From assembly GCA_025453495.1 (NCBI GenBank), contig JALOQM010000003.1, forward strand, positions 1 to 58,164: 58,164 nucleotides of DNA, written 5' to 3'. Position numbers and translations under genes: made by a program. Position 1 is the first letter of the stretch. Each line of letters begins with the position of its first letter. The stretch comes from Minisyncoccota bacterium (GTDB lineage: Bacteria > Patescibacteriota > Minisyncoccia > Phycocordibacterales > UBA9973). The notes below the pieces were generated by a model, which saw nothing but the letters and a program-made list of their open reading frames with translations, was not told where the DNA came from and made no database searches. Below are positions 1 to 58,164 of this stretch, piece by piece.

Positions 1-2
1 AG

Positions 3-155
3 ACCATTGCCCGTATCAATGCCCTTGCTGACTATCTTCCTAGAACTCCGGTATCTACACCAGCACAGACACCACGCCTTGTAGCGCCAAGTACAGGGAC
101 TGTTTGTGATTTACTTACTGCGCCAAATCAAGCAATAGTCTCTGAAGAGAGGTGA
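3..155 (+). CDS. 3' end of an unidentified CDS entering from upstream (partial)
   Basis: Frame 3 is open from the window edge to TGA at 153-155 (...TGTVCDLLTAPNQAIVSEER*). No recognisable motif. Confidence 0.3.
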   Translation, partial: TIARINALADYLPRTPVSTPAQTPRLVAPSTGTVCDLLTAPNQAIVSEER

Positions 156-258
156 TGAATGATTTCATGTAATACTATTTATCCACACACGTTCCTAGGC
201 ACAGCAGTCTCGTGGTATACTTGTAATGTCATTACTAATAGACTACCGGGCTCCGGTG

Positions 259-264
259 TATAAT
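259..264 (+). promoter_or_regulatory. -10 box TATAAT, 8 nt upstream of the pilin ATG (leaderless-type promoter)
   Basis: TATAAT at 259-264, ATG at 273. No room for a Shine-Dalgarno sequence. Confidence 0.45.
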
Positions 265-272
265 TTTCATTT

Positions 273-701
273 ATGCGAAATTACAACAAAGGTTTTACGC
301 TTATCGAATTGCTCGTCGTGATCGCAATTATCGGTATTCTTTCGTCAGTTGTGCTTGCGTCGCTCAATTCAGCTCGTTCAAAAGGTGCTGATGCGGCGAT
401 CAAAGCAAATCTTGCAAACACACGCGCACAAGCAGAGATTTATTATGATTCAAACGGCAACTATGGTTCAAATACAAACGGCTGTGGCGGCACTGGAGTC
501 ATGTTTGGTGATCCGACAATGACCAAAGCGATTGACGCGGCAGAATCAGCAAGTGGTGGTAGTGCATCCTGTTATTCAAACGGAACAGAGTGGGCGATTT
601 CGGTACCACTGAAGACTGATTCAAATACACACTGGTGTGTTGATTCGTCTGGTGCTTCAACAAGTCAAAATGCTCCTATCTCAGGAGGTATCTGTCTATA
701 G
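273..701 (+). CDS. Type IV pilin-like protein (likely major pilin)
   Basis: Class III signal MRNYNKG|[16 protein letters not shown] with Gly-1, Glu+5 and a hydrophobic helix. C-terminal Cys pairs. A terminator follows. Confidence 0.85.
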
Positions 702-727
702 TCACCATTTGGTGGTATGACACAAAA

Positions 728-750
728 CCGCCCGTTTGGGCGGTTTTGTT
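728..750 (+). terminator. Rho-independent terminator after the pilin gene
   Basis: ccgccc-gttt-gggcgg stem-loop followed by TTTT. Confidence 0.7.
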
Positions 751-759
751 CTTGCAGCA

Positions 760-768
760 TGGTATACT
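760..768 (+). promoter_or_regulatory. Extended -10 (TGgTATACT), 6 nt upstream of an in-frame GTG at 775
   Basis: TG at 760-761, TATACT at 763-768, GTG at 775 in frame with the ORF-track frame (start 736). Confidence 0.4.
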
Positions 769-774
769 TTTACT

Positions 775-1587
775 GTGTTATATATTCCCTTTGCAACTGT
801 TTTCTTATTTGTGTTTGGCGCCATTATTGGTAGTTTTCTCAATGTGGTCATACTGCGCATGCGTACCGGTAGGGGACTTGGTGGACGATCAATGTGTTTT
901 TCGTGTGGCAAGATACTCCGCGCGCGAGAACTTGTGCCGATTGCGAGCTTCCTTCTCCTTCGTGGGAAATGTGCGCGTTGCCGTGAGCGTATAGCTTTAC
1001 AATACCCGCTAGTAGAAGCACTTACTGGTATCTTATTTATGCTCTCAGGTATGTATGCAAATTTGGTTACAGATACATTATGGCAGTGGCTGCTCTATTT
1101 TTCATTTTACGTCGCAGTCTTTTCGACTTTTCTCATTATCGCTGTCTATGACATACGGCACAAGATTATCCCTAGTGGGCCACTTTATTTTCTAGTTATA
1201 CTATCGCTTTTTGCACCTCTTTTCTCTACAGCAACAGGAACGTACTTTAGTTCGCCGTGGATTGATCATGTCGTTGCAGCTCTTGTGCTTGCGGCGCCAT
1301 TTGCTGGTATATGGTTTGCATCTCGAGGACGCTTGATGGGTTTTGGTGATGCGAAGCTTGTGTTTTGTATCGGACTACTGCTTGGTCTTTCAAGTGGCGT
1401 TGCAGCGATACTACTTGCCTTTTGGATCGGTGCAGTCTTTGGTGTTATCTTATTGCTTTTGCGTAAGTACACACTTACAATAAAAAGCGAGCTTCCATTT
1501 GCACCATTTCTTGCACTTGGAGCTGCACTGACACTTTTCTTCCATATTGATATCGCCCGGCTATCTCTGCTTTTTAGTTGGTTTTAG
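775..1587 (+). CDS. pilD: Prepilin peptidase (A24 family, PilD-like)
   Basis: GSFLNVVILR; Cys motif CFSCG...CARC; catalytic Asp contexts AVYDIRHKIIP and GFGDAKL. The ORF-track start 736 (TTG) lies inside the upstream terminator hairpin, so GTG 775 is preferred. The start remains uncertain. Confidence 0.85.
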   Translation: MLYIPFATVFLFVFGAIIGSFLNVVILRMRTGRGLGGRSMCFSCGKILRARELVPIASFLLLRGKCARCRERIALQYPLVEALTGILFMLSGMYANLVTDTLWQWLLYFSFYVAVFSTFLIIAVYDIRHKIIPSGPLYFLVILSLFAPLFSTATGTYFSSPWIDHVVAALVLAAPFAGIWFASRGRLMGFGDAKLVFCIGLLLGLSSGVAAILLAFWIGAVFGVILLLLRKYTLTIKSELPFAPFLALGAALTLFFHIDIARLSLLFSWF

Positions 1588-1592
1588 TACAT

Positions 1593-2216
1593 ATGCAATT
1601 TTCTCAAATAAAAAAAATATATACTCCCTCACGAAATAGTGGCATGACATTCATTGAGCTTGTAGTTGTGATCGGTATTTTTGCGACGATCGCTGGTGTT
1701 GTACTTTTTAATTTCACTGGATTTTCTACAAATATCTCAGTCGATAATCTCGCGCAAGACATCGCATTGCGTATCAAAAATGCGCAGACAGAATCCATCT
1801 CAGGGAAATTTGCTCCAGGATTTACCACTCCACTCGTGCCGTCATATGGTGTACATTTTGATAGTACTACACCTTCGATGTTTACGTATTTCGCTGATCT
1901 TGATAATGATGGCCTCCTGACAGGAGTGAGTGCATGTGGTACACCAGGAGCTGAATGTCTTGAGCAGATTTCAATACAAAGTGGAGATCGCATACAGGCG
2001 CTCTGTGTCAATGAACAGTCTGGCTTTCCAAATTGCGGGATTCCTATTAATGATGTATCGGTGACATTTAAACGACCGTTTCCTGATGCGATTGTTTCGA
2101 CACTTTCATTGCCGAATCGCACAAGTATTTCTGATGTACAGATAAAAATTGTCTCAGCAAAAGGCAAGGAGAAAATCATCACTGTTTGGCCAACTGGACA
2201 AATAAGTGTGCAATGA
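1593..2216 (+). CDS. Pilin/pseudopilin-like protein (minor pilin)
   Basis: 17-aa leader then G|MTFIELVVVIGIFATIAGVV (Glu+5). ATG 1593 is the first ATG after the pilD stop (1585-1587). Confidence 0.75.
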   Translation: MQFSQIKKIYTPSRNSGMTFIELVVVIGIFATIAGVVLFNFTGFSTNISVDNLAQDIALRIKNAQTESISGKFAPGFTTPLVPSYGVHFDSTTPSMFTYFADLDNDGLLTGVSACGTPGAECLEQISIQSGDRIQALCVNEQSGFPNCGIPINDVSVTFKRPFPDAIVSTLSLPNRTSISDVQIKIVSAKGKEKIITVWPTGQISVQ

Positions 2217-2240
2217 ATCAGCTTGTAGTTTCAAAATCAT

Positions 2241-2882
2241 ATGCAAAAGAAAACCAAACACATCTCAAAAGAAAAATTCTCACTATCACCAAAGCTATGG
2301 TGGACAAGCATACAACAGATAGCTACTGGGTTTACACTTATCGAGGTCATGATCGCGGTGGCGCTTTTTACTGTTATTATGACAGTAGGTATCGGTGCTG
2401 TACTCAATTCAAATAGCAATCACAAAAAGACCCAAACACAGCGTCAAGTGATCGACAATCTTTCATTTATCATGGAGGACATGAGCCGCAATCTACGTCT
2501 TGGAAGCGCCTACCATTGTGGTGATGTTAGTGTAGGAATTGAGGATCCACTTGATTGTCAGTTTGGTCAGACACTTGCATTTGAGTCGGTGACTGGGGTG
2601 GCAGGTAATGCCTCTGATCAAGTCGTCTACGGCATTACCTCTGACGGCGCAATTATCAAATCTACTGATTCCGGTGCAACTGCAAAGAATCTGACTCCAC
2701 CAGAAGTGCTCATCGATCCTGCTCGCTCGGGTTTTAGTGTCACAGGAGCAGCACCATATGCATCAGGGGATAGAGCACAGCCACGCGTGATCATCCGCCT
2801 TTCGGGAAAAGTTGTCTACCGCAATATTGAGTCAGAATTTAATCTGCAAACCGTCGTCACGCAGCGGCTTATCGATCTGTAA
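2241..2882 (+). CDS. Pilin/pseudopilin-like protein with a 30-aa leader
   Basis: ...QQIATG|FTLIEVMIAVALFTVIM (Gly-1, Glu+5). Confidence 0.75.
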   Translation: MQKKTKHISKEKFSLSPKLWWTSIQQIATGFTLIEVMIAVALFTVIMTVGIGAVLNSNSNHKKTQTQRQVIDNLSFIMEDMSRNLRLGSAYHCGDVSVGIEDPLDCQFGQTLAFESVTGVAGNASDQVVYGITSDGAIIKSTDSGATAKNLTPPEVLIDPARSGFSVTGAAPYASGDRAQPRVIIRLSGKVVYRNIESEFNLQTVVTQRLIDL

Positions 2883-2911
2883 AAAGCTTTTCCTTTGAGC
2901 TCTAATATATT

Positions 2912-3565
2912 ATGCAAAACAAAAAACTTTTTTTTCAAAAAACAAAAAGCCCACTGTTGCCAGGAGTATGGCAAACACGTAAGCAGCAAAACACTGCTTC
3001 TGGTTTCACGATTATTGAAACGCTTGTCGCGCTGTCGCTGTTTACTTTTGCAATTCTCGGACTTATCGTTATCACATCACAAGGTATTTCTGATGTGAAC
3101 TTCGCAAAAAATAAATTGACTGCCTCATATCTCTCACAAGAAGGTATAGAAACCGTTCGCTCTATCCGTGATTCTCGTGTGCTTGCTGGAGAGTCATGGC
3201 AAGCAATCTTTTCTACAAATGCACTTACTGGTCTTGGCAATTGTACTGTAACAGCGCAGTCTAACGGCTGTGATATTGATGCATATACACTTGCGATTGA
3301 TACTTGCGCAACTGCTTCGCGCGCAGGTTGTGGACCGCTGCATTATGATTCGGCAACAGGTGCTTTCCGGATTGCATCTATCGGACAATCATTTCCTGCG
3401 TCTGCCTTCAATCGTGTCATCTCTCTTTCTGAGGTGTCTCCACAAGAAGTACGAGTGACAAGTACAGTTACATGGGACCAAGGTACAAACCAGAAATCTG
3501 TGACAATGACTGAGACATTGTTTAACTGGGCAACAGTCACTCCACTCTCACAAACAGGTCAATAA
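2912..3565 (+). CDS. Pilin/pseudopilin-like protein with a 31-aa leader (PilV-like)
   Basis: ...QNTASG|FTIIETLVALSLFTFAILGL (Gly-1, Glu+5). Confidence 0.75.
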   Translation: MQNKKLFFQKTKSPLLPGVWQTRKQQNTASGFTIIETLVALSLFTFAILGLIVITSQGISDVNFAKNKLTASYLSQEGIETVRSIRDSRVLAGESWQAIFSTNALTGLGNCTVTAQSNGCDIDAYTLAIDTCATASRAGCGPLHYDSATGAFRIASIGQSFPASAFNRVISLSEVSPQEVRVTSTVTWDQGTNQKSVTMTETLFNWATVTPLSQTGQ

Positions 3566-3568
3566 AAT

Positions 3569-4180
3569 ATGAAACTATATATGCCATACACAGCAAATAA
3601 AAAAGGATTCGTTATACTCTTCACTGTGCTTATTGCAAGTATTACACTTACCATTGCGCTTGGTATTGCGAGTGTTTCGTATCGTGAAGTATTGCTCTCA
3701 GCAACATCCAAGGATGCACAGTATTCTTTTTTTGCTGCTGATACTGGAGCAGAGTGCGCACTCTATTGGGATATCCAACAAGCAGCGTTTTCTCAGACAC
3801 TTGTTATTCCTTCCTGTGGTGGTCAACCTGTTGAGATGCTTGCATCGTCATCACCATTTGTCTTCCGCTTTGATACTGGACCTGCTGGCTGTGCACTTGT
3901 CACTGTCGACAAAGATGATCCGACAACAACAAAAATCGAGTCGCTTGGCTACAATATTTCTTGTGCTGACCTTTCCGCAAATCCATCAAATTCTCGCATT
4001 ACTGAGCGTGCAATCCGAGTGACGTATGGACCTGGCCAGGCTCCTGATGCTAATCCAAACCAACCACAAAATCCAAGTATCACCATAACTGGTAATCAAA
4101 CTACGGTACAAGTTCCAACAGCTGTGTCTGATAGGATTGAAAGTCGACCATCTGATAGTGATGCAGTAAGTGGGCAGTAG
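3569..4180 (+). CDS. Pilus-associated membrane-anchored protein (PilX-like; lacks Glu+5)
   Basis: MKLYMPYTANKKG|FVILFTVLIASITLTIALGIA. Low-complexity N/P/Q-rich C-terminus. Sits in the pilin operon. Confidence 0.55.
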   Translation: MKLYMPYTANKKGFVILFTVLIASITLTIALGIASVSYREVLLSATSKDAQYSFFAADTGAECALYWDIQQAAFSQTLVIPSCGGQPVEMLASSSPFVFRFDTGPAGCALVTVDKDDPTTTKIESLGYNISCADLSANPSNSRITERAIRVTYGPGQAPDANPNQPQNPSITITGNQTTVQVPTAVSDRIESRPSDSDAVSGQ

Positions 4181-4182
4181 GT

Positions 4183-6213
4183 ATGAGAACTCTAGCTGAA
4201 GCAAAAAAAAGAATAGAAAAACTCATCACACAAATCAATGATTTGCGCTATGAGTATCATGTCCGCAACAATCCAACTGTCACTGATGATGTCTACGATT
4301 CGCTCACAAAAGAACTCAAAATGCTTGTGAGAGAATATCCGCAATTTTCTGCACTTCTTGTTGAGATTGACCGTGTTGCCGGCAAACCACTTGATAAATT
4401 CTCCAAAGTGGCACACAGAGTACCTATGCTGTCGCTTAATGATGTGTTCAATAAAGAAGAGCTCGCAGATTGGGAGACGCGCATCAGGAAATTACTTCCA
4501 TCAGGTAGAGCATTCTCTTATTTTGCAGAACTAAAACTTGATGGACTTGCAGTCTCTCTTATCTATGAAGGTGGTGTATTTGTCCGCGGCGCGACACGCG
4601 GAGATGGTCGTGTAGGTGAGAATATCACTGAGAATCTCAAAATGATTCATTCTATCCCACTGACACTGCGCGCACCGTTTCCAGAGTATATCGAAATACG
4701 TGGTGAGGTAGTCATGGCAAAACGCGTCTGGGAAAAGCTCAACAAAAAAAACGAGAAGGAAGGGAAGCCACTTTTTGCAAATACACGAAATGCTGCTGCT
4801 GGGAGTGTACGCCAACTTGATCCCGCTCTCACCAAAGAACGCGAGCTTGATTTTATCGCCTATGATATTGCAGAGATCCGTGACGATAGTGACCGTTTTG
4901 TGCTTACTACACACAGTGATGAGCATGCACTACTTACTACACTTGGCTGCATGGTCGAACAGAGTCAAAGAAAGTGTCGCACTCTTAGTGATGTTGCTGT
5001 GTTTATCGATGACTTCGAAAAGAAGCGTTCGTCGTTTCCATATGGCACTGATGGTATTGTGATTTCTGTCGATGATCTCGCATTGCAGCAGAGTCTTGGT
5101 ATCGTCGGTAAAGCACCACGCTATATGGCAGCCTACAAATACCCACCAGAGAAGGCAACGACGACTATCTTGGATATTACTATCAATGTTGGTCGTACCG
5201 GTGTCTTGACGCCTATTGCGAAATTTCATCCAACTCGTGTCGCTGGATCACTCATCAGCAAAGCAACGTTGCACAATATGGATCAGATCAAACGGCTTGG
5301 CATAAAGATTGGTGATACTGTTGTCATTCAGAAAGCAGGTGATGTTATACCAGAAGTTGTCGAAGTTCTCACAAAGATGCGTACTGGCAAAGAAAAAGCA
5401 TTTACAATGACCAAAACATGCCCTGTCTGTGCTAGTCGTGTAGAAAAACGTGAAGTTGGAAGTAAAAGTGCGTCATCAGCAGCGCACTATTGCTCAAACC
5501 CTAACTGTTTAGCAAAGAACCGCCGTAGAATACAGCATTTTGTAAACGCTTTTGAAATATACGCCGTGGGTCCAAAGATTCTCGACCGTTTATCTGACGA
5601 AGGACTCATCTCCGACGCACTAGATCTGTTCACACTTAGTAAAGATGACCTTGTCTCATTGCCACGCTTTGGCGAGAAGAGTGCAGAAAATATTATAGCT
5701 TCAATTGAAGCGCATCGGAAAATACCACTTGCTCGATGTATCTTTGCGCTTGGCATCACGCATGTCGGTGAAGAGACAGCACGTGAGCTTGCACTCTATT
5801 TTGGGAGTCTTGAGAAGCTTATGTGTGCATCACTTACAGAGATCGAAGAAGTCGCAAACATTGGCACAGTCGTTGCAGAGAGTGTTTATAGCTATTTTCA
5901 TTCCAAAGAAGGTATAGCGTATATCCAAAAGCTGAAAGAGAATGGAATCATCGTTGAAAACCAAAAAAAAACTACTGGCGGTGTATTGTCTGGAAAGCTA
6001 TTTGTTATTACCGGTGTCCTCTCGTCTATGTCACGAGAAAAAGCAAAACAAGAGATACAAGAGCGCGGAGGGAAAGTCGCTGGTTCAGTCTCAGCCAAAA
6101 CTGACTATCTTGTCGCAGGGGAGAATCCTGGTTCAAAACTGACCGAAGCAACAAAGCATGGCACAAAAGTGCTTGATGAGGGTGCATTTAAGGCTCTGCT
6201 TGGGTACTATTGA
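4183..6213 (+). CDS. ligA: NAD-dependent DNA ligase
   Basis: Adenylation motif ELKLDG. Zn finger CPVC...CSNPNC. HhH region and a C-terminal BRCT-like segment (GKLFVITGVL...). 676 aa. Confidence 0.95.
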   Translation: MRTLAEAKKRIEKLITQINDLRYEYHVRNNPTVTDDVYDSLTKELKMLVREYPQFSALLVEIDRVAGKPLDKFSKVAHRVPMLSLNDVFNKEELADWETRIRKLLPSGRAFSYFAELKLDGLAVSLIYEGGVFVRGATRGDGRVGENITENLKMIHSIPLTLRAPFPEYIEIRGEVVMAKRVWEKLNKKNEKEGKPLFANTRNAAAGSVRQLDPALTKERELDFIAYDIAEIRDDSDRFVLTTHSDEHALLTTLGCMVEQSQRKCRTLSDVAVFIDDFEKKRSSFPYGTDGIVISVDDLALQQSLGIVGKAPRYMAAYKYPPEKATTTILDITINVGRTGVLTPIAKFHPTRVAGSLISKATLHNMDQIKRLGIKIGDTVVIQKAGDVIPEVVEVLTKMRTGKEKAFTMTKTCPVCASRVEKREVGSKSASSAAHYCSNPNCLAKNRRRIQHFVNAFEIYAVGPKILDRLSDEGLISDALDLFTLSKDDLVSLPRFGEKSAENIIASIEAHRKIPLARCIFALGITHVGEETARELALYFGSLEKLMCASLTEIEEVANIGTVVAESVYSYFHSKEGIAYIQKLKENGIIVENQKKTTGGVLSGKLFVITGVLSSMSREKAKQEIQERGGKVAGSVSAKTDYLVAGENPGSKLTEATKHGTKVLDEGAFKALLGYY

Positions 6214-6302
6214 CGACTTATTTTTTCGGGTGTATGGTTTACGTATCGTTCTTTTTATTGCAATACTCTCACTCAATGTTCCACCCTTAACCGTTTACCA
6301 GT

Positions 6303-6710
6303 ATGCATACCACACTCCTGCCCACTTCTTCTCTTGTGCCAATTGCACATAGTGTTGTTCGTTTTTCAAACACACCAGAAAAATGGAAAACATATTTTGG
6401 TTTTACTCCGATCAATTCTTCTGAAATGGAGTCAAGGTTTAATACACCGCTATATCATTGTAAACATATCACACCTGTGATCTCCAATAATGGTCGCATT
6501 CCGACAGGAAAGCGTTCGTACACTTACGATGAGTTAGCGGACTTCATTTACGCAAATAAAGAGTATTGCTCAAATCAAGCAGTTGCTATTGTCGGCTCAC
6601 ATGGCTGCTATTTTATTGTTTTGTATAGAAATAATGAGATAGTATCTTGCCTGAAATATGACTTTCCGGAAAAATGCAAGCTTCTCACATGCACTATAAT
6701 TGAAAAGTAA
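6303..6710 (+). CDS. Hypothetical protein
   Basis: 135-aa ORF followed by a terminator. No recognisable motifs. Confidence 0.4.
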   Translation: MHTTLLPTSSLVPIAHSVVRFSNTPEKWKTYFGFTPINSSEMESRFNTPLYHCKHITPVISNNGRIPTGKRSYTYDELADFIYANKEYCSNQAVAIVGSHGCYFIVLYRNNEIVSCLKYDFPEKCKLLTCTIIEK

Positions 6711-6723
6711 ACTGCTAGATTAA

Positions 6724-6759
6724 GCCCTTTCTTTATTAAACAAAGACAGGGCTTTTTTT
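6724..6759 (+). terminator. Rho-independent terminator
   Basis: gccct-t-tcttt ... aaaga-c-agggc hairpin followed by T7. Confidence 0.6.
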
Positions 6760-6775
6760 ATTTGTTTACCACGAG

Positions 6776-6781
6776 TATAAT
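6776..6781 (+). promoter_or_regulatory. -10 box TATAAT, 7 nt upstream of the gatC ATG 6789
   Basis: TATAAT at 6776-6781, ATG at 6789. Confidence 0.4.
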
Positions 6782-6788
6782 GCCTTAT

Positions 6789-7091
6789 ATGGAACTATTA
6801 GATATAGCAAAGCTTGCCCGATTGTCTCGTATAGACATGTCCGAAACTGAACAAAAAGAACTACTTGCCGATATGCACTCTATTCTCGGATATGTTGCGC
6901 AGCTTGAATCAGTCACTACCACTCAGACAGAAAATGCGCTTCCATTGCTTCGAAATGTCATGCGTGCGGATAAAAACGCATATGCAGGTGGTGAATATAC
7001 GGAAGTACTTAGCAAGTCAGCTCCAGAGAGTGCTGCAGGATATATTAAAGTTGCCCAGGTTATAGCTGATGACATACCACTTTCAGTATGA
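6789..7091 (+). CDS. gatC: Asp/Glu-tRNA amidotransferase subunit C
   Basis: MELLDIAKLARLSRIDMSETEQ... matches the GatC N-terminus pattern. 4-nt ATGA overlap with gatA. The ORF-track start 6762 overlaps the upstream terminator tail; ATG 6780 is an alternative. Confidence 0.85.
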   Translation: MELLDIAKLARLSRIDMSETEQKELLADMHSILGYVAQLESVTTTQTENALPLLRNVMRADKNAYAGGEYTEVLSKSAPESAAGYIKVAQVIADDIPLSV

Positions 7092-8503
7092 TTGATCTTG
7101 CTACACTCACAATAGAAAAAGCGCATGCATCAATGCAAGCCGGAGAATTTACTGCCCGTGAGCTTGTAGAAGCATATCTTGCACGCATCAAAGAAAAAAA
7201 CGACACCATCAATGCATATCTTGAAGTGTATGATGATGTATTGTCGCAGGCAGATGCTGCTGATCAAAGATTCAAAGATGGCACTGCCACCCTTTTAACT
7301 GGTATACCTATTGCTCTTAAGGACAATATCCTTGTCTCCGGTAAGCGTGTTAGCTGTGCGTCAAAAATACTTGATGGTTATGTGGGGACTTATACTGCCA
7401 CAGTCGTTACTAAGCTTCTCTCAGAAGGTGCAGTACTCCTCGGCAGGACCAATATGGATGAATTTGCAATGGGTAGCTCTACAGAGACCTCAGCATTTGG
7501 TGTGACGAAAAATCCACACGATCTCTCGCGAGTCGCCGGTGGTTCTTCGGGGGGTGCTGTCGCTGCGGTTGCTATGGGTGGGGCACTTGCTGCGCTTGGT
7601 TCCGATACCGGTGGCTCAGTCAGACAACCAGCATCTTTTTGTGGTGTTGTCGGTATGAAGCCGACATATGGCGCGATTTCTCGATCGGGACTCATTGCCA
7701 TGGGCTCATCGCTTGATCAGATTGGTCCTATTACAAAGACAGTGCGTGATGCTGAAATACTTTTTTCTGCACTTTCGTTTCATGATCCTATGGACAGTAC
7801 CTCACTTCCAGATGACATGCGCACTGTTGCTCACACAGAGACAAGAAAGATCGGCGTCCCAAGAGATATCATGTCTGGAGAAGGTATGGATGCTGCAGTA
7901 TTTGCGAATTTCAAACTATCGCTTGCTAAGCTTGAAAAAGCAGGCTATGTTGTCGTCCCAGTTGATCTACCACTTATGCAATATTCACTTGCTGTTTACT
8001 ATGTACTGATGCCAGCAGAAACATCGACTAATCTTGCACGTTTTGATGGTATTCGTTTTGGGTACTCAGTCCCTGGCAAAACACCAGATGAAGCGTTTGC
8101 AAAAACACGAGGTCAAGGTTTTGGAAAAGAAGTTCGTCGACGCATTATGCTCGGCGCATATGTATTGTCACATGGGTATTATGACGCCTATTACAACAAA
8201 GCGATTGCGGTGCGCAGAATGATCGAAAAAGAATTCGCGACAGTATTTGAAACTGTTGATGCAATCGCAACGCCGACGTCACCATTTCCAGCGTTTAAGA
8301 TTGGCGAGAAGGCGAGTGATCCACTTGCGATGTATCTCTCGGATATATTTACTGTACCTGCAAATATTGCAGGAATACCTGCAATATCTATTCCTGCCGG
8401 GAAAACAAATGATGGATTGCCGCTTGATTTCCAGCTTATGACAGCACATGCGTGTGAGCATACACTTTTTAAAATAGCTTCACTTTTTGAATCGCTTACA
8501 TGA
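7088..8503 (+). CDS. gatA: Asp/Glu-tRNA amidotransferase subunit A
   Basis: Amidase signature GGSSGGAVAAVA...GSDTGGSVRQPA. 471 aa. Confidence 0.95.
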   Translation: MIDLATLTIEKAHASMQAGEFTARELVEAYLARIKEKNDTINAYLEVYDDVLSQADAADQRFKDGTATLLTGIPIALKDNILVSGKRVSCASKILDGYVGTYTATVVTKLLSEGAVLLGRTNMDEFAMGSSTETSAFGVTKNPHDLSRVAGGSSGGAVAAVAMGGALAALGSDTGGSVRQPASFCGVVGMKPTYGAISRSGLIAMGSSLDQIGPITKTVRDAEILFSALSFHDPMDSTSLPDDMRTVAHTETRKIGVPRDIMSGEGMDAAVFANFKLSLAKLEKAGYVVVPVDLPLMQYSLAVYYVLMPAETSTNLARFDGIRFGYSVPGKTPDEAFAKTRGQGFGKEVRRRIMLGAYVLSHGYYDAYYNKAIAVRRMIEKEFATVFETVDAIATPTSPFPAFKIGEKASDPLAMYLSDIFTVPANIAGIPAISIPAGKTNDGLPLDFQLMTAHACEHTLFKIASLFESLT

Positions 8504-9150
8504 CAACTTTTATTATCGCAACCATAGGTGTATTTCTCTTTCTCGCTCTGTTGCCTTTTTTGGGACGCGTTGCATTTGATCCGAATTTTTTGAATCTTGA
8601 GTATTTCTTCAACAAAATACTTGAGCTTGTACAAGCTATTGTCGAGGGACTTTCGGATATTAGTTGGCTTGGTCTTCTCAAAATCGTATTGTCTCTTTTT
8701 GCTATCTTCTGCATCGCTGTTATCATTTACACACAATTGCGCCTGCGCGAACTATGGGCAGCGGATAGGGGCGGCGGTAGTAGACATAGTACAAAAGGTG
8801 TTACTGTTGCACAGGCGGATATTCCTGATCGAAAAAAGAATCCGAAATGGGAACACGTACTTGCGCTTGGCTTTAGCGCGAATCCCACTGATTGGCGGTT
8901 TGCGATTATTGAGGCAGATACGATGCTTGATGAATTATTGAAGGTGCTTGGATACCAAGGAGAGAATCTCGGCGAGCGATTGAAAGCAGTAGACAAAGCA
9001 GATTTCAAAACACTACAAATGGCATGGGAAGCACATCTTGTGAGAAACAAAATAGCTCATGAGGGTTCTGATTTTAAGCTTGACCAAGATGAAGCGCGCC
9101 GAATACTCGGTCTCTATGAGCGCGTATTTGTGGAATTTTCTTATATTTAG
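8500..9150 (+). CDS. Hypothetical membrane protein
   Basis: Two N-terminal hydrophobic helices and a soluble C-terminal domain. 4-nt overlap with gatA. Confidence 0.5.
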   Translation: MTTFIIATIGVFLFLALLPFLGRVAFDPNFLNLEYFFNKILELVQAIVEGLSDISWLGLLKIVLSLFAIFCIAVIIYTQLRLRELWAADRGGGSRHSTKGVTVAQADIPDRKKNPKWEHVLALGFSANPTDWRFAIIEADTMLDELLKVLGYQGENLGERLKAVDKADFKTLQMAWEAHLVRNKIAHEGSDFKLDQDEARRILGLYERVFVEFSYI

Positions 9151-9476
9151 AAGTACTTGACAAAATATCATTATATAGTAGTATTCTTCTCAGGTATCTA
9201 TTGTGTATGTGAAGATTCGCTTCTACACAAGTCATCGCTCTTATGTAGGAAAAGAATAATGGAAGGACTGTAGGAATATTTAAAGAACTGTACACTTATT
9301 TAAGTCGGGGATTTGAGTACTTCTAGCCGCAAACTAGTACTTATCAATACTGATTAGCATTAGTATGCAATTTCTTTCCGGCGAAATAGCAAAATTCGCT
9401 GTGTTTGTGGGGCATAATAGACCTACCATAGATTTTTGTTTGTTTAAAAATCACAATCCTGTTGATTTTTAGAGAG

Positions 9477-9507
9477 GCCCCTTGACGATGAGCACGGGGC
9501 TTTTTTT
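9477..9507 (+). terminator. Rho-independent terminator with no adjacent upstream CDS
   Basis: gcccc...ggggc hairpin followed by T7. Lies about 330 nt after the previous stop codon. Confidence 0.6.
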
Positions 9508-9548
9508 ATTTATTTCCTCTAAAGTACGGTATACTACCGGATATCTAT

Positions 9549-10436
9549 ATGTCTTTCGATAAAGACGCAATCCAAAAGAAAGTAGATGCACTTGAGAGCG
9601 CGATGCAGTTGCCAGATTTTTGGTCTGACAAAATAAAAGCACAATCATCGATCAAAGAACTTGGTGAACTCAAAGATATGCTTGAAGGTCTTGGTAAATA
9701 CGACAAAGGTGACGCGGTTGTCACTATTTTTTCTGGTGCTGGTGGTGACGATGCAGAAGATTTTTCGCGAATACTCTATGTTATGTATAGTAAATTCATT
9801 TCTCGTAAAGGATGGGGGATGAGAATTATTCATGAACACACAAATGATCACGGCGGCTACCGCAATATTTCATTTGAGGTATCGGGACCACGTGCCTATG
9901 GTATACTTAAAAATGAGTCTGGTGTACACAGGCTCGTGCGTGTGTCACCATTTAATGCAAAAAATCTCCGACACACATCATTCTCTCTTGTCGAGATCAT
10001 TCCTAAATTCAAGAAGGTAGATGCTTCAGATATTGATGTGCCAGAACGCGACTTGAAGATAGAATTTGCTCGCTCAGGCGGTCCTGGGGGGCAAAACGTC
10101 AATAAGCGTGAGACAGCGGTACGCATCGTACATGTACCGACAGGTATGGCGGTGCATGCTGACAATGAGCGTTCGCAGGCGGATAATCGAGAAGTCGCGC
10201 TCTCAATCCTTAAGGCTAAGCTCTATAAACGTGAAGAAGATGAGCGTAAAGCCAAAGAAAAAGGAATGTATATCAGCAAAACAACTGATATTGAGTGGGG
10301 TAATCAGATTCGCTCATATGTACTGCACCCGTATAAGCTCGTCAAAGATCACCGTACCGGTGTCGAAGAGCGCAATGTCGATCGCATACTTGACGGTGAG
10401 CTCGATGCATTTATCGAAGCAGAAAAGAATCTCTAA
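9549..10436 (+). CDS. prfB: Peptide chain release factor 2 (compact form, no frameshift site)
   Basis: SPF motif (RVSPFNA), GGQ motif (SGGPGGQNVNK). 295 aa. Confidence 0.9.
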   Translation: MSFDKDAIQKKVDALESAMQLPDFWSDKIKAQSSIKELGELKDMLEGLGKYDKGDAVVTIFSGAGGDDAEDFSRILYVMYSKFISRKGWGMRIIHEHTNDHGGYRNISFEVSGPRAYGILKNESGVHRLVRVSPFNAKNLRHTSFSLVEIIPKFKKVDASDIDVPERDLKIEFARSGGPGGQNVNKRETAVRIVHVPTGMAVHADNERSQADNREVALSILKAKLYKREEDERKAKEKGMYISKTTDIEWGNQIRSYVLHPYKLVKDHRTGVEERNVDRILDGELDAFIEAEKNL

Positions 10437-10525
10437 GGTATAGCGTTTGAGGGACAGAGTGTAGTAAAATACTGGTGTTGTCTCATAATTACTATTTATA
10501 TAGTATTCACTAAAACTGTATTTAA

Positions 10526-11206
10526 ATGATTTATTTCAATAAAGTTTCAAAATATTACAATGATAGCTATCCGGCACTTGCGGGGGTAGATTTTGTCGTT
10601 TCGCCGGGAGAATTTGTGACTATCGTCGGCCACTCTGGTGCCGGTAAGTCGACACTGATCAAGATGATTCTTGCTGATGAGAAGCCAAGCGAAGGGTCTG
10701 TCTTTTTTGAATCATTGGATATTGGTAGATTGCGTGGTCGTGATCTTATCAATCTGCGTCGTCGCATTGGGACTGTTTTTCAAGATTTTAGATTACTCCC
10801 AAATAAAACAGCATATGAGAATATCGCTTTTGCTATGGAGGCAGCAGGGAAGACTGATGAAGAGATTGAGTCTGATGTCCCACATGTGCTTGATCTTGTC
10901 GATCTTGGACACAAAATATTTAGTTTTCCGCATGAGATGTCTGGTGGTGAGCGTCAACGTCTTGCAATCGCACGCGCAATTATCAATCAACCAGAGATGA
11001 TTATTGCAGATGAGCCGACAGGCAATCTCGATCCGATAAACACCTACGAAGTTGTCCAGATACTCAAGAAAATCAATGACCTTGGTACAACTGTCATACT
11101 CACGACACACAACAAAGGAGTTGTCGACTCTATCGGTAAGCGTGTGATTACTATGGAGAAGGGTAAGATAGTACGTGATGATAAAGCAGGCTCTTATGTG
11201 CTATAA
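10526..11206 (+). CDS. ftsE: Cell-division ABC ATPase FtsE
   Basis: Walker A GHSGAGKST, signature MSGGERQR, Walker B IIADEPTGNLD. Followed by ftsX. Confidence 0.9.
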   Translation: MIYFNKVSKYYNDSYPALAGVDFVVSPGEFVTIVGHSGAGKSTLIKMILADEKPSEGSVFFESLDIGRLRGRDLINLRRRIGTVFQDFRLLPNKTAYENIAFAMEAAGKTDEEIESDVPHVLDLVDLGHKIFSFPHEMSGGERQRLAIARAIINQPEMIIADEPTGNLDPINTYEVVQILKKINDLGTTVILTTHNKGVVDSIGKRVITMEKGKIVRDDKAGSYVL

Positions 11207-11218
11207 TAATAACTAATT

Positions 11219-12142
11219 ATGTTTTGGCTTTCAGTACGCCGCATCATACGATCCGGTTTAAACAATTTCTCTCGCAATACCTTTGTTTCGTTTTCGTCCA
11301 TCATGGTTGTGACGATTACTCTTTCGGTTATTGCTGGACTCATATTCCTACAGGCGATTCTCCAATCATCACTCAATGAGATCAAGAGTAAGGTAGATGT
11401 GTCCATCTATTTCATACCGACTGCACAAGAAGAAAGCATCTTGTCTCTCAAGTCATCGATTGAGCAATTACCTGAAGTTGCTACTGTAGAATACATTGAT
11501 GCCGAAAAGGCCCTGTCTGATTTTAGAGAAAAACACAAAGACGATTATCTCACACTGCAAGCACTTGATGAGCTTGATGAGAATCCACTTGGTGCATATC
11601 TCAATATCAAAGCCAAAGAAGCTTCGCAGTATGAGAGCATTGCTCGGTTCCTTGAGGGTTCTAGTCCTGTTATTCAAGATGCAGCAAGTATCATTGAGAA
11701 GATAAATTATAATCAGAATAAAATCGTCATTGACAAGCTTATTTCTATTATTGATTCAGCAAATACGCTTGGCTTTCTTGTCACACTTATCTTCGTTATC
11801 ATTTCAATTATCATCACATTTAATACTATTCGCCTCAATATCTATATGGCGCGAGAGGAGATAGGTGTCATGCGACTTGTCGGCGCAGGTGCACACATTG
11901 TGCGAGGACCATTTATGGTAGAAGGTGCACTTTATGGATTGATTGCTACTGGTGCAACAACGCTTATCTTCCTGCCAATTACGTACTGGTTGGGTAACAA
12001 AATGACTGCATTTTTTGGCATGAATCTCTTTGACTATTACATTGCTAACTTCTTCCAGATATTCTTGATTGTTCTTGCATCTGGTGTCATTCTCGGCTCA
12101 ATCTCTTCCTTCCTTGCAGTGAGAAAGTACTTGAATAAATAA
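11219..12142 (+). CDS. ftsX: Cell-division permease-like protein FtsX
   Basis: N-terminal TM helix, extracytoplasmic domain, three C-terminal TM helices (FtsX fold). Directly downstream of ftsE. Confidence 0.85.
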   Translation: MFWLSVRRIIRSGLNNFSRNTFVSFSSIMVVTITLSVIAGLIFLQAILQSSLNEIKSKVDVSIYFIPTAQEESILSLKSSIEQLPEVATVEYIDAEKALSDFREKHKDDYLTLQALDELDENPLGAYLNIKAKEASQYESIARFLEGSSPVIQDAASIIEKINYNQNKIVIDKLISIIDSANTLGFLVTLIFVIISIIITFNTIRLNIYMAREEIGVMRLVGAGAHIVRGPFMVEGALYGLIATGATTLIFLPITYWLGNKMTAFFGMNLFDYYIANFFQIFLIVLASGVILGSISSFLAVRKYLNK

Positions 12143-12186
12143 AAAACCCATACAATTTTGTGTGAGTTTTTTGTATGTAGTTTCAA

Positions 12187-13551
12187 CTAGAGCACTGGTA
12201 TATCAAAGATAGACTTTTCCATTTTTTTACCAGACAGAAACTCACTTATTCTTTTGCCTCCGTAGACAGAGGGAAGTATGCCAATTCCATTGCAGCCCAG
12301 ATTGTAGAGTAAAACAGAATTTTTTGGTTCAGGACCTATGAGACGAATCTTGTTTTTGGTATACCCCATGAGTCCATGCCAGGTGAAGATATACTCAATA
12401 TTTTTCTTCGGATCAATGTCATAGATATGACGCACAAATCTATCTATTTCTTTTGTCATCTCGTCAGAATACTCATGTTCATGTGAGTAGCGAGCATGAT
12501 TTTCAAGTGCAGAGTCAGGTCCGCCGACTGAGATGAGGTTGTACTGTACATTGTCTCCGTAGTCATAATGTCGTCGTGTAAGGTAGAAATAGGGATCGGT
12601 TGGCTGCTTGTGTGCATTTAGTAAGTAGCTGATTGCAGTTGGGCTTTTGTTTGCTGCTTCAAGATAGCCTGACATGTAGCCAATAGTCCCGCTTAGCATG
12701 TGATGGAACCGTGTATTTACCTCAAGACCACCATCATTGATGATAGTGAAACCTTCAAAGCCGTTGGTGCACAGTACAATCTTTTCTGCGGCGACGGTGT
12801 GATGCCCAGCATCAAGAAGTACTTCATTTTTTCGAAGGAGTATTTTTGAGATAGGTGTCAATTCATACAAAGAGAACCTATCTGGGTATTTTTTCTCAAG
12901 ATAGAAAAGTATTTCTTGACAAAATAGCGCGCTGTTTATGCAGCCTTTTTGGTAAGAAAGCACAGCGATGAATTCTGTAGTTTTTGCTTCAAGGATTGAT
13001 TGTATCTCCTCTTTGGGAGCCAAAGTATATAACCCATCGTATTCGTTCGGGATAGTGTCTAGAAAATCAGCGGTATCTGAAATAATCATACTTTCAATGT
13101 TGAGTTTTGCTGTGCGTCGCAAGCTGTTATTTTTGAGATGCTGTAATACCTGCTCTTTGTTTGAGAGTCCAGCATGCCCGATAAAACGTGAAAAGGGGAT
13201 ATCTGACTTGATATCAGTATATATTTCATCAAGAAGAAGCCAAGTATCTTCGATAGCTTTTTGTGCTGAGGATGCCAGCGCAAGGCCGAATTCCTCTACA
13301 ATACTTGTAAATCCACGTTCAAAGTAACTAGTAACTTGTCCTGCATTGTGCCCGGTTGCACCATGTGCAAGTTTATACCGTTCAAGAATAACGACTTTTT
13401 TATCAGTATTCTTGAGGGTAAAAAATGCGGTTGCCATACCAGCAATACCTGCACCAATAATTACAACTTCAGTTTGAATATCGCTACGCAGTATTTCAGA
13501 TACACGGTCTTTTTTGAGTTGATGCAACCAAGGGGAATGGTTTGTTTTCAT
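12187..13551 (-). CDS. FAD-dependent oxidoreductase (DAO-like)
   Basis: Rossmann motif VVIIGAGIAGMATA near the N-terminus. 454 aa. Confidence 0.7.
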   Translation of the reverse strand: MKTNHSPWLHQLKKDRVSEILRSDIQTEVVIIGAGIAGMATAFFTLKNTDKKVVILERYKLAHGATGHNAGQVTSYFERGFTSIVEEFGLALASSAQKAIEDTWLLLDEIYTDIKSDIPFSRFIGHAGLSNKEQVLQHLKNNSLRRTAKLNIESMIISDTADFLDTIPNEYDGLYTLAPKEEIQSILEAKTTEFIAVLSYQKGCINSALFCQEILFYLEKKYPDRFSLYELTPISKILLRKNEVLLDAGHHTVAAEKIVLCTNGFEGFTIINDGGLEVNTRFHHMLSGTIGYMSGYLEAANKSPTAISYLLNAHKQPTDPYFYLTRRHYDYGDNVQYNLISVGGPDSALENHARYSHEHEYSDEMTKEIDRFVRHIYDIDPKKNIEYIFTWHGLMGYTKNKIRLIGPEPKNSVLLYNLGCNGIGILPSVYGGKRISEFLSGKKMEKSIFDIPVL

Positions 13552-13559
13552 ACGCCGGT

Positions 13560-13568
13560 ATTATAGCA
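13560..13568 (-). promoter_or_regulatory. Extended -10 (TGcTATAAT on the minus strand), 8 nt upstream of the oxidoreductase ATG
   Basis: Minus strand reads ttgcaatTGcTATAATaccggcgtATG. Confidence 0.45.
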
Positions 13569-13706
13569 ATTGCAGAGAATTAAGAAAATTTTTATTGATT
13601 GAAAAGTACCCCTTTCTTAAGAGAAGGATAATATCTTGAAAAAAGAGAATAATTGGGGTGTTTTAAAAGCAGAATACAATTAAATAACAAGGTTATTAGC
13701 TTAAAC

Positions 13707-15407
13707 TTAGAAAATATTAGGTAAATTTTTAAATGCTTTTACCAGATCTTCAATAGATACTGTGTGATGAGGTATTTTTTCTTTCGTCGCAATATGTTTA
13801 AACATTTCTTGTACTCTCGGTGCTATTGTCGGTGCAGAAAATATTCCATGAGTAGAATATTGAGTACCAATTTTCTTTTGAAGATTCATAATATGATCAT
13901 GAACAGAAGCTCCTTCAGCAGACCATTGCATTGCATTTGCTCTAATTGTTGTTAATTCTAAAACATAAACATTATTCTTAATAAAGAAATACACATCTGG
14001 GTATCCTTCTTTTCCACCCAAAGCTGGGTACATGATCCCAAAATCATCAACCCTACCATTCCATATTACATCATCAATCTGACCAGAATCTTTATATGTT
14101 TTAAGTAACTTATAAAATAAGTATTCTAATCTACCACCCCTCAGTTGAGCGGTATTAAAGTCGTTTTTACCTGTTATAGAACTAACCATACTAACATGAT
14201 GAGTATATAGAGGATCATAATCCTTACTATTTATTAACTCCAGTATTTTTCTTTCTAGAGTTTGCTGATTATCCTCTTCTCTAAGATTTACTTTAGTATT
14301 AGGTAAAATAAAGTCTATCTTATCTGAAACGATTTTTCTTTTCTCAGAGTGAAACAAGGTTGCATCAGAAAAACTAAAGAAGTCGAATTTGTATTCTTCA
14401 TCTTCGAAAAGTGCAACGTTAAATATAGATGAAGCAGAAGCTACACCAGAAGAAGTTTCTTTACCTTCGGTATTGTATACACGGACATAACATTTATCAG
14501 ACATGTTAGTTTTAATTTCAACAAGCAAAGGAGGGTGTGTTCTGTTAAAATCACCAAAATATTCTACCCAAAGTCTTAAGTTATCACCAAAGTCAAAAGG
14601 TTGGACATTTTTATATGTATCAAGCACTGAAATAACTTCATTTTTTGCCTCATCTTTTATATAAAGATCACCTAGTTTTCTTTCACATAAACCAGTTGTA
14701 ACACAAAGACCAATGTAGTACCCAGCAGTAGGGGCTTGTACCAAAGTTAGATTACCAATCTCAGTACTCTTAAAGGCTTCAATTTCTGCTCTTCTTCTTT
14801 CTTCTGGTAGTTGTCTAAAGGTTTTAATTTTCTCAACTATTAAATTAAATTCGTCCTCCTTCTTCATTGAAAAAACAATATAGCCTAATTCTTCTTTTGA
14901 AAGATATTGTAATTCAAGTAATAAACGTAGTGTGACTCTAAACGGAAAAAGTAAGATATTAACACAATCTTCTCTTATTACAGGATTTGAAATCTGCAAC
15001 TTATTCATTTGGTGTTCTACAACTTCAGATTGTAAAATTTCTTTTCCATTATCTGAAACTATTTTTAAATTTTTCCCTAAACCTAAAACTGACCCATGTT
15101 TTTTAAGTAACTCGAAACCAGCATTTGTTACATGTATAGTTGATGGCGTTGTAGAGTTATCAATAACAATAAAACCTAGATATTTTATTAAAGCTTCAAG
15201 TGTTCTTCTTGCAGATGGAGATAATGGTCTTCCTCTCTCAGTAAGACCATGTCTACCGAGTAAAGTATTAAAAGCTTCCTGTTTCATTGAAGTCCAAGAT
15301 TTACCATTAAAATTATCTTGTGACAAAATTTCAACAGAACCAATTATTTGGTGAATGTTTTGTCTTTTTGGTATATGCCAAATTTCTAGACTTCTTGTTC
15401 GTGTCAT
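13707..15407 (-). CDS. Putative restriction endonuclease (last gene of the M-M-R operon)
   Basis: 566 aa. C-terminal PD...E-x-T-like motif (GYPDVYFFIKNNVYVLELTT). 2-nt spacing to the upstream methyltransferase. The call rests mostly on context. Confidence 0.45.
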   Translation of the reverse strand: MTRTRSLEIWHIPKRQNIHQIIGSVEILSQDNFNGKSWTSMKQEAFNTLLGRHGLTERGRPLSPSARRTLEALIKYLGFIVIDNSTTPSTIHVTNAGFELLKKHGSVLGLGKNLKIVSDNGKEILQSEVVEHQMNKLQISNPVIREDCVNILLFPFRVTLRLLLELQYLSKEELGYIVFSMKKEDEFNLIVEKIKTFRQLPEERRRAEIEAFKSTEIGNLTLVQAPTAGYYIGLCVTTGLCERKLGDLYIKDEAKNEVISVLDTYKNVQPFDFGDNLRLWVEYFGDFNRTHPPLLVEIKTNMSDKCYVRVYNTEGKETSSGVASASSIFNVALFEDEEYKFDFFSFSDATLFHSEKRKIVSDKIDFILPNTKVNLREEDNQQTLERKILELINSKDYDPLYTHHVSMVSSITGKNDFNTAQLRGGRLEYLFYKLLKTYKDSGQIDDVIWNGRVDDFGIMYPALGGKEGYPDVYFFIKNNVYVLELTTIRANAMQWSAEGASVHDHIMNLQKKIGTQYSTHGIFSAPTIAPRVQEMFKHIATKEKIPHHTVSIEDLVKAFKNLPNIF

Positions 15408-15409
15408 AA

Positions 15410-16705
15410 TTATTTTTCTAAAACTAATATATAATCTTTTGGTATAAAACCCCCTCGACCAGATCTTGGGATACGGAGATAGCGATTTCTAATAATGTAA
15501 GAAAAATTAAGTCTCTTTTTATATCCTACATCTTTTGCTATTTTCAACAAAATACTTGCTGTATCAACTTCAAACCCTCGAATTCTACTATTGCCCACAA
15601 CAACGCAATAAAACCCTCCCGTCTGTAAACAGTCATAAACTGATTCCAAATTCTCTTTCATTGCCTGAAAATATTTAAACGTTACCCAAGATCTTTTTTT
15701 GTCTAACGAATATATTTTAGACAAAACTTCATCAAGTTCTCCTAATCCATACACAGGAACTTCATTTAATGTTTTAACTTTTTCTGAACCTATTTGGTGA
15801 TCATAAAGTGCATCTAATTTTTTTTTATCAAAACCATCCAGCCAAAAATTCTCTAACTTTAGAGATCTAACATAATCAAAAGCATTTATGTATGGAGGAG
15901 ATGTCATTGCTAGATTAACTTTTCCTGAGACTAGCGATTTACTGTCTATTTTTCTAGCATCAAAACCAATTATTTTAACCTCAGACTTATGATTTTCAGA
16001 AAAATCTTTAACTGCATCTATGTATTTTAATAAATTTTTTAAGAACTCATCAAAAACAACCACATGGTCTTTTTTTATCTTAGTAGAAATATATGGTTTA
16101 GGTGATTGATTATCAGCTTTTGAAACTTTTCGTATTATTGATGATAAAACTATCTCTAAAAAGTTTTTTACCTTTTTATTTTTAAACTTATCAAAATTTT
16201 CATGAATCAAAAAACGAATAAGAGCTAAGTCATTTATGTTTGATTCTGAGAACCAGTAAGTAATCAAATCCTTATCAGGAATATATAAACTACATTTAGA
16301 TTTAAATTTATGTGAGTTTTTTGTTGATATATGATAACTAGATATGAAATCATTGATTATAGAAAATTCTTTAGAAGATAATGGGGTTGTCTTGACGGCA
16401 CTTAGTAATTTACTAAGAGGATCAATATCAACACCATAACTTGGATAGCCTAAAATAGATGCTTCTACTAATGTAGTTCCTGAACCCATGAATGGATCCA
16501 AAACACCATACTTTTTTGTACTTTTTGAAGCATAATTTTTTATAAACCAACGCGGGATATGCGGTATAAACTTACAGGGATATTTGAAAATGCCATGAGT
16601 GGAACTTGAAATACCTGAAGCTTTAATTAAAAAAGTATCCCCGTTTTTAGGCTTAGGTGGAATATCAGATACTTCTATAATTCTTTCTTTCTTATCATTT
16701 TCCAT
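15410..16705 (-). CDS. DNA methyltransferase (N4-C/N6-A class)
   Basis: AdoMet motif DPFMGSGTTLVEA and catalytic TSPPYINAFDY. Confidence 0.8.
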   Translation of the reverse strand: MENDKKERIIEVSDIPPKPKNGDTFLIKASGISSSTHGIFKYPCKFIPHIPRWFIKNYASKSTKKYGVLDPFMGSGTTLVEASILGYPSYGVDIDPLSKLLSAVKTTPLSSKEFSIINDFISSYHISTKNSHKFKSKCSLYIPDKDLITYWFSESNINDLALIRFLIHENFDKFKNKKVKNFLEIVLSSIIRKVSKADNQSPKPYISTKIKKDHVVVFDEFLKNLLKYIDAVKDFSENHKSEVKIIGFDARKIDSKSLVSGKVNLAMTSPPYINAFDYVRSLKLENFWLDGFDKKKLDALYDHQIGSEKVKTLNEVPVYGLGELDEVLSKIYSLDKKRSWVTFKYFQAMKENLESVYDCLQTGGFYCVVVGNSRIRGFEVDTASILLKIAKDVGYKKRLNFSYIIRNRYLRIPRSGRGGFIPKDYILVLEK

Positions 16706-16707
16706 CT

Positions 16708-18015
16708 TTAATTCTTTTCTAAATAAATAATACTTTCTCTAAGATATCCACGATATTTTTCAGTTTCCTTATATTGTTGTGAACTAGTAATAATGTTGCG
16801 AGCAACTTCAATAGAGGAAACATTAAATCCCAAGTGTTTGGCAAACTTTGCTAGAAGTAGATCTGTTGGAACAATAACGCCTCCGTATGCTGAATTACTA
16901 ACAATAATTACACAGAAGCCACCTTTCTTTAATCCATTATAAATCTCTGTCATTGATCTAAACATATCATTAAAGTATGCTTCTACCATTTTAGGAATTC
17001 TTTTATCCCAAAGTTTCTTTGATGAAAGTTTGTTAACTAAAGCCCCTAATTCTGGGACACTTTCCACTGCAAGCTTAGATTCTATTTCATAACCATTTAA
17101 ATGAGATCTTATACCTTTTTTCCTTAGAATTTTTAAATCAGAGTATTCGCTTACAAATGAGCCCATCCAAAGTTCTACTTTGTAAATTTCAGTATAATCA
17201 AAACAATTAGCATAAGGAGGTGAAAAAATAACACCTTTTATTGAGTTCTTTTTTGTGTATTTACTTAAATTAAAACAAGTATCTTCAATGACTGAAGTAT
17301 TTACTTTACCCGAAATCTCAACAGCAAAATTTAAATCACTCTGAATATCGTTAATTGATTTAAAAAATAAATTTTTAACATATTCCTGATCTCTAATAGT
17401 TTTTTTAATTGTCTTACGAAACTTTAATCCGTTACCAGCTTTCCTGTAGTTTGATGATTCTTCTAATATACTCAGCCATGCAAGCATTAATAAGTCTGAT
17501 ACTTTCTTGCTTTTTATTTGATTAATTTTTTCTTTCAAGGTTAATAGATATAGTAGAGCATCATTATCGAACAATTGCTCAATCGTTGAGAGTTTGGGTA
17601 TGTTAACCTTCTGTTTACTTTTAACTTTTTTGAGATTAGCAATCTCTTTTATAAATAAAGCAACATCTTGTTTCTTATAGTCTTGAGTCTTAACTTTTGC
17701 TAAAAATGCAGAAAAGTGATTTATTTCAAAACCAATACTATTGCACTTATTTATCTTTGCTTGAAGAAGAGTGCTTCCACTACCACAAAAAGGGTCAACT
17801 ATTAGGTCGCCTTGTTTTACGTTGTACTTAGTAAGAATTTGATCAACTAATTTAATTGAATATCCTTCCTTATAGCGATACCATCTTTGAATTGGAAGAT
17901 CTAAGTCAGAGGCATAATTAACAAGACTCTTATATGTTACAGAGTTAATTTTCGGATAATTGACATTAAAATCTTTCTCAAAAGAAAGTAAAAATTTATC
18001 GTTAAAGTTCGCCAT
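16708..18015 (-). CDS. DNA methyltransferase (N4-C/N6-A class), same architecture as the neighbouring methyltransferase
   Basis: DPFCGSGSTLLQA and FSPPYANCFDY. Confidence 0.8.
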   Translation of the reverse strand: MANFNDKFLLSFEKDFNVNYPKINSVTYKSLVNYASDLDLPIQRWYRYKEGYSIKLVDQILTKYNVKQGDLIVDPFCGSGSTLLQAKINKCNSIGFEINHFSAFLAKVKTQDYKKQDVALFIKEIANLKKVKSKQKVNIPKLSTIEQLFDNDALLYLLTLKEKINQIKSKKVSDLLMLAWLSILEESSNYRKAGNGLKFRKTIKKTIRDQEYVKNLFFKSINDIQSDLNFAVEISGKVNTSVIEDTCFNLSKYTKKNSIKGVIFSPPYANCFDYTEIYKVELWMGSFVSEYSDLKILRKKGIRSHLNGYEIESKLAVESVPELGALVNKLSSKKLWDKRIPKMVEAYFNDMFRSMTEIYNGLKKGGFCVIIVSNSAYGGVIVPTDLLLAKFAKHLGFNVSSIEVARNIITSSQQYKETEKYRGYLRESIIYLEKN

Positions 18016-18101
18016 AAATGGTTAATTCATTTTAACATTTTTAGATTACTAATAAAAAAACTTTGTATTACAACATTGTTTTTTTAATAAAATCTTTTTC
18101 C

Positions 18102-18143
18102 CAGAACATAAAAGCACCCAATTGTGGGTGCTTTTATGTTCTG
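18102..18143. terminator. Perfect 19-bp palindromic hairpin (bidirectional terminator-like) separating two minus-strand operons
   Basis: cagaacataaaagcaccca-attg-tgggtgcttttatgttctg. The inner stem gcaccca/tgggtgc is followed by TTTTAT on either strand. Confidence 0.6.
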
Positions 18144-18195
18144 AATACTACCCTCAGCAGGTATGCAATGACTGAATAGATTCCTGAGTAAATTC

Positions 18196-18330
18196 GACCC
18201 TCTTCGGAGTCTGAACCTATCTCAAGCTAGCTGGCCTCCTCGGATTCGGAACTTTCTCCACCAAGCCCCATATAGGTTTTTTGGCTAAATAAAGTTTAGC
18301 ATTTTGACCCTCCTCGGAATGGGCCGAAAG
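18196..18330. repeat. Three copies of the 10-mer CCTCYTCGGA in a non-coding spacer
   Basis: Copies at 18199-18208, 18235-18244 and 18309-18318, each with similar flanks (GACC/GGCC ... GAAC/GAAAG). Confidence 0.5.
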
Positions 18331-18344
18331 CGACAAATGCGACA

Positions 18345-19424
18345 CTACTTGGACTTATCCTTTACCAGCTTCAGCAGGTCTTCTTCTCGCTCATATATAC
18401 GGAACCTGCCCGAGAGTATTCCGAGACGATAGTTGATTCCATCACTCATCAAACGCCAATTGGTCTCCTCAAGATTCTTCTTCAAGATACGAGCAAGCTT
18501 TGTTCTACTGTTGTATTCGTTACTCTCGGCAGGATCTTCAATCGTAAAGCCAATAGAAACAATTGATTCCATACTTGGCTGTTCAAAAATAAGATTTGAA
18601 TACGGCTCATCCTTTAGAGTGTCCACTACGAACTGCTTTAACTGTGGCACGGTCAGTTTCTTAAGGTTGTTTATTTTGTCATATTCTTCTTTGTGCTTTT
18701 CCTTTTCCTTCTGCTCGTCCATGAATTTAGCGATTCCCTCAAGATTCGCTTTCTCATCTAAATTTTTTCTTAGAGCTTCCCCTGAGAGACAGAAACGCTC
18801 CCTATCTTTTTCATAATCGGGATCTGGAATCTCTTCCTTATGAGAGATGTCCATTTCGTCTGTTTCAACATGACCGCATTTCCCACAAGTTTCCGTGGTG
18901 ATTATTTTCTTTTCATCAACTCTCTCGCTAGTACGCTGCATTTCTCCCTCACACTTTACGCAAATGTGGGGCTTGATCTTATATTCTTCTCCATTGTTAT
19001 AGAAAGCTCGATGCGGAACACACCCATTGGGACAGTCGTACATAAAAAGTATCCTGTCTGGCTTGTCACTTGACCCGTCCATGAATATCTTACTGCTTTC
19101 GGTAGTAAGACTTTGGCATTTGGAGCATCTAATAAGCTGAGGTGCCTGTGCACTTTCATAGAATTCGTCTTTCTTCGTATCTCGTGAAATCCATTCGCTG
19201 ATAGTCTTATCCTTGTCTTCCCACCATCTAACGGTGGCATACAAAAGATCGTAATGTAGAGCAATTTCTGACACTCCTTGATAGAACTTCTCGCTTACTT
19301 TCTCCGCAAGTTCTTCACTGGGTTTAGAGTTCTTATGGAAATTTTCTCGCCATCGGCAATCATTGACGGTTAGTCGATCATAAAGATCAACGTATTCCTG
19401 TTTTGATTTTAAATATTTACTCAT
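18345..19424 (-). CDS. Double Cys4 zinc-ribbon protein of unknown function (5th gene of the operon)
   Basis: C100-x2-C103...C131-x3-C135 and C155-x2-C158...C180-x2-C183. 8-nt overlap with the upstream methyltransferase gene. Confidence 0.6.
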   Translation of the reverse strand: MSKYLKSKQEYVDLYDRLTVNDCRWRENFHKNSKPSEELAEKVSEKFYQGVSEIALHYDLLYATVRWWEDKDKTISEWISRDTKKDEFYESAQAPQLIRCSKCQSLTTESSKIFMDGSSDKPDRILFMYDCPNGCVPHRAFYNNGEEYKIKPHICVKCEGEMQRTSERVDEKKIITTETCGKCGHVETDEMDISHKEEIPDPDYEKDRERFCLSGEALRKNLDEKANLEGIAKFMDEQKEKEKHKEEYDKINNLKKLTVPQLKQFVVDTLKDEPYSNLIFEQPSMESIVSIGFTIEDPAESNEYNSRTKLARILKKNLEETNWRLMSDGINYRLGILSGRFRIYEREEDLLKLVKDKSK

Positions 19425-21042
19425 CAGCAGAAACCTTGAGGCGACGATTAACGAGCTTAGAGTAAATATGATTTATATTCTTTATCTTCTTGTCAGACAG
19501 TTTTAGCTTCTCCTTAAGCACAACTTTATCTGTAAATTTTAGGATTTCTGCCAGAGGCTTCTTATTTCTTAGCATCTCGTCTAGCTTTTCAATGTCCTTA
19601 TCTTTGATCTTGAAATACGGCACTGATATGTTCTTAAACTCATTAGGCACCAATTCCAAAACTCCGCCACCATAGTATCTACCCTCCAGTTCTGTAAAGA
19701 TAAAAGTGAGACTATTGAAGAAACAGAAAGCGAGACTTTTTATATCAAAACCATCTTTCATTGAAATACGGTAGAAGGCATCCGTTATCATGATCTTTGC
19801 ACTATTCACTAAGATTCTAGGAAATAGATTACTTCGCTTAATGAATAAGCCTTCCGAAGCCCAAACGCTTGAAACATGGAACCAATTATTCCTAATTACA
19901 CACTTGTAGCCCGTGTGTACTTTTTTTTCTTCACCAGCTTTTATATACTCTCTTACTTTCTTCGGTAGAGATTCTCCGCCTTCGTCAGGCAAAGCAAGGA
20001 GGAATACTGGCTTTCCTTTTTTTTCTAAAACTGAAAAATCATTTTGAGTTATTGAAAGCGACTGAGGTATCAACGAGCTTTTCTGCAAGATCTTTTTGAC
20101 ATAAGGTTTTAATTCAAACTTATCGACCACAGACCTGTCTACAATAAAAAAGTTGTTTGCCGCAGTAACAATACCTACTTGGACTTTTGCGTAGTCCTTA
20201 ACAGCCTTAATATCTTTCTTGAAACTATCAAGAAAGTTTAGTTCGTCTTCTGAAAGGATATAGTTGGTCCACTTATCGAGCGTATCTCGATCTATGTTGG
20301 TATTACCCGGAATAAGATGAGGCTTCTTTAAATCAGTGAGTTTATTTGCTTGGAAAAATGATACCCCTTTTTGTTTTGAAGACTTTGTTCCAATTATGAT
20401 AATCACGTCTTGTTCAATACCATCAAAAACCAGCTCATTAAAAGCGAAGACTTCAATTTTATGAAGAGTTTTTCTAAGGTAATCTCTCAATTCCTTAGCG
20501 TAAGAAACTTGAAGCAATTCAGCTGGCAATACAAAAGATATGATTCCGTTCTCTGTAAGGGACTCTACTCCGCTTATCAGAAAAGCTGTCCAAATATTCT
20601 TTATCTTCTTATCAGAAAGATTTGCTTTTTGATGGATCTTTTCACAAAGTTCCAATTGTCTTTTGGTTAAGTGATTTTTCTTTATATACGGTGGATTACC
20701 AATGACCAAATCATATTTTTTTTGATTTGTTCTTTGAAACTCGAGGAAGTCCTGTAAATGGGATTCTAATTTGATCTTTTTATTTTTTGAGCCTTTAAAA
20801 AGACTTACGGCTTTTTCAAGTTCCTCCGAATCTCTTTCCACAATATCTAAAGCCGTGTCCGTCTTCTTACTAACCGCATTATTCAATAATGACTGAATAA
20901 AAATGCCATCTCCTACGCTTGGTTCTAATACGCTGATTTTCTTTGGAAGTTTATAGAATTTGGTATCAAAAATACGCTTGACTATAAAGTCGGACATTAT
21001 TTCGGGCGTATAGTATGATCCGTTTTCTTTTTGATTAATCAT
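19417..21042 (-). CDS. Gamma-class N6-adenine DNA methyltransferase (Eco57I/TaqI-like)
   Basis: GSYYTP; AdoMet motif VLEPSVGDGIF; catalytic VIGNPPYI. A long C-terminal region is the likely target-recognition domain. Confidence 0.85.
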   Translation of the reverse strand: MINQKENGSYYTPEIMSDFIVKRIFDTKFYKLPKKISVLEPSVGDGIFIQSLLNNAVSKKTDTALDIVERDSEELEKAVSLFKGSKNKKIKLESHLQDFLEFQRTNQKKYDLVIGNPPYIKKNHLTKRQLELCEKIHQKANLSDKKIKNIWTAFLISGVESLTENGIISFVLPAELLQVSYAKELRDYLRKTLHKIEVFAFNELVFDGIEQDVIIIIGTKSSKQKGVSFFQANKLTDLKKPHLIPGNTNIDRDTLDKWTNYILSEDELNFLDSFKKDIKAVKDYAKVQVGIVTAANNFFIVDRSVVDKFELKPYVKKILQKSSLIPQSLSITQNDFSVLEKKGKPVFLLALPDEGGESLPKKVREYIKAGEEKKVHTGYKCVIRNNWFHVSSVWASEGLFIKRSNLFPRILVNSAKIMITDAFYRISMKDGFDIKSLAFCFFNSLTFIFTELEGRYYGGGVLELVPNEFKNISVPYFKIKDKDIEKLDEMLRNKKPLAEILKFTDKVVLKEKLKLSDKKIKNINHIYSKLVNRRLKVSADE

Positions 21043-21692
21043 GAGCGCCTTCTTCTAACATCAGCTAATTCGTAAGCTGGGATCTTCTTCAGATCCATCA
21101 AATGTTTCGTTACTTTGGTATTTAAATCTGTAAGCTTTTTTATTAATTTTCCAGATGTTTTACCGCCCTTAGTCACAAGTTCGCCAATCAAAACGGCATG
21201 GTCAGCATTTAGTTTTTCAAATGCCTGTCTTAAAAAATATTCTTTCCTTTCTAGAATCAGCTGGGGTCGATTGAAATACAGTCTTTCAATCATGTACTTA
21301 GAGGCAACATAAGGACCAGATACAAGTCCTGTACTTTCGCTTACTTTAAAAAGTGTTGAGTAATCAACAGTGGACGGATCAGGATATGAACTAACAGAAT
21401 GCTTCTTTTTGGGTTCGCCAGGCCAATCATTGGCCTTGAAGCGATTACATATTGGACATGCGTAAAAAAGATTACTTAAGGAGTTTTCCAAATGTGCAAA
21501 TTCTGGTTTTGATTTAGGTCGATAGTGTTCAACATGGAATGCCTGAATACCCCCTAGTGCGTTTTCATGTACTGCACAGTAAACACATCGAAAGCCCCCT
21601 TCCTCTCGAAGAAACTCTTTTACTCTTGAATCACGGCAACCATAGGATTCAATTGTAGGATTTGCTGTTTTTTGTATTAATGACCATTTCAT
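21039..21692 (-). CDS. HNH endonuclease, PtuB/TIGR02646-like
   Basis: CVYC...FHVEHYRPKSK...NLFYACPICNRFK. ATGA overlaps with both neighbouring genes. Confidence 0.75.
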   Translation of the reverse strand: MKWSLIQKTANPTIESYGCRDSRVKEFLREEGGFRCVYCAVHENALGGIQAFHVEHYRPKSKPEFAHLENSLSNLFYACPICNRFKANDWPGEPKKKHSVSSYPDPSTVDYSTLFKVSESTGLVSGPYVASKYMIERLYFNRPQLILERKEYFLRQAFEKLNADHAVLIGELVTKGGKTSGKLIKKLTDLNTKVTKHLMDLKKIPAYELADVRRRRS

Positions 21693-22366
21693 TTTTTCTT
21701 TTTCTTCAAATGCTTTTTCGCTTCCTGTTGTGTCTTCTTTATCTCTTTGATCGTTTTCTCATATTCGTCTAACAATTCTTTTCTGCTGGATAGAGCTAAT
21801 GTGGTAACAGGAATTTCCAGATTCTGCTGGATAGCTTCCGCTCTTTTCTTTTGAGCATTCGTTGCTTTGCCTTGTGCGATCTTTTTGGAAATTACTGAAA
21901 GCTCAGAAAGTTCCTTTTCATTAAGATCTAAGAAGTTCTTATAGGTACGCAAAAATCTCTCAACATACTGACTAGCTTTTGACATGAATATGTCTCGCTC
22001 TACTACTTCATCAAAAAGTGCGAAATGCTCCTTAAGCGAAGGGTCAGCAGGATGAGAAGTAACTCCATATATGGGCATGTCCTTAAACTGCTTGCGAAGT
22101 ACTCCAACAAGATCGCTTCCTTTGTAATTTGCTGTTTGCCCGTCAGCATCAGGAACCTCACCTAGACGTTCATCTACAACCAGAACTCCAACCTGCTGTT
22201 TATTTACCCAGTCAGTGTAATCTTTCAGTTTTGGGAAGGGTGCTGATTTAAGAACTGACCATTCAGTTCCTATTTCCAAATTCGTGATTGCATCTTCAAT
22301 AGCACTTGTGACAAAGTTTCTTGCGTCGACGTTATCATCAATTACTGCGATTTTTACTTTTTTCAT
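21689..22366 (-). CDS. Stand-alone receiver (REC)-like protein with a K/E-rich coiled-coil tail
   Basis: KIAVIDDN acidic pair and a VGVLVVDE acceptor-like motif. No DNA-binding or enzymatic output domain is visible. Confidence 0.6.
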   Translation of the reverse strand: MKKVKIAVIDDNVDARNFVTSAIEDAITNLEIGTEWSVLKSAPFPKLKDYTDWVNKQQVGVLVVDERLGEVPDADGQTANYKGSDLVGVLRKQFKDMPIYGVTSHPADPSLKEHFALFDEVVERDIFMSKASQYVERFLRTYKNFLDLNEKELSELSVISKKIAQGKATNAQKKRAEAIQQNLEIPVTTLALSSRKELLDEYEKTIKEIKKTQQEAKKHLKKKKK

Positions 22367-22368
22367 AA

Positions 22369-24564
22369 TTAATTAGCAGGTAACCAAACACGGAAGCGCG
22401 CTCCTTTAAGTTTCTGATCTTTAGTCACCTCCTTATCACCGCCCAGCTCTTCTACAGTATTCTTTACAATGGTGAGACCGAGCCCAGTACCTTCTTCATT
22501 TCCTGTCTTGCCCTTTTTCGTAGTGAAAAGTGGCACCCAAATCATGTCAGCAATGCTTTTATCGACCCCTGGTCCGCTATCAGCAACCACAATCTCAAAA
22601 CCTTTTCTTGAACCCTGATTTTTCTCGTAAAGCTCAATACGAATTTTTCGATCCTTTCCAACCTGGCCACAAGCACTATAAGCATTGGTTAGGAGGTTAA
22701 GAACTATAGATTCGATATCCATCACAAAAACCTTTGCATCCACTTCTTTGAGTTCTTTTATCAAATCAATCTTGATTGCCTTGAAAGCACCTTCAACTTC
22801 AGCGATCACACTTTCAATTGCACTTTTCACACTAATCTTTTGACGAGTTCTTTTATCCTTGCGTACTCGAGCCATAGCGAATGCTCCCCATGAGGAAACC
22901 TGCTTCGCATAACCAAGTGAAGTCTCAAGCTGTTCCAAAGCCCTTTTAACGTTAGGCGACTTCAAAGAAAGTGATGACTGAGCTGCGGATACACCAGATC
23001 TAAAAAGAGAAACAGCAGTTTGTGTTTCGTGACCAAATACAGCGGCTGCTATACCCACCGTTGCAAGACCACTTAAAACACGATTGTTATCAAGCAACTC
23101 CTCAAATCTGCGTTTGGTCTCTTCGGTCTTTTTAATTACCTCTGCAATTTGTCCTACCGACTCTTTGCTTTCCTTTGTGTCCTTACTTCCTAATTTAGCC
23201 TGCAACTCTTCAAGATTCTTTTGCAGATTTTCGAGATCATCCCGATATGTATCAACCTCTTCGATCAATCCGGGCTTATTTTTCTTTTCCTCAGCCTTTT
23301 TATTCTTTACAGCTCCTTCGTGTCGGTGTTTTTCAATTAAAGTTACACAAGCGAGCGTTAATGCTCTTAGATCATAGAAAGCTTCACTTTCGATCAATCC
23401 CTCTCGAGAAGCACCGTCAATTAACTGAGGATTAGTATCTCTCCCAATGGCAACAGCACCCACCATTTGGTGGGAAGAAACCTTGTAGGTTTCTCTCGAG
23501 AGACCTGCTGGGTCTCTTTCTTTTCTCTGAGCAAGACCAAGCCAGTCACCTGACGGTTCGTTGTTATAACCATAAGGCTTTACGCTGATCTGGTCTCTGT
23601 ATATTTTTATACCGAGATTCTTATCTAGAAAGTTTCGTAGACCTTTGAGACTTAGTCCCTTTTCAGCCAGAAGAGGATTATTTTTTGTACGTCCGAAAAA
23701 GAGAATATCAATGGATACAGGACCGCAACTTAGTTTGTTATTGAAGCCGACATCGGTGTTAACTCTTTGAGAAAGCTTGTCCCAAGAGATTGTGTTCGGA
23801 TATGTTCGTGTCTTTGAATCGGTCTTCTCAATTATTTTATATTTTATTTGTTGTGACTTACCATCAAAGGTTGCTTGGAGGGCTATTTCAGAAGCTTCAT
23901 AATATGACGATCTTACGGAACCGTTTAGCTCCTCTAGTAAATGGTTAGTGAATTTAATTTCAAAATCCTTAACAGCCGAGAATGGAGAAATGAGGGCGGA
24001 AAGTTCGCTGTATACCTGTTCTATATCTGTCCTCAACCAATCCTGCCTTAAATCTGAAATCAAAATTTCAGTGCCAGAGTTTCTTGCAGATTTAGGAGTT
24101 GTTATCTTATCAGTATCAGCAATTGTGACAGGGATATCAGAGAGACTCTTACCGTCAACATTGAATTGCTCCCAATTAATTGAAAGCTTCAAGGGGTTTG
24201 TCTTTTCTGATTTTGTGTTGAGAACAAGCCTCTCACCAAGACGATCTGTGGAAAGTCGTCCGATACCTTTCTCACCAGTTTTTCTTCGCGACTTCTTACT
24301 AACCTTTTTTGATCGCTTCTCAGAATATCCAATACGCAACCAATTTTCCTCAAGTTGAGTTGCGGTCATTCCGATCCCGTTGTCGGCAACACGAATACCG
24401 TCCTTGTTTATTTCAACCTCAACAATAGTTGCATCTGCATCGTAACTGTTTTTAACAAGCTCAAGCAGTGCTGTTGTAGGGTTCTTTATGCTGTCTCGCC
24501 CAAGGTTAATAATCGTACGAGCATCGATACTAAAAGACTTTATTTTATGGTTTTCCTTGGGCAT
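22369..24564 (-). CDS. Fusion of a MORC/MutL-like GHKL ATPase with a histidine-kinase transmitter (DHp + CA)
   Basis: Module 1: ELVKNSYDA (35-43), DNGIGM (61-66), GEKGIGRLS (97-105). Coiled coil at about 415-500. His box FGHETQT (H512). Module 2: LLTNAYSA (623-630), DSGPGV (662-667), GTGLGL (692-697). No TM segments. Confidence 0.8.
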   Translation of the reverse strand: MPKENHKIKSFSIDARTIINLGRDSIKNPTTALLELVKNSYDADATIVEVEINKDGIRVADNGIGMTATQLEENWLRIGYSEKRSKKVSKKSRRKTGEKGIGRLSTDRLGERLVLNTKSEKTNPLKLSINWEQFNVDGKSLSDIPVTIADTDKITTPKSARNSGTEILISDLRQDWLRTDIEQVYSELSALISPFSAVKDFEIKFTNHLLEELNGSVRSSYYEASEIALQATFDGKSQQIKYKIIEKTDSKTRTYPNTISWDKLSQRVNTDVGFNNKLSCGPVSIDILFFGRTKNNPLLAEKGLSLKGLRNFLDKNLGIKIYRDQISVKPYGYNNEPSGDWLGLAQRKERDPAGLSRETYKVSSHQMVGAVAIGRDTNPQLIDGASREGLIESEAFYDLRALTLACVTLIEKHRHEGAVKNKKAEEKKNKPGLIEEVDTYRDDLENLQKNLEELQAKLGSKDTKESKESVGQIAEVIKKTEETKRRFEELLDNNRVLSGLATVGIAAAVFGHETQTAVSLFRSGVSAAQSSLSLKSPNVKRALEQLETSLGYAKQVSSWGAFAMARVRKDKRTRQKISVKSAIESVIAEVEGAFKAIKIDLIKELKEVDAKVFVMDIESIVLNLLTNAYSACGQVGKDRKIRIELYEKNQGSRKGFEIVVADSGPGVDKSIADMIWVPLFTTKKGKTGNEEGTGLGLTIVKNTVEELGGDKEVTKDQKLKGARFRVWLPAN

Positions 24565-24641
24565 ATTTGAAGTCTGAAGTATTCGGCTGAAGAATTTACC
24601 TCATCAACAAAATCTTACCATTTTAGGCGACATTTTGGAAC

Positions 24642-25076
24642 TTAATCAATAAGCCTATGAATGGCAACGCCGCTCAGGATTTTATGCTTTTTCAGACCGT
24701 TGCACTTCCTGCATGCCAGTGTCAGGTTGCGTGGATGATTAGAACCAAAACTTTGCGAGAGCACTTTTGCACCAGCGGTGCCTGTGAGCTTACGAAGCTC
24801 CTTGTTAAGGATGTTCGATGAGAGTGGAATGATGTGATCAGGCTCGAGACCATGTGATGGACTGCATTCGGGGTGAAGCCGTAATTGGCATTCGCCGTTG
24901 TACTTTTCAACGAGATCACGCAGGACATTCTTGCTGGTCTTATCGAACTCCCACCGCTTAATTGCAGGGTGACGAAAATCAAATAGATCAGAATATGCAA
25001 CGACTAGTTGATTCGTATCTCCGTTTGCAAGTAAGTGTGAGAAGAATTCCTGATCTTCAGGAAACTCAAACTGCAT
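24642..25076 (-). CDS. Small HNH endonuclease
   Basis: C...C...EPDHIIPLS...NLTLACRKCNGLKKHK. Confidence 0.75.
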   Translation of the reverse strand: MQFEFPEDQEFFSHLLANGDTNQLVVAYSDLFDFRHPAIKRWEFDKTSKNVLRDLVEKYNGECQLRLHPECSPSHGLEPDHIIPLSSNILNKELRKLTGTAGAKVLSQSFGSNHPRNLTLACRKCNGLKKHKILSGVAIHRLID

Positions 25077-25425
25077 TTGCGATGAGCGTGATGATAGCTA
25101 TCACCACGACCACTACAACGCAGATCATTATTTTCTCTCCTCGGGAATACTTTCGGGGAGGCTCTTTTTCGGCAAGTGCTTGTTCGAGAGTCTTGCCTTG
25201 TTCAGCCAGAACTTTCTGTCCAATTGGCGAATCGAGCGGAATGAGGTTAGTCGAACCACACTTCTTGCACGTCTTATATCGTGAAAACGAACGCCAGATG
25301 GAATATATGATTCCTGGAATAATAAAGCAGAGCCAGAGAACGAGCTCAATGAGACCGTTCCCTTTGATGGCAGTTTTCGAACTGCCGATATGTCCGCAAG
25401 CGGAGCATATAAGTTTTTGTGACAT
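25066..25425 (-). CDS. Small membrane protein with a split zinc ribbon
   Basis: CSAC...TM hairpin...CKKC, plus a C-terminal TM helix (ICVVVVVVIAIITLI). 11-nt overlap with the HNH gene. Confidence 0.55.
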   Translation of the reverse strand: MSQKLICSACGHIGSSKTAIKGNGLIELVLWLCFIIPGIIYSIWRSFSRYKTCKKCGSTNLIPLDSPIGQKVLAEQGKTLEQALAEKEPPRKYSRGEKIMICVVVVVVIAIITLIANAV

Positions 25426-25430
25426 GTTTT

Positions 25431-25575
25431 TGTTGATCGCGTTTTCTAATAAAACTCGATGTTCGGGTACACAAAAACCCGGACACCAAGGTGAGCCTTG
25501 CGGCCCCTACGTAAGTTTCCCTACGCAACGCGATCAACGCCCCTGATGCCGGGGTTTTTATGTTGATCGCGTTTT
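25431..25575. repeat. Three copies of the GATC-containing 12-mer GTTGATCGCGTT (two direct, one inverted); operator-like
   Basis: Copies at 25432-25443 (+), 25527-25538 (inverted) and 25562-25573 (+). Copies 1 and 3 share the 15-mer TGTTGATCGCGTTTT. Copy 1 begins 7 nt upstream of the minus-strand start codon at 25425. Confidence 0.6.
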
Positions 25576-25738
25576 TGACCATACCTTAAGGACGAATCTC
25601 TAAGGGTTAGGTCTGCATATTCAGTTGTGTAAGTACATGATACCAAAATCAGTACCCTTTGGCACCCTATCGCACTTCGGGGGTTCTGCGAAGCCTCCAG
25701 ACTATGGACAAATTAATCCATATGTTTCCCACTCTCGA

Positions 25739-25827
25739 GATATCCACAAGCGACTTTCTGGCTTCAATTTACAACCCTGACATCCACAAGATTGCTACTG
25801 TGAATCTCAAGAAAAGTTCAATTTACA
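25739..25827. repeat. Iteron-like short direct repeats
   Basis: GAYATCCACAAG at 25739 and 25779. TTCAATTTACA at 25763 and 25817. Confidence 0.45.
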
Positions 25828-25986
25828 GTACTTACAAAATTCTCGAAAAATGAGATGGTTTTTGCGATTGCCAGAGTAAATCAGGTTGCTAGACTTCAAG
25901 TACCGAACGAGGAACTTCGAACACTTCTCTATAGGATCCCTAGACTGACACCTAAATTGTTTTAATCAAATAATTTTTTGTTACCT

Positions 25987-27282
25987 ATGGATCAGAAATC
26001 CTCTGCTCTTACTATTGAGCACGTTAAGGTTAGTGAATTAAAAGCAAACGAGTACAATCCCAAGGTTTTTGACGACCGTGCCAAGAACCAAATCGAGGAA
26101 TCGATAAAGCGGTTCGGCTTCGTTGACCCGCTCATCTGCAACAGCGCTCCGAACAGAAAGAATATTCTGATTGGTGGTCACGGCCGTCTCAAGATTGCCA
26201 AGCGACTGAAGATGAAGACCGTCCCTGTGGTCTACGTGAACATTCCCGACATCGAGCGCGAGAAAGAATTAAACGTAAGACTTCATAAGAACCAAGGTGA
26301 ATTTGACCTTGAACTTCTTGGCAAGTTCTTTGACGAAACAACACTCTCTGATGTCGGTTTCAGTGCAGAAGAACTTGAAGATATTTTTACCGAACTCGAC
26401 ACATCAAAAGACGAATTCGATACGGAGAAAGAGCTGAAGAAGATACGGAAGCCCAAGAGCAAGCGAGGTGATTTGTACCAGCTTGGACCCCATCGACTGT
26501 ACTGCGGTGATTCAACGGATATCGAATCGGTAAAGAAAGTTGTCGGTGATGAGAAGATCGATATGGTCTACAACGACCCAATCTACAATACCAAATGGCT
26601 TTCGTACGGCTCTGGTGTCGGTGGAAAGAAAAACTACGGTGGTACGGTGGACGACAACAAGACGGACGACGAGTATGCGGACTTCCTGACCAAGACGATG
26701 GAGAACGCCCTGTCGGTCTGCAACAAGGACGCTCACATATTCTATTACTGTGACGAGACCTACGTCCCGATGGTTGCGAGCCTGTACCAGAAGCTCGGAA
26801 TAGACTTCAAGCGTATCTGTCTGTGGCTCAAAGGTATAGCAAACCCAGTGCCTCAAGTTGCCTTCTCAAAGGTATACGAACCATGTGTATACGGGACAGT
26901 CGGCAAACCATACCTTTCGGGCAACCACACCAACTATGACGAGGTGCTGAACAAAGACATTGGTACTGGCGTGGAGATGATTGAGAACTTCCTTGAGATG
27001 GTGAATGTGTGGGCGGTTCAGAGACTCGGAGGAAACGCCTACGAGCACCCTACCGAGAAGCCTGTCACGCTCCACGACAAACCAATCAAAAGGTGCACGA
27101 AGATTGGCGGAAGCATCCTGTCTCTGTTTGGCGGAAGTGGTGGTGAGCTGATTGCGGCGCACCAGCTCAAGCGAAGGTGCTTCATGGTTGAGATCGAACC
27201 TGTCTTCGTAGATCTCATCATCAGGCGATGGGAAGCTCTCACGGGTGAAAAAGCTGTAAAGATTAGCTCGCATGAAGTTTAG
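25987..27282 (+). CDS. ParB-like nuclease domain fused to a beta-class DNA methyltransferase
   Basis: N-terminus ...GGHGRLKIAKRL (ParB/Srx fold). Motif IV variant NDPIYN precedes motif I LFGGSGGELIAAHQL. ATG 25987 is preferred over the ORF-track TTG 25978. Confidence 0.8.
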   Translation: MDQKSSALTIEHVKVSELKANEYNPKVFDDRAKNQIEESIKRFGFVDPLICNSAPNRKNILIGGHGRLKIAKRLKMKTVPVVYVNIPDIEREKELNVRLHKNQGEFDLELLGKFFDETTLSDVGFSAEELEDIFTELDTSKDEFDTEKELKKIRKPKSKRGDLYQLGPHRLYCGDSTDIESVKKVVGDEKIDMVYNDPIYNTKWLSYGSGVGGKKNYGGTVDDNKTDDEYADFLTKTMENALSVCNKDAHIFYYCDETYVPMVASLYQKLGIDFKRICLWLKGIANPVPQVAFSKVYEPCVYGTVGKPYLSGNHTNYDEVLNKDIGTGVEMIENFLEMVNVWAVQRLGGNAYEHPTEKPVTLHDKPIKRCTKIGGSILSLFGGSGGELIAAHQLKRRCFMVEIEPVFVDLIIRRWEALTGEKAVKISSHEV

Positions 27283-27841
27283 TAGCGAGATAGTAACCCA
27301 AGTCCTCAAGGAACTCGAGAAGGTGCCGAATATCCGCTATGTGAGCTCGAAGGTAGGCATAGACCATAGCACCTTCTACAGGTGGCTTATAAAGTACCCG
27401 AGCTTTAACAAGCGTGTGATGGAGGCAACATTCATTGGAAAGCGTGCTGTGTGCGGTACTGCCGAAGCAACCATCATTAAAGGTGTACAGAACGGTGATT
27501 TCAAAGCTTCCACCTTCTACCTGACACATAATGACCCGAACTACATGCAGAAGGACAAGGGCGAACACTTCAGCAAGATGCTCGACAACCAGGTGAGGTT
27601 CATGCAGTCGCGAATCAAGTATGACGGAGCGAACTTTGAGACACTCTTCAAGTTGCTCGATGAACTGAATAAAACGTACGGAGAGGAAGTTAGCGTGAAC
27701 TTAGGAAAGTTCATGGTCGAGTTCTTCTGCAACAATGACACCCAACTCATTGAGCTATGCAACGCATCATACGAGGAATGGCGAATCAGAAAGACGAGAG
27801 AGGAAGCAATTAAGGAAAGCTTTGTTCCAGAGGAAAAGTAA
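27272..27841 (+). CDS. HTH protein resembling a phage terminase small subunit
   Basis: VSSKVGIDHSTFYRWL HTH. ...GDFKASTFYLTHNDPNYMQKD resembles the TerS-type ..FWLKN..P motif. Weak call. Confidence 0.35.
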   Translation: MKFSSEIVTQVLKELEKVPNIRYVSSKVGIDHSTFYRWLIKYPSFNKRVMEATFIGKRAVCGTAEATIIKGVQNGDFKASTFYLTHNDPNYMQKDKGEHFSKMLDNQVRFMQSRIKYDGANFETLFKLLDELNKTYGEEVSVNLGKFMVEFFCNNDTQLIELCNASYEEWRIRKTREEAIKESFVPEEK

Positions 27842-27891
27842 CCAATATCTGGATTCCTTGACTTCCCCAACCAGTCCGTCATCAATCAAGT

Positions 27892-29217
27892 ATGCAAACT
27901 AGCGTAAGTGCCCAAATAGGGGTTCCAGAGTCCGTACCTGTTGAGAGGGTGCGTTATTGCCTGTATGCCCGTAAATCGACTGAATCGGATGAAAAACAGG
28001 CTCTATCCATTGATTCTCAGGTGAAAGAAATGCTTGCCATAGCGGAGCGTGAGGGTCTTGAAATTGTGGACATACGGCGTGAATCGCATTCAGCGAAGGC
28101 TTCGGGACAACGTCCTGTATTCAATGAGCTTATCCGTGATCTTAACAGTGGCAGGTACACTGGCATTTTGACATGGGCACCAGACCGCCTTTCTCGAAAT
28201 GCAGGAGATCTTGGAACACTGGTTGATTTAATGGACGAGAAGAGACTTCATCAGATAAGGACGTACGGACAATCATTTCAAAACTCACCGAGTGAGAAGT
28301 TTCTGCTCATGATCCTCTGTAGTCAAGCAAAGCTCGAGAATGATAATAAAAGCATCAATGTGAAGCGAGGTTTGAAAACCCGATGCGAGATGGGTCTGTG
28401 GCCAGCTCCTGCGCCTATGGGCTATTTAAACGAAATGCGGGCTGATCGTAAGGGATATGTCTATGTTGATCCAGAACGAGGGCATATCATCCGCCAGATG
28501 TTCGAGAAGGTGGCCTATCAGAAATGGTCTGGACGCAAAGTCTATCACTGGCTCAAATTTGATATGAACTTCAAGTCTCCTAAGGGCAATAAGGGTCTCA
28601 ATCTCAGTACGATATTCCTTATCCTCCAAAACCCTTTCTACTATGGTGCGTTCGAGTTTCCGAGAAAAAGCGGAAACTGGTACAAAGGCAGACATGAAGC
28701 ATTAATAACCAAAGAATTATTTGATCAGGTACAGCAACAGATGAAAGCCCAATTTAGCAGGACGTGGGACAAGGAATTCGCTTTTACCAAGTTGATGCTC
28801 TGCGGTCTGTGTGGATCGGGTATTTGTGCTGACGAGAAGTTTAAAAAGCTAAAGAACGGCAGTATCAGTCGACATTGTTATTATGGCTGTACAAAAGCAC
28901 GAGACAAAAATTGCAAGTGCGGGTATATATCGGAAGATGAACTTATAGAACAACTGATTGCGCTAATGGATACGATAGATATCAACGAGGTCGGAATCAA
29001 AGAAAAGATAAAAGACGAGGTGAAGAAGATTAAGCGGTTTCAGCAAAGCTTGCTTGGCATCAAAGAGAATATTGATGTGAATGATATTGATATTCGAGCA
29101 TATACAAAATACATTTTGAAAGATGGATCAATTACAGAAAAACGTGAGTTGCTTGGGTGTCTTACAAGCAGAATCACACTCAATCAAAAGAAAATTAGTT
29201 TACTTCATCAACAATAA
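27892..29217 (+). CDS. Large serine recombinase (integrase)
   Basis: Resolvase catalytic region YCLYARKSTESDE...DRLSRN. Recombinase domain. Cys-rich zinc ribbon (CGLCGS...C) and a coiled-coil tail. 441 aa. Confidence 0.85.
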   Translation: MQTSVSAQIGVPESVPVERVRYCLYARKSTESDEKQALSIDSQVKEMLAIAEREGLEIVDIRRESHSAKASGQRPVFNELIRDLNSGRYTGILTWAPDRLSRNAGDLGTLVDLMDEKRLHQIRTYGQSFQNSPSEKFLLMILCSQAKLENDNKSINVKRGLKTRCEMGLWPAPAPMGYLNEMRADRKGYVYVDPERGHIIRQMFEKVAYQKWSGRKVYHWLKFDMNFKSPKGNKGLNLSTIFLILQNPFYYGAFEFPRKSGNWYKGRHEALITKELFDQVQQQMKAQFSRTWDKEFAFTKLMLCGLCGSGICADEKFKKLKNGSISRHCYYGCTKARDKNCKCGYISEDELIEQLIALMDTIDINEVGIKEKIKDEVKKIKRFQQSLLGIKENIDVNDIDIRAYTKYILKDGSITEKRELLGCLTSRITLNQKKISLLHQQ

Positions 29218-30051
29218 CCCAACGAGCGCAATAATGCTTCCAAGAATTTTTCTCGGCATATCTTCCCGTTCTTTGAGGAATATCGCCGCCGCTACGAAAA
29301 TAATTACCACTTTAAAAGTGGTAATGGCTGATACAAGGCTCAGATTACCCACGATGAAAATGAGAATAACCCATGACAGGGATTGTAGGAAACGAAGACC
29401 ACCTGTGATAGCAATATCTTTCTTAGAATAAAGGCTTCTACTTTTGGTAATCAACACGGCAAGACCAAGAAAAGCACACTGAGACCACCATGAGAGCATC
29501 GTACCTGCGGAGAAACCGGTCATCTTTTGAAGCGCTCGTTCTGCGGTAAGAGCTACGCCGAGCATAACACCGGAAAGGATCATCAACATGAAATACTTAT
29601 CGAATTTGAATCTTCCGATTCGGTGCTTTTTTGACACGAAAAGGATACCAACAAGCAGTAAAGCGGTACCGAATATCTGAATTGCAGTTAGTTTTTCATT
29701 CAGAAAGAAAGTAGCAAGGATAATGGTTATTGGAGTATAGATATTACTGACCAAAGTAGTGACACCAGCTTCAACGTGCTTTTGTGCAGTGTATGAACTC
29801 ATGAAATATCCTGCGCCGAAGACTCCACACAAGAGAGTAAGTCCAATCAATTGAAACGCATTCCCATGAAAATATAGAGGTTGGAAAAGTGGCAAGAACA
29901 AACTTAGGACAACAAGTACTAACGTGACTTGAAATGCGAAATAAATTTGTCCTTTATTTTCAAGATTCTTTCTTGTTGCAAGCCAGCGTCTTTGGAGTGG
30001 CGATGCGCTTGCGGCGATGAAGTAGAAAATGTAGCTGAGAATTTGTAGCAT
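29200..30051 (-). CDS. EamA/DMT-family transporter
   Basis: About ten hydrophobic helices with duplicated EamA-like halves. The 3' end overlaps the recombinase 3' end by 18 nt. Confidence 0.7.
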   Translation of the reverse strand: MLQILSYIFYFIAASASPLQRRWLATRKNLENKGQIYFAFQVTLVLVVLSLFLPLFQPLYFHGNAFQLIGLTLLCGVFGAGYFMSSYTAQKHVEAGVTTLVSNIYTPITIILATFFLNEKLTAIQIFGTALLLVGILFVSKKHRIGRFKFDKYFMLMILSGVMLGVALTAERALQKMTGFSAGTMLSWWSQCAFLGLAVLITKSRSLYSKKDIAITGGLRFLQSLSWVILIFIVGNLSLVSAITTFKVVIIFVAAAIFLKEREDMPRKILGSIIALVGLLLMK

Positions 30052-30056
30052 AGATA

Positions 30057-30827
30057 TTAATTCAATTTATTCTCTAGCTCATACAAAAACCCATTTCTGC
30101 TCCAAAACCACAGCGGTGGGTGCATATCAATAGGATCAATGCCACTGTCTTTAAGCAACTCTCGCCAGCGTTCAGAGATTTGATCTCTGGAGAGATCAGT
30201 AGCTTCTTTTTGGGTAATAACACCAAGTTTTATTGAACATTGTGTAATATGCGTGTCAGGCGCGATTTCTATCTGATCTCGATTCTTCAGTTTTACTTTT
30301 CCATAAGTACTTAAAATAAATGACCAGTAATTGAATATTTTGGGACCCGAAAGATATGGAAATCCTTTCTTGTAATCCACTTTGACTGTTTGCTTGAGTT
30401 TCAAGAAGTCATTATTGGTTGAATCAATAAACTTCTCAAATGAACCCCAATTATCATTAATAGTCTTTGCAATAGTTCGCCATGTATTTATGTGTTTGTT
30501 CGGCTGTAACGCAACTTTATATTTTAAAAGTGCTTTTCTGACTTTGGCTTCTGTCGACTTAGAAACTTCTTTTATATCAAAGACGAATTTGGTTTCTGGA
30601 TCATTGAAAGTCTTCAGAGCTGCCTGCCAGAGTTTATAACTATCACGCTGATAATTAAGTGCCATTGGAAGTGTGAAGTATGCGATACGCAATTCTTGTT
30701 CATTTGCCTTGAAGCCTGGGTTTGCATCCTCAGGCATGACGGTTTGGCCGAGCTTGCCGGATTTGAATGCGGAGAGGAGGAGTTTGCAGTTGGTGTGTAA
30801 TCTTAAATCCATTTTTAAAATCAACAA
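30057..30827 (-). CDS. HhH-GPD superfamily DNA glycosylase-like protein
   Basis: FPYLSGPKIFNYW and IAPDTHITQCSIKLGVI resemble the HhH / VDTH..R motifs of EndoIII-like proteins. Tentative. Confidence 0.4.
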   Translation of the reverse strand: MLILKMDLRLHTNCKLLLSAFKSGKLGQTVMPEDANPGFKANEQELRIAYFTLPMALNYQRDSYKLWQAALKTFNDPETKFVFDIKEVSKSTEAKVRKALLKYKVALQPNKHINTWRTIAKTINDNWGSFEKFIDSTNNDFLKLKQTVKVDYKKGFPYLSGPKIFNYWSFILSTYGKVKLKNRDQIEIAPDTHITQCSIKLGVITQKEATDLSRDQISERWRELLKDSGIDPIDMHPPLWFWSRNGFLYELENKLN

Positions 30828-30832
30828 TCTTT

Positions 30833-31399
30833 TTATATTACAAAAACCTTAAATTCATATTCTTTCAGTAAAAGTGATTCAAGATTTAAACCAACATTAT
30901 TGAGCTTGTCCTTATATTCTTCTCTGTAGTGAGGAATACTTTTTAATGGCAAAAAACCTAGTCCTTCAAATACACCATCTGCGTTCGGACTATAAAAGTA
31001 GGTACAGAAGACATTCGCACCTGCTGATTCGCCAGCAACAACTTTACCTTTTATTGCTTCTCTCAAATCAGGATATTTTTTGAGTACTTCAAGTAGTTTC
31101 AAGCTTGTGCCTCCATGAAAATAGACAACGTCAGCTGATCTAATTTGAGCTATGAGATTATCCTCAGTTGCTGTTTCAATAGTGAGATTCTTGCTTTCTC
31201 TATTCTTATTAAATTCAACAGTAACCCTTTCAATAGCTAGAGGAATACGTTCAGTATCTTTCGCAAAAGGTACAAGCAAGACCTTTGCGCTTTCAGGAGT
31301 ATCTTTGAGAATTTCCTTATAGAAATCTGTATTATCTTCATCTATTTTTCCAGCGGAACCACCACCGTGAAGAATAAACTTTGTTTTTCTACTTTCCAT
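30833..31399 (-). CDS. Peptidase S51 (dipeptidase E)-like / class I glutamine amidotransferase-like protein
   Basis: FILHGGGS...VVYFHGGTS...VVAGESAGANV. The start was moved to ATG 31399, which sits 6 nt after TGcTACCAT on the minus strand. Confidence 0.6.
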   Translation of the reverse strand: MESRKTKFILHGGGSAGKIDEDNTDFYKEILKDTPESAKVLLVPFAKDTERIPLAIERVTVEFNKNRESKNLTIETATEDNLIAQIRSADVVYFHGGTSLKLLEVLKKYPDLREAIKGKVVAGESAGANVFCTYFYSPNADGVFEGLGFLPLKSIPHYREEYKDKLNNVGLNLESLLLKEYEFKVFVI

Positions 31400-31490
31400 G
31401 AGCAAATGGTAGCATTTTGAAGTCATAACTAAAAACACCATTGAAAGGTGCTTTTAGTTATGACTATGCTCTTCGTACTAGCGCTCACGC

Positions 31491-31564
31491 TGGCTGCGGG
31501 TCAGGGACTCGAACCCCAATACCATGCTCCAGAGGCATGTGTCCTACCATTAGACGAACCCGCA
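31491..31564 (-). tRNA. tRNA-Gln (anticodon CTG), CCA encoded
   Basis: Manual cloverleaf: acceptor TGCGGGT/ACCCGCA (U1-A72), D stem GTCT/GGAC, anticodon stem CATGC/GCATG with loop CT-CTG-GA, T loop TTCGAGT, discriminator G, then CCA. Confidence 0.9.
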
Positions 31565-31678
31565 ATATCAAATCTGACCTGCTATTTATATACCAAAATA
31601 CACCTATTCGCAATGCTTTATGATTGCCGTATACTATAGCTCTAAAACAAATACTTTATTCAAAACATAGAAGTAATT

Positions 31679-32665
31679 GTGAAAAATTTATTTGCAAAAT
31701 ATAAGAGCCTCCCACCCAAGTATCAACTCGGCATTGCCAGCCTTGTCTTTGTGCTTGGTCTAGTGATTTTCCCAAATGCGCTTATCTATGCTCTTGCAGC
31801 GGTTGTTTCTTTTTCGTTGATTAAGAAAAAAAGTCTGAAATATATATTAACTTTCTTGTCTATCGTACTGACTTTGATATCTTTGCTTCTTCTTGTACCT
31901 GAGAGTGCCGAAACCGAAAAAGAAAAAGTAAATGATTCTGCATCTATTGATACATCTCACACAGATATCGAAGTGAAAGATACCAACCAAGAAATTGTCA
32001 CACCTACTGGAAGTGATTCTCAAACATATGAGGTGATGCGAGTGATAGATGGTGATACGCTCGATGTTTCTATGGATGGTGCTGTGGTACGGCTACGACT
32101 GATCGGCATGAATACTCCTGAAACAGTCGATCCAAGAAAGCCTGTTGAATGCTTTGGCACTGAAGCATCACAAAAAGCAACATCACTATTACTTGGCAAA
32201 AAAGTGTCTCTTGTCAGTGATAGCTCGCAAGGAGAAAAAGACAAGTATGATAGATTGCTCAGATATGTATTTCTCGAAGACGGTACGAATTTTAATCTAC
32301 AAATGATCAAAGAAGGATATGCATACGAGTATACCTACGGAACACCATATGCCTACCAGGCTGCATTCAAAGAAGCACAGCAACAGGCAAAGGATGCAAG
32401 CGCTGGTTTATGGGGAGCTGTGTGTCAGGATAAAGCTGATACGTCAGTGCTACCGACGGTGCAAATCGTTCCTATGTCGACAAATGTGGTTTTCGATTCT
32501 TGTACTATAAAAGGAAATATCAACACAAGTGGCGAAAAAATATATCATATGCTCGGGTGCGATTCCTACGACGCCACAAAAATACATGAGAGTAGGGGAG
32601 AAAGGTGGTTTTGTAGTGAACAAGAAGCACTTGATGCTGGATGGCAAAAAGCGAAGAATTGCTGA
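31679..32665 (+). CDS. Membrane-anchored thermonuclease (SNase-like) with a C-terminal Cys-containing domain
   Basis: VIDGDTLDV...RLIGMNTPE...DKYDRLLRYV...EGYAYEY. Two N-terminal TM helices. GTG start. Confidence 0.8.
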   Translation: MKNLFAKYKSLPPKYQLGIASLVFVLGLVIFPNALIYALAAVVSFSLIKKKSLKYILTFLSIVLTLISLLLLVPESAETEKEKVNDSASIDTSHTDIEVKDTNQEIVTPTGSDSQTYEVMRVIDGDTLDVSMDGAVVRLRLIGMNTPETVDPRKPVECFGTEASQKATSLLLGKKVSLVSDSSQGEKDKYDRLLRYVFLEDGTNFNLQMIKEGYAYEYTYGTPYAYQAAFKEAQQQAKDASAGLWGAVCQDKADTSVLPTVQIVPMSTNVVFDSCTIKGNINTSGEKIYHMLGCDSYDATKIHESRGERWFCSEQEALDAGWQKAKNC

Positions 32666-32688
32666 TAGCTACATATTTCCGATAGAAA

Positions 32689-32697
32689 TGGTATACT
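32689..32697 (+). promoter_or_regulatory. Extended -10 (TGgTATACT), 6 nt upstream of ATG 32704
   Basis: TG at 32689-32690, TATACT at 32692-32697. Confidence 0.45.
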
Positions 32698-32703
32698 CTA
32701 GAC

Positions 32704-32862
32704 ATGGACAATATATTTATAACTCAAAATACATTTGGAGTGCTCTGGACAATCGGATGGCTATTTACTATCGGCTATCTTCGTCTCACTTTCTGGAAAG
32801 GCGTTCTTGCGATCTTCGTTTGGCCATACTATATCGGTAAAAAGTTTTATCGAGAGCAGTAG
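32704..32862 (+). CDS. Small (52-aa) two-helix membrane protein, absent from the ORF track
   Basis: MDNIFITQNTFGVLWTIGWLFTIGYLRLTFWKGVLAIFVWPYYIGKKFYREQ*. Has a leaderless-type promoter signature directly upstream. Confidence 0.5.
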   Translation: MDNIFITQNTFGVLWTIGWLFTIGYLRLTFWKGVLAIFVWPYYIGKKFYREQ

Positions 32863-32888
32863 AAATACACTTTACTGGTACAGCGTTT

Positions 32889-33320
32889 ATGCACCGAGAG
32901 GAACTTATTTCGCAATATGATCGCTATATTGATCAAGTGCGTACGGAAGCAAGAGATCTGTATTGGCTATACAATTTCTTTTTTGTCATTGATTCTGCAC
33001 TGCTTGGTGCAGTGTTTATCCAAAAGCTTGCTCCTGGATATATGGTAGTCGCACAGGTCGCAGGAATACTGATGTCACTGTACTGGTTTGCAATTATTCG
33101 CAAACAACGCATGTGGCGCAATAATTGGGTTGAGCGTATACAAATGATCGAGCAAGAGCTCGGCTATGAAGAGCGTTTCCATATGTGGGGTACTAAGCGA
33201 CGGAGTCGTCACTTGTTTCGCGAGTATGTTATAGGCAAGCGCGGTCTCTGGCGGTTTCTCTTTCTCTTGCCGATCGGCTTTGTGATTATCTGGACCGGTC
33301 TTGCACTTGGTATTTTTTGA
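32889..33320 (+). CDS. Hypothetical membrane protein
   Basis: 143 aa with 3-4 hydrophobic helices. Confidence 0.45.
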   Translation: MHREELISQYDRYIDQVRTEARDLYWLYNFFFVIDSALLGAVFIQKLAPGYMVVAQVAGILMSLYWFAIIRKQRMWRNNWVERIQMIEQELGYEERFHMWGTKRRSRHLFREYVIGKRGLWRFLFLLPIGFVIIWTGLALGIF

Positions 33321-33372
33321 TAAATCAGAATTGAATCTCACAAAGATTTTTCTTAGTCCTAACATTGCTATT

Positions 33373-33381
33373 TGCTATACT
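33373..33381 (+). promoter_or_regulatory. Extended -10 (TGcTATACT), 8 nt upstream of ATG 33390
   Basis: TG at 33373-33374, TATACT at 33376-33381. Confidence 0.45.
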
Positions 33382-33389
33382 GTCGAATA

Positions 33390-35990
33390 ATGAAAGAAAA
33401 CAATAGGGTAGTAATAGACCACCCATGGGCAAAAACAACCGAAGAAGTACTTGTTGTGCTTGGAAGTGCTATGACTGGTCTTTCGGAGGAGGTGGCAATG
33501 AAGCGCTACTCACTATATGGCAAAAATGCATTTGCAAACAAAGAGAGTAAAAGCGTATTTGCAATTCTTGGGGCGCAGTTTACTAGCCCGCTCATTTTTA
33601 TACTGATTGCTGCCGCGATCGTGACAGGTATTCTCGGTGAATGGATTGAAGTTGGAGTTATCGCTTTTGCTGTCCTTGTGAATGCTTCGCTCGGATTTTA
33701 TCGTGAGTATCATGCAGAGCACACACTTGAAAAACTCGCAACATTTATAAAAGACCGTACGCGTGTTGTGCGTGATGGCATTGAAATCGAGATTGATTCC
33801 GAGCTCGTCGTGCCAGGAGATATTGTGCGCTTGTCATATGGTAGTCGTGTGCCAGCAGACATGCGTATCATTCGAGCTTTTTCTATAAAGCTTGATGAGT
33901 CAATCCTTACTGGAGAATCAGTACCGGTCGCTAAAACAGAGACACCGGTACCAGTGACTGCAATTGTTGCTGAGCGGATAAATATGGTACATGCGGGCAC
34001 ACTTGTAGTCGACGGCTCCGCGCTTGCAGTTGTCGTGGCGACAGGAAATAGGACAGAGATTGGCAAGATTGCCAGTTTGGTTTCAAACACGCGTCGTGCA
34101 AAAACACCTATACAAAAAGGACTTTCAAAAATTGCCTGGATTATTTTTGCACTTGTGGTTGTCCTTGTGGTAAGTATTTTTGTCCTTGGTGTCACTCGTG
34201 GAGAATCTATTTTGACAATGCTTGTGCTCTCTGCGGCTGTGGCTGTCAGTGCTGTCCCAGAAGCACTCCCGATGGCACTTACGGTGATCTTGTCGATCGG
34301 TGCTGAGCGCATTGCAAAGAAACGCGGTATTGCTCGGACACTCATGGCAGCAGAAACACTCGGATCAGCAAGTCTCATCATGACTGACAAAACAGGCACG
34401 CTTACGGAAGCTAATATGCGGCTTGTTAGTATGTATCAACTTGAAGACATTGTCAGTGACACTGCGGCAGATGCTTTGTCAGAAAGCAAAGAATTGCTTG
34501 CAATGGCGATTGGTAATATAGACGTGATCATTGAGAATCCGGAGGCCCACACTGCTGAATGGGTATTTAAAGGTAAACCATTTGAAGTAAATATCGCAAA
34601 AGCAGCGCGCGATGCCGGTATTGATGTGTCACGTTTTCGCGCAGGTCAACCATCACCTATTGTCGTCCCGTTTAATTCAACACACAAACTCTCTGTGTCA
34701 TCATCTGACGGTATGCACGTCGTGATGGGTGCTCCAGATATCTTACTTTCGCTGTCAGATAGCACTGCAAAGACCTATAGTGCAGTGGAATCATGGATTG
34801 CAAAGAAAAGTGAAGAAGGTGGACGCCTTATTGCGCTTGCTACCATGACGACTCCTGTCACAAGAGCAGTAGATGTCCAAAATATCCAATTTGCCGGAGT
34901 GCTTGTCTTTCATGATCCGGTACGCGCTGAAGTGCCAGCTGCGATAGCCCATATTGAGGCGCTTGGTGCAAAGATTGTCATGGTTACTGGTGATCTTCCT
35001 GGTACTGCGCGTTCTGTGGCGTCTGTGCTTGGATGGGAAGTAGAACAAAGTGCTATCTTAACAGGGCGAGATTTACAAGCACTCAAGGACGACGAACTTT
35101 TGGCTATCTTGCCGTCGGTAAAAATTTTTGCACGAGTAACACCAGAGGATAAATTGCGTATCGGTACGCTCTATCAGAAGCTTGGCGAAGTAGTTGCAAT
35201 GACTGGTGATGGAGTCAATGATGCGCCGTCGCTTAAAGCAGTAGATATTGGTATTGCGCTTGGTTCCGGAAGTGATGTCGCAAAAAGTGCTGCTGACCTT
35301 GTTTTGCTTGACGATAATTTCCAGACGATTAGTCACTCAATGCAAGAAGGAAGGCGTATTTTGGTCAATATCAGAAAAACGTTTGTCTACCTTATGTCAA
35401 ACTCACTTGATCAAGTATTTGTCATTGGTGGCAGTCTCATGCTTGGTATTCCGCTTCCGACTTCAGCACTTCAGATTATCTGGGTGAATCTTTTTACGGG
35501 CAGTCTTCCTGCGCTTGCATTTGCGTATGATGAAGATTTCGACCATGTCGCGCCAAAAAATCGTACGCTCAAATCGATATTTACACGAGAGGTTAATTTA
35601 CTAACATTTGGCATTGGTGCGGTAAGTTCTCTGCTTTTGTTTGTCATGTATGCGCTACTCCTTCATTATGGCGTAGCATTACCACTTGCACGATCAGTAT
35701 TCTTTGTTTGTTTCTCTTCATATATATTGGTTGCAGCATATTCGTTTCGTAGTTTACGAAAGCCACTCTTTTCGTACCCACTGTTTTCAAACAAAAAACT
35801 CAATCAGGCTGTCCTTATTGCTTTCGGGCTTATTATTGCAACAATGACACTACCAGTATTTCGTGAGCTATTTGGCCTCGCGGCGATTCCGCTACTCTGG
35901 CTGTTGTTTGTACTGGGTTGGCTTGTGCTAAACGTTTTGCTTGTTGAAGGAGCGAAATATGTATTTAGAAGGGAAAGATTCCGCGCATAA
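33390..35990 (+). CDS. P-type cation-transporting ATPase (type II-like, Ca2+/Mg2+ family)
   Basis: Phosphorylation motif MTDKTGTLT, TGES, hinge TGDGVNDAPSLK, ten TM helices. The ORF-track TTG start 33372 falls inside the -10 box. Confidence 0.9.
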   Translation: MKENNRVVIDHPWAKTTEEVLVVLGSAMTGLSEEVAMKRYSLYGKNAFANKESKSVFAILGAQFTSPLIFILIAAAIVTGILGEWIEVGVIAFAVLVNASLGFYREYHAEHTLEKLATFIKDRTRVVRDGIEIEIDSELVVPGDIVRLSYGSRVPADMRIIRAFSIKLDESILTGESVPVAKTETPVPVTAIVAERINMVHAGTLVVDGSALAVVVATGNRTEIGKIASLVSNTRRAKTPIQKGLSKIAWIIFALVVVLVVSIFVLGVTRGESILTMLVLSAAVAVSAVPEALPMALTVILSIGAERIAKKRGIARTLMAAETLGSASLIMTDKTGTLTEANMRLVSMYQLEDIVSDTAADALSESKELLAMAIGNIDVIIENPEAHTAEWVFKGKPFEVNIAKAARDAGIDVSRFRAGQPSPIVVPFNSTHKLSVSSSDGMHVVMGAPDILLSLSDSTAKTYSAVESWIAKKSEEGGRLIALATMTTPVTRAVDVQNIQFAGVLVFHDPVRAEVPAAIAHIEALGAKIVMVTGDLPGTARSVASVLGWEVEQSAILTGRDLQALKDDELLAILPSVKIFARVTPEDKLRIGTLYQKLGEVVAMTGDGVNDAPSLKAVDIGIALGSGSDVAKSAADLVLLDDNFQTISHSMQEGRRILVNIRKTFVYLMSNSLDQVFVIGGSLMLGIPLPTSALQIIWVNLFTGSLPALAFAYDEDFDHVAPKNRTLKSIFTREVNLLTFGIGAVSSLLLFVMYALLLHYGVALPLARSVFFVCFSSYILVAAYSFRSLRKPLFSYPLFSNKKLNQAVLIAFGLIIATMTLPVFRELFGLAAIPLLWLLFVLGWLVLNVLLVEGAKYVFRRERFRA

Positions 35991-36073
35991 CATCTTTATA
36001 TATACTGACTATATAAGAAATTCGGGTACTATTCAAAGATACTGCCGCCGCATGGTATACTACAGCCATTATT

Positions 36074-36547
36074 ATGAATAAGTTTAATTTTTATAGTTAC
36101 ATGCACAATACATTAGTAAAGTTTCTTAATCAGCAAAATCTTGGTCTCTTTATTATCCGTGTGGCACTTGCGGCTGTGTTTATCACTGCGGGTTGGATGA
36201 AGCTTGCGTCTATGGATCAAGTTATCGGAATGTTTGCAATGATCGGTCTTACCCCATTCTTTGCATGGCTCGTTGCTCTTGTTGAGCTTGTCGGTGGCGT
36301 ATCTCTTTTGCTTGGTATTTTTACCCGCTATGCTGGAATCGCCATTGCAGTAATTATGGTATTTGCGATCGTACTCGTCAAAGGAAAGATGGGATTTATG
36401 GCGTATCAGTCTGATCTTGTGATTCTTGCGGCAGCGCTTGGTATTGCACTTCTCGGTCCAGGTCGCTGGAGTTTGAGTTCAGGTACAGGTGTCTGTGCTT
36501 GTTGTGATAAATGCAAAGATGGTACTTGTAACTCCTCGTCACAGTAG
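36074..36547 (+). CDS. DoxX-family membrane protein with a Cys-rich tail
   Basis: Four TM helices with a DoxX-like pattern (FIIRVALAAVFITAGWMKL). C-terminus CACCDKCKDGTC. Confidence 0.6.
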   Translation: MNKFNFYSYMHNTLVKFLNQQNLGLFIIRVALAAVFITAGWMKLASMDQVIGMFAMIGLTPFFAWLVALVELVGGVSLLLGIFTRYAGIAIAVIMVFAIVLVKGKMGFMAYQSDLVILAAALGIALLGPGRWSLSSGTGVCACCDKCKDGTCNSSSQ

Positions 36548-36567
36548 TCACTTCTGCAAATAAAAAA

Positions 36568-36595
36568 GCGAATTCCGAAACGGAATTCGCTTTTT
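36568..36595 (+). terminator. Rho-independent terminator
   Basis: gcgaattccg-aaa-cggaattcgc followed by T5. Confidence 0.8.
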
Positions 36596-36722
36596 GTTTA
36601 TTCTGGGATTGTGAGAGCAAGACATTGTTGCTATAGTGCTACGCTTTGACATTTTATAAAACCACACTATATGTATACATGAAGTCAATATTTCTTCTCT
36701 ATATACCCTTCTGTGTATTGTG

Positions 36723-36728
36723 TATAAT
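36723..36728 (+). promoter_or_regulatory. -10 box TATAAT, 6 nt upstream of ATG 36735
   Basis: TATAAT at 36723-36728. Confidence 0.4.
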
Positions 36729-36734
36729 GCGTGC

Positions 36735-37868
36735 ATGCAAAGAAATGTCTTCCACATGTTTATGAAAAATAAGCATCACTACAAACCCATAGTGATATTG
36801 CTTGCAATCGCACTTCTTGTGTTGCTTGCAGTGCATGCAATGAGCTATGCAGAGTATTTTTCTGTACAGTATGATGCAGCAGTCGGTGAAGTTTCAAATA
36901 AAGAAATTCCGAAAGAAAAGAAACTCCCTCCACTCGATACTGTCGACTACGATCGCCGCATGCTTGCACTTGCGAACAACCCGCCTCCACCAGTACCGAT
37001 TACAAACCCAGATGGGACGATTACAGAAGTGCCACCAGTAGAAACAGGTTGGCCAGTCAAAGGCTTGCCGTATCCAAATCCTGGTGCATTGCTCCCGTTT
37101 CATCGTATCGTTGCATATTACGGTAATTTCTACTCAACGAAGATGGGAGCGCTTGGCGAGTATGAGCCAGAAGTAATGCTTGCAAAGCTCAAAGCAGAAA
37201 AAGCTGCATGGGAAGCAGCTGATCCAACGACACCCGTTATACCAGCACTACATTATATTGCTTCCACAGCACAGAAAAATCCCGGCGCAGATGGTATATA
37301 TAGTCTACGAATGCCAGACGCACATATTGAAAAAGCAATTGCTCTTGCCAAAGAAATTGATGGAGTGGTGTTTCTTGATCTACAAATTGGCCATTCGACA
37401 GTTGAGCGCGAGATTCCTATACTTCGAAAGTATCTCTCACTCCCACAAGTACATCTAGGGCTTGATCCAGAATTTGCAATGAAGACCGGGGCAGTACCTG
37501 GTACTATGATCGGCACTTTGGATGCAAAAGATATAAACTGGGCTGCTGAGTATCTTGCCTCACTTGTACGCGAATATAATTTGCCACCAAAAGTACTAGT
37601 CGTGCATCGCTTCACCAGTAAAATGCTTACTAACTATCAGGATATTCGCCCATTACCTGAAGTGCAGATTGTCATAGAAATGGACGGTTGGGGGTTTGGT
37701 GCAAAGAAAATAAATACCTACAAGCATGTCATCTATAGTGAGCCGGTGCAATTTACGGGCTTCAAGATTTTTTACAAAAACGATCTTAAACCACCGTCTA
37801 CACGTCTATTGACGCCTTCAGAAATTCTTGATCTATCTCCCAAGCCTATCTATATTCAGTATCAATAA
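36735..37868 (+). CDS. Hypothetical exported/membrane-anchored protein
   Basis: N-terminal TM/signal helix (PIVILLAIALLVLLAV) and a Pro-rich linker. No recognisable catalytic motif. Confidence 0.5.
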   Translation: MQRNVFHMFMKNKHHYKPIVILLAIALLVLLAVHAMSYAEYFSVQYDAAVGEVSNKEIPKEKKLPPLDTVDYDRRMLALANNPPPPVPITNPDGTITEVPPVETGWPVKGLPYPNPGALLPFHRIVAYYGNFYSTKMGALGEYEPEVMLAKLKAEKAAWEAADPTTPVIPALHYIASTAQKNPGADGIYSLRMPDAHIEKAIALAKEIDGVVFLDLQIGHSTVEREIPILRKYLSLPQVHLGLDPEFAMKTGAVPGTMIGTLDAKDINWAAEYLASLVREYNLPPKVLVVHRFTSKMLTNYQDIRPLPEVQIVIEMDGWGFGAKKINTYKHVIYSEPVQFTGFKIFYKNDLKPPSTRLLTPSEILDLSPKPIYIQYQ

Positions 37869-37986
37869 TATATATAGCCAAGAGAAGTTACTAGATACTT
37901 ATACGCGTAAATTGAATATTAGCCAGAGTGCTATATAATGAGCGCATAGTAACATAGTTGTTTTATCAGATATATTCATAACTCAG

Positions 37987-39429
37987 ATGCAATTCAAAGA
38001 AAAAATGCAAGCCGTTGTGGCGTGGATCAAAAGTAAAAAAGTGTATGTTGGCATAGTTGTTGTTGTCTGTATTGTCATTTTTATGCTGGTGGGTAGAGGT
38101 GAACAGGTGGTCTCTGAAACATATACAGTAAAAAAAGAAACAGTGTCATTACAAGCGAAGCTCACTGGAAGGACAAAGTCAGGCAGCCAAGTGGCACTTG
38201 GCTTTGCCGATAATGGTCGAGTTGATAGTGTGACAGTGACAGAAGGAGATCGTGTTCGGAAGGGCGCACTGCTTGCATCGCTTGAACTCAGTGATCTGTA
38301 TGCTGACCTTTCCGAAGCACAAGCAAGTGTTGTGATTGCGCAGTCACAAGCATCTGGTAGTGCCGCGAGTCTCGAAAAGATCATAAATGAACAAAATACG
38401 CTTGTTGCAAATGCCAAAAAAGCACTCCTCTCTGATGATCTTGCAGCTGTCGCAGAAGACTCTTCGACAGACAGGACCGCTCCGACTATCTCAGGAAATT
38501 ACAGAGGTGAAGAAGGAGAATACATTATCCGTATATATACCTCTGGCTCAAAGAGTGGGTACTCTTTTGAGGTGAGTGGTATAGAAGAAAATATTATTGA
38601 TAATGTAACTACTGAACAAGCTGTACCGCTTGGGACAAAGGGTCTCTATATACAATTTCCTGAAGCATCAGGGTATGGAAATACAGAATGGATTGTTTCA
38701 ATACCAAATAAGCGATCAAGCTCCTATACAAAAAATTACAATGCGTACTTGGCGGCTGTTTCGACAAGAGATCGCGTAATTACTGAGGCGAAAAATGATC
38801 TTTTGGAAAGTAGTAGCAGTAACTCACTTCTCGCAGCGAAAATTGACCAGGCGAAAGCACAAGTCTCTGCGGTGCGTGCACGGATCGCTAAGCGCATGAT
38901 TGTCGCGCCGTTTGATGGTATTGTCGCATCAGTCAATGTAGAACAAGGAGAGACAGCAAGAGCAGAATCAACTATTACACTTATTTCAGATACTGATTAT
39001 GAGGTAGTCGCAAAAGTACCAGAACTTGATATTGGTAAACTCACCGTTGGCGCCGAAGCTTCTATACTCCTTGACGCGTATCCAGGTGAGACATTTCCAG
39101 GAAAAGTACTTTCTATAAACCCTGCAGAAACAATTGTCGACGGAGTGCCAGTCTATGAAGCAAAGATACTCTTTTCTCCACTTGATCCGAAAGTTCGTTC
39201 TGGTATGACAGCGACAGTTATTGTGGGGGCAGCTTCGCAATCTGGCGTAATTGCTGTGCCAACACGTTTTCTTGTATCTGCAAATGGCGAGACACTCGTA
39301 TCTGTAATTACAGAAAATGGATCAGAAAAAAGACCAGTTACTCTTGGATTGAAGGGGAGTGAGGGTATGGTGGAAGTCATAAGTGGTCTTTCAGAAGGAG
39401 ATAAGATAGAGCTACCATCAAAAGACTAG
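37987..39429 (+). CDS. HlyD/MacA-type periplasmic adaptor (membrane fusion protein)
   Basis: N-terminal TM helix, lipoyl-like hairpin plus coiled coil, barrel region (IVAPFDGIVASVNVEQGE). Upstream of MacB-like genes. Confidence 0.75.
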   Translation: MQFKEKMQAVVAWIKSKKVYVGIVVVVCIVIFMLVGRGEQVVSETYTVKKETVSLQAKLTGRTKSGSQVALGFADNGRVDSVTVTEGDRVRKGALLASLELSDLYADLSEAQASVVIAQSQASGSAASLEKIINEQNTLVANAKKALLSDDLAAVAEDSSTDRTAPTISGNYRGEEGEYIIRIYTSGSKSGYSFEVSGIEENIIDNVTTEQAVPLGTKGLYIQFPEASGYGNTEWIVSIPNKRSSSYTKNYNAYLAAVSTRDRVITEAKNDLLESSSSNSLLAAKIDQAKAQVSAVRARIAKRMIVAPFDGIVASVNVEQGETARAESTITLISDTDYEVVAKVPELDIGKLTVGAEASILLDAYPGETFPGKVLSINPAETIVDGVPVYEAKILFSPLDPKVRSGMTATVIVGAASQSGVIAVPTRFLVSANGETLVSVITENGSEKRPVTLGLKGSEGMVEVISGLSEGDKIELPSKD

Positions 39430-39430
39430 T

Positions 39431-40684
39431 ATGAAGTCGTTTCTCATCGATTGCAGAGTCGGATTTTTCCTTGGACTGCGACAGTTGTATCGTTCAAGTA
39501 TTTGGACGACAGTGCTTATTATGTTTATCATGACACTGACATTCCTTAATCTAGTTGTTATTTCAGGTATTCTTGTCGGTTTGATTGAAGGAGGAAATAT
39601 TGCCAATCGCAAACAGTATACTGGTGATGTCATTATTACCAAACGGGCAGGAGAACCTTCAATAGAACGAACTCCGGAGCTCTTGGCGACACTTGAGAAT
39701 ATGCCCGCTGTTGAGCGGTACTCCGCACGGTATCTCAAAGGGGGTAGTATTGAAGCCAATTACAAAACACGCAAAGATTTCAATGCTCTGCCAGATACTG
39801 TCGGTGCGCAAATCGCCGGTATCAATATTGCAAAAGAAGACGCTCTCTCAGGTATTTCAGATTATGTAGTAGAAGGGAGATTTCTTGATCCTGACTCGAC
39901 CGGTGAAGTAGTGATTGGTGCAAATATGCTTCGACGGTTTTCTTCTGCATTTGGTGATGGTTTCGATTCTCTTGATGGTGTGTATCCTGGTGATACTGTC
40001 AAAATTACTGTTGAAGATCGTACAAAAGAATTCCGTGTTGTTGGTATCGTCAAATCCAAAGTTGGAGAAGTATCTTTTCGTACGTACATGAATATGAATG
40101 ACTATCGCACACTTGCAAATAGTACTGATCTTAATGCGAGTGAAATCGCAATAGTGCATAATGGTATTATTAGTGATGAAGTACTTAAGAACATGCTTGT
40201 GTCTGAATTTGGTGCCGGTGCAAAGATCCAGACAGCAACTGAGGCCATACCGCAATTCTTGAATGACATTAGAACTGCATTTAGTTTGCTTGGAAACGTC
40301 ATTGGCGGCATCGGTATTATTGTGGCGTCAGTGACTATGTTTATCGTTATATTCATTAATGCCATCACGAGAAGAAAATATATCGGTATTTTGAAGGGAA
40401 TCGGTGTCTCAGGGAGAGCAATTCAAGGTGCCTATATCCTGCAGTCACTTTTCTTTGCATTAAGCGGTGCAATTATCGGAACCATAATCATCTATGGCTT
40501 ACTTGTGCCTGCATTTGCTGCAAATCCACTTGATTTCCCTTTTTCTGACGGTATTCTCGTGGCGACGGCGTCTGGTACGACCACCCGTGCTGTTTTGCTT
40601 TTGTGTATTACTTTAATTGCTGGGTATATTCCAGCACGAATGATTGTCAGAAAAAATACCCTTGATTCTATCTTGGGAAGATAA
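39431..40684 (+). CDS. ABC transporter permease (FtsX/MacB-type)
   Basis: TM1, a large extracytoplasmic domain, then three TM helices. Confidence 0.8.
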   Translation: MKSFLIDCRVGFFLGLRQLYRSSIWTTVLIMFIMTLTFLNLVVISGILVGLIEGGNIANRKQYTGDVIITKRAGEPSIERTPELLATLENMPAVERYSARYLKGGSIEANYKTRKDFNALPDTVGAQIAGINIAKEDALSGISDYVVEGRFLDPDSTGEVVIGANMLRRFSSAFGDGFDSLDGVYPGDTVKITVEDRTKEFRVVGIVKSKVGEVSFRTYMNMNDYRTLANSTDLNASEIAIVHNGIISDEVLKNMLVSEFGAGAKIQTATEAIPQFLNDIRTAFSLLGNVIGGIGIIVASVTMFIVIFINAITRRKYIGILKGIGVSGRAIQGAYILQSLFFALSGAIIGTIIIYGLLVPAFAANPLDFPFSDGILVATASGTTTRAVLLLCITLIAGYIPARMIVRKNTLDSILGR

Positions 40685-40688
40685 TGTC

Positions 40689-41369
40689 ATGATACAAGTA
40701 CAAAATCTAAAAAAAATATTTGTCACAAAACATGTCGAGACTTCTGTCTTGAAGGGTATTAGTCTTTCAATACCCGAAGGACAATTTGTGGCTATTATGG
40801 GTAAATCAGGTGCTGGTAAGTCTACGCTTATGTATCAGATGGGCCTCCTTGATCATCCGACCGCAGGTACTATTGAGATTGATGGCATACATACAGATAC
40901 ATTGTCACAAAATGCACGTACAAAATTACGACTCAACAGTCTTGGATATATTTTCCAAGATTACGCACTGGTGCCAGAACTCACCGCACTCGAGAACGTC
41001 ATGGTCCCATTACTCATGCAGGGTCTTTCAAAAGAAGACGCTCGTCGTGATGCACTCGCAGCACTTGTAAAAATTGGTCTTGGACATAGACACGGCAACC
41101 TCCCAAGTCAACTCTCTGGTGGCGAGCAGCAACGTGTGTCTATTGCACGCGCTGTAGCGCATAAGCCAAAGATTGTTTTTGCTGACGAACCGACAGCAAA
41201 CCTCGACAATGCAGCAAGTAAAGTAGTTATAGAAATTTTCCGCGATTTACATGCGCAAGGACAGACGATTGTCATGGTGACACACGAGCCAGAATATACG
41301 ACGTATTGTGATCGTATAATTCATCTTGATGATGGGCTTGTCGTATCAGACGAAATCAGAAAACACTAA
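40689..41369 (+). CDS. ABC transporter ATP-binding protein (MacB/LolD-like)
   Basis: GKSGAGKST, LSGGEQQR, VFADEPTANLD. ATG 40689 (MIQVQNLKK) is preferred over the overlapping ORF-track start 40644. Confidence 0.9.
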   Translation: MIQVQNLKKIFVTKHVETSVLKGISLSIPEGQFVAIMGKSGAGKSTLMYQMGLLDHPTAGTIEIDGIHTDTLSQNARTKLRLNSLGYIFQDYALVPELTALENVMVPLLMQGLSKEDARRDALAALVKIGLGHRHGNLPSQLSGGEQQRVSIARAVAHKPKIVFADEPTANLDNAASKVVIEIFRDLHAQGQTIVMVTHEPEYTTYCDRIIHLDDGLVVSDEIRKH

Positions 41370-41391
41370 TTAGTGGTTGCTATATCATATA

Positions 41392-41400
41392 TGATATACT
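41392..41400 (+). promoter_or_regulatory. Extended -10 (TGaTATACT), 6 nt upstream of ATG 41407
   Basis: TG at 41392-41393, TATACT at 41395-41400. Confidence 0.45.
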
Positions 41401-41406
41401 TTTTTA

Positions 41407-42816
41407 ATGCAGAAAGTGCATCTTATCGGTATATGTGGCAAGGCTATGGCTGGACTTGCGGTCATTTTGCGTGAACTAGGATGGGAGATTTCGGGTAGTG
41501 ATGAAGGATTTTATGATCCAGTGTACACGTATCTGAAAGAGCGTGGAATTACGTTTAGCGAAGGCTATCGCAAAGAAAATATACCTTCTGATGTATCTCT
41601 TATAGTTATCGGCAAGCATGCACGGCTTGTACCAGAAACAAACGAAGAAGTTGCTGCGGCATTTGCAAGTGGTGCACCAGTCAAATCATTGCCGGAAGTG
41701 TTCCATGATCTTATGGAAATAACTGATAACATTGTCGTCGCAGGGAGCTTTGGCAAGTCGACATGCACATCGCTCATTACGTGGTGTCTTCTCAATGCAG
41801 GACGAGATCCTTCCTATATGATTGGCGCAGTCCCATTTGGTTTTGTTACTGCCGCACATCACGGTAAGGATCCAATTTTCGTCATAGAAGGCGATGAATA
41901 CCCATCTTCAAATTGGGATCAAAAATCAAAATTTCTCTACTACCGTCCAAAAACCGTGCTCCTTACTTCTGGAGAGCATGATCATCTAAATGTTTTTCCG
42001 ACACTTGAAGAATATCTCTCACCGTTTAAGGAACTTGTGCGTGGTCTTGCTGTTGATGATTTGGTTGTCGCAAGCAAAAATGGCGCACACATAAGAGAAA
42101 TACTTTCACATACACATGCCCGTGTTGTCACATATGGCCTTGATGCTTCTGCTGACTGGTATGCAAAAGATATCATGTATGGCGCGGAGACAACTTTTAC
42201 GCTTTGTCATAAAGATACGACTATAACAACGCTTTCAACCTCATTGCTTGGTGCGTATAATGTAGAAAATTGCGTCGGCTGTGCCGCACTTCTTCTTACA
42301 AAAGGAATACTTACTCCAGACGAGGTTGCCAACGGCATTAGGACATTTCAAGGAGTGTCTGGACGTTTGGATCAGAAACCAGCAAAAGCCTCGCCATTTA
42401 TATATGAAGTCTACGGCTCATCACAGGCGAAGCTCAAATCATCGATTGAAGCACTCAAACTCCACTTTCCGGATCGTCGCATGATTGCCGTATTTGAGCC
42501 GCATACGTTTTCTTGGCGTAATCGAACGGCACTGCCATGGTATGAGCACATTTTTGATGACATGCATGCAGTATTCGTTTTTGAACCGCCGACGCATGGT
42601 GCGAATGCCAATCAACTGACACTTACTGAAATCGTTGAAAAAATCAGAGAAACACATCCGCTCGTCTATTCAATTCAAAGTAAAGAAGAGGGAATTGCGA
42701 AAGTAGCTTCGATTCTTGAGTCAGAAGATATTATACTTCTTATTACTTCAGGAGATCTTGGTGGTATGATTCCTGGAATACTACAACTGGCTGAAGAGAA
42801 ATTCCCACTATCATAA
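41407..42816 (+). CDS. Mur ligase family protein (Mpl/MurC-like)
   Basis: N-terminus HLIGICGKAMAGLA...GSDE. P-loop-like GSFGKSTCTS. 469 aa. Confidence 0.75.
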   Translation: MQKVHLIGICGKAMAGLAVILRELGWEISGSDEGFYDPVYTYLKERGITFSEGYRKENIPSDVSLIVIGKHARLVPETNEEVAAAFASGAPVKSLPEVFHDLMEITDNIVVAGSFGKSTCTSLITWCLLNAGRDPSYMIGAVPFGFVTAAHHGKDPIFVIEGDEYPSSNWDQKSKFLYYRPKTVLLTSGEHDHLNVFPTLEEYLSPFKELVRGLAVDDLVVASKNGAHIREILSHTHARVVTYGLDASADWYAKDIMYGAETTFTLCHKDTTITTLSTSLLGAYNVENCVGCAALLLTKGILTPDEVANGIRTFQGVSGRLDQKPAKASPFIYEVYGSSQAKLKSSIEALKLHFPDRRMIAVFEPHTFSWRNRTALPWYEHIFDDMHAVFVFEPPTHGANANQLTLTEIVEKIRETHPLVYSIQSKEEGIAKVASILESEDIILLITSGDLGGMIPGILQLAEEKFPLS

Positions 42817-42820
42817 AGAG

Positions 42821-43573
42821 ATGCCACGAATATTTTTAAGTGAATATGTGCATTCCTATGATACGTATACGTTCGGGTATACACTGTATGCTGAGCGTTT
42901 GAATGGAGAATCTCTCGATATGATTTGGGAACAAGGATTTTTGACATACACAGGAAAGTGGCGTTCTGAGTGTTCCAATATGTTCTACATGACAAGAAGC
43001 ACTCGCGTTGATCTTTCTCGTTTTACGCCTTCGAGCGAGAATCGAAGGATCAGGCGCAAGCTTGAACAAATGTCGCTTACTGTCACTGAATATATAGCCG
43101 CGAATTTCGCGGAGAATGATGCGATGATGGATTTCTGCTTGTCGAATTTCAAGGCGGCGCATGCGATGCCGAAAGAGCGGCTCAAGCGAGTGCTCTTGTG
43201 GGCGCCCGAGACAAAAGTCATAGAGTACAAGGATGGGGAAGGAAACCCGCGCGCGTATATCATCGAGATCAGAGGTGGGTACTCGTCGCATCATTACTAT
43301 GATTTTTATGATCAATCGCTTGGGCATCTCTCCTTTGGTGCGTGGCTTATGCTTGATCGCATCGAGGCCGCAAAAGCGCGCGGGGAGACGAAGTACTATC
43401 TCGGTACACTCTACGGCGAAGGTGCACTGTATAAGGCAAATTATCAGCCACTCGAATTTTGGACCGGAAATAAATGGAGTTCTGATATAGTGGCACTAAA
43501 GCAGCTTGCACGCAATGATGCACACAAGGTAGATGGTGCGCTTGATCTCTTTAAAGAAGGCACTGACTTATAG
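42821..43573 (+). CDS. Arginyl/leucyl-tRNA-protein transferase (ATE/Bpt)-like protein
   Basis: GF...FY.TRSTRVDLSRFTPSSENRRIRRK and YYLGTLYGEGALYKANYQPLEFWTGNKW resemble the Bpt/ATE conserved blocks. Confidence 0.55.
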   Translation: MPRIFLSEYVHSYDTYTFGYTLYAERLNGESLDMIWEQGFLTYTGKWRSECSNMFYMTRSTRVDLSRFTPSSENRRIRRKLEQMSLTVTEYIAANFAENDAMMDFCLSNFKAAHAMPKERLKRVLLWAPETKVIEYKDGEGNPRAYIIEIRGGYSSHHYYDFYDQSLGHLSFGAWLMLDRIEAAKARGETKYYLGTLYGEGALYKANYQPLEFWTGNKWSSDIVALKQLARNDAHKVDGALDLFKEGTDL

Positions 43574-43575
43574 GT

Positions 43576-44403
43576 ATGAAAAAAATTAGCAAAAAGTATA
43601 TTGGAGTCTTTGATTCTGGTTTTGGGGGACTGACCATTCTTCAGGGAATAGTCAAAGCGCTTCCACAATATGATTATATGTATCTTGGAGACACCGCTAG
43701 AGTGCCGTACGGGACGCGTTCGACTGATGTTATATATGAATTTACGAGACAAGCAATTGATTTCTTTTTTCAAAATGGTTGCACTCTTGTCATTTTTGCG
43801 TGTAATACTGCCTCAAGTGACGCACTTCGAAAAATTCAAAAAGACTATTTGCCAAAAAAGTATCCTGGTAAGCGAGTACTTGGAGTACTCATCCCCGCAG
43901 CTGAAGAAGCAGCTGCGCAGACAGTCAATAGTAGGGTTGGGGTGATCGCCACTGAAGCGACAGTTACGTCAAATGCATTTGTACGTGAAGTCACAAAGCT
44001 CAATCCACGTATTTCAGTATTTCAAAGTGCGTGTCCATTACTTGTCCCTATTATTGAAGCTGGAGAATACAATTCAATTATTGTCGACCTCATGCTCAAG
44101 AAATACTTGAGACCTCTTACAGCAAAAAAAATCGATACACTTATTCTTGGTTGTACGCACTACGGGATAATTAAATTGAAAATTAAAAAAGTAGTTGGAA
44201 AAAAAGTCACAATTATCTCTGAGTCGCAGGTAGTACCGAAGAAACTCAAAGACTATCTCGCACGCCATCCAGAAATTGAGAAAACACTCGGCAAGGGGAG
44301 AAAGCGTATTTTTTATTCAACTGATTTGACGGAGAAATTCGATAGACTAGGAAGTATCTTTTTTGGACAGAAAATCAAGGCAAAAAAAGCTCTATTAAGT
44401 TAA
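43576..44403 (+). CDS. murI: Glutamate racemase
   Basis: GVFDSGFGGLT, FACNTASS, LGCTHY. Confidence 0.9.
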   Translation: MKKISKKYIGVFDSGFGGLTILQGIVKALPQYDYMYLGDTARVPYGTRSTDVIYEFTRQAIDFFFQNGCTLVIFACNTASSDALRKIQKDYLPKKYPGKRVLGVLIPAAEEAAAQTVNSRVGVIATEATVTSNAFVREVTKLNPRISVFQSACPLLVPIIEAGEYNSIIVDLMLKKYLRPLTAKKIDTLILGCTHYGIIKLKIKKVVGKKVTIISESQVVPKKLKDYLARHPEIEKTLGKGRKRIFYSTDLTEKFDRLGSIFFGQKIKAKKALLS

Positions 44404-44525
44404 TGGTCCATCAATATGGTTTTTCTATTGCTGCTTACTCTTGAGCTATTATAAGTTTTTGTTTGGTTTTTTGTGAAAATAGAAGTGTTTATAATTGTAG
44501 TTATGCACTTTCATTCTATTTTGGT

Positions 44526-45479
44526 ATGGTAAAGAATATGAAAAAAATTATTGATCTACATCAAGATTTGCTTTTGTATCTGAAGCATCCTGAGTTATAT
44601 TCAGATACTAAGGAGAATAGAGTACAGACAAGCTTTGAAAAGTTAAAGGAAAATAATATCAAAGTTGCTATTGTGTCAGCTTTTCCTGTTCCTGAGAAAG
44701 AAGAGTACACTAATCCTATTACGAATATTCAAATTACCACTGAGCTTGAAACATATAATCAGTACTGTGTTACACATCCGGAATTCGTCATTATTAAAAA
44801 CAAGGAAGATCTCGATCGAATTTTCTCAACTGATGGTCTATATGGCCTTATTTTACATATTGAAGGTATAAATTCATTTGATCCGAACACCGATTGGTTA
44901 CTACTTGAACAGTGGTATCAACTTGGACTTCGCTCGATTGGACCAGTATGGATTATTAATAATCCATTCGGGGGTGGTACAAATGATGAAGGCGGACTTA
45001 CTTCTCTCGGTAGAGATCTTATTACATGGTGCGAAAAGAAAGGCGTAATATATGATTTTGCTCACATGAATGAGGAAACATTTTGGGATGCTACAAGAAT
45101 AGTTACACGACCGATTTTTGTTAGCCACGGCAATGCAAGAGCACTTGCAGACAGTGTTCGTAATTTGAGCGATGCGCAATTAATTAAGATCTCAGAGACT
45201 GGTGGTTGTTGCGGTATTTTTTTTGCAAAGAAATATCTTGGTGGAGACCCTGAACAAGGAATAGAAGTTATTCTTGAACATGCACTGTATATTATAAGTA
45301 TCACTGGAAAAGAATCGATCGCCATTGGGTCTGATTTTGGAGGAATTATTTCTGGTTTCATAAAAGGCTGTGAAAGTGTTGATATTCTTCAAGACTTTAT
45401 TATGCGAATGCCCTCCGAAATGCAAGAAAAAATTGCATCTCTAAATGCTCTTCGTGTTATACGATCTCATTTAAAATAA
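44526..45479 (+). CDS. Membrane dipeptidase (M19)-like metallo-hydrolase
   Basis: IIDLHQDL, HIEG, FVSHGNARAL, IGSDFGG pattern. Start ambiguous (ATG 44526 or 44538). Confidence 0.55.
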   Translation: MVKNMKKIIDLHQDLLLYLKHPELYSDTKENRVQTSFEKLKENNIKVAIVSAFPVPEKEEYTNPITNIQITTELETYNQYCVTHPEFVIIKNKEDLDRIFSTDGLYGLILHIEGINSFDPNTDWLLLEQWYQLGLRSIGPVWIINNPFGGGTNDEGGLTSLGRDLITWCEKKGVIYDFAHMNEETFWDATRIVTRPIFVSHGNARALADSVRNLSDAQLIKISETGGCCGIFFAKKYLGGDPEQGIEVILEHALYIISITGKESIAIGSDFGGIISGFIKGCESVDILQDFIMRMPSEMQEKIASLNALRVIRSHLK

Positions 45480-45484
45480 TAAAA

Positions 45485-45508
45485 AGCACTCATTTCTGAG
45501 TGCTTTTT
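45485..45508. terminator. Bidirectional terminator between convergent genes
   Basis: agcactca-tttc-tgagtgct, flanked by A5 and T5. Confidence 0.8.
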
Positions 45509-45521
45509 CTGAAAAAATAGT

Positions 45522-46832
45522 CTATCCGAATATTTTTTTCATTACTTCGAAAGAAATATTCATTAAACCGTTTATAATCTGAGGATCTACTCCATCTCCA
45601 TTGAGAAGATCATACTGGGTAAATCCTCTGCGTGTAATTAGTAATTCCTGAAAATACTTTTTTTCTTGCAAGAAATCATTTTGTAGTGGTCTAATTCTTT
45701 TGATTGCTTCACTTTTTTCACAATCATTTATGCTAGTCATTTTCGAATCATGTTCTCTTAGTAACTGATGCATTTCAATTAATCGGACTGCTGATTTAGT
45801 AAGATCAATCTCTGCATTGCATGGCAAGAAACTTAATTGTCCACCAGGGATAAGAATAAACCGTAAATGATTTGGTAACCAAGAAAAATTACCACTTTCA
45901 AGTAATGTAGTGTAGATTCGATTAACTGTTGTTCTAATCGAATCACCTTTTAAATAGTTCATCATATCTCTTCCTGTAACAGTAAATACATCTCCTATTT
46001 CGAATCTGATTTCTCGATGTGATTTCAGTAATTGTAGTTGTTTCCAATATGAAACAATCGCAATTAGTACAATCATTACTTCTTTAATAGGGAGATATCC
46101 TTCTGCAGAAACAATTGTATCTTCAGTAATCATCAATTCGTGAGCATTTTTAAGCTTCAAAAATGAATCAACAGGCTGTGTATCTACTTGAACAGAATCT
46201 AGTATTCTGCCATTATAATCACAGTATCGATTAAATATCTTCCTGTGTTTTTGATTTTCAGCAAGAATATAGTTTTCATTTTTCATAATTACTTCATAGA
46301 AAGTACTTACGAAATTATATTTCAATAACTCTGAATCTAAAATGACATTTTTTTCACCTATTGCGTCTTTTTTTGCTTGATGTTGTACATGTGCAAGATT
46401 AATTCTTTGAGAATATCGGCTAAGTGACTCAAAACTACCCTCTAAGAATTTATCTACATCTAATTGAAGATATGGAGAAAGAACTGATTCTGTTTGTTTT
46501 GCAACAAAAACTTTTCTTCCGCCTTGTGAAATAAATTCTGGATAGCCTCGATAATCGCGACCGCATTGATTACCTGCAAAATCACAAATAACAACACCCA
46601 TATGGGGGTACATGTTATTTGAAGTAGGATGTAGACCGACATGTGGTGTAGCGATAATTGAAGCACCGTCAAGACTAAGATTTGCAATATCTTTTGGCGT
46701 AAGTTTGTAAGGTTGGGCTTGCCAAGGATTGCATTCATCTTGTCCAACAATGTGAAAGTGAAATGCGTTTGTTTGAGATAAAATGGGGTTTTTATTGACC
46801 CACATTCGATGACTTGTTGATGTCTGAAACAT
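45522..46832 (-). CDS. Hypothetical protein (AT-rich orphan)
   Basis: 436-aa ORF with no recognisable motifs. Composition is AT-richer than its neighbours. Confidence 0.5.
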   Translation of the reverse strand: MFQTSTSHRMWVNKNPILSQTNAFHFHIVGQDECNPWQAQPYKLTPKDIANLSLDGASIIATPHVGLHPTSNNMYPHMGVVICDFAGNQCGRDYRGYPEFISQGGRKVFVAKQTESVLSPYLQLDVDKFLEGSFESLSRYSQRINLAHVQHQAKKDAIGEKNVILDSELLKYNFVSTFYEVIMKNENYILAENQKHRKIFNRYCDYNGRILDSVQVDTQPVDSFLKLKNAHELMITEDTIVSAEGYLPIKEVMIVLIAIVSYWKQLQLLKSHREIRFEIGDVFTVTGRDMMNYLKGDSIRTTVNRIYTTLLESGNFSWLPNHLRFILIPGGQLSFLPCNAEIDLTKSAVRLIEMHQLLREHDSKMTSINDCEKSEAIKRIRPLQNDFLQEKKYFQELLITRRGFTQYDLLNGDGVDPQIINGLMNISFEVMKKIFG

Positions 46833-46873
46833 AAAAATAGGATTTAAGTGAGTGATTTATTTGAAAAGAACAA

Positions 46874-46897
46874 AGCCCTCGGATAGATCCGGGGGCT
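46874..46897 (-). terminator. 10-bp hairpin with a T-rich tail on the minus strand, in the leader of the 436-aa gene
   Basis: agccctcgga-taga-tccgggggct. The minus strand continues TTGTTCTTTTC. Confidence 0.4.
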
Positions 46898-47183
46898 TAT
46901 GCATGGTTTCAAAGATATTTGTTACTACTTAGATATATTTGAATTCATGAATAAGACCCCGGACCGTTGTAAAGCGGCAGATAATAAACACATAGTTAAT
47001 CTTAATCATGAAATTTGATTTCATATATAATTTTTACTACATAACTAAAAATAAAGCAAGTATTTTTAGTTATCCACAGATTGTATAATTTATAACTTGA
47101 TTACTAATATACTAGTATGTTAGTATATGACACAGAAGATAAGTTATGAGATTTACTTATCAAAACAGTAAAAACTTCATGTT

Positions 47184-47243
47184 ATGAACAAGAACAACAA
47201 CGGCGGGGGCTGGAAGGCTCTCGGTGGTGGCGACAACTGGTAG
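47184..47243 (+). CDS. Candidate 19-aa peptide MNKNNNGGGWKALGGGDNW
   Basis: ATG...TAG read directly from the sequence. Followed by two hairpins, the second a terminator. No clear RBS or -10. Confidence 0.25.
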   Translation: MNKNNNGGGWKALGGGDNW

Positions 47244-47274
47244 CCATTGCACAGCCGCTTTTACAAGCGGCGAA

Positions 47275-47307
47275 AGCAGGCCTTGCGATAGCTTGAGCCT
47301 GCTTTTT
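47275..47307 (+). terminator. Rho-independent terminator immediately upstream of the deacylase gene
   Basis: agcaggc...gcctgct followed by T5. Preceded by the hairpin gccgctt-ttac-aagcggc (47254-47271). Confidence 0.6.
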
Positions 47308-47329
47308 ATTATATTTATTTGTATTCTCT

Positions 47330-48151
47330 ATGGATTATATTGAACAGCGCATATATGGTAGTAAGCCAGGTAAGACGGTGGCTATTGTTGGCTGTGTGCA
47401 TGGTTGCGAACGAATCGGACAAGCACTTATTTCAAAACTGCATAAGTGCCGGATAGAGAAAGGAATACTTCGTCTTATTTTGGCGAACCCAAAAGCATAT
47501 AAGAGGAATAAATATTTTTTAGAGAAAAATCTTAACGCTTCATTCCCTGGTATTCTTACTGGTGCGTATGAAGAAAGACTTGCATATCATTTGACTAAAG
47601 ATCTCAGTGACTGTGATATTGTTATCGATATTCATTCCATATCAGCTTCTTCTGGAATTGATACATGCATAACAACCGTGATGAACAGAGAGAATAAAAA
47701 AGTTATGAATATGATGAATATCAGGAAGATATTGTACGCCAACCCTAGCTATATACCGTACGCTCGATCAACACTTATCAATCATGTCAAATGTGGTATT
47801 TCACTTGAATATTATACCGATACTGGTAAAAGAAAAGCATTGCATCGGGCAGTCCGGGATGTTTACTCTATTCTTGGTGGATACAAAATGGTCAAAGTAA
47901 AAAAAGAAAAAAATAAGATAAAGAAAGAATTATTTTTGCTTTTTGACACATTACTACTCCCTTCAAAGAACTATATTCCGAATGCAGCGCTTCAAGAGGG
48001 TAGAAAAATAAAAAAAAACGAAGTAGTAGCTTCTTTTGGAAGCAAAAAAATTCATGCATTCTGTGATTTTTATCCTGTATTGCTAAAGAAAAAGCTAGAC
48101 ACTCAAGAAAGTACCCGGCTTTGTTTCATGGCACAGAAAAGTACCATATAA
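47330..48151 (+). CDS. Succinylglutamate desuccinylase/aspartoacylase (AstE/AspA, M14-like) family protein
   Basis: VAIVGCVHGCERIG, ANPKAY...EKNLNASFPG, IVIDIHS. Confidence 0.65.
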   Translation: MDYIEQRIYGSKPGKTVAIVGCVHGCERIGQALISKLHKCRIEKGILRLILANPKAYKRNKYFLEKNLNASFPGILTGAYEERLAYHLTKDLSDCDIVIDIHSISASSGIDTCITTVMNRENKKVMNMMNIRKILYANPSYIPYARSTLINHVKCGISLEYYTDTGKRKALHRAVRDVYSILGGYKMVKVKKEKNKIKKELFLLFDTLLLPSKNYIPNAALQEGRKIKKNEVVASFGSKKIHAFCDFYPVLLKKKLDTQESTRLCFMAQKSTI

Positions 48152-48153
48152 TA

Positions 48154-48402
48154 CTACTTGAAATATTTATTTATAAATGGTGCATGTAGTTTGTATTCTC
48201 GTGAACCACGGGTAACTGTGCCGATACCAACATTGTATTTCTTTGCTATTTCAGCTTGAGGTATATTCTGAGTAAGTTCTGTAAGAATATGAATTCTGTG
48301 CTCAATTGCTTTGTATTCCTGTGGTGTCAATAAGATGCCTAGCATCTTTTCAATGTCATCTGGAGCCAGTTCTTTAATTAGTATTGGCAGTGTTTGCTTC
48401 AT
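48154..48402 (-). CDS. TrpR-related YerC/YecD-family protein
   Basis: LLTPQEYKAIEHRIHILTEL...IAKKYNVGIGTVTRGSREYK. Confidence 0.7.
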   Translation of the reverse strand: MKQTLPILIKELAPDDIEKMLGILLTPQEYKAIEHRIHILTELTQNIPQAEIAKKYNVGIGTVTRGSREYKLHAPFINKYFK

Positions 48403-48417
48403 AGACTATTGCAGTAT

Positions 48418-50082
48418 TTATTTTTTTGATTTCTTACGAGAAACAGTTGCTTTTATAAATGCAGTAAATAGTGGGTGTGGCGCAAGTGGATGCGCGAGAA
48501 ATTCCGGGTGAAATTGGACACCGAGGAAAAATGGGTGGACCTTTGTCGGTAGTTCCGCAATCTCGCAGAGACGGCCATCAGGGGACTTTCCGGAGAATAC
48601 AAGACCAGCATTTTCAATCTCAGCTATGTACTCGGGATTTACTTCATAGCGATGGCGATGGCGCTCGGAGATGCTTGCTGCACCATATGCAGCATGTGCG
48701 ATACTTCCAGGACGTACATATGCCTTATAAGCACCAAGACGCATGCTATTACCGTAATTGCCCTCAGAGAGCTTCTTTTCTTGCTCATCAATGATGTCAA
48801 TGAGGAGGTGTTTTGATTTGGGATCAATCTCTCGCGATGTAGCTGATTTGATGCCAAGTACATTTCGTGCGTATTCGATGACCATAAGCTGCATGCCGTA
48901 GCAGAGGCCAAAATAGGGAATCTTGCGCTCACGTGCGTAGCGAATCGCCTTCATCTTACCTTCAACACCACGCGAGCCAAATCCACCCGGAACGAGTACG
49001 CCATCAAATTGTGAAAGCATCTCGACTTTCTTAGGATTTTTTTCAAAATCGATTGCATTGATCCAGGTGAGTATTGGTTTCTTATTTTGTGCGTATGCAG
49101 AGTATTTTATCGCTTCAATAACAGAAAGATAGGAGTCAGCGAGGACGAAATCTCCGGTATCAAAGTATTTTCCGACGACAGCGATACGGACTTCATCACT
49201 TGCGCGATGAATGCTTCTGACAAATGAGTTCCATGCAAGCGCGCTCGGTGCTTTCTTGGCCGGACAGGGAAGAGAGAGAATGTCACAAAACAGTGTTGAG
49301 AGTTTTTCTTTCTCAAAATTCCCTGGCACATCATAGATGCTTTCGACATCAGGTGCGCTGATGATACGGTTTGCGGAAGTATTGCAGAAGAAAGAAAGTT
49401 TCTCTTTGCGCTTCTCATCAAGCGAGTGTGTACCACGCGCGATGATGACATCTGGCTGGATACCAGAGGCATTTAAAGTCCGTACAGCATGCTGTGTTGG
49501 CTTTGTTTTCATTTCGCCGATCTTTGATGGTACAGGCAGATACGACACCATGACGAATGCGACATCACGCGGCTGCTCGATTTTCATCATACGTGCCGCT
49601 TCGAGGAACAGCATGTTTTGGTACTCACCGATAGTGCCACCTATCTCGATTATGGTTACATCGGCGTCTGCTTTCTTTTGCGCGCTTCTGATGCGGTGGA
49701 TGATCTCAAGCGGAATATGCGGCACAACCTCCACGCATTTACCCTTGTACTCAAGCGCGCGTTCCCGTTCGATGACGGAAAGGTAGACACGTCCTGTTGT
49801 CATGTAATTGATGCGAGTGAGCGTTGTATCGAGGAATCGCTCATAATTGCCCATATCTTGATCAGTCTCATCGCCATCTTCTAGCACAAACACTTCACCA
49901 TGCTCAGTGGGGTTCATGGTACCAGCATCAACATTTACATATGGATCAATTTTTATAGCAGTAACAGAAAGGCCGCGATCTTTCAAGATGCGGCCGATAG
50001 AGGAGGCAGCGACCCCTTTTCCCACCCCGGAGATAACTCCGCCGATGACGAAAATGAATTTAGGGTCACTCTTTTTTGCCAT
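48418..50082 (-). CDS. pyrG: CTP synthase
   Basis: FVIGGVISGVGKG, GATase GLCYGMQ, HRHRYEVN. The start was set to MAKKSDPKF (ATG 50082) rather than the ORF-track extension. Confidence 0.95.
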   Translation of the reverse strand: MAKKSDPKFIFVIGGVISGVGKGVAASSIGRILKDRGLSVTAIKIDPYVNVDAGTMNPTEHGEVFVLEDGDETDQDMGNYERFLDTTLTRINYMTTGRVYLSVIERERALEYKGKCVEVVPHIPLEIIHRIRSAQKKADADVTIIEIGGTIGEYQNMLFLEAARMMKIEQPRDVAFVMVSYLPVPSKIGEMKTKPTQHAVRTLNASGIQPDVIIARGTHSLDEKRKEKLSFFCNTSANRIISAPDVESIYDVPGNFEKEKLSTLFCDILSLPCPAKKAPSALAWNSFVRSIHRASDEVRIAVVGKYFDTGDFVLADSYLSVIEAIKYSAYAQNKKPILTWINAIDFEKNPKKVEMLSQFDGVLVPGGFGSRGVEGKMKAIRYARERKIPYFGLCYGMQLMVIEYARNVLGIKSATSREIDPKSKHLLIDIIDEQEKKLSEGNYGNSMRLGAYKAYVRPGSIAHAAYGAASISERHRHRYEVNPEYIAEIENAGLVFSGKSPDGRLCEIAELPTKVHPFFLGVQFHPEFLAHPLAPHPLFTAFIKATVSRKKSKK

Positions 50083-50189
50083 AACTATAGCTCTATGATA
50101 GCAACACCTTTCATTGAGTGCAAATATACCCAAAAAGTCTTATTCTGTGGTACTATTTCGGTAGTAACTATACTAATCGTAGCCATACT

Positions 50190-50591
50190 ATGCAAATAAA
50201 AAAAGGATACAAGACAAATATCGAAACACTAACATCTGAAAATACTGACTATCGCCGGGTGTTATATACTGCCGCGCATAGTCAGCTTGTGCTTATGAGC
50301 CTGCGCCCTGGCGAAGAGATAGGGGTTGAAATACACACTGAGAATGACCAATTCTTTCGCTTTGAGAAAGGCGAAGGGAAAGTCTTGATTAATGAAACAG
50401 AATACACTGTCTCTGATGGCGATGTGATTATTGTGCCTGCTGGAGCGACACACAATGTCATAAACGTCTCAGAGACAGAGTCACTCAAGCTCTATACGAT
50501 ATATTCTCCGGCACATCACAAAGATGGCATAGTGCATGCGACAAAAGCTGAAGAAAAAGAAGAAGAGTTTGACGGAGTCACCACAGAATAA
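50190..50591 (+). CDS. Cupin-domain protein
   Basis: GEEIGVEIH...DQFFRFEKGEG...VIIVPAGATHNV. ATG 50190 preferred. Confidence 0.7.
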   Translation: MQIKKGYKTNIETLTSENTDYRRVLYTAAHSQLVLMSLRPGEEIGVEIHTENDQFFRFEKGEGKVLINETEYTVSDGDVIIVPAGATHNVINVSETESLKLYTIYSPAHHKDGIVHATKAEEKEEEFDGVTTE

Positions 50592-51851
50592 TTAGCGTGA
50601 CTTAGCAATATCGCGCGGGTAAAAGAGATTTGCAGTCCATTCGGCTGCGATAGCGAAACGCTTACGCCATGATGGGAACTTAAAGAGATACACGGTGCGC
50701 CATATCCACCACGCGAATTTGCCTGCTATATTGATCGAATATATTTCGCCAACTGCAAACCATTGCCCAAGGGAGATCATTGATCCCTTATTTTTGAACA
50801 CACACATCTTAAATGGTTTGTTTTGAATTGCTGCAATGATGTTGTGTGCGACAATCGGCGCCTGTGCTGCTGCGACTTGCGCGAGCATGGGTAATTCTTT
50901 TTTGTCTTTGTCTTGTGTTGAAGCCATGTCACCAAATGCAAAAATATTTGTATGTCCAACTACGCGAAGATATGCATCAGTCTCCAGTCGACCTGATGGA
51001 CTCAGAGCGATCTGTGTATTGTCTGAAAATGGGAGCGTAACTGGTTTTACTCCAGCAAGCCAAAAGACATTTTTTGAGATAATTTCTGTACCATCTTTCG
51101 CCTGTACACCAGTGGCAGTTACTTTAGCAATAGGCATACCAAGATGGACGTGCACACCTTGTGCTGCAAGATGTGACATCACTTTGGTGCGGAGTGCTGG
51201 TGCGAAATGCGATAGTAATTCTGGTCCAGCAGTAATAAGTTTGATGGTGATATCAGCAGCAGCAATGCTTGAGTACTTAAAATAACGCTTCAGAAGTAAT
51301 GTGCAAAACTGCGGAAGCTCGGCAGCAAATTCGACTCCAGTCGCGCCGCCACCCACAATAACAAATGAGAGGAGTGCTTTTCGCTCATCAGCGTCTTGAG
51401 TCCTTGCTGCGGCTTCGAAGTTTTCGATGATAGTATTTTTGATTTTATTTGCATCATCGATACTTTTGAGTGGTAACCCAAATTGCTTTGCACCTGGAGT
51501 ATTATAATAGTGTGTCTCTGCTCCTGTTGCTATCACAAGGTAGTCATATGAGAGTATACGCTCACCAAGGTTGATATTTTTTTTCTGTGTATCTATACTT
51601 TCGGGAATATCTTCATATATTGTCACTGGGTATTTACCAAATATGTCACGGATAGATTCCACGACACTTGTAGGCGAAAGGCCACCTGTTGCTACTTCAT
51701 GTAAGAGGGGGGTAAAAAGAAAGTAATTTGTCGCGTTCACAATTGAGAGGTCGATGTGTCCTGACTGCACATACGGTAAAAGTCTTTTGGCAGTATACAT
51801 ACCACCGAAACCACATCCGAGAATTGCTACTTTTTTTGGTATTTGTTTCAT
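50592..51851 (-). CDS. ndh: Type II NADH dehydrogenase (NDH-2)-like FAD oxidoreductase
   Basis: VAILGCGFGG and VIVGGGATGVEFAAE dinucleotide motifs. 419 aa. Confidence 0.8.
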   Translation of the reverse strand: MKQIPKKVAILGCGFGGMYTAKRLLPYVQSGHIDLSIVNATNYFLFTPLLHEVATGGLSPTSVVESIRDIFGKYPVTIYEDIPESIDTQKKNINLGERILSYDYLVIATGAETHYYNTPGAKQFGLPLKSIDDANKIKNTIIENFEAAARTQDADERKALLSFVIVGGGATGVEFAAELPQFCTLLLKRYFKYSSIAAADITIKLITAGPELLSHFAPALRTKVMSHLAAQGVHVHLGMPIAKVTATGVQAKDGTEIISKNVFWLAGVKPVTLPFSDNTQIALSPSGRLETDAYLRVVGHTNIFAFGDMASTQDKDKKELPMLAQVAAAQAPIVAHNIIAAIQNKPFKMCVFKNKGSMISLGQWFAVGEIYSINIAGKFAWWIWRTVYLFKFPSWRKRFAIAAEWTANLFYPRDIAKSR

Positions 51852-51856
51852 ATGTT

Positions 51857-52588
51857 TTATGAGTATACCCCAAGATGTGAAAGAAATACTGTACGTTCCT
51901 CTCCAGTTATCACACGATGTTTGTTTGGTGAGAGGTTTCCAAGTGGGATGTTTATGATACGTACACGCTCAAGATCAATCACTTTCGCGCCAAGCGCTTG
52001 ACACATCCGTCTGATTTGTCTGTTTTTGCCTTCGGTAAGGATAATTGAAAAACGATCTTTTGCAAGACGTTTTGTTTTACAAGGTTTGGTTATGTAATCA
52101 CCAATTGCTACTCCATGCATCATTTTTTTGAGAAATGCGTCATCATATACTCCTTCAATAGTGACAACGTATTCTTTTTCATGTGCGAATTGTGGCTCAA
52201 GGAGGCGTTTTGTGATTCTTCCATCATTCGTCAAGATAATTAAGCCACGTGAGTCTTTGTCGAGACGCCCGACCGGGAATAGTCCCCGAGGTACTCCGGC
52301 CACATCTTTGATTGCTTGTTCCCCTTTGTGTGGATTGACCGTGACGATACCGATCGGTTTGTTGTATGCGATATAGGTTTTGTATTTCTGTGCGCCAGTT
52401 ATAACTACTACGTCACTTTCTTTTGTAACCTTTGATCCAAGTTCTGCTTTTTTTCCATTTATAGTAACGCGACCTGACCGAATCAGAGCATCAGCACCAA
52501 GCCGTGTTGTATCGCCACGAAGCGCAAGGTATTTATTGATTCGCATAGGGAAGTCTTGCGATATGTTTTTTGTCTCACTTTTTTTCAT
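51857..52588 (-). CDS. Pseudouridine synthase, RsuA/RluB family
   Basis: N-terminal S4-like region (RINKYLALRG...) and catalytic VGRLDKDSRGLIILTNDG. Confidence 0.85.
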   Translation of the reverse strand: MKKSETKNISQDFPMRINKYLALRGDTTRLGADALIRSGRVTINGKKAELGSKVTKESDVVVITGAQKYKTYIAYNKPIGIVTVNPHKGEQAIKDVAGVPRGLFPVGRLDKDSRGLIILTNDGRITKRLLEPQFAHEKEYVVTIEGVYDDAFLKKMMHGVAIGDYITKPCKTKRLAKDRFSIILTEGKNRQIRRMCQALGAKVIDLERVRIINIPLGNLSPNKHRVITGEERTVFLSHLGVYS

Positions 52589-53753
52589 GCAGTGGAGCTT
52601 TATTATCCTTCAATTTTGCTATAATCAAGAAACCGAGTAAAAGACAAATACCAGTTACAAGAAACAGTGTAGACGGTACAGCAGTAAATGCACACACTGA
52701 AATCAAAGCGGGGATGATGATATAGGCAAGCGGGGAGAGTGTACGGAACGCGCTGATGATACTTGGATTTGCACCGGAAACATGCTTAAAAAAGTAACTT
52801 TCGGTCATCACTTCAATTGAGCTTGCGCCGGCGCGTGTTGCAAATAAGACCGCTGCCCAAGCAAGCGGCAAGGTAATACCAAGCACACCTGACACTATAG
52901 TTGCCACAGCAATGATAGCAAATCCGACGTAGAGTATTTTTTTCTCACCGATTGCATCTGCGAGTTTTCCAAGAGGGAATTGGAAAAGTACAAATGGTGT
53001 AAGCATGATTGCAAATACCCATCCAATAGTGCTCCATGAGTAGCCGAGTGTTTCATGTAGATACAGTGGCATATAGATCACCATGACTACATAAAACGCT
53101 TGCAAGAGGAAGTTAGCGGCAAAGATCAGCAAGAGGTTTTTGTTTTTGAAAACATCTTTAACTGCAACCAGAGCTGAAGGAGTAGTATATATCGGATCAC
53201 GAAATGTTCTGAATCGTATGACAACTATCGCAAGTGCCACACACACAAGAAATGCTCCTAGTGCGTAGATGCCACTATAGCCTATTGTTCGTGTTATGGC
53301 TCCTGAAATCAGTGGGGAAAATACCCAGGCAATATTTACTGTTGTAAGATAAGCTCCACGAATACTCCCAACTGACTCATTTTCGGAATAATCTTCAAGT
53401 AATGTGTCTAAAGAGACTACAATGAGACTGTTTGTTACAAGCCACAGGACAAAAAGACCGATTGCTATTCCTTTGGTGTTAGTTAGTGAAAGACTATACG
53501 TACATGAAGCACTTAGCACAAAAAGCCCGACCAGTGTGCGATAGAGCCCGATTTGCGCAAAAGCGCGTGGGATCATAAGTACCAGGATAATTCCGAGTAC
53601 TGAGGCTGTCGAATATACCAAGCCAATCGACGCCGCTGGTAGGAACGTCCCAAGGAAACTTGAATTGACATACGCGGTCAGCGCGAGCAAGACAGCAAAA
53701 AAGAATCCGCATGCATAGATCGCTGTTGTAGGGCTTCCGAAAAATTTTCTCAT
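52575..53753 (-). CDS. MFS transporter
   Basis: About 12 TM helices in 392 aa. Confidence 0.7.
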   Translation of the reverse strand: MRKFFGSPTTAIYACGFFFAVLLALTAYVNSSFLGTFLPAASIGLVYSTASVLGIILVLMIPRAFAQIGLYRTLVGLFVLSASCTYSLSLTNTKGIAIGLFVLWLVTNSLIVVSLDTLLEDYSENESVGSIRGAYLTTVNIAWVFSPLISGAITRTIGYSGIYALGAFLVCVALAIVVIRFRTFRDPIYTTPSALVAVKDVFKNKNLLLIFAANFLLQAFYVVMVIYMPLYLHETLGYSWSTIGWVFAIMLTPFVLFQFPLGKLADAIGEKKILYVGFAIIAVATIVSGVLGITLPLAWAAVLFATRAGASSIEVMTESYFFKHVSGANPSIISAFRTLSPLAYIIIPALISVCAFTAVPSTLFLVTGICLLLGFLIIAKLKDNKAPLHEKK

Positions 53754-53760
53754 GAATCAA

Positions 53761-55698
53761 TTATACGCTCAAAATAACGGGAATGACGAGTGGGCGCTTT
53801 GCGGTGTTCTGGTAGAGGAATTTGGCGATAGCATCGCCAAGATCGCTTTTTATGAAATCAAAATCAATCGGATGTTGTCCGCGTGCGTCTTCTTCAATTG
53901 TTTTTTTCACAATACCGCGGACTTGCTTGAGTAATTCTTGTGCCTCTTTGAGATAGACAAAGCCACGAGAGATAATGTCAGGTGATTTGCGAAGCTTTCC
54001 GGTCTGCGAGTCGACGGTTGCGATGACAACAAACATGCCATCTTTTGCAAGTATTTGTCGGTCGCGGACAACAACTTCTTGCTCATTACCGACAGCAAAT
54101 CCGTCAACCATGACAAGCTCTGCCGGTGCTTTCTCTTTGCGAACACGTATTTTTTCACCACCGTCATAGATTTCGATAATAGATCCGTTGTCAGGCACAA
54201 TTATATTCTCCGGTGCGGCGCCAAGCATGCGAGCGAGCTCTGCATGCTGTTTGAGCATGTAGTGGTTGCCGTGGAGTGGCATAAAGTACTTATAGTTAAA
54301 CTGACGGTGAATCCATGCGAGTTCTTCACGATTTCCGTGACCAGACGCATGGATGTCAGAATCACGATAAGTGATAATTCTTGCGTCAGAACGATAGAGA
54401 TTATCTTTGAGCTTATCTACAGCGCTTTCGTTTCCTGGGACAATAGATGATGATAGAAGAATAGTATCAGTACGTGAGAGTTGGACTTGTCGGTGCGTCT
54501 TATTTGCCATACGCATAAGTGCAGCAAATTCTTCACCCTGGGCTCCTGTCACAATCATAAGAATTTTATTTGGCGGATATGATGCCATCTCTTCCACAGC
54601 GATCAAGTTTTTCGATTTGAGGATACCAAGTTGTTTTGAGATTTCGATGTTGGCTTTCATGCTGCGACCTTCGATAACAATCTTTCTTCCGAAACGTTCA
54701 GCAATCTCAATGATAGCAACAAGGCGCTCTACTTGTGAGGCAAAAGTCGCGATAATCATGCGCCCCGGCGTTTCTGCAATTATCTTTTCGATATTTGAAA
54801 TAACTGTGTTTTCTGAGAGCGACCATCCCGGCTTTTCGATAGAAGTTGAGTCCATTGTCAAAAATAGGATTTTCTTTTCATGGAAGCGTTCGTATTGCAG
54901 CGCTTCTTCTTCGGTCGGTATACCAGCGATGTTGTCGACACGCACATCTTCGATAAGTGCTACATCACCAAGTGGTGTAGTGATAAAGAGACCCATTGAG
55001 TCAGGGATAGTGTGAGAAATGGCAAATGTTTTTATAGTAAATGCTTCACCAGCCTGTACGGTGTCATTTGCACCAACTATGTTCATATTGAGTTTTGGTA
55101 AGTGCGGGAATTCTTCTTGGCGCTTGAGTATGATCGCCGCCCCGAATTCACGACTATAGATTGGTGGGTTCCCAATAGCTGAGATAACTGCAGGGATGGC
55201 ACCGACGTGATCAAGGTGACCGTGTGTAATGAAAATGCCACGGATGCGATCTTTGCGTTCCTCAAGATATTTTGTATTTGGGACGATATAATCGATACCT
55301 GGTGTGTCAGGAGTTGCAAATTGCATACCGACATCCACAACGATGATGTCGGTACCATACTCAAGTGCGGTCATGTTTTGTCCGACCTGCTCACATCCAC
55401 CAAGCGGTATTACACGTAAGACACCTGGCTCAGGATCAGGGATACGTACTCGATTCTTTTGTGGAGTCGTGCTATTTTGTGAGTCTTTGTTTTGTGGTGT
55501 AGGAGGTCGACGGTTTGGACGCTTACCACCAAATTTTTGATACTGAAATGTTCTTGATTTTTGTCCACCACGACGGTTTCTTCCCTGACCACCTCCTTGT
55601 TTGTGAGCAGTAATTTCTTTTTGTGCCCCATCTTTTGGTCCTGTACTTGCTTCGCGCAGGGCACTGAATCCTGGATTGTTTTTTCTTAGTATATTCAT
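53761..55698 (-). CDS. rnj: Ribonuclease J with a basic low-complexity N-terminal extension
   Basis: Metallo-beta-lactamase motif ITHGHLDHVGA, beta-CASP region and C-terminal domain. The first 90 or so aa are R/G/Q/P/K-rich. Confidence 0.9.
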   Translation of the reverse strand: MNILRKNNPGFSALREASTGPKDGAQKEITAHKQGGGQGRNRRGGQKSRTFQYQKFGGKRPNRRPPTPQNKDSQNSTTPQKNRVRIPDPEPGVLRVIPLGGCEQVGQNMTALEYGTDIIVVDVGMQFATPDTPGIDYIVPNTKYLEERKDRIRGIFITHGHLDHVGAIPAVISAIGNPPIYSREFGAAIILKRQEEFPHLPKLNMNIVGANDTVQAGEAFTIKTFAISHTIPDSMGLFITTPLGDVALIEDVRVDNIAGIPTEEEALQYERFHEKKILFLTMDSTSIEKPGWSLSENTVISNIEKIIAETPGRMIIATFASQVERLVAIIEIAERFGRKIVIEGRSMKANIEISKQLGILKSKNLIAVEEMASYPPNKILMIVTGAQGEEFAALMRMANKTHRQVQLSRTDTILLSSSIVPGNESAVDKLKDNLYRSDARIITYRDSDIHASGHGNREELAWIHRQFNYKYFMPLHGNHYMLKQHAELARMLGAAPENIIVPDNGSIIEIYDGGEKIRVRKEKAPAELVMVDGFAVGNEQEVVVRDRQILAKDGMFVVIATVDSQTGKLRKSPDIISRGFVYLKEAQELLKQVRGIVKKTIEEDARGQHPIDFDFIKSDLGDAIAKFLYQNTAKRPLVIPVILSV

Positions 55699-55720
55699 TC
55701 TGTGTTGTGTATGCTTAGTG

Positions 55721-57472
55721 CTAATAATTATTTTTTACAAATATTTTCCAAATATTTTCTGTTTCGATATACCATTCGCCGATATTGCCAAATCGTTCAG
55801 TGGGAATAGTCATATTATCTATTGATACATTTTTGATATTTTTTCCGACAACATAGATATATTGTGGCGAGTAGACAAACACTGCTGGTATATCTTTGGC
55901 GAATTCAGACTGAAACGCAAGATACTGTTTAGCACGATCTATTGGATTCTGAATAGTCAGACTTTTCTCAAGTGCTTTGTCTGCTGTCGAGTTCGCGTAC
56001 ATTGCAATATTGAGACCAGGATCATTTCTTTGTGATGAGTGCCAAAAAGCAAAAAGATCTGATTCTCTTCCAATAACTTGTCCGAAAAAGAGTGCATCGT
56101 ATTTTCTAGGACGAATAACGCTTTGATTTAAGCTTCCAGTGTCAAAGACTTTTAGCTCCACCTCAGCACCAATTGCAGCAAAGTCTTGTTGTATAAGTTC
56201 AGCTGCTCGTTTGAGTTCTGCTGTATCACCAGTAGATATCGAAAACGAAAGGCGTTGCGTTTCTTTTTTAAGCTTTTTTTCCAAAATACCATCGGGACCC
56301 ATTTTCCATCCATCTTTGGCAAGCAGCTTTTTTGCTTCTTCGACACGGTTCGCATGCGTACTCTTTTGTTCCTCACCAGCCTCACTGACACCAAGAAGTG
56401 ATTTTGGTACAGGGCCGTCAATCACTTCACCGTATTCTCGGAGTACTTCGGCGATTATGCGTTCTTTGTCGATTGCCATTGAGAGTGCATTCACGACGGG
56501 TTTGTTTAGGAACACTGGTGCTTGATTTTGATTAAAGAAAACACCAAACATTCGAGGAAGGACTGTCGTTTCTATACGATAGCCTTTTGTAGCAAGTTCA
56601 AAAGCGTTGTCAGGACTAATACCACCAATATTGTCGACTTCCTTACTGGTGAGTCCAGACACAAGATCATTTTCGTTTGCATAAAAGCGAATAGTAAGCT
56701 TTTCTATAAACGGTACTGTCGAAAGTCGCTTTGCAGGAACAAGTACATAATAGCGAGGGACACCAGAAGAAGATTTACTGATACTTTCAATTTTGTATAA
56801 TCCTGAACCGATCGCATTGGTATTGTAGTCGCTGAAAGAAAATTCTTCTGCTGAGACCGAACTCCAAATATGTGAAGGAAGAATACCGATAGTGGTATTT
56901 TCAAGGAATTGTGCGTACGGTGTTTTTAAACGAAAGGCAATTGTGCGGGCATCAATTTTCTCTGGAGTAACACCTTCCCAACTTACTTTTTTGGGGCTTT
57001 TGATAGTGTTGTCTTTGATTTGTTGTATTGTGTAGACGACATCATCAGCGGTCACAGGTTCTTTGTCGTGAAATACGGCATCATTTTTGATAACGAACGT
57101 GTAGACGAGGCCATCTTCAGATACCGAATAGCTCTCAGCAAGATCAGGAACGATAGCGCCATCTGATCCTTTTTTCATGAGCCCTGAGTATATAAGAGCG
57201 GTTAAGTCACGATCTGCATCAGAGACAGCAAGTACTGGGTTGATAAACCGAGGAATCCCGATAATTCCTTCTGAGATACTCCCTCCTTGTGTAGGTACTT
57301 TTTCTGTAAAGAAGTTATTTACTCGGACAAGCAAGAGAACTGCTGTGACAAGAAGAATAGTGAAGAGTACAAGAAAGACAAAGTACTCTTTTTTTGAAAG
57401 GGACAAGAGTGCGCGAGAAATTTCCCCCCGTACGGGGATGCATTTTTTAAAAGTATTGATTATTTTTTTCAT
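55721..57472 (-). CDS. ABC transporter substrate-binding protein (family 5, peptide/nickel type)
   Basis: N-terminal TM anchor. 583 aa with SBP_bac_5-like blocks (LIYSGLMK..., TFVIKNDAVFHD). Confidence 0.75.
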   Translation of the reverse strand: MKKIINTFKKCIPVRGEISRALLSLSKKEYFVFLVLFTILLVTAVLLLVRVNNFFTEKVPTQGGSISEGIIGIPRFINPVLAVSDADRDLTALIYSGLMKKGSDGAIVPDLAESYSVSEDGLVYTFVIKNDAVFHDKEPVTADDVVYTIQQIKDNTIKSPKKVSWEGVTPEKIDARTIAFRLKTPYAQFLENTTIGILPSHIWSSVSAEEFSFSDYNTNAIGSGLYKIESISKSSSGVPRYYVLVPAKRLSTVPFIEKLTIRFYANENDLVSGLTSKEVDNIGGISPDNAFELATKGYRIETTVLPRMFGVFFNQNQAPVFLNKPVVNALSMAIDKERIIAEVLREYGEVIDGPVPKSLLGVSEAGEEQKSTHANRVEEAKKLLAKDGWKMGPDGILEKKLKKETQRLSFSISTGDTAELKRAAELIQQDFAAIGAEVELKVFDTGSLNQSVIRPRKYDALFFGQVIGRESDLFAFWHSSQRNDPGLNIAMYANSTADKALEKSLTIQNPIDRAKQYLAFQSEFAKDIPAVFVYSPQYIYVVGKNIKNVSIDNMTIPTERFGNIGEWYIETENIWKIFVKNNY

Positions 57473-57544
57473 GCGTTTCTGCGAGCTATTTCGCCAAGAA
57501 TATATCTTAAGCTCAAAAAGCGCGTCTTTTAGAACCAGCAGAAG

Positions 57545-57778
57545 CTAGCGCAAAACGATTGCGGCTATTGCTAGTCCTGTAAATATAATTGCGATAATAA
57601 TAGTGAAATAAAAAAGAAATCTTTCAAATCCTCTGCGTGTCCGATAGTTTCCCGATCCATCACCTCCGCCAAGAGCGCCACCGACGCCAGTACCAGTCTG
57701 CTGGAGAAGTATTGTTATAACTAGAAGGATTGAAACTACTATCTGCAACCAAGGCAGAAATTGAGTAAAGGTATCCAT
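57545..57778 (-). CDS. secG: Preprotein translocase subunit SecG
   Basis: 77 aa, two TM helices, and a Gly-rich loop LLQQTGTGVGGALGGG. Confidence 0.85.
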   Translation of the reverse strand: MDTFTQFLPWLQIVVSILLVITILLQQTGTGVGGALGGGDGSGNYRTRRGFERFLFYFTIIIAIIFTGLAIAAIVLR

Positions 57779-57962
57779 ATGGGGAAGAGTATGTCAGATA
57801 CGCTCACTTTTTGCAAGAACATGTATGGCCAGTGAATGATGTATACTTATTTGTAGCTTATTTAAGCAAGAATATTTCTTAATAGTATTTTCTAAGAATC
57901 TAAGAAATAGAGAAGCATAAAATGAATATAATTATTCAATAGTCATTTTGGTCATATATTTA

Positions 57963-57990
57963 TTGACCTATTAATATTATGCTGTACAAT
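57963..57990 (+). promoter_or_regulatory. Sigma70-like promoter (TTGACC-16 nt-TACAAT)
   Basis: TTGACC at 57963-57968, TACAAT at 57985-57990. Upstream of the partial CDS at 58044. Confidence 0.4.
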
Positions 57991-58043
57991 ATAAGTATAA
58001 GTCATTTATTTTTATTTATAAGTAAGTAGTTTAGTTTATTTTT

Positions 58044-58164
58044 ATGAAAAAATATGTTGCAGCATTTTTATTAATAGCAGGCCTTGCTGTTCTTGGTAGT
58101 ATAAATTATTTCCATAACCCAAAAGTAGCGAATGCGCTTTTGACAGTAGGTGCATCATGTAATA
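58044..58164 (+). CDS. 5' end of a CDS for an exported protein (partial, runs off the window)
   Basis: MKKYVAAFLLIAGLAVLGSINYF... is signal-peptide-like. Confidence 0.4.
   Translation, partial: MKKYVAAFLLIAGLAVLGSINYFHNPKVANALLTVGASCN

Follow-up and report, generated by a model that had tools for sequence, protein, structure and literature searches.

Ambrosia (AbrR-AbrA-AbrB-AbrC-AbrD), which defends Pseudomonas aeruginosa against phage, is the closest described relative of the locus analysed here, and the evidence for it consists of one unreviewed preprint (bioRxiv 10.1101/2025.09.30.679545). In that study, each of the substitutions AbrB N40A, AbrC D60A and AbrD H60A abolished defence, reporters of abrA and abrD were silent until infection, phage propagated on an AbrA-expressing host was still sensitive to Ambrosia, and transcriptional control via a winged helix in AbrC was proposed. 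Its 537 instances come from Gammaproteobacteria only, and its HMM score thresholds are 100 for AbrA, 500 for AbrB, 150 for AbrC and 200 for AbrD. A purely computational study (Bellieny-Rabelo et al. 2021, PMC8011034) had tied the same kinase architecture and an adjacent receiver, the HEF_HK / Response_reg_2 pairs, to restriction-modification (R-M) genes, stressing C5 methylases, Vsr and HNH_2; this link was foreshadowed by 'paraMORC1 with HNH' (Iyer, Abhiman and Aravind 2008). Coupling of a GHKL ATPase to a nuclease in defence is also documented for VcSduA, a type I-D Shedu protein (PMC12137116).

Here, we compare these systems with a minus-strand gene cluster in a 58,164-nt stretch of a Patescibacteria (CPR) genome (the window). 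From its sequence, P1-P4 (19417-24564) probably form an Ambrosia-class anti-phage system in which an Eco57I-type methylase has been swapped in, the XRE gene is missing and control is by protein contact. All five open reading frames of the initial annotation are present in the ORF list where it had placed them (Table 1), and its four junctions were confirmed by base-by-base reading: TAA-TT-ATG between P1 and P2, ATGA at both P2/P3 and P3/P4, and an 8-nt overlap, ATGAGTAA, at P4/P5. P1-P4 are translationally coupled in one operon and, given the overlap, P5 is probably co-transcribed with P4.

Table 1. Features of the locus, in window coordinates
Feature	Position	Strand	Length	Description
P1	22369..24564	-	731 aa	AbrB homologue, paraMORC/MutL-type GHKL ATPase + histidine kinase
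P2	21689..22366	-	225 aa	AbrC homologue, receiver + helical tail
P3	21039..21692	-	217 aa	AbrD homologue, PtuB/TIGR02646-type HNH nuclease
P4	19417..21042	-	541 aa	Eco57I-type gamma-class N6-adenine DNA methyltransferase (predicted)
P5	18345..19424	-	359 aa	two Cys4 zinc ribbons
Perfect 19-bp inverted repeat	18102..18143	.		arms 18102-18120 + 18125-18143, 4-nt loop
P1 upstream region	24565..24660	-		77-nt intergenic gap + end of neighbouring HNH gene

The hairpin that had been proposed to close the unit is likewise there, with 19-nt arms that are 100% complementary, 200 nt 3′ of P5 and at the boundary between the P1-P5 unit and an AlwI-type R-M cassette; about 2e-7 such perfect repeats would be expected by chance in 58 kb. 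Because it has no clean T-run, the terminator scan gave no call, and every Rfam match to it fell under the gathering score; it is probably a transcript end or stabiliser. Upstream of P1 lies a promoter-like TTGATT-18-TAAAAT at 24649-24620, but sites of this kind are not commoner than chance (16 observed versus 16.7 expected in shuffled sequence), so that this one is only compatible with a promoter. Neither an XRE/C-protein gene upstream of P1 nor any HTH ORF in 24565-25978 was found (ORF list, Pfam). The cluster lies within a 15.6-kb defence island, part of an integrase-bearing element, that includes a serine integrase and a phage-type ParB-methylase besides the AlwI-type R-M cassette.

The first gene product was predicted to be a cytoplasmic protein joining a GHKL ATPase to a DHp/CA histidine-kinase core, and Pfam, the family profile against the PDB and the conservation of H512 all agree. 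Pfam places HATPase_c_3 at residues 30-149 (7e-23) and HATPase_c at 616-730 (3.5e-24). The N-terminal ATPase carries N39, D61xGxG65 and T96GEKGxG102, and the family profile places it on MutL/PMS/MORC3; a conserved middle domain (about residues 190-390) and a coiled coil (about 394-500) follow. In the C-terminal half, a DHp helix with H512-E-T precedes a CA domain with N-box N623/N627, DSGPG and GTGLGL; both ATP-binding sites are intact. H512 aligns to the phospho-accepting His of HK853, H512-E513-T514 is invariant in 24 homologues (alignment A1), Foldseek matched the AlphaFold model to DHp-CA structures, and P1 has no transmembrane segment. Compared with the first 400 residues of AbrB, P1 is 35.8% identical over 399 aa (E = 2.6e-68).

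Several described proteins share parts of this arrangement. With the HEF_HK / Response_reg_2 pairs, P1-P2 have in common the soluble HATPase_c_3 + DHp + HATPase_c kinase, an adjacent receiver-only gene and a neighbourhood that includes type II R-M genes and HNH nucleases. Their Pfam models did not recognise these proteins: PF19191 (HEF_HK) had no match on P1 at E <= 10 in a library presumed to include it and is absent as a label from the 120 closest P1 homologues, and PF19192 (Response_reg_2) had none on P2 at E <= 10, P2 homologues being without Pfam label. Of the features described for paraMORC1 (a GHKL + S5 module, a distinct C-terminal extension and HNH operons), the GHKL domain, an extension and an HNH neighbour are present at P1. 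BbrUII/HgiDII and VcSduA have an N-terminal GHKL ATPase of the same kind coupled to a nuclease, but they carry both activities in one polypeptide, whereas the ATPase of P1 is fused to a kinase core and the nuclease is separate and would be reached via the receiver.

For P2, a stand-alone receiver without an output domain had been proposed; the receiver fold holds, but the protein is not bare, since the domain is followed by some 85 residues of helical tail. Pfam Response_reg is weak on P2 itself (0.0075, under cutoff), while a 44-sequence profile matches receiver domains of known structure in the PDB, and AlphaFold predicts a (beta-alpha)5 receiver, for which Foldseek returned PhoP, Spo0F and NtrX receivers (TM-scores 0.70-0.77). 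The receiver residues are D10-D11, D65, T103 and R124 (the beta5 Lys position), and D65 is invariant (alignment A2). P2 aligns to AbrC with 24.8% identity over 145 aa (E = 5e-8). Like Detocs (kinase DtcA, buffer receiver DtcB, receiver-effector DtcC), the locus appears to build defence on a histidine-kinase to receiver phosphorelay. Detocs, in contrast, has two receivers including a receiver-effector, where the window locus has one receiver and a separate HNH effector; the window kinase also carries a MORC-like ATPase, a methylase is present, and no Detocs model matched the locus (PADLOC).

The assignment of P3 as an HNH nuclease was upheld by a match to Pfam HNH and by the motif CxxC...HxEHxxPKS...CxxCNxxK (C36, C39, H56, N74, C79, C82, N83, K86), whose HNH residues are invariant (alignment A4). 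The PADLOC PtuB model matches at 1e-18 and suggests the PtuB type, while NCBIfam scores lie under their cutoffs (PtuB 27.8 bits versus 150, retron-associated TIGR02646 26 versus 52). The protein is small, its C-terminal half is helical, and it is 30.8% identical to AbrD over 172 aa (E = 6.9e-15). The nuclease of Septu is restrained by its ATPase partner. Here the likeness to Septu is confined to P3: the locus has no PtuA-type ABC/AAA ATPase (PtuA-model matches in PADLOC fall only on P3 itself, residues 19-162 of 217), and the partner of P3 is instead the GHKL-kinase with its receiver.

The residues mutated in Ambrosia are conserved at the window locus, as N39 for AbrB N40, D65 for AbrC D60 and H56 for AbrD H60. 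Both systems contain, in the same order, a homologous HATPase_c_3 + HATPase_c kinase, a receiver and a PtuB-type HNH nuclease, and each cluster also has an N6-adenine methylase. The identity of P1-P3 to their Ambrosia counterparts is modest (25-36%). The methylases differ in type and position: AbrA is N6_Mtase/MmeI-like and lies before the kinase, whereas P4 is of Eco57I type with M_Eco57I_C and lies after the HNH gene. The two are 23% identical in the catalytic core only (E = 3.7e-4) and fall into separate methylase clusters (C3 for P4, C8 for AbrA relatives). In line with the initial annotation, P4 is predicted to be a gamma-class N6-adenine methyltransferase from its Eco57I, N6_Mtase and M_Eco57I_C domains, NPPY at residue 116 and SAM motif VLEPSVGDG at 38.

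Conservation of the cluster was assessed in a comparison sample of 80 related genome loci. The kinase-receiver-HNH order is fixed in 47 of them, from about 11 phyla, and a methylase accompanies this core in 40 of the 47 (33 of Eco57I type, as P4, and 7 of AbrA type). Six of the seven remaining loci are cut by contig ends, giving a methylase in 40 of 41 judgeable loci; in the other, L026, the core is present and no methylase is visible. The expected co-occurrence across phyla thus holds for these four genes, and the catalytic residues singled out beforehand (H512, the receiver Asp, the HNH residues and NPPY) are conserved. In sister group B, the receiver is fused to a conserved non-HTH domain of about 230 aa, a C-terminal fusion reminiscent of DtcC in Detocs, and the C5 methylase/Vsr/HNH_2 emphasis of the 2021 study fits this group better; in sister group C, the receiver gene is followed by an MBL-fold hydrolase. 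That P1 and P2 might be a housekeeping two-component pair lying by chance beside unrelated nuclease and methylase genes would agree with their public annotation as 'sensor histidine kinase', 'ATP-binding protein' or 'CheY-like', but we regard it as extremely improbable: it is contradicted by the fixed gene order across phyla, by homology to Ambrosia, where all four activities are needed for defence, by the location inside a mobile island, and by the absence of a sensor or membrane domain from P1.

The near-constant presence of a methylase also bears on whether the locus is an ordinary type II-like R-M system, in which P4 would always methylate the host, a nuclease made of P1, P2 and P3 would cut unmethylated DNA, and the phosphorelay would only tune the reaction. 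As a type II methylase, P4 is complete and stands alone, a target-recognition region being part of its C-terminus (PADLOC MTase_II PDLC03267, 1e-153, full length), the operon is tightly coupled without a regulator gene, and the N-terminus of P1 matches the BbrUII/HgiDII restriction-enzyme family. Pairing of C5 methylases with Vsr is expected where the host genome is constantly methylated. In a related branch, C5 methylases are indeed paired with Vsr repair genes (PMC8011034). Against this, AbrA-methylated phage is still restricted by Ambrosia (bioRxiv 10.1101/2025.09.30.679545), an experiment that also speaks against the initial idea that the methylase marks self. P3 has no target-recognition domain, and no recognised type II restriction endonuclease was found at P1-P4 (PADLOC, NCBIfam). 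NCBIfam matches P1 to the BbrUII/HgiDII N-terminus as well as to histidine-kinase families, but the REase_II and BbrUII/HgiDII models cover the ATPase domain only (for BbrUII/HgiDII, NF050001 at 6e-26, residues 11-189, 91 bits versus a cutoff of 550). Finally, the same core occurs with methylases from two unrelated families, and a rough tree implies at least three switches between them. We therefore consider such an R-M system rather unlikely.

The fifth gene fares differently from the other four. Both Cys4 zinc ribbons ascribed to P5 were located (C100/103/131/135 and C155/158/180/183), but P5 matched nothing in Pfam, PADLOC, NCBIfam or PHROG and occurs in 0 of the 80 related loci, so that the proposed co-occurrence of the zinc-ribbon gene with the set, and with it the five-gene unit, was not sustained. 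A novel system with P5 as its fifth subunit would account for the 8-nt overlap with P4, for the hairpin after P5 and for the finding that a 95%-identical sister locus encodes, two genes past its methylase, a protein related to the N-terminal part of P5 (45% identity). Yet the closest named Paceibacterota relatives have a serine recombinase directly after the methylase and no P5, and its more than 648 full-length homologues are restricted to Patescibacteria. Those sampled adjoin ParB-methylase, recombinase, CBASS and type I R-M genes, some lying directly beside ParB-methylase without cargo; the family flanks varied defence cargo in integrase-bearing elements. Since novelty is also denied by the Ambrosia homology of P1-P3, we find a five-gene system very unlikely. 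Because P5 is missing from all related loci and belongs to a separate Patescibacteria-only family found near other cargo, we read P5 and the hairpin as neighbours that probably share the transcript of the conserved four-gene system without being subunits of it.

How the receiver reaches the nuclease is the point at which the window locus and the Ambrosia model diverge. According to the preprint's model, the kinase responds to infection by phosphorylating the receiver, the phosphorylated receiver is a DNA-binding activator of a silent methylase and HNH gene, and the HNH nuclease cuts DNA bearing the system's own methyl mark. The silent reporters, the AbrC winged helix and the sensitivity of AbrA-methylated phage are in keeping with this (bioRxiv 10.1101/2025.09.30.679545), as is an XRE-type gene upstream, which is confined to a divergent subclade of the family. 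That abrA and abrD are induced by infection counts against a protein-contact step for P2 unless the variants differ. At the window locus, by contrast, P1-P4 are coupled on one mRNA, so that any receiver available to turn on the nuclease gene would already have come from that very transcript. Ambrosia has AbrR, a HipB-like XRE regulator, whereas no XRE gene is present here. AbrC and P2 align in the receiver domain only, and past it the P2 model shows three helices (residues 150-224) and no beta wing, albeit at moderate confidence (pLDDT 50-80), and the tail may yet contain a small DNA-binding fold; matches to the tail are limited to coiled-coil or helical-bundle entries, and neither Pfam nor PDB searches gave an HTH match in P2. 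The non-HTH receiver fusion of group B and the receiver-hydrolase arrangement of group C point the same way. For the window locus, we thus hold transcriptional activation to be unlikely, and licensing of the nuclease by protein contact fits better.

Under protein-contact control, P1 would act as a cytoplasmic dimer in which the MutL/MORC-like clamp, together with the middle domain, detects a sign of infection, DNA being the likeliest. The kinase core would then phosphorylate H512, from which the phosphate would move on to D65 of P2, as the intact motifs and the loss of defence in AbrC D60A suggest. Phosphorylated P2, having no recognisable DNA-binding output, may contact P3 through its helical tail and release or activate it, and activated P3 would cut DNA with little sequence specificity. 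P4, for its part, is predicted to methylate adenines at its own target sequence, a mark that may protect self DNA or serve another role.

In conclusion, the statement that no described system combines these activities does not stand, as P1, P2 and P3 are homologues of AbrB, AbrC and AbrD and the 2021 study had already linked kinase-receiver pairs to R-M genes. Because P1-P2-P3 are homologous to the validated Ambrosia with the same component set, P1-P4 are not a new kind of system. Ambrosia was reported from Gammaproteobacteria only, whereas the window host is a Patescibacteria (CPR) member, and the kinase fusion with its receiver, HNH nuclease and m6A methyltransferase is a real, widely conserved defence-type unit.

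The initial annotation presented five minus-strand genes of the window (P1 to P5, see table) as a candidate new defence system. Our analysis upholds a conserved kinase-receiver-HNH-methylase unit but not its novelty, since the core is homologous to the validated Ambrosia system. The five reading frames are present in the ORF list of the window at the coordinates claimed, and their junctions are as described: TAA-TT-ATG between P1 and P2, ATGA between P2 and P3 and again between P3 and P4, and ATGAGTAA between P4 and P5. The perfect hairpin reported downstream was likewise borne out (arms of 19 nt, full pairing, loop of 4 nt), about 2e-7 such repeats being expected by chance in the window. It has no T-run and received no call in a terminator scan, and an Rfam search of 17900-18450 gave nothing above threshold, the weaker matches stemming from the hairpin itself. 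Promoter matches were no commoner than in shuffled sequence. Within the 200 nt separating P5 from the hairpin, a 15-nt motif, CCTCCTCGGAxTxGG (CCGAATCCGAGGAGG-like on the coding strand), occurs three times in direct orientation; Rfam gave no match for it.

Features of the window and of related loci
Feature	Sequence	Position	Strand	Description
P1	window	22369-24564	minus	GHKL ATPase and histidine kinase
P2	window	21689-22366	minus	receiver
P3	window	21039-21692	minus	HNH nuclease
P4	window	19417-21042	minus	N6-adenine methylase
P5	window	18345-19424	minus	zinc-ribbon protein
15-nt motif copies	window	18199-18323		between P5 and hairpin
Hairpin	window	18102-18143		perfect inverted repeat
Low-GC cassette	window	13707-18015	minus	GC 29-32% vs ~42% around
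Two small genes	window	24642-25425	minus	just upstream of P1; 11-nt overlap
ParB-methylase	window	25978-27282		ParB-N6/N4 methylase; frame of island
Serine integrase	window	27892-29217		frame of island
tRNA-Gln (CTG)	window	31491-31564	minus	sole tRNA gene in window
HNH gene	L084	3212-3865		counterpart of P3
175-aa gene	L084	5487-6014		inserted after methylase
TIR/SEFIR-NACHT-TPR gene	L026	7176-10370	opposite to core	Akkermansiaceae
TIR/SEFIR-NACHT-TPR gene	L028	3693-6857	opposite to core	Akkermansiaceae

Pfam assigns HATPase_c_3 (residues 30-149) and HATPase_c (616-730) to P1. The BbrUII/HgiDII restriction-enzyme family is matched over the first 189 residues and many histidine kinases over residues 438-730; the family profile aligns residues 23-89 with MutL, PMS and MORC3. 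The designation of H512 as the putative phospho-accepting residue was supported, as the same profile places it on the phospho-accepting histidine of HK853, and H512-E-T is invariant, together with both sets of ATP-binding motifs, across 24 P1 homologues. In the AlphaFold model (mean pLDDT 77), a long coiled coil runs into a DHp-CA unit; superposed on HK853, EnvZ and CpxA, this unit gives TM-scores of about 0.65, rising to 0.82-0.86 for isolated CA domains. Foldseek gave no fold assignment for the N-terminal and middle domains, since the best 50 matches of the full-length model all lie on the kinase half. No membrane segment was found in P1.

P2 scores weakly against Pfam Response_reg; a profile of 44 P2 sequences finds solved receiver domains, and the model, predicted from an alignment of 16 database homologues, shows a canonical (beta-alpha)5 receiver fold, with TM-scores of 0.70-0.77 to PhoP, NtrX and Spo0F. 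D65 is invariant in the homologue alignment, and D10 and T103 nearly so. Thus the receiver fold stands, but the protein is not a bare receiver as had been supposed: residues 150-224 form a three-helix tail, in which no DNA-binding fold was seen and which resembles only coiled-coil or helical-bundle entries. P3 is probably a PtuB-type HNH nuclease, its zinc and catalytic residues being invariant, and P4 is a complete Eco57I-type N6-adenine methylase by its domain matches, both as originally assigned.

To place these genes in context, 80 genome loci were fetched and every neighbour gene in them was clustered. Kinase, receiver and HNH gene co-occur in 47 of the 80, with a methylase in most, as the initial annotation's neighbourhood check had asked. 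These loci, group A, include the window, keep the kinase, a receiver of ~224 aa and an HNH protein of ~212 aa in strict order, and span about 11 phyla (Patescibacteria, Bacteroidota, Gemmatimonadota, TM6, Pseudomonadota, Planctomycetota, Chloroflexota, Verrucomicrobiota, Acidobacteriota, Elusimicrobiota and Bacillota). Their methylase is of the Eco57I type, as in the window, in 33/47 and of a second, unrelated N6 type in 7/47; the 7 loci with neither include 6 cut by contig ends, and none is visible at L026. By a rough neighbour-joining tree, the methylase seems to have switched at least three times within the group. In group B, 15 loci (L034-L036, L040, L047, L054, L059, L061-L063, L073-L075, L077, L080), the gene directly 3' of the kinase encodes a receiver joined to a conserved C-terminal domain of ~230 aa with a TPxCDL...K motif, whose P-x-C-D and R are invariant, and C5 methylases are usually nearby. 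The domain, without a sequence match in Pfam or PDB, is possibly an unrecognised nuclease. In group C, 14 mainly cyanobacterial loci (L038, L041, L043-L045, L048, L049, L051, L057, L060, L066, L067, L069, L071), supplemented by a Hymenobacter plasmid (NZ_CP095070.1, L091), kinase and receiver are followed by an MBL-fold hydrolase in place of the HNH protein. An upstream N6 methylase was seen in two cases, L049 and the plasmid; the plasmid genes run N6 methylase, kinase, receiver, MBL hydrolase. What stays constant is therefore the kinase-receiver pair, and what varies is the nuclease and the methylase. P1 relatives of ~730 aa number in the thousands, the family-specific N-terminal 430 residues recovering 666 clusters (50% identity, E <= 1e-30); among viral contigs just one relative was found, cut by the contig end.

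Two sets of loci merit separate mention. At the sister locus L084, whose kinase is 95% identical to P1, a 175-aa gene with a PD-(D/E)xK-like motif and no Pfam match is inserted after the methylase. The HNH protein there is just 72% identical to that of the window, against 89-95% for kinase, receiver and methylase, a lower identity which suggests that the nuclease may be faster-changing or replaced. In the Akkermansiaceae loci L026 and L028, a TIR/SEFIR-NACHT-TPR gene on the opposite strand adjoins the kinase-receiver-HNH core, which is the closest to AbrD.

Ambrosia, validated in Pseudomonas aeruginosa, comprises an XRE regulator, N6 methylase (AbrA), HATPase kinase (AbrB), receiver (AbrC) and HNH protein (AbrD); mutating any one component abolishes defence, and its 537 reported instances are in Gammaproteobacteria only (bioRxiv 10.1101/2025.09.30.679545). 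Using sequences from the supplementary table of the preprint (AbrB as its first 400 residues), we found 35.8% identity between AbrB and P1 over 399 aa (E = 2.6e-68), 24.8% between AbrC and P2 over 145 aa (E = 5e-8), 30.8% between AbrD and P3 over 172 aa (E = 6.9e-15) and 23% between AbrA and P4 over the catalytic core only (E = 3.7e-4). The residues mutated in the preprint correspond to N39, D65 and H56 in the window proteins, and AbrA falls in the second methylase cluster of group A, not that of P4. Judged by this homology, the window therefore holds an Ambrosia-class core in which, compared with Ambrosia, the methylase is swapped and relocated and the XRE gene is absent. As the preprint's census required an AbrA-type methylase, the commoner Eco57I-type form would have been missed.

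A link between two-component proteins and restriction-modification (R-M) had, moreover, been predicted in 2021: kinases with HATPase_c_3, HEF_HK and HATPase_c adjoin receiver-only genes (linkage 91.6%), and such pairs are enriched near type II R-M genes, C5 methylases, Vsr and HNH_2 (PMC8011034). Earlier still, a 'paraMORC1' family with a C-terminal extension was noted to co-occur with HNH nucleases (Iyer and colleagues 2008). The claim of a new system is corrected by that prediction and by the validation of Ambrosia. The window locus is not assignable to the 2021 Pfam families, because HEF_HK (PF19191) and Response_reg_2 (PF19192) have no match in its proteins (E <= 10); group B and C representatives are also without them (scan E <= 0.01). 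Other memberships were rejected: Septu, as a PtuA-type ATPase partner is absent; Detocs, given a single receiver, a separate effector and no Detocs model match; classical type II R-M, as a recognised restriction endonuclease is absent and P1 matches over its ATPase domain only; and Mza. A Flavobacterium phage-resistance paper proved unrelated. None of the window proteins matched a full-length PADLOC system model, P1 yielding only N-terminal REase_II matches, over its ATPase domain, besides a weak MzaB hit, and P4 matching MTase_II. DefenseFinder labels AbrB a type II REase and AbrA a type II MTase (Table S1, bioRxiv 10.1101/2025.09.30.679545), and RefSeq entries for plasmid copies read 'ATP-binding protein' or 'sensor histidine kinase'. 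Existing classifiers thus probably mislabel the kinase/methylase family as type II R-M.

P5, counted initially as a member of the system, is absent from 80/80 related loci; the nearest named relatives have a serine recombinase gene directly 3' of the methylase. P5 has two Cys4 clusters and no match to any known family, a weak TackOD1 match (0.005) being judged zinc-ribbon noise. Its full-length homologues exceed 648, Patescibacteria in every named case, and at L084 a P5-like gene two genes beyond the methylase shares 45% identity over the zinc-ribbon part, with another C-terminus. Four homologue contexts were sampled. At L086 the homologue stands directly beside a ParB-methylase, cargo absent; at L087 a CBASS operon lies between the two, with a recombinase beyond; at L088 it neighbours type I R-M genes, Fic and a recombinase; and at L085 a helicase and housekeeping genes. 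The window island, ~13.6 to 29.2 kb with housekeeping genes on both sides, has a frame matching these contexts: ParB-methylase, small-terminase-like gene and serine integrase. The most fitting reading of P5 is a gene flanking a cargo slot and not a subunit. With L086, L087, L088 and the window, the P5 family recurs beside a ParB-N6/N4 methylase, a small-terminase-like gene and a serine recombinase, while the cargo varies and is the Ambrosia-like operon in the window; this neighbourhood has the look of a hotspot for defence cargo on a CPR mobile element. The low-GC cassette encodes a 566-aa AlwI-family restriction enzyme (PADLOC REase_II 7e-110) and two N6/N4 methylases (1e-97 each), suggesting a type IIS-like R-M system in which each strand has its own methylase. 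Upstream of P1, a 119-aa protein (N-terminal zinc ribbon, single internal hydrophobic stretch, strongly hydrophobic C-terminus) and a 144-aa HNH protein, with no homologues detected among the 80 related loci, may form an independent two-gene module. The tRNA-Gln gene lies ~2.3 kb beyond the integrase, with three apparently ordinary, non-island genes between.

By homology and conserved residues, P1 has two intact ATP sites and a HisKA-type histidine, and the receiver aspartate and HNH catalytic histidine, both essential in Ambrosia, are conserved here. The MORC-like clamp of P1 would sense infection, phosphate would pass from H512 to D65 of P2, and nuclease activation would follow. For Ambrosia, the preprint favours transcriptional control through the receiver (bioRxiv 10.1101/2025.09.30.679545). 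For the window locus we favour control by protein contact, because the four genes are translationally coupled without a regulator gene, the modelled receiver tail reveals no DNA-binding fold, and sister branches fuse the receiver to a non-HTH domain. Near-universal linkage of the methylase, together with Vsr genes in the C5 branch, suggests constant self-marking; pointing the opposite way is the finding that AbrA-methylated phage stay sensitive to Ambrosia (bioRxiv 10.1101/2025.09.30.679545). More tentatively, and with considerable doubt, the superfamily might be a phosphorelay-gated nuclease platform, in which the kinase reads an infection cue and the phosphorylated receiver activates a nuclease by contact, without transcription. 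Effector (separate HNH in A, receiver-fused domain in B, MBL-fold hydrolase in C) and methylase would be interchangeable, the Eco57I-type and not the Pseudomonas form would be commonest across bacteria, and in Patescibacteria the unit would be cargo of the hotspot between ParB-methylase and P5-family gene.

To our knowledge, the defence systems of CPR bacteria have been little studied. The family is far broader than the preprint reports, with about 11 phyla against Gammaproteobacteria alone and a different methylase in most members; in public annotation and current tools its genes go under type II R-M, 'ATP-binding protein' or 'sensor histidine kinase'. The variant of the window, without a regulator gene or recognisable DNA-binding output, offers a clean test of direct versus transcriptional nuclease control, and also a test of the methylase's purpose. 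The system itself is already known; what this variant adds is a much wider family and a suitable case for testing its mechanism.

Follow-up and report, generated by a model that had tools for sequence, protein, structure and literature searches.

Organization of the locus

The window, a 58,164-nt stretch of DNA from a Minisyncoccota bacterium (GCA_025453495.1, JALOQM010000003.1:1-58164), carries a cassette of four consecutive minus-strand genes encoding a histidine kinase fused to a MORC-like GHKL ATPase, a receiver (REC) protein, an HNH endonuclease and an N6-adenine DNA methyltransferase (Table 1). Translational coupling joins the kinase gene to the three that follow it. The original prediction had covered the kinase alone, and it is the receiver, nuclease and methylase genes 3' of the kinase that define its function. 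Promoter-like matches are no more frequent in the region than in shuffled sequence, and the match upstream of the kinase start is weak evidence for a promoter.

Two neighboring ORFs were rejected as further components. A 359-aa ORF (18345-19424) overlaps the methylase stop codon, yet has no counterpart in any of the 82 related loci; the nucleotide homology shared with the closest loci stops within the methylase, and the ORF has no match in Pfam, PADLOC, NCBIfam or PDB. An upstream ORF encoding a 144-aa HNH protein (24642-25076) is likewise absent from all 82 loci. Upstream of the kinase, no AbrR-like XRE or HTH ORF was found within the window. PADLOC detected no complete known system and no Detocs, returning only the REase_II N-terminus, a weak MzaB match, PtuB and MTase_II.

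Table 1. Coordinates of the cassette genes, kinase domains and candidate promoter in the window
Feature	Position	Strand	Remarks
MORC-like GHKL/histidine-kinase fusion, soluble, AbrB-like, paraMORC-like	22369..24564	minus	731 aa, ATG start, intact ORF
N-terminal Bergerat-fold ATPase domain, residues 11-190	23995..24534	minus	HATPase_c_3, E 7e-23
Middle alpha/beta region, residues 191-393	23386..23994	minus	Strands and helices in the AF2 model (pLDDT mostly 75-92)
K/E-rich coiled-coil linker, residues 394-500	23065..23385	minus	AF2 helices; joins the ATPase module to DHp
DHp-like helical hairpin, residues 501-570	22855..23064	minus	Predicted phospho-acceptor H512-E513
Catalytic ATP-binding (CA) domain of histidine kinase, residues 575-731	22372..22842	minus	HATPase_c; Foldseek HK853
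Receiver (REC) adaptor protein, AbrC-like	21689..22366	minus	225 aa; starts 2 nt past the kinase stop codon
PtuB-like HNH endonuclease, AbrD-like	21039..21692	minus	217 aa, helical C-terminal tail; ATGA overlap with REC stop codon
Eco57I/PglX-type gamma-class N6-adenine DNA methyltransferase	19417..21042	minus	541 aa; ATGA overlap with HNH stop codon
Promoter-like TTGATT-18 nt-TAAAAT	24620..24649	minus	Consensus scan only; located in the 77 nt (24565-24641) preceding the kinase start

Overall architecture of the kinase

The kinase contains two distinct nucleotide-binding domains, with HATPase_c_3 covering residues 30-149 (E 7e-23) and HATPase_c covering residues 616-730 (E 3.5e-24), both matches being far beyond chance. 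A string search on the translation located the two complete N/G1/G2 motif sets that had been predicted: ELVKNSYDA (35-43), DNGIGM (61-66) and GEKGIGRLS (97-105) in the first, and LLTNAYSA (624-631), DSGPGV (662-667) and GTGLGL (692-697) in the second, where the N box is present but begins at residue 624 rather than at 623 as originally given. Both nucleotide sites, together with H512-E513, are near-invariant among 239 full-length relatives of 27-97% identity. Pfam places the two GHKL domains in separate families, and they resemble each other only marginally (28% over 65 aa); on these grounds a recent internal duplication was rejected as their source. A phage origin was also rejected, as a search of 50,697 phage records gave only 2 weak partial matches.

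The best 19-residue Kyte-Doolittle window of the protein scores 1.29, which argues against a transmembrane helix, and Pfam found no PAS, GAF or other sensor domain, in agreement with the predicted soluble protein devoid of a classical sensor. The fold was examined in an AF2 monomer model (mean pLDDT 75.6), the C-terminal half of which matches HK853 in Foldseek (E 7.5e-14, TMt 0.66). Sequence profiles retrieve histidine kinases (E 1e-18) and MutL, PMS2 and MORC3 (E 1e-5 to 7e-8). Pfam, AF2, Foldseek and profiles thus agree on the predicted succession of a MORC/MutL-like GHKL module, a coiled coil, a DHp domain with H512 and a histidine kinase-type CA domain. The description of this architecture as unusual was not supported: more than 1000 sequence clusters share the design, which was published in 2021 (PMC8011034).

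N-terminal ATPase module

The N-terminal domain possesses a complete set of catalytic residues, comprising E35 and N39 in the N box, D61, G63 and G65 in G1, and G97, K99, G100 and G102 in G2, and the N/G1/G2 residues are kept in at least 235 of the 239 relatives. Residues 1-110 model as a GHKL fold, as had been predicted, and Foldseek aligns 456-514 columns of the N-terminal half to the ATPase modules of SMCHD1, MORC3, MORC2 and Hsp90 (E ~1e-10, with modest TMt of 0.38-0.48). In sequence, the domain matches the N-terminus of the BbrUII/HgiDII restriction enzymes in NCBIfam (E 6e-26) and REase_II in PADLOC (E 6e-12).

The middle region, residues 191-393, matches no Pfam family and displays the near-invariant motifs Y322-R-D, V-K329-P-Y-G, D340-W and R387-E-G across the 239 relatives. 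On the Foldseek alignments, with their modest TM scores, it is a candidate S5-like transducer within the ATPase module.

The N-terminal ATPase module may plausibly serve as the input of the kinase. The near-invariance of E35, N39, D61, G63 and G65 fits such a role, as does the loss of defense caused by N40A, the equivalent of N39, in AbrB of the anti-phage system Ambrosia. A role as a DNA clamp is suggested by analogy, and so would DNA sensing be, the comparison being with MutL, MORC and paraMORC and with the similar N-terminal domain that GHKL-type restriction enzymes carry.

Coiled coil and histidine kinase core

The model places helices at residues 394-428, 433-458 and 464-532, followed by a helix at 539-567. 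With H512 inside helix 464-532, this arrangement points to a coiled-coil linker leading into a DHp-like hairpin; over the linker itself, Pfam returns only low-complexity and coiled-coil noise. The His box AAAVFGHETQTAV spans residues 506-518, its histidine being H512 (codon CAC, 23029-23031). A phmmer alignment of residues 510-730 to HK853 residues 27-247 sets FGHETQT opposite ISHELRT and brings H512-E513 to the HK853 phospho-histidine. All 239 full-length relatives keep H512 and 235 of them keep E513, and the expectation that H512 lies in a DHp-like hairpin and is conserved among homologues is borne out by the model and by these counts, with pLDDT in the monomer falling below 50 at residues 488-512, around H512 itself. 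Pfam HEF_HK is found at the right location, residues 503-549, at a sub-threshold score (12.6 bits, cutoff 24.1, E 0.19).

In the CA domain, N623/N627, D662-x-G664-x-G666 and G692-x-G694-x-G696 are conserved across the 239 relatives. The kinase therefore has a HisKA-type (class I) core, composed of the H-box histidine with its acidic residue and the CA boxes.

Receiver, nuclease and methylase

The receiver adopts a (beta-alpha)5 fold in an AF2 model built with 23 sequences (pLDDT 82.9), carrying the putative phospho-acceptor D65 (codon 22172-22174), an acidic pair (D10-D11) and T103, followed by an all-helical C-terminal domain of about residues 125-225. Its best Foldseek matches are the receiver domains of PhoP, HupR and NtrX (TMt 0.73-0.79), and the Pfam Response_reg match is weak (E 0.0075). 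Among 78 proteins encoded next to related kinases ("+1" proteins), D65 is invariant, Response_reg is found in 33 and Response_reg_2 in 3; the window receiver gives no Response_reg_2 match. Pfam finds no DNA-binding domain in the receiver, the model contains no wing strands, and only the REC part yields good Foldseek matches, all of which argues against a DNA-binding output. An HMM of the C-terminal domain, run against all "+1" proteins, recognizes its own clade only, regardless of effector type. We infer from sequence, namely from the adjacent REC protein and its invariant D65, that H512 would transfer its phosphoryl group to D65.

The HNH protein, matched by Pfam HNH (E 9e-6) and PADLOC PtuB (E 1.2e-18), is the probable effector. 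The methylase carries NPPY at residues 116-119 and the Pfam domains Eco57I, N6_Mtase and M_Eco57I_C, the last a target-recognition-like domain, and matches PADLOC MTase_II with E 1e-153.

Conservation and spread of the cassette

The order kinase-receiver-HNH is kept in 28/28 close relatives, with gaps of at most 10 nt between kinase and receiver and at most 4 nt between receiver and HNH. The methylase follows directly in 20 of these 28 loci, with a gap of 0 nt or less, whereas the other loci have it at another position or show none; in a set of 40 relatives, an Eco57I-type methylase lies directly downstream in 33. Nucleotide homology with Paceibacterota loci spans exactly the four cassette genes. 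Across 67 related loci the effector position is occupied by HNH (46), a metallo-beta-lactamase fold (14) or a C5 methylase (4), revealing a modular effector slot. Of 42 relatives, about 7 have an XRE/HTH gene upstream and about 4 have a methylase gene there.

Kinase homologues number more than 1900, and 119 of the 120 best listed are full-length with both domains, the one exception being truncated. Matches at E≤1e-30 form 1186 clusters (50% identity), and the species genomes that contain relatives number at least 549. The kinase-receiver-nuclease order is present in Paceibacterota, Bacteroidota, Gemmatimonadota, Planctomycetota, TM6, Elusimicrobia and Proteobacteria. A serine recombinase travels with the cassette, and distant relatives are located on conjugative plasmids.

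Proposed mechanism and alternatives

We consider it probable that the kinase is the sensor of a four-gene, single-operon defense cassette related to restriction-modification (R-M), in which H512 signals through D65 to the HNH nuclease under post-translational control. Invading DNA would trigger ATP-dependent dimerization or clamping of the N-terminal module and thereby a shift in coiled-coil register. The trigger could be co-read by the methylase, whose Eco57I/PglX-type recognition domain could provide site specificity. The coiled-coil shift would allow the C-terminal CA domain to autophosphorylate H512 in trans, the phosphoryl group would pass from H512 to D65 of the receiver, and the phospho-receiver, acting via its all-helical C-terminal domain, would license the HNH nuclease to cut DNA. 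We favor a direct post-translational output over a transcriptional one, given a receiver with no recognizable DNA-binding domain and an operon with no room for an internal regulated promoter.

A more specific version, which we advance tentatively and regard as rather doubtful, is a restriction system whose decision to cut is relayed as a phosphoryl group: a MORC-like clamp, perhaps with the methylase as site reader, would detect unmodified or invading DNA and, through His-Asp transfer, activate a non-specific PtuB-like HNH by direct protein-protein contact instead of transcription. If true, it would contradict the transcriptional model of Ambrosia and make this the first histidine kinase known to take its sensory input from a GHKL ATPase domain.

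In that transcriptional model (proposed both for Ambrosia and in PMC8011034), the kinase senses infection and phosphorylates the receiver, and the phospho-receiver is a transcription factor that induces the HNH and methylase genes, so that the nuclease is controlled by abundance and not by activity; for the window cassette we judge it unlikely. Reporters replacing abrA or abrD are barely on at rest and strongly induced during infection, AbrC is described with a wHTH (bioRxiv 10.1101/2025.09.30.679545), and the three-helix C-terminal domain seen in the receiver model could in principle bind DNA. Yet the genes of this clade abut or overlap, with gaps of no more than 10, 4 and 0 nt, leaving no separate promoter for HNH and methylase and only autoregulation of the whole operon. 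The lack of a Pfam DNA-binding domain and of a beta wing, with good Foldseek matches confined to REC, also stands against a transcription factor, and the induction seen in Ambrosia could stem from the XRE repressor AbrR, which neither the window nor most relatives contain.

As a rule, HisKA kinases that carry H-E/D-x-x-T/N are bifunctional kinase/phosphatases. The window motif H512-E-T-Q-T fits this pattern and would accommodate an inverted polarity, in which a constitutively active kinase keeps the phospho-receiver holding the nuclease off until infection switches the kinase to phosphatase mode. We regard this scheme, taken together with that of a MORC-like DNA-looping motor under a His-Asp brake, as improbable. 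Non-phosphorylatable AbrC D60A loses defense and is neither constitutive nor toxic, the opposite of what inverted polarity predicts (bioRxiv 10.1101/2025.09.30.679545). The motor role draws on the proposal that paraMORC GHKL+S5 proteins loop DNA in R-M systems (PMC2292703) and on the invariant catalytic glutamate E35, which would imply real ATP turnover, but neither a helicase nor any further motor partner is encoded in the cassette. An ordinary cytoplasmic two-component system, reading a metabolic or stress signal and lying beside R-M genes by chance, would agree with the annotation of the family merely as "ATP-binding protein" or "sensor histidine kinase" and with a founding member that came from plant-infection induction (PMC8011034). 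It is nevertheless very improbable, as the kinase-receiver-nuclease arrangement is kept across phyla, the cassette is accompanied by a serine recombinase, distant relatives are carried on conjugative plasmids, and the homologous Ambrosia protects against phages (bioRxiv 10.1101/2025.09.30.679545).

Comparison with known systems

The architecture itself is already known, having been catalogued in 2021 (PMC8011034), and in 2025 a homologous system was reported to stop phages (bioRxiv 10.1101/2025.09.30.679545). The questions it raises concern how a MORC/MutL-type ATPase would serve as the sensor of a histidine kinase and how a nuclease would come under the control of a receiver that lacks a DNA-binding domain. 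The location of the cassette on a serine-recombinase element, in a Paceibacterota-like bacterium with a small genome, also adds to the picture of mobile defense in candidate-phyla bacteria. The DefensePredictor, BREX and NTP-conflict-system papers contain nothing relevant to the kinase architecture.

Bellieny-Rabelo et al. (2021, PMC8011034) described HATPase_c_3+HEF_HK+HATPase_c proteins computationally, beside a receiver and R-M genes, starting from a founding member found via its induction during plant infection; the pair corresponds to Pfam HEF_HK (PF19191) and Response_reg_2 (PF19192), 174 of 222 sequences fall into "group 1" (HATPase_c_3, DHp and HATPase_c), and a paraMORC link was proposed. 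The window kinase is identical in overall architecture, soluble, adjacent to a receiver-like gene and set in an R-M-rich neighborhood. The window proteins, however, fall below the Pfam thresholds or have no match, and their membership in HEF_HK (below threshold) and Response_reg_2 (absent) was rejected. The published set is also mostly accompanied by C5 methylases, Vsr and HNH_2, whereas the window clade is accompanied by PtuB-like HNH and an Eco57I-type m6A methylase.

The paraMORC GHKL+S5 ATPases of R-M systems have been proposed to loop DNA (Iyer, Abhiman and Aravind 2008, PMC2292703). Like these and other prokaryotic MORC proteins, the window kinase has intact N-terminal GHKL motifs and, after them, an alpha/beta region whose structure can be aligned to MORC and SMCHD1 ATPase modules; its operon also encodes a methylase and an HNH nuclease. 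Unlike them, it is extended at the C-terminus by a complete histidine-kinase core and not by a nuclease or TIR domain, and its cassette has no SF-II helicase partner. The best sequence match, covering residues 11-189, is to the BbrUII/HgiDII GHKL type II restriction enzymes (NCBIfam NF050001; PADLOC REase_II PDLC03485 and PDLC03419), which places the N-terminal domain in a lineage that ATPase-bearing restriction enzymes also use. Only the first ~180 residues match; where these enzymes continue with ~470 aa, presumably for recognition and cleavage, the window kinase has the coiled coil, DHp and CA, and the nuclease is encoded in trans.

Detocs, attributed to Rousset et al. 2023, reportedly uses a His-Asp phosphorelay for anti-phage immunity with a receiver-linked effector and would resemble the cassette in its working as a phosphorelay defense. 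It differs in that no PADLOC Detocs model matches the cassette, whose sensor is a MORC-like ATPase, whose HNH is in trans and which includes a methylase. Compared with Septu (PtuAB), the PtuB-like HNH is present (E 1.2e-18) but a PtuA-like ATPase gene is absent from the cassette.

The nearest functionally characterized system is Ambrosia (AbrR-AbrA-AbrB-AbrC-AbrD) of Pseudomonas aeruginosa, validated against phages in a 2025 preprint (van den Berg et al., bioRxiv 10.1101/2025.09.30.679545), in which all genes are required and defense is abolished by each of AbrB N40A (the N-terminal GHKL asparagine), AbrC D60A and AbrD H60A. Phage propagated on an AbrA-expressing host remained sensitive to Ambrosia, which speaks against a simple self-marking role for methylation. 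The authors' HMM bit-score thresholds are 100 for AbrA, 500 for AbrB, 150 for AbrC and 200 for AbrD.

BLASTP aligns the kinase to the published first 399 aa of AbrB with 36% identity (E 4e-72), the receiver to AbrC with 25% identity (E 5e-9, D65 opposite D60) and the HNH protein to AbrD with 31% identity (E 6e-16, H56 opposite the mutated H60); the methylase match to AbrA is weak (23% identity, E 8e-5), with different lengths and C-terminal domains. By sequence comparison, all four cassette proteins have homologues in Ambrosia (AbrB, AbrC, AbrD and, more remotely, AbrA), and the cassette is a distant relative of that system. AbrB (747 aa) has the same Pfam pair, HATPase_c_3 and HATPase_c, and its N40 aligns with N39; AbrD and the window HNH both match PtuB and retron HNH models, and AbrA and the window methylase are both gamma-class N6-adenine enzymes with NPPY.

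The methylase gene is last in the window (B-C-D-A) but first among these genes in Ambrosia (R-A-B-C-D), an order found in only about 4 of 42 relatives, and the HipB-like XRE regulator AbrR is absent from the window. The window methylase belongs to another subfamily, with 541 aa and an Eco57I C-terminal domain as against 448 aa in AbrA. The window cassette belongs to a clade that is spread over candidate-phyla bacteria, Bacteroidota and many others, far beyond the Gammaproteobacteria-only range reported for Ambrosia. Without the XRE regulator, this clade would offer a cleaner, minimal four-gene version of the system for telling post-translational control apart from transcriptional control.

Architecture and conservation of the kinase

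The 731-residue kinase contains two distinct GHKL families by Pfam, HATPase_c_3 at residues 30-149 (E 7e-23) and HATPase_c at residues 616-730 (E 3.5e-24). String searches place ELVKNSYDA (35-43), DNGIGM (61-66) and GEKGIGRLS (97-105) in the N-terminal module and LLTNAYSA (624-631), DSGPGV (662-667) and GTGLGL (692-697) in the C-terminal module, with every motif quoted in the original prediction recovered at its assigned position or within one residue of it. H512 lies within AAAVFGHETQTAV, its CAC codon at 23029-23031. As predicted, the protein lacks PAS, GAF or other sensor domains by Pfam and any membrane-spanning stretch, the top 19-residue Kyte-Doolittle window reaching 1.29. Residues 510-730 align to HK853 residues 27-247 (phmmer against PDB sequences), so that H512-E513 falls on the HK853 phospho-acceptor His-Glu. 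A family profile improves this match to E 1e-18 and also matches MutL, PMS1/PMS2 and MORC3 over the N-terminal N-box-to-G1 region. For the first 180 residues the nearest match is the N-terminal part of BbrUII/HgiDII-family restriction enzymes (E 6e-26).

The AlphaFold2 monomer model, built with 30 homologues as input (mean pLDDT 75.6), comprises an α/β region from residue 1 to ~390, three helices (394-428, 433-458 and 464-532) of which the third bears H512, a return helix at 539-567, and an α/β domain from 575 to the end. Foldseek against the PDB aligns the N-terminal half with SMCHD1, MORC3, MORC2 and Hsp90 ATPase modules (456-514 columns, E ~1e-10, TMt 0.38-0.48) and the C-terminal half with DHp-CA structures, HK853 among them (lowest E 7.5e-14, TMt ~0.66). 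The model is weak at residues ~488-512 (pLDDT < 50), as is to be expected when a DHp is modelled without its dimer partner. A GHKL-fold N-terminus and a conserved H512 in a DHp-like hairpin, the two points on which the original reading was to stand or fall, are thus recovered, with H512 present in 239/239 relatives; judged on the predicted model, that structural interpretation is correct.

The architecture had been called unusual, a description that does not survive the searches. A word-indexed protein search returned 1964 proteins at E<=1e-5; the best 120 of these all carry PF13589 and, save one truncated protein (P0018, 609 aa), are full-length (~720-775 aa) with PF02518. Exhaustive search of cluster representatives (50% identity) yielded 1186 clusters at E<=1e-30 and 4469 at E<=1e-10, and when one genome per species was scanned, at least 549 species had a relative. 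Among the matches listed, these include Paceibacterota, Bacteroidota, Gemmatimonadota, Planctomycetota, Cyanobacteria, Actinomycetota, Acidobacteriota, Proteobacteria and one Nitrosopumilaceae archaeon, the nearest homologues being Paceibacterota MAGs (75-82% identity). Across 239 full-length relatives (27-97% identity), the N-terminal site (E35 in 237, N39 in 235, D61 in 237, K99 in 238, G97/G100/G102 in 239 each), the H-box Glu (E513 in 235) and the CA site (N623/N627 and G694/G696 in 239 each) are near-invariant, which implies selection on both ATP sites.

Sixty-one plasmids, for example CP120313.1 (Campylobacter jejuni) and NZ_CP063918.1 (Klebsiella variicola), carry distant relatives, most of which match over just the N-terminal ~400 residues (24-33% identity); 41 of the plasmids are from Campylobacter and 48 are predicted conjugative. 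A search of 50,697 phage records gave 2 weak matches only.

A translationally coupled four-gene cassette

The original prediction left the operon around the kinase unexamined. The receiver ORF (225 aa) begins 2 nt past the kinase stop codon on the same strand, and ATGA overlaps join it to the HNH ORF (217 aa) and the latter to the methylase ORF (541 aa). A single translationally coupled operon thereby encodes a complete GHL-type ATPase site and a complete kinase core together with a nuclease, a methylase and what looks like the cognate receiver. The receiver has a weak Pfam Response_reg match (E 0.0075) and no Pfam match to Response_reg_2 (PF19192). Its model (pLDDT 82.9) shows a (βα)5 fold followed by three helices (131-164, 170-182 and 193-223), with the receiver domains of PhoP, HupR and NtrX as top Foldseek matches (TMt 0.73-0.79). 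Pfam detects no DNA-binding domain in this protein, wing strands are missing from the model, and good Foldseek matches are confined to the receiver part. The 217-aa protein is an HNH nuclease (Pfam E 9e-6) whose nearest models are those of PtuB and retron-type HNH proteins (PADLOC E 1.2e-18), and the 541-aa protein belongs to the gamma-class N6-adenine methylases of Eco57I/PglX type, carrying NPPY and an M_Eco57I_C domain.

Features of the cassette and its neighbours
Feature	Coordinates	Strand	Remarks
AlwI-like restriction endonuclease	13707-15407	-	566 aa
N6/N4 methylase	15410-16705	-	
N6/N4 methylase	16708-18015	-	
359-aa ORF	18345-19424	-	overlaps cassette methylase stop codon by 8 nt
Cassette methylase	19417-21042	-	
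Cassette HNH nuclease	21039-21692	-	
Cassette receiver	21689-22366	-	
Kinase	22369-24564	-	intact ORF, ATG start
HNH protein	24642-25076	-	144 aa, motif C-terminal; directly upstream of kinase
119-aa protein	25066-25425	-	zinc-ribbon and transmembrane look from sequence; weak Pmp3 match
ParB_N-methylase fusion	25978-27282	+	
Sf6-type small-terminase-like gene	27272-27841	+	
Large serine recombinase	27892-29217	+	
tRNA-Gln	31491-31564		

The order kinase, receiver (~205-240 aa), HNH (~205-225 aa) holds in every relative of at least 38% identity (82 loci fetched). In 28 such loci the kinase-receiver gap is at most 10 nt and the receiver-HNH gap at most 4 nt; the methylase lies directly downstream in 20/28, with an HNH-methylase gap of at most 0 nt. 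All 78 proteins encoded directly after the kinase have D65, and D10, T103 and P98 are nearly invariant among them; Pfam assigns Response_reg to 33/78 and Response_reg_2 to 3/78. The second gene across 67 loci encodes HNH (46), a metallo-β-lactamase fold (14) or a C5 methylase (4). We attribute the 14 metallo-β-lactamase cases to cyanobacterial loci by a gene length of ~340 aa, and this replacement of HNH looks like an effector swap on one signalling chassis. An Eco57I-type methylase follows in 33/40 loci; an N6 methylase lies directly upstream instead in 4 others. Upstream of the kinase, ~7/42 loci have an XRE-type HTH gene; the window has none there.

Second genes of ~340 aa occur in the distant relatives L040, L043, L045-L047, L050, L053, L059, L062, L068, L069, L071 and L073, and the C5 methylase found as second gene in 4 loci agrees with the 2021 description of such kinases. 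In actinobacterial, acidobacterial and other distant relatives (L036-L038, L042, L049, L056, L061, L063-L065, L075-L077, L079 and L082), the first gene encodes 355-400 aa and keeps the invariant Asp; its large extra region has no Pfam match, and these proteins are possibly receivers fused to a putative effector. Further immune-type genes lie right after the cassette in some relatives: a caspase-like Peptidase_C14 protein in Chitinophaga (L001, 13166-14557) and ~1060-aa proteins in two Akkermansiaceae MAGs (L028, 7176-10373, and L030, 3693-6860, both minus strand), which we take as the source of TIR/SEFIR and NACHT/NB-ARC matches.

A putative serine-recombinase element and an adjoining R-M system

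Nucleotide homology to the two closest genomes, both Paceibacterota MAGs, spans 19463-24567: it sets in 3 nt upstream of the kinase start codon and stops shortly before the methylase gene ends, which makes these four genes, and nothing else, the mobile unit. A serine recombinase (L003, 13153-14457; L004, 13160-14560) lies immediately beside the cassette in both MAGs and is 57-59% identical to the large serine recombinase of the window, so that the cassette looks like cargo carried by a serine-recombinase mobile element. Neither the 144-aa HNH protein nor the 119-aa protein was found beside the cassette in relatives. A separate R-M system (13707-18015, minus strand), with the lowest GC in the window (0.29-0.32), adjoins the cassette and is arranged like a type IIS enzyme accompanied by two methylases. 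The 359-aa ORF between the two is present in 0/82 related loci and matches nothing in Pfam, PADLOC, NCBIfam or PDB sequences except a weak TackOD1 in Pfam; one possibility is that an orphan effector or a restriction-like gene was inserted here between two R-M units.

Input and output of the cassette

The interest of this kinase family lies in its input and output mechanisms, with the output step as the main question. MutL, GyrB, Hsp90 and MORC dimerise or clamp ATP-dependently, and the original idea that the N-terminal ATPase would serve as input is reasonable. The N-terminal module would dimerise or clamp likewise, the coiled coil would transmit the movement to the DHp, turning on H512 phosphorylation, and the phosphate would then pass to receiver D65.

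We favour direct activation of HNH by the phospho-receiver, because the receiver lacks a DNA-binding domain detectable by Pfam, model or Foldseek, the operon leaves no room for an internal promoter, the effector gene swaps between clades while the kinase-receiver pair stays, and neither the window nor most relatives have the XRE regulator that could account for induction in the Pseudomonas anti-phage system Ambrosia. Ambrosia, validated in P. aeruginosa, comprises AbrR (XRE regulator), AbrA (N6 MTase), AbrB ('histidine kinase/HSP90-like ATPase'), AbrC (REC) and AbrD (HNH), every component being needed for defence (van den Berg et al. 2025, bioRxiv 10.1101/2025.09.30.679545). Two points from this preprint speak against direct activation: reporters in the operon are induced on infection, and AbrC is stated to carry REC plus wHTH. 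The minimal four-gene cassette of the window argues, in turn, against the published transcriptional model. The wHTH assignment may itself need re-examination, the homologous window receiver being modelled as REC plus three helices without a β wing. Inverted polarity, with an inhibitory phospho-receiver, is disfavoured: AbrC D60A loses defence and does not turn toxic. Defence is also abolished by AbrD H60A.

The methylase is a conserved core gene of the cassette. Its Eco57I/PglX lineage provides site recognition for restriction and modification in type IIG enzymes and BREX, and it may therefore be a specificity subunit reporting unmodified sites to the kinase. Phage from an AbrA-expressing host is still restricted (bioRxiv 10.1101/2025.09.30.679545), which is compatible with such a role if AbrA alone is inactive.

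Comparison with known systems

ParaMORC GHKL+S5 families were defined in R-M operons, some beside HNH nucleases, by Iyer et al. 2008 (PMC2292703), where a histidine-kinase fusion is not described. Bellieny-Rabelo et al. 2021 (PMC8011034) described soluble proteins combining HATPase_c_3, the new DHp family HEF_HK (PF19191) and HATPase_c, with 91.6% linkage to a receiver-like gene (Response_reg_2) and enrichment near R-M genes, and proposed a paraMORC relationship. HEF_HK matches the window kinase at the right place, sub-threshold (12.6 bits vs 24.1, Pfam), and the receiver has no Response_reg_2 match; the kinase is therefore a sister lineage, not a member of the HEF_HK seed set.

Comparison with the Ambrosia sequences (Table S1 of bioRxiv 10.1101/2025.09.30.679545; AbrB as its first 399 aa) pairs the kinase with AbrB (36% identity, E 4e-72), the receiver with AbrC (25%, E 5e-9; AbrC scoring 63 bits against the clade REC HMM), HNH with AbrD (31%, E 6e-16) and the methylase with AbrA (23%, E 8e-5), aligning D65 with D60 and H56 with H60. 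Window N39 aligns with AbrB N40, which binds Mg in the N-terminal MORC-like ATPase; the mutation N40A, which abolishes defence in Ambrosia, is the sole experimental evidence bearing on a functional need for this module. The window cassette differs from Ambrosia in gene order, in methylase subfamily and in having no XRE regulator. We class it as an Ambrosia-like, HEF_HK-type paraMORC-kinase cassette that resides in a Paceibacterota-like genome, apparently as part of a serine-recombinase element.
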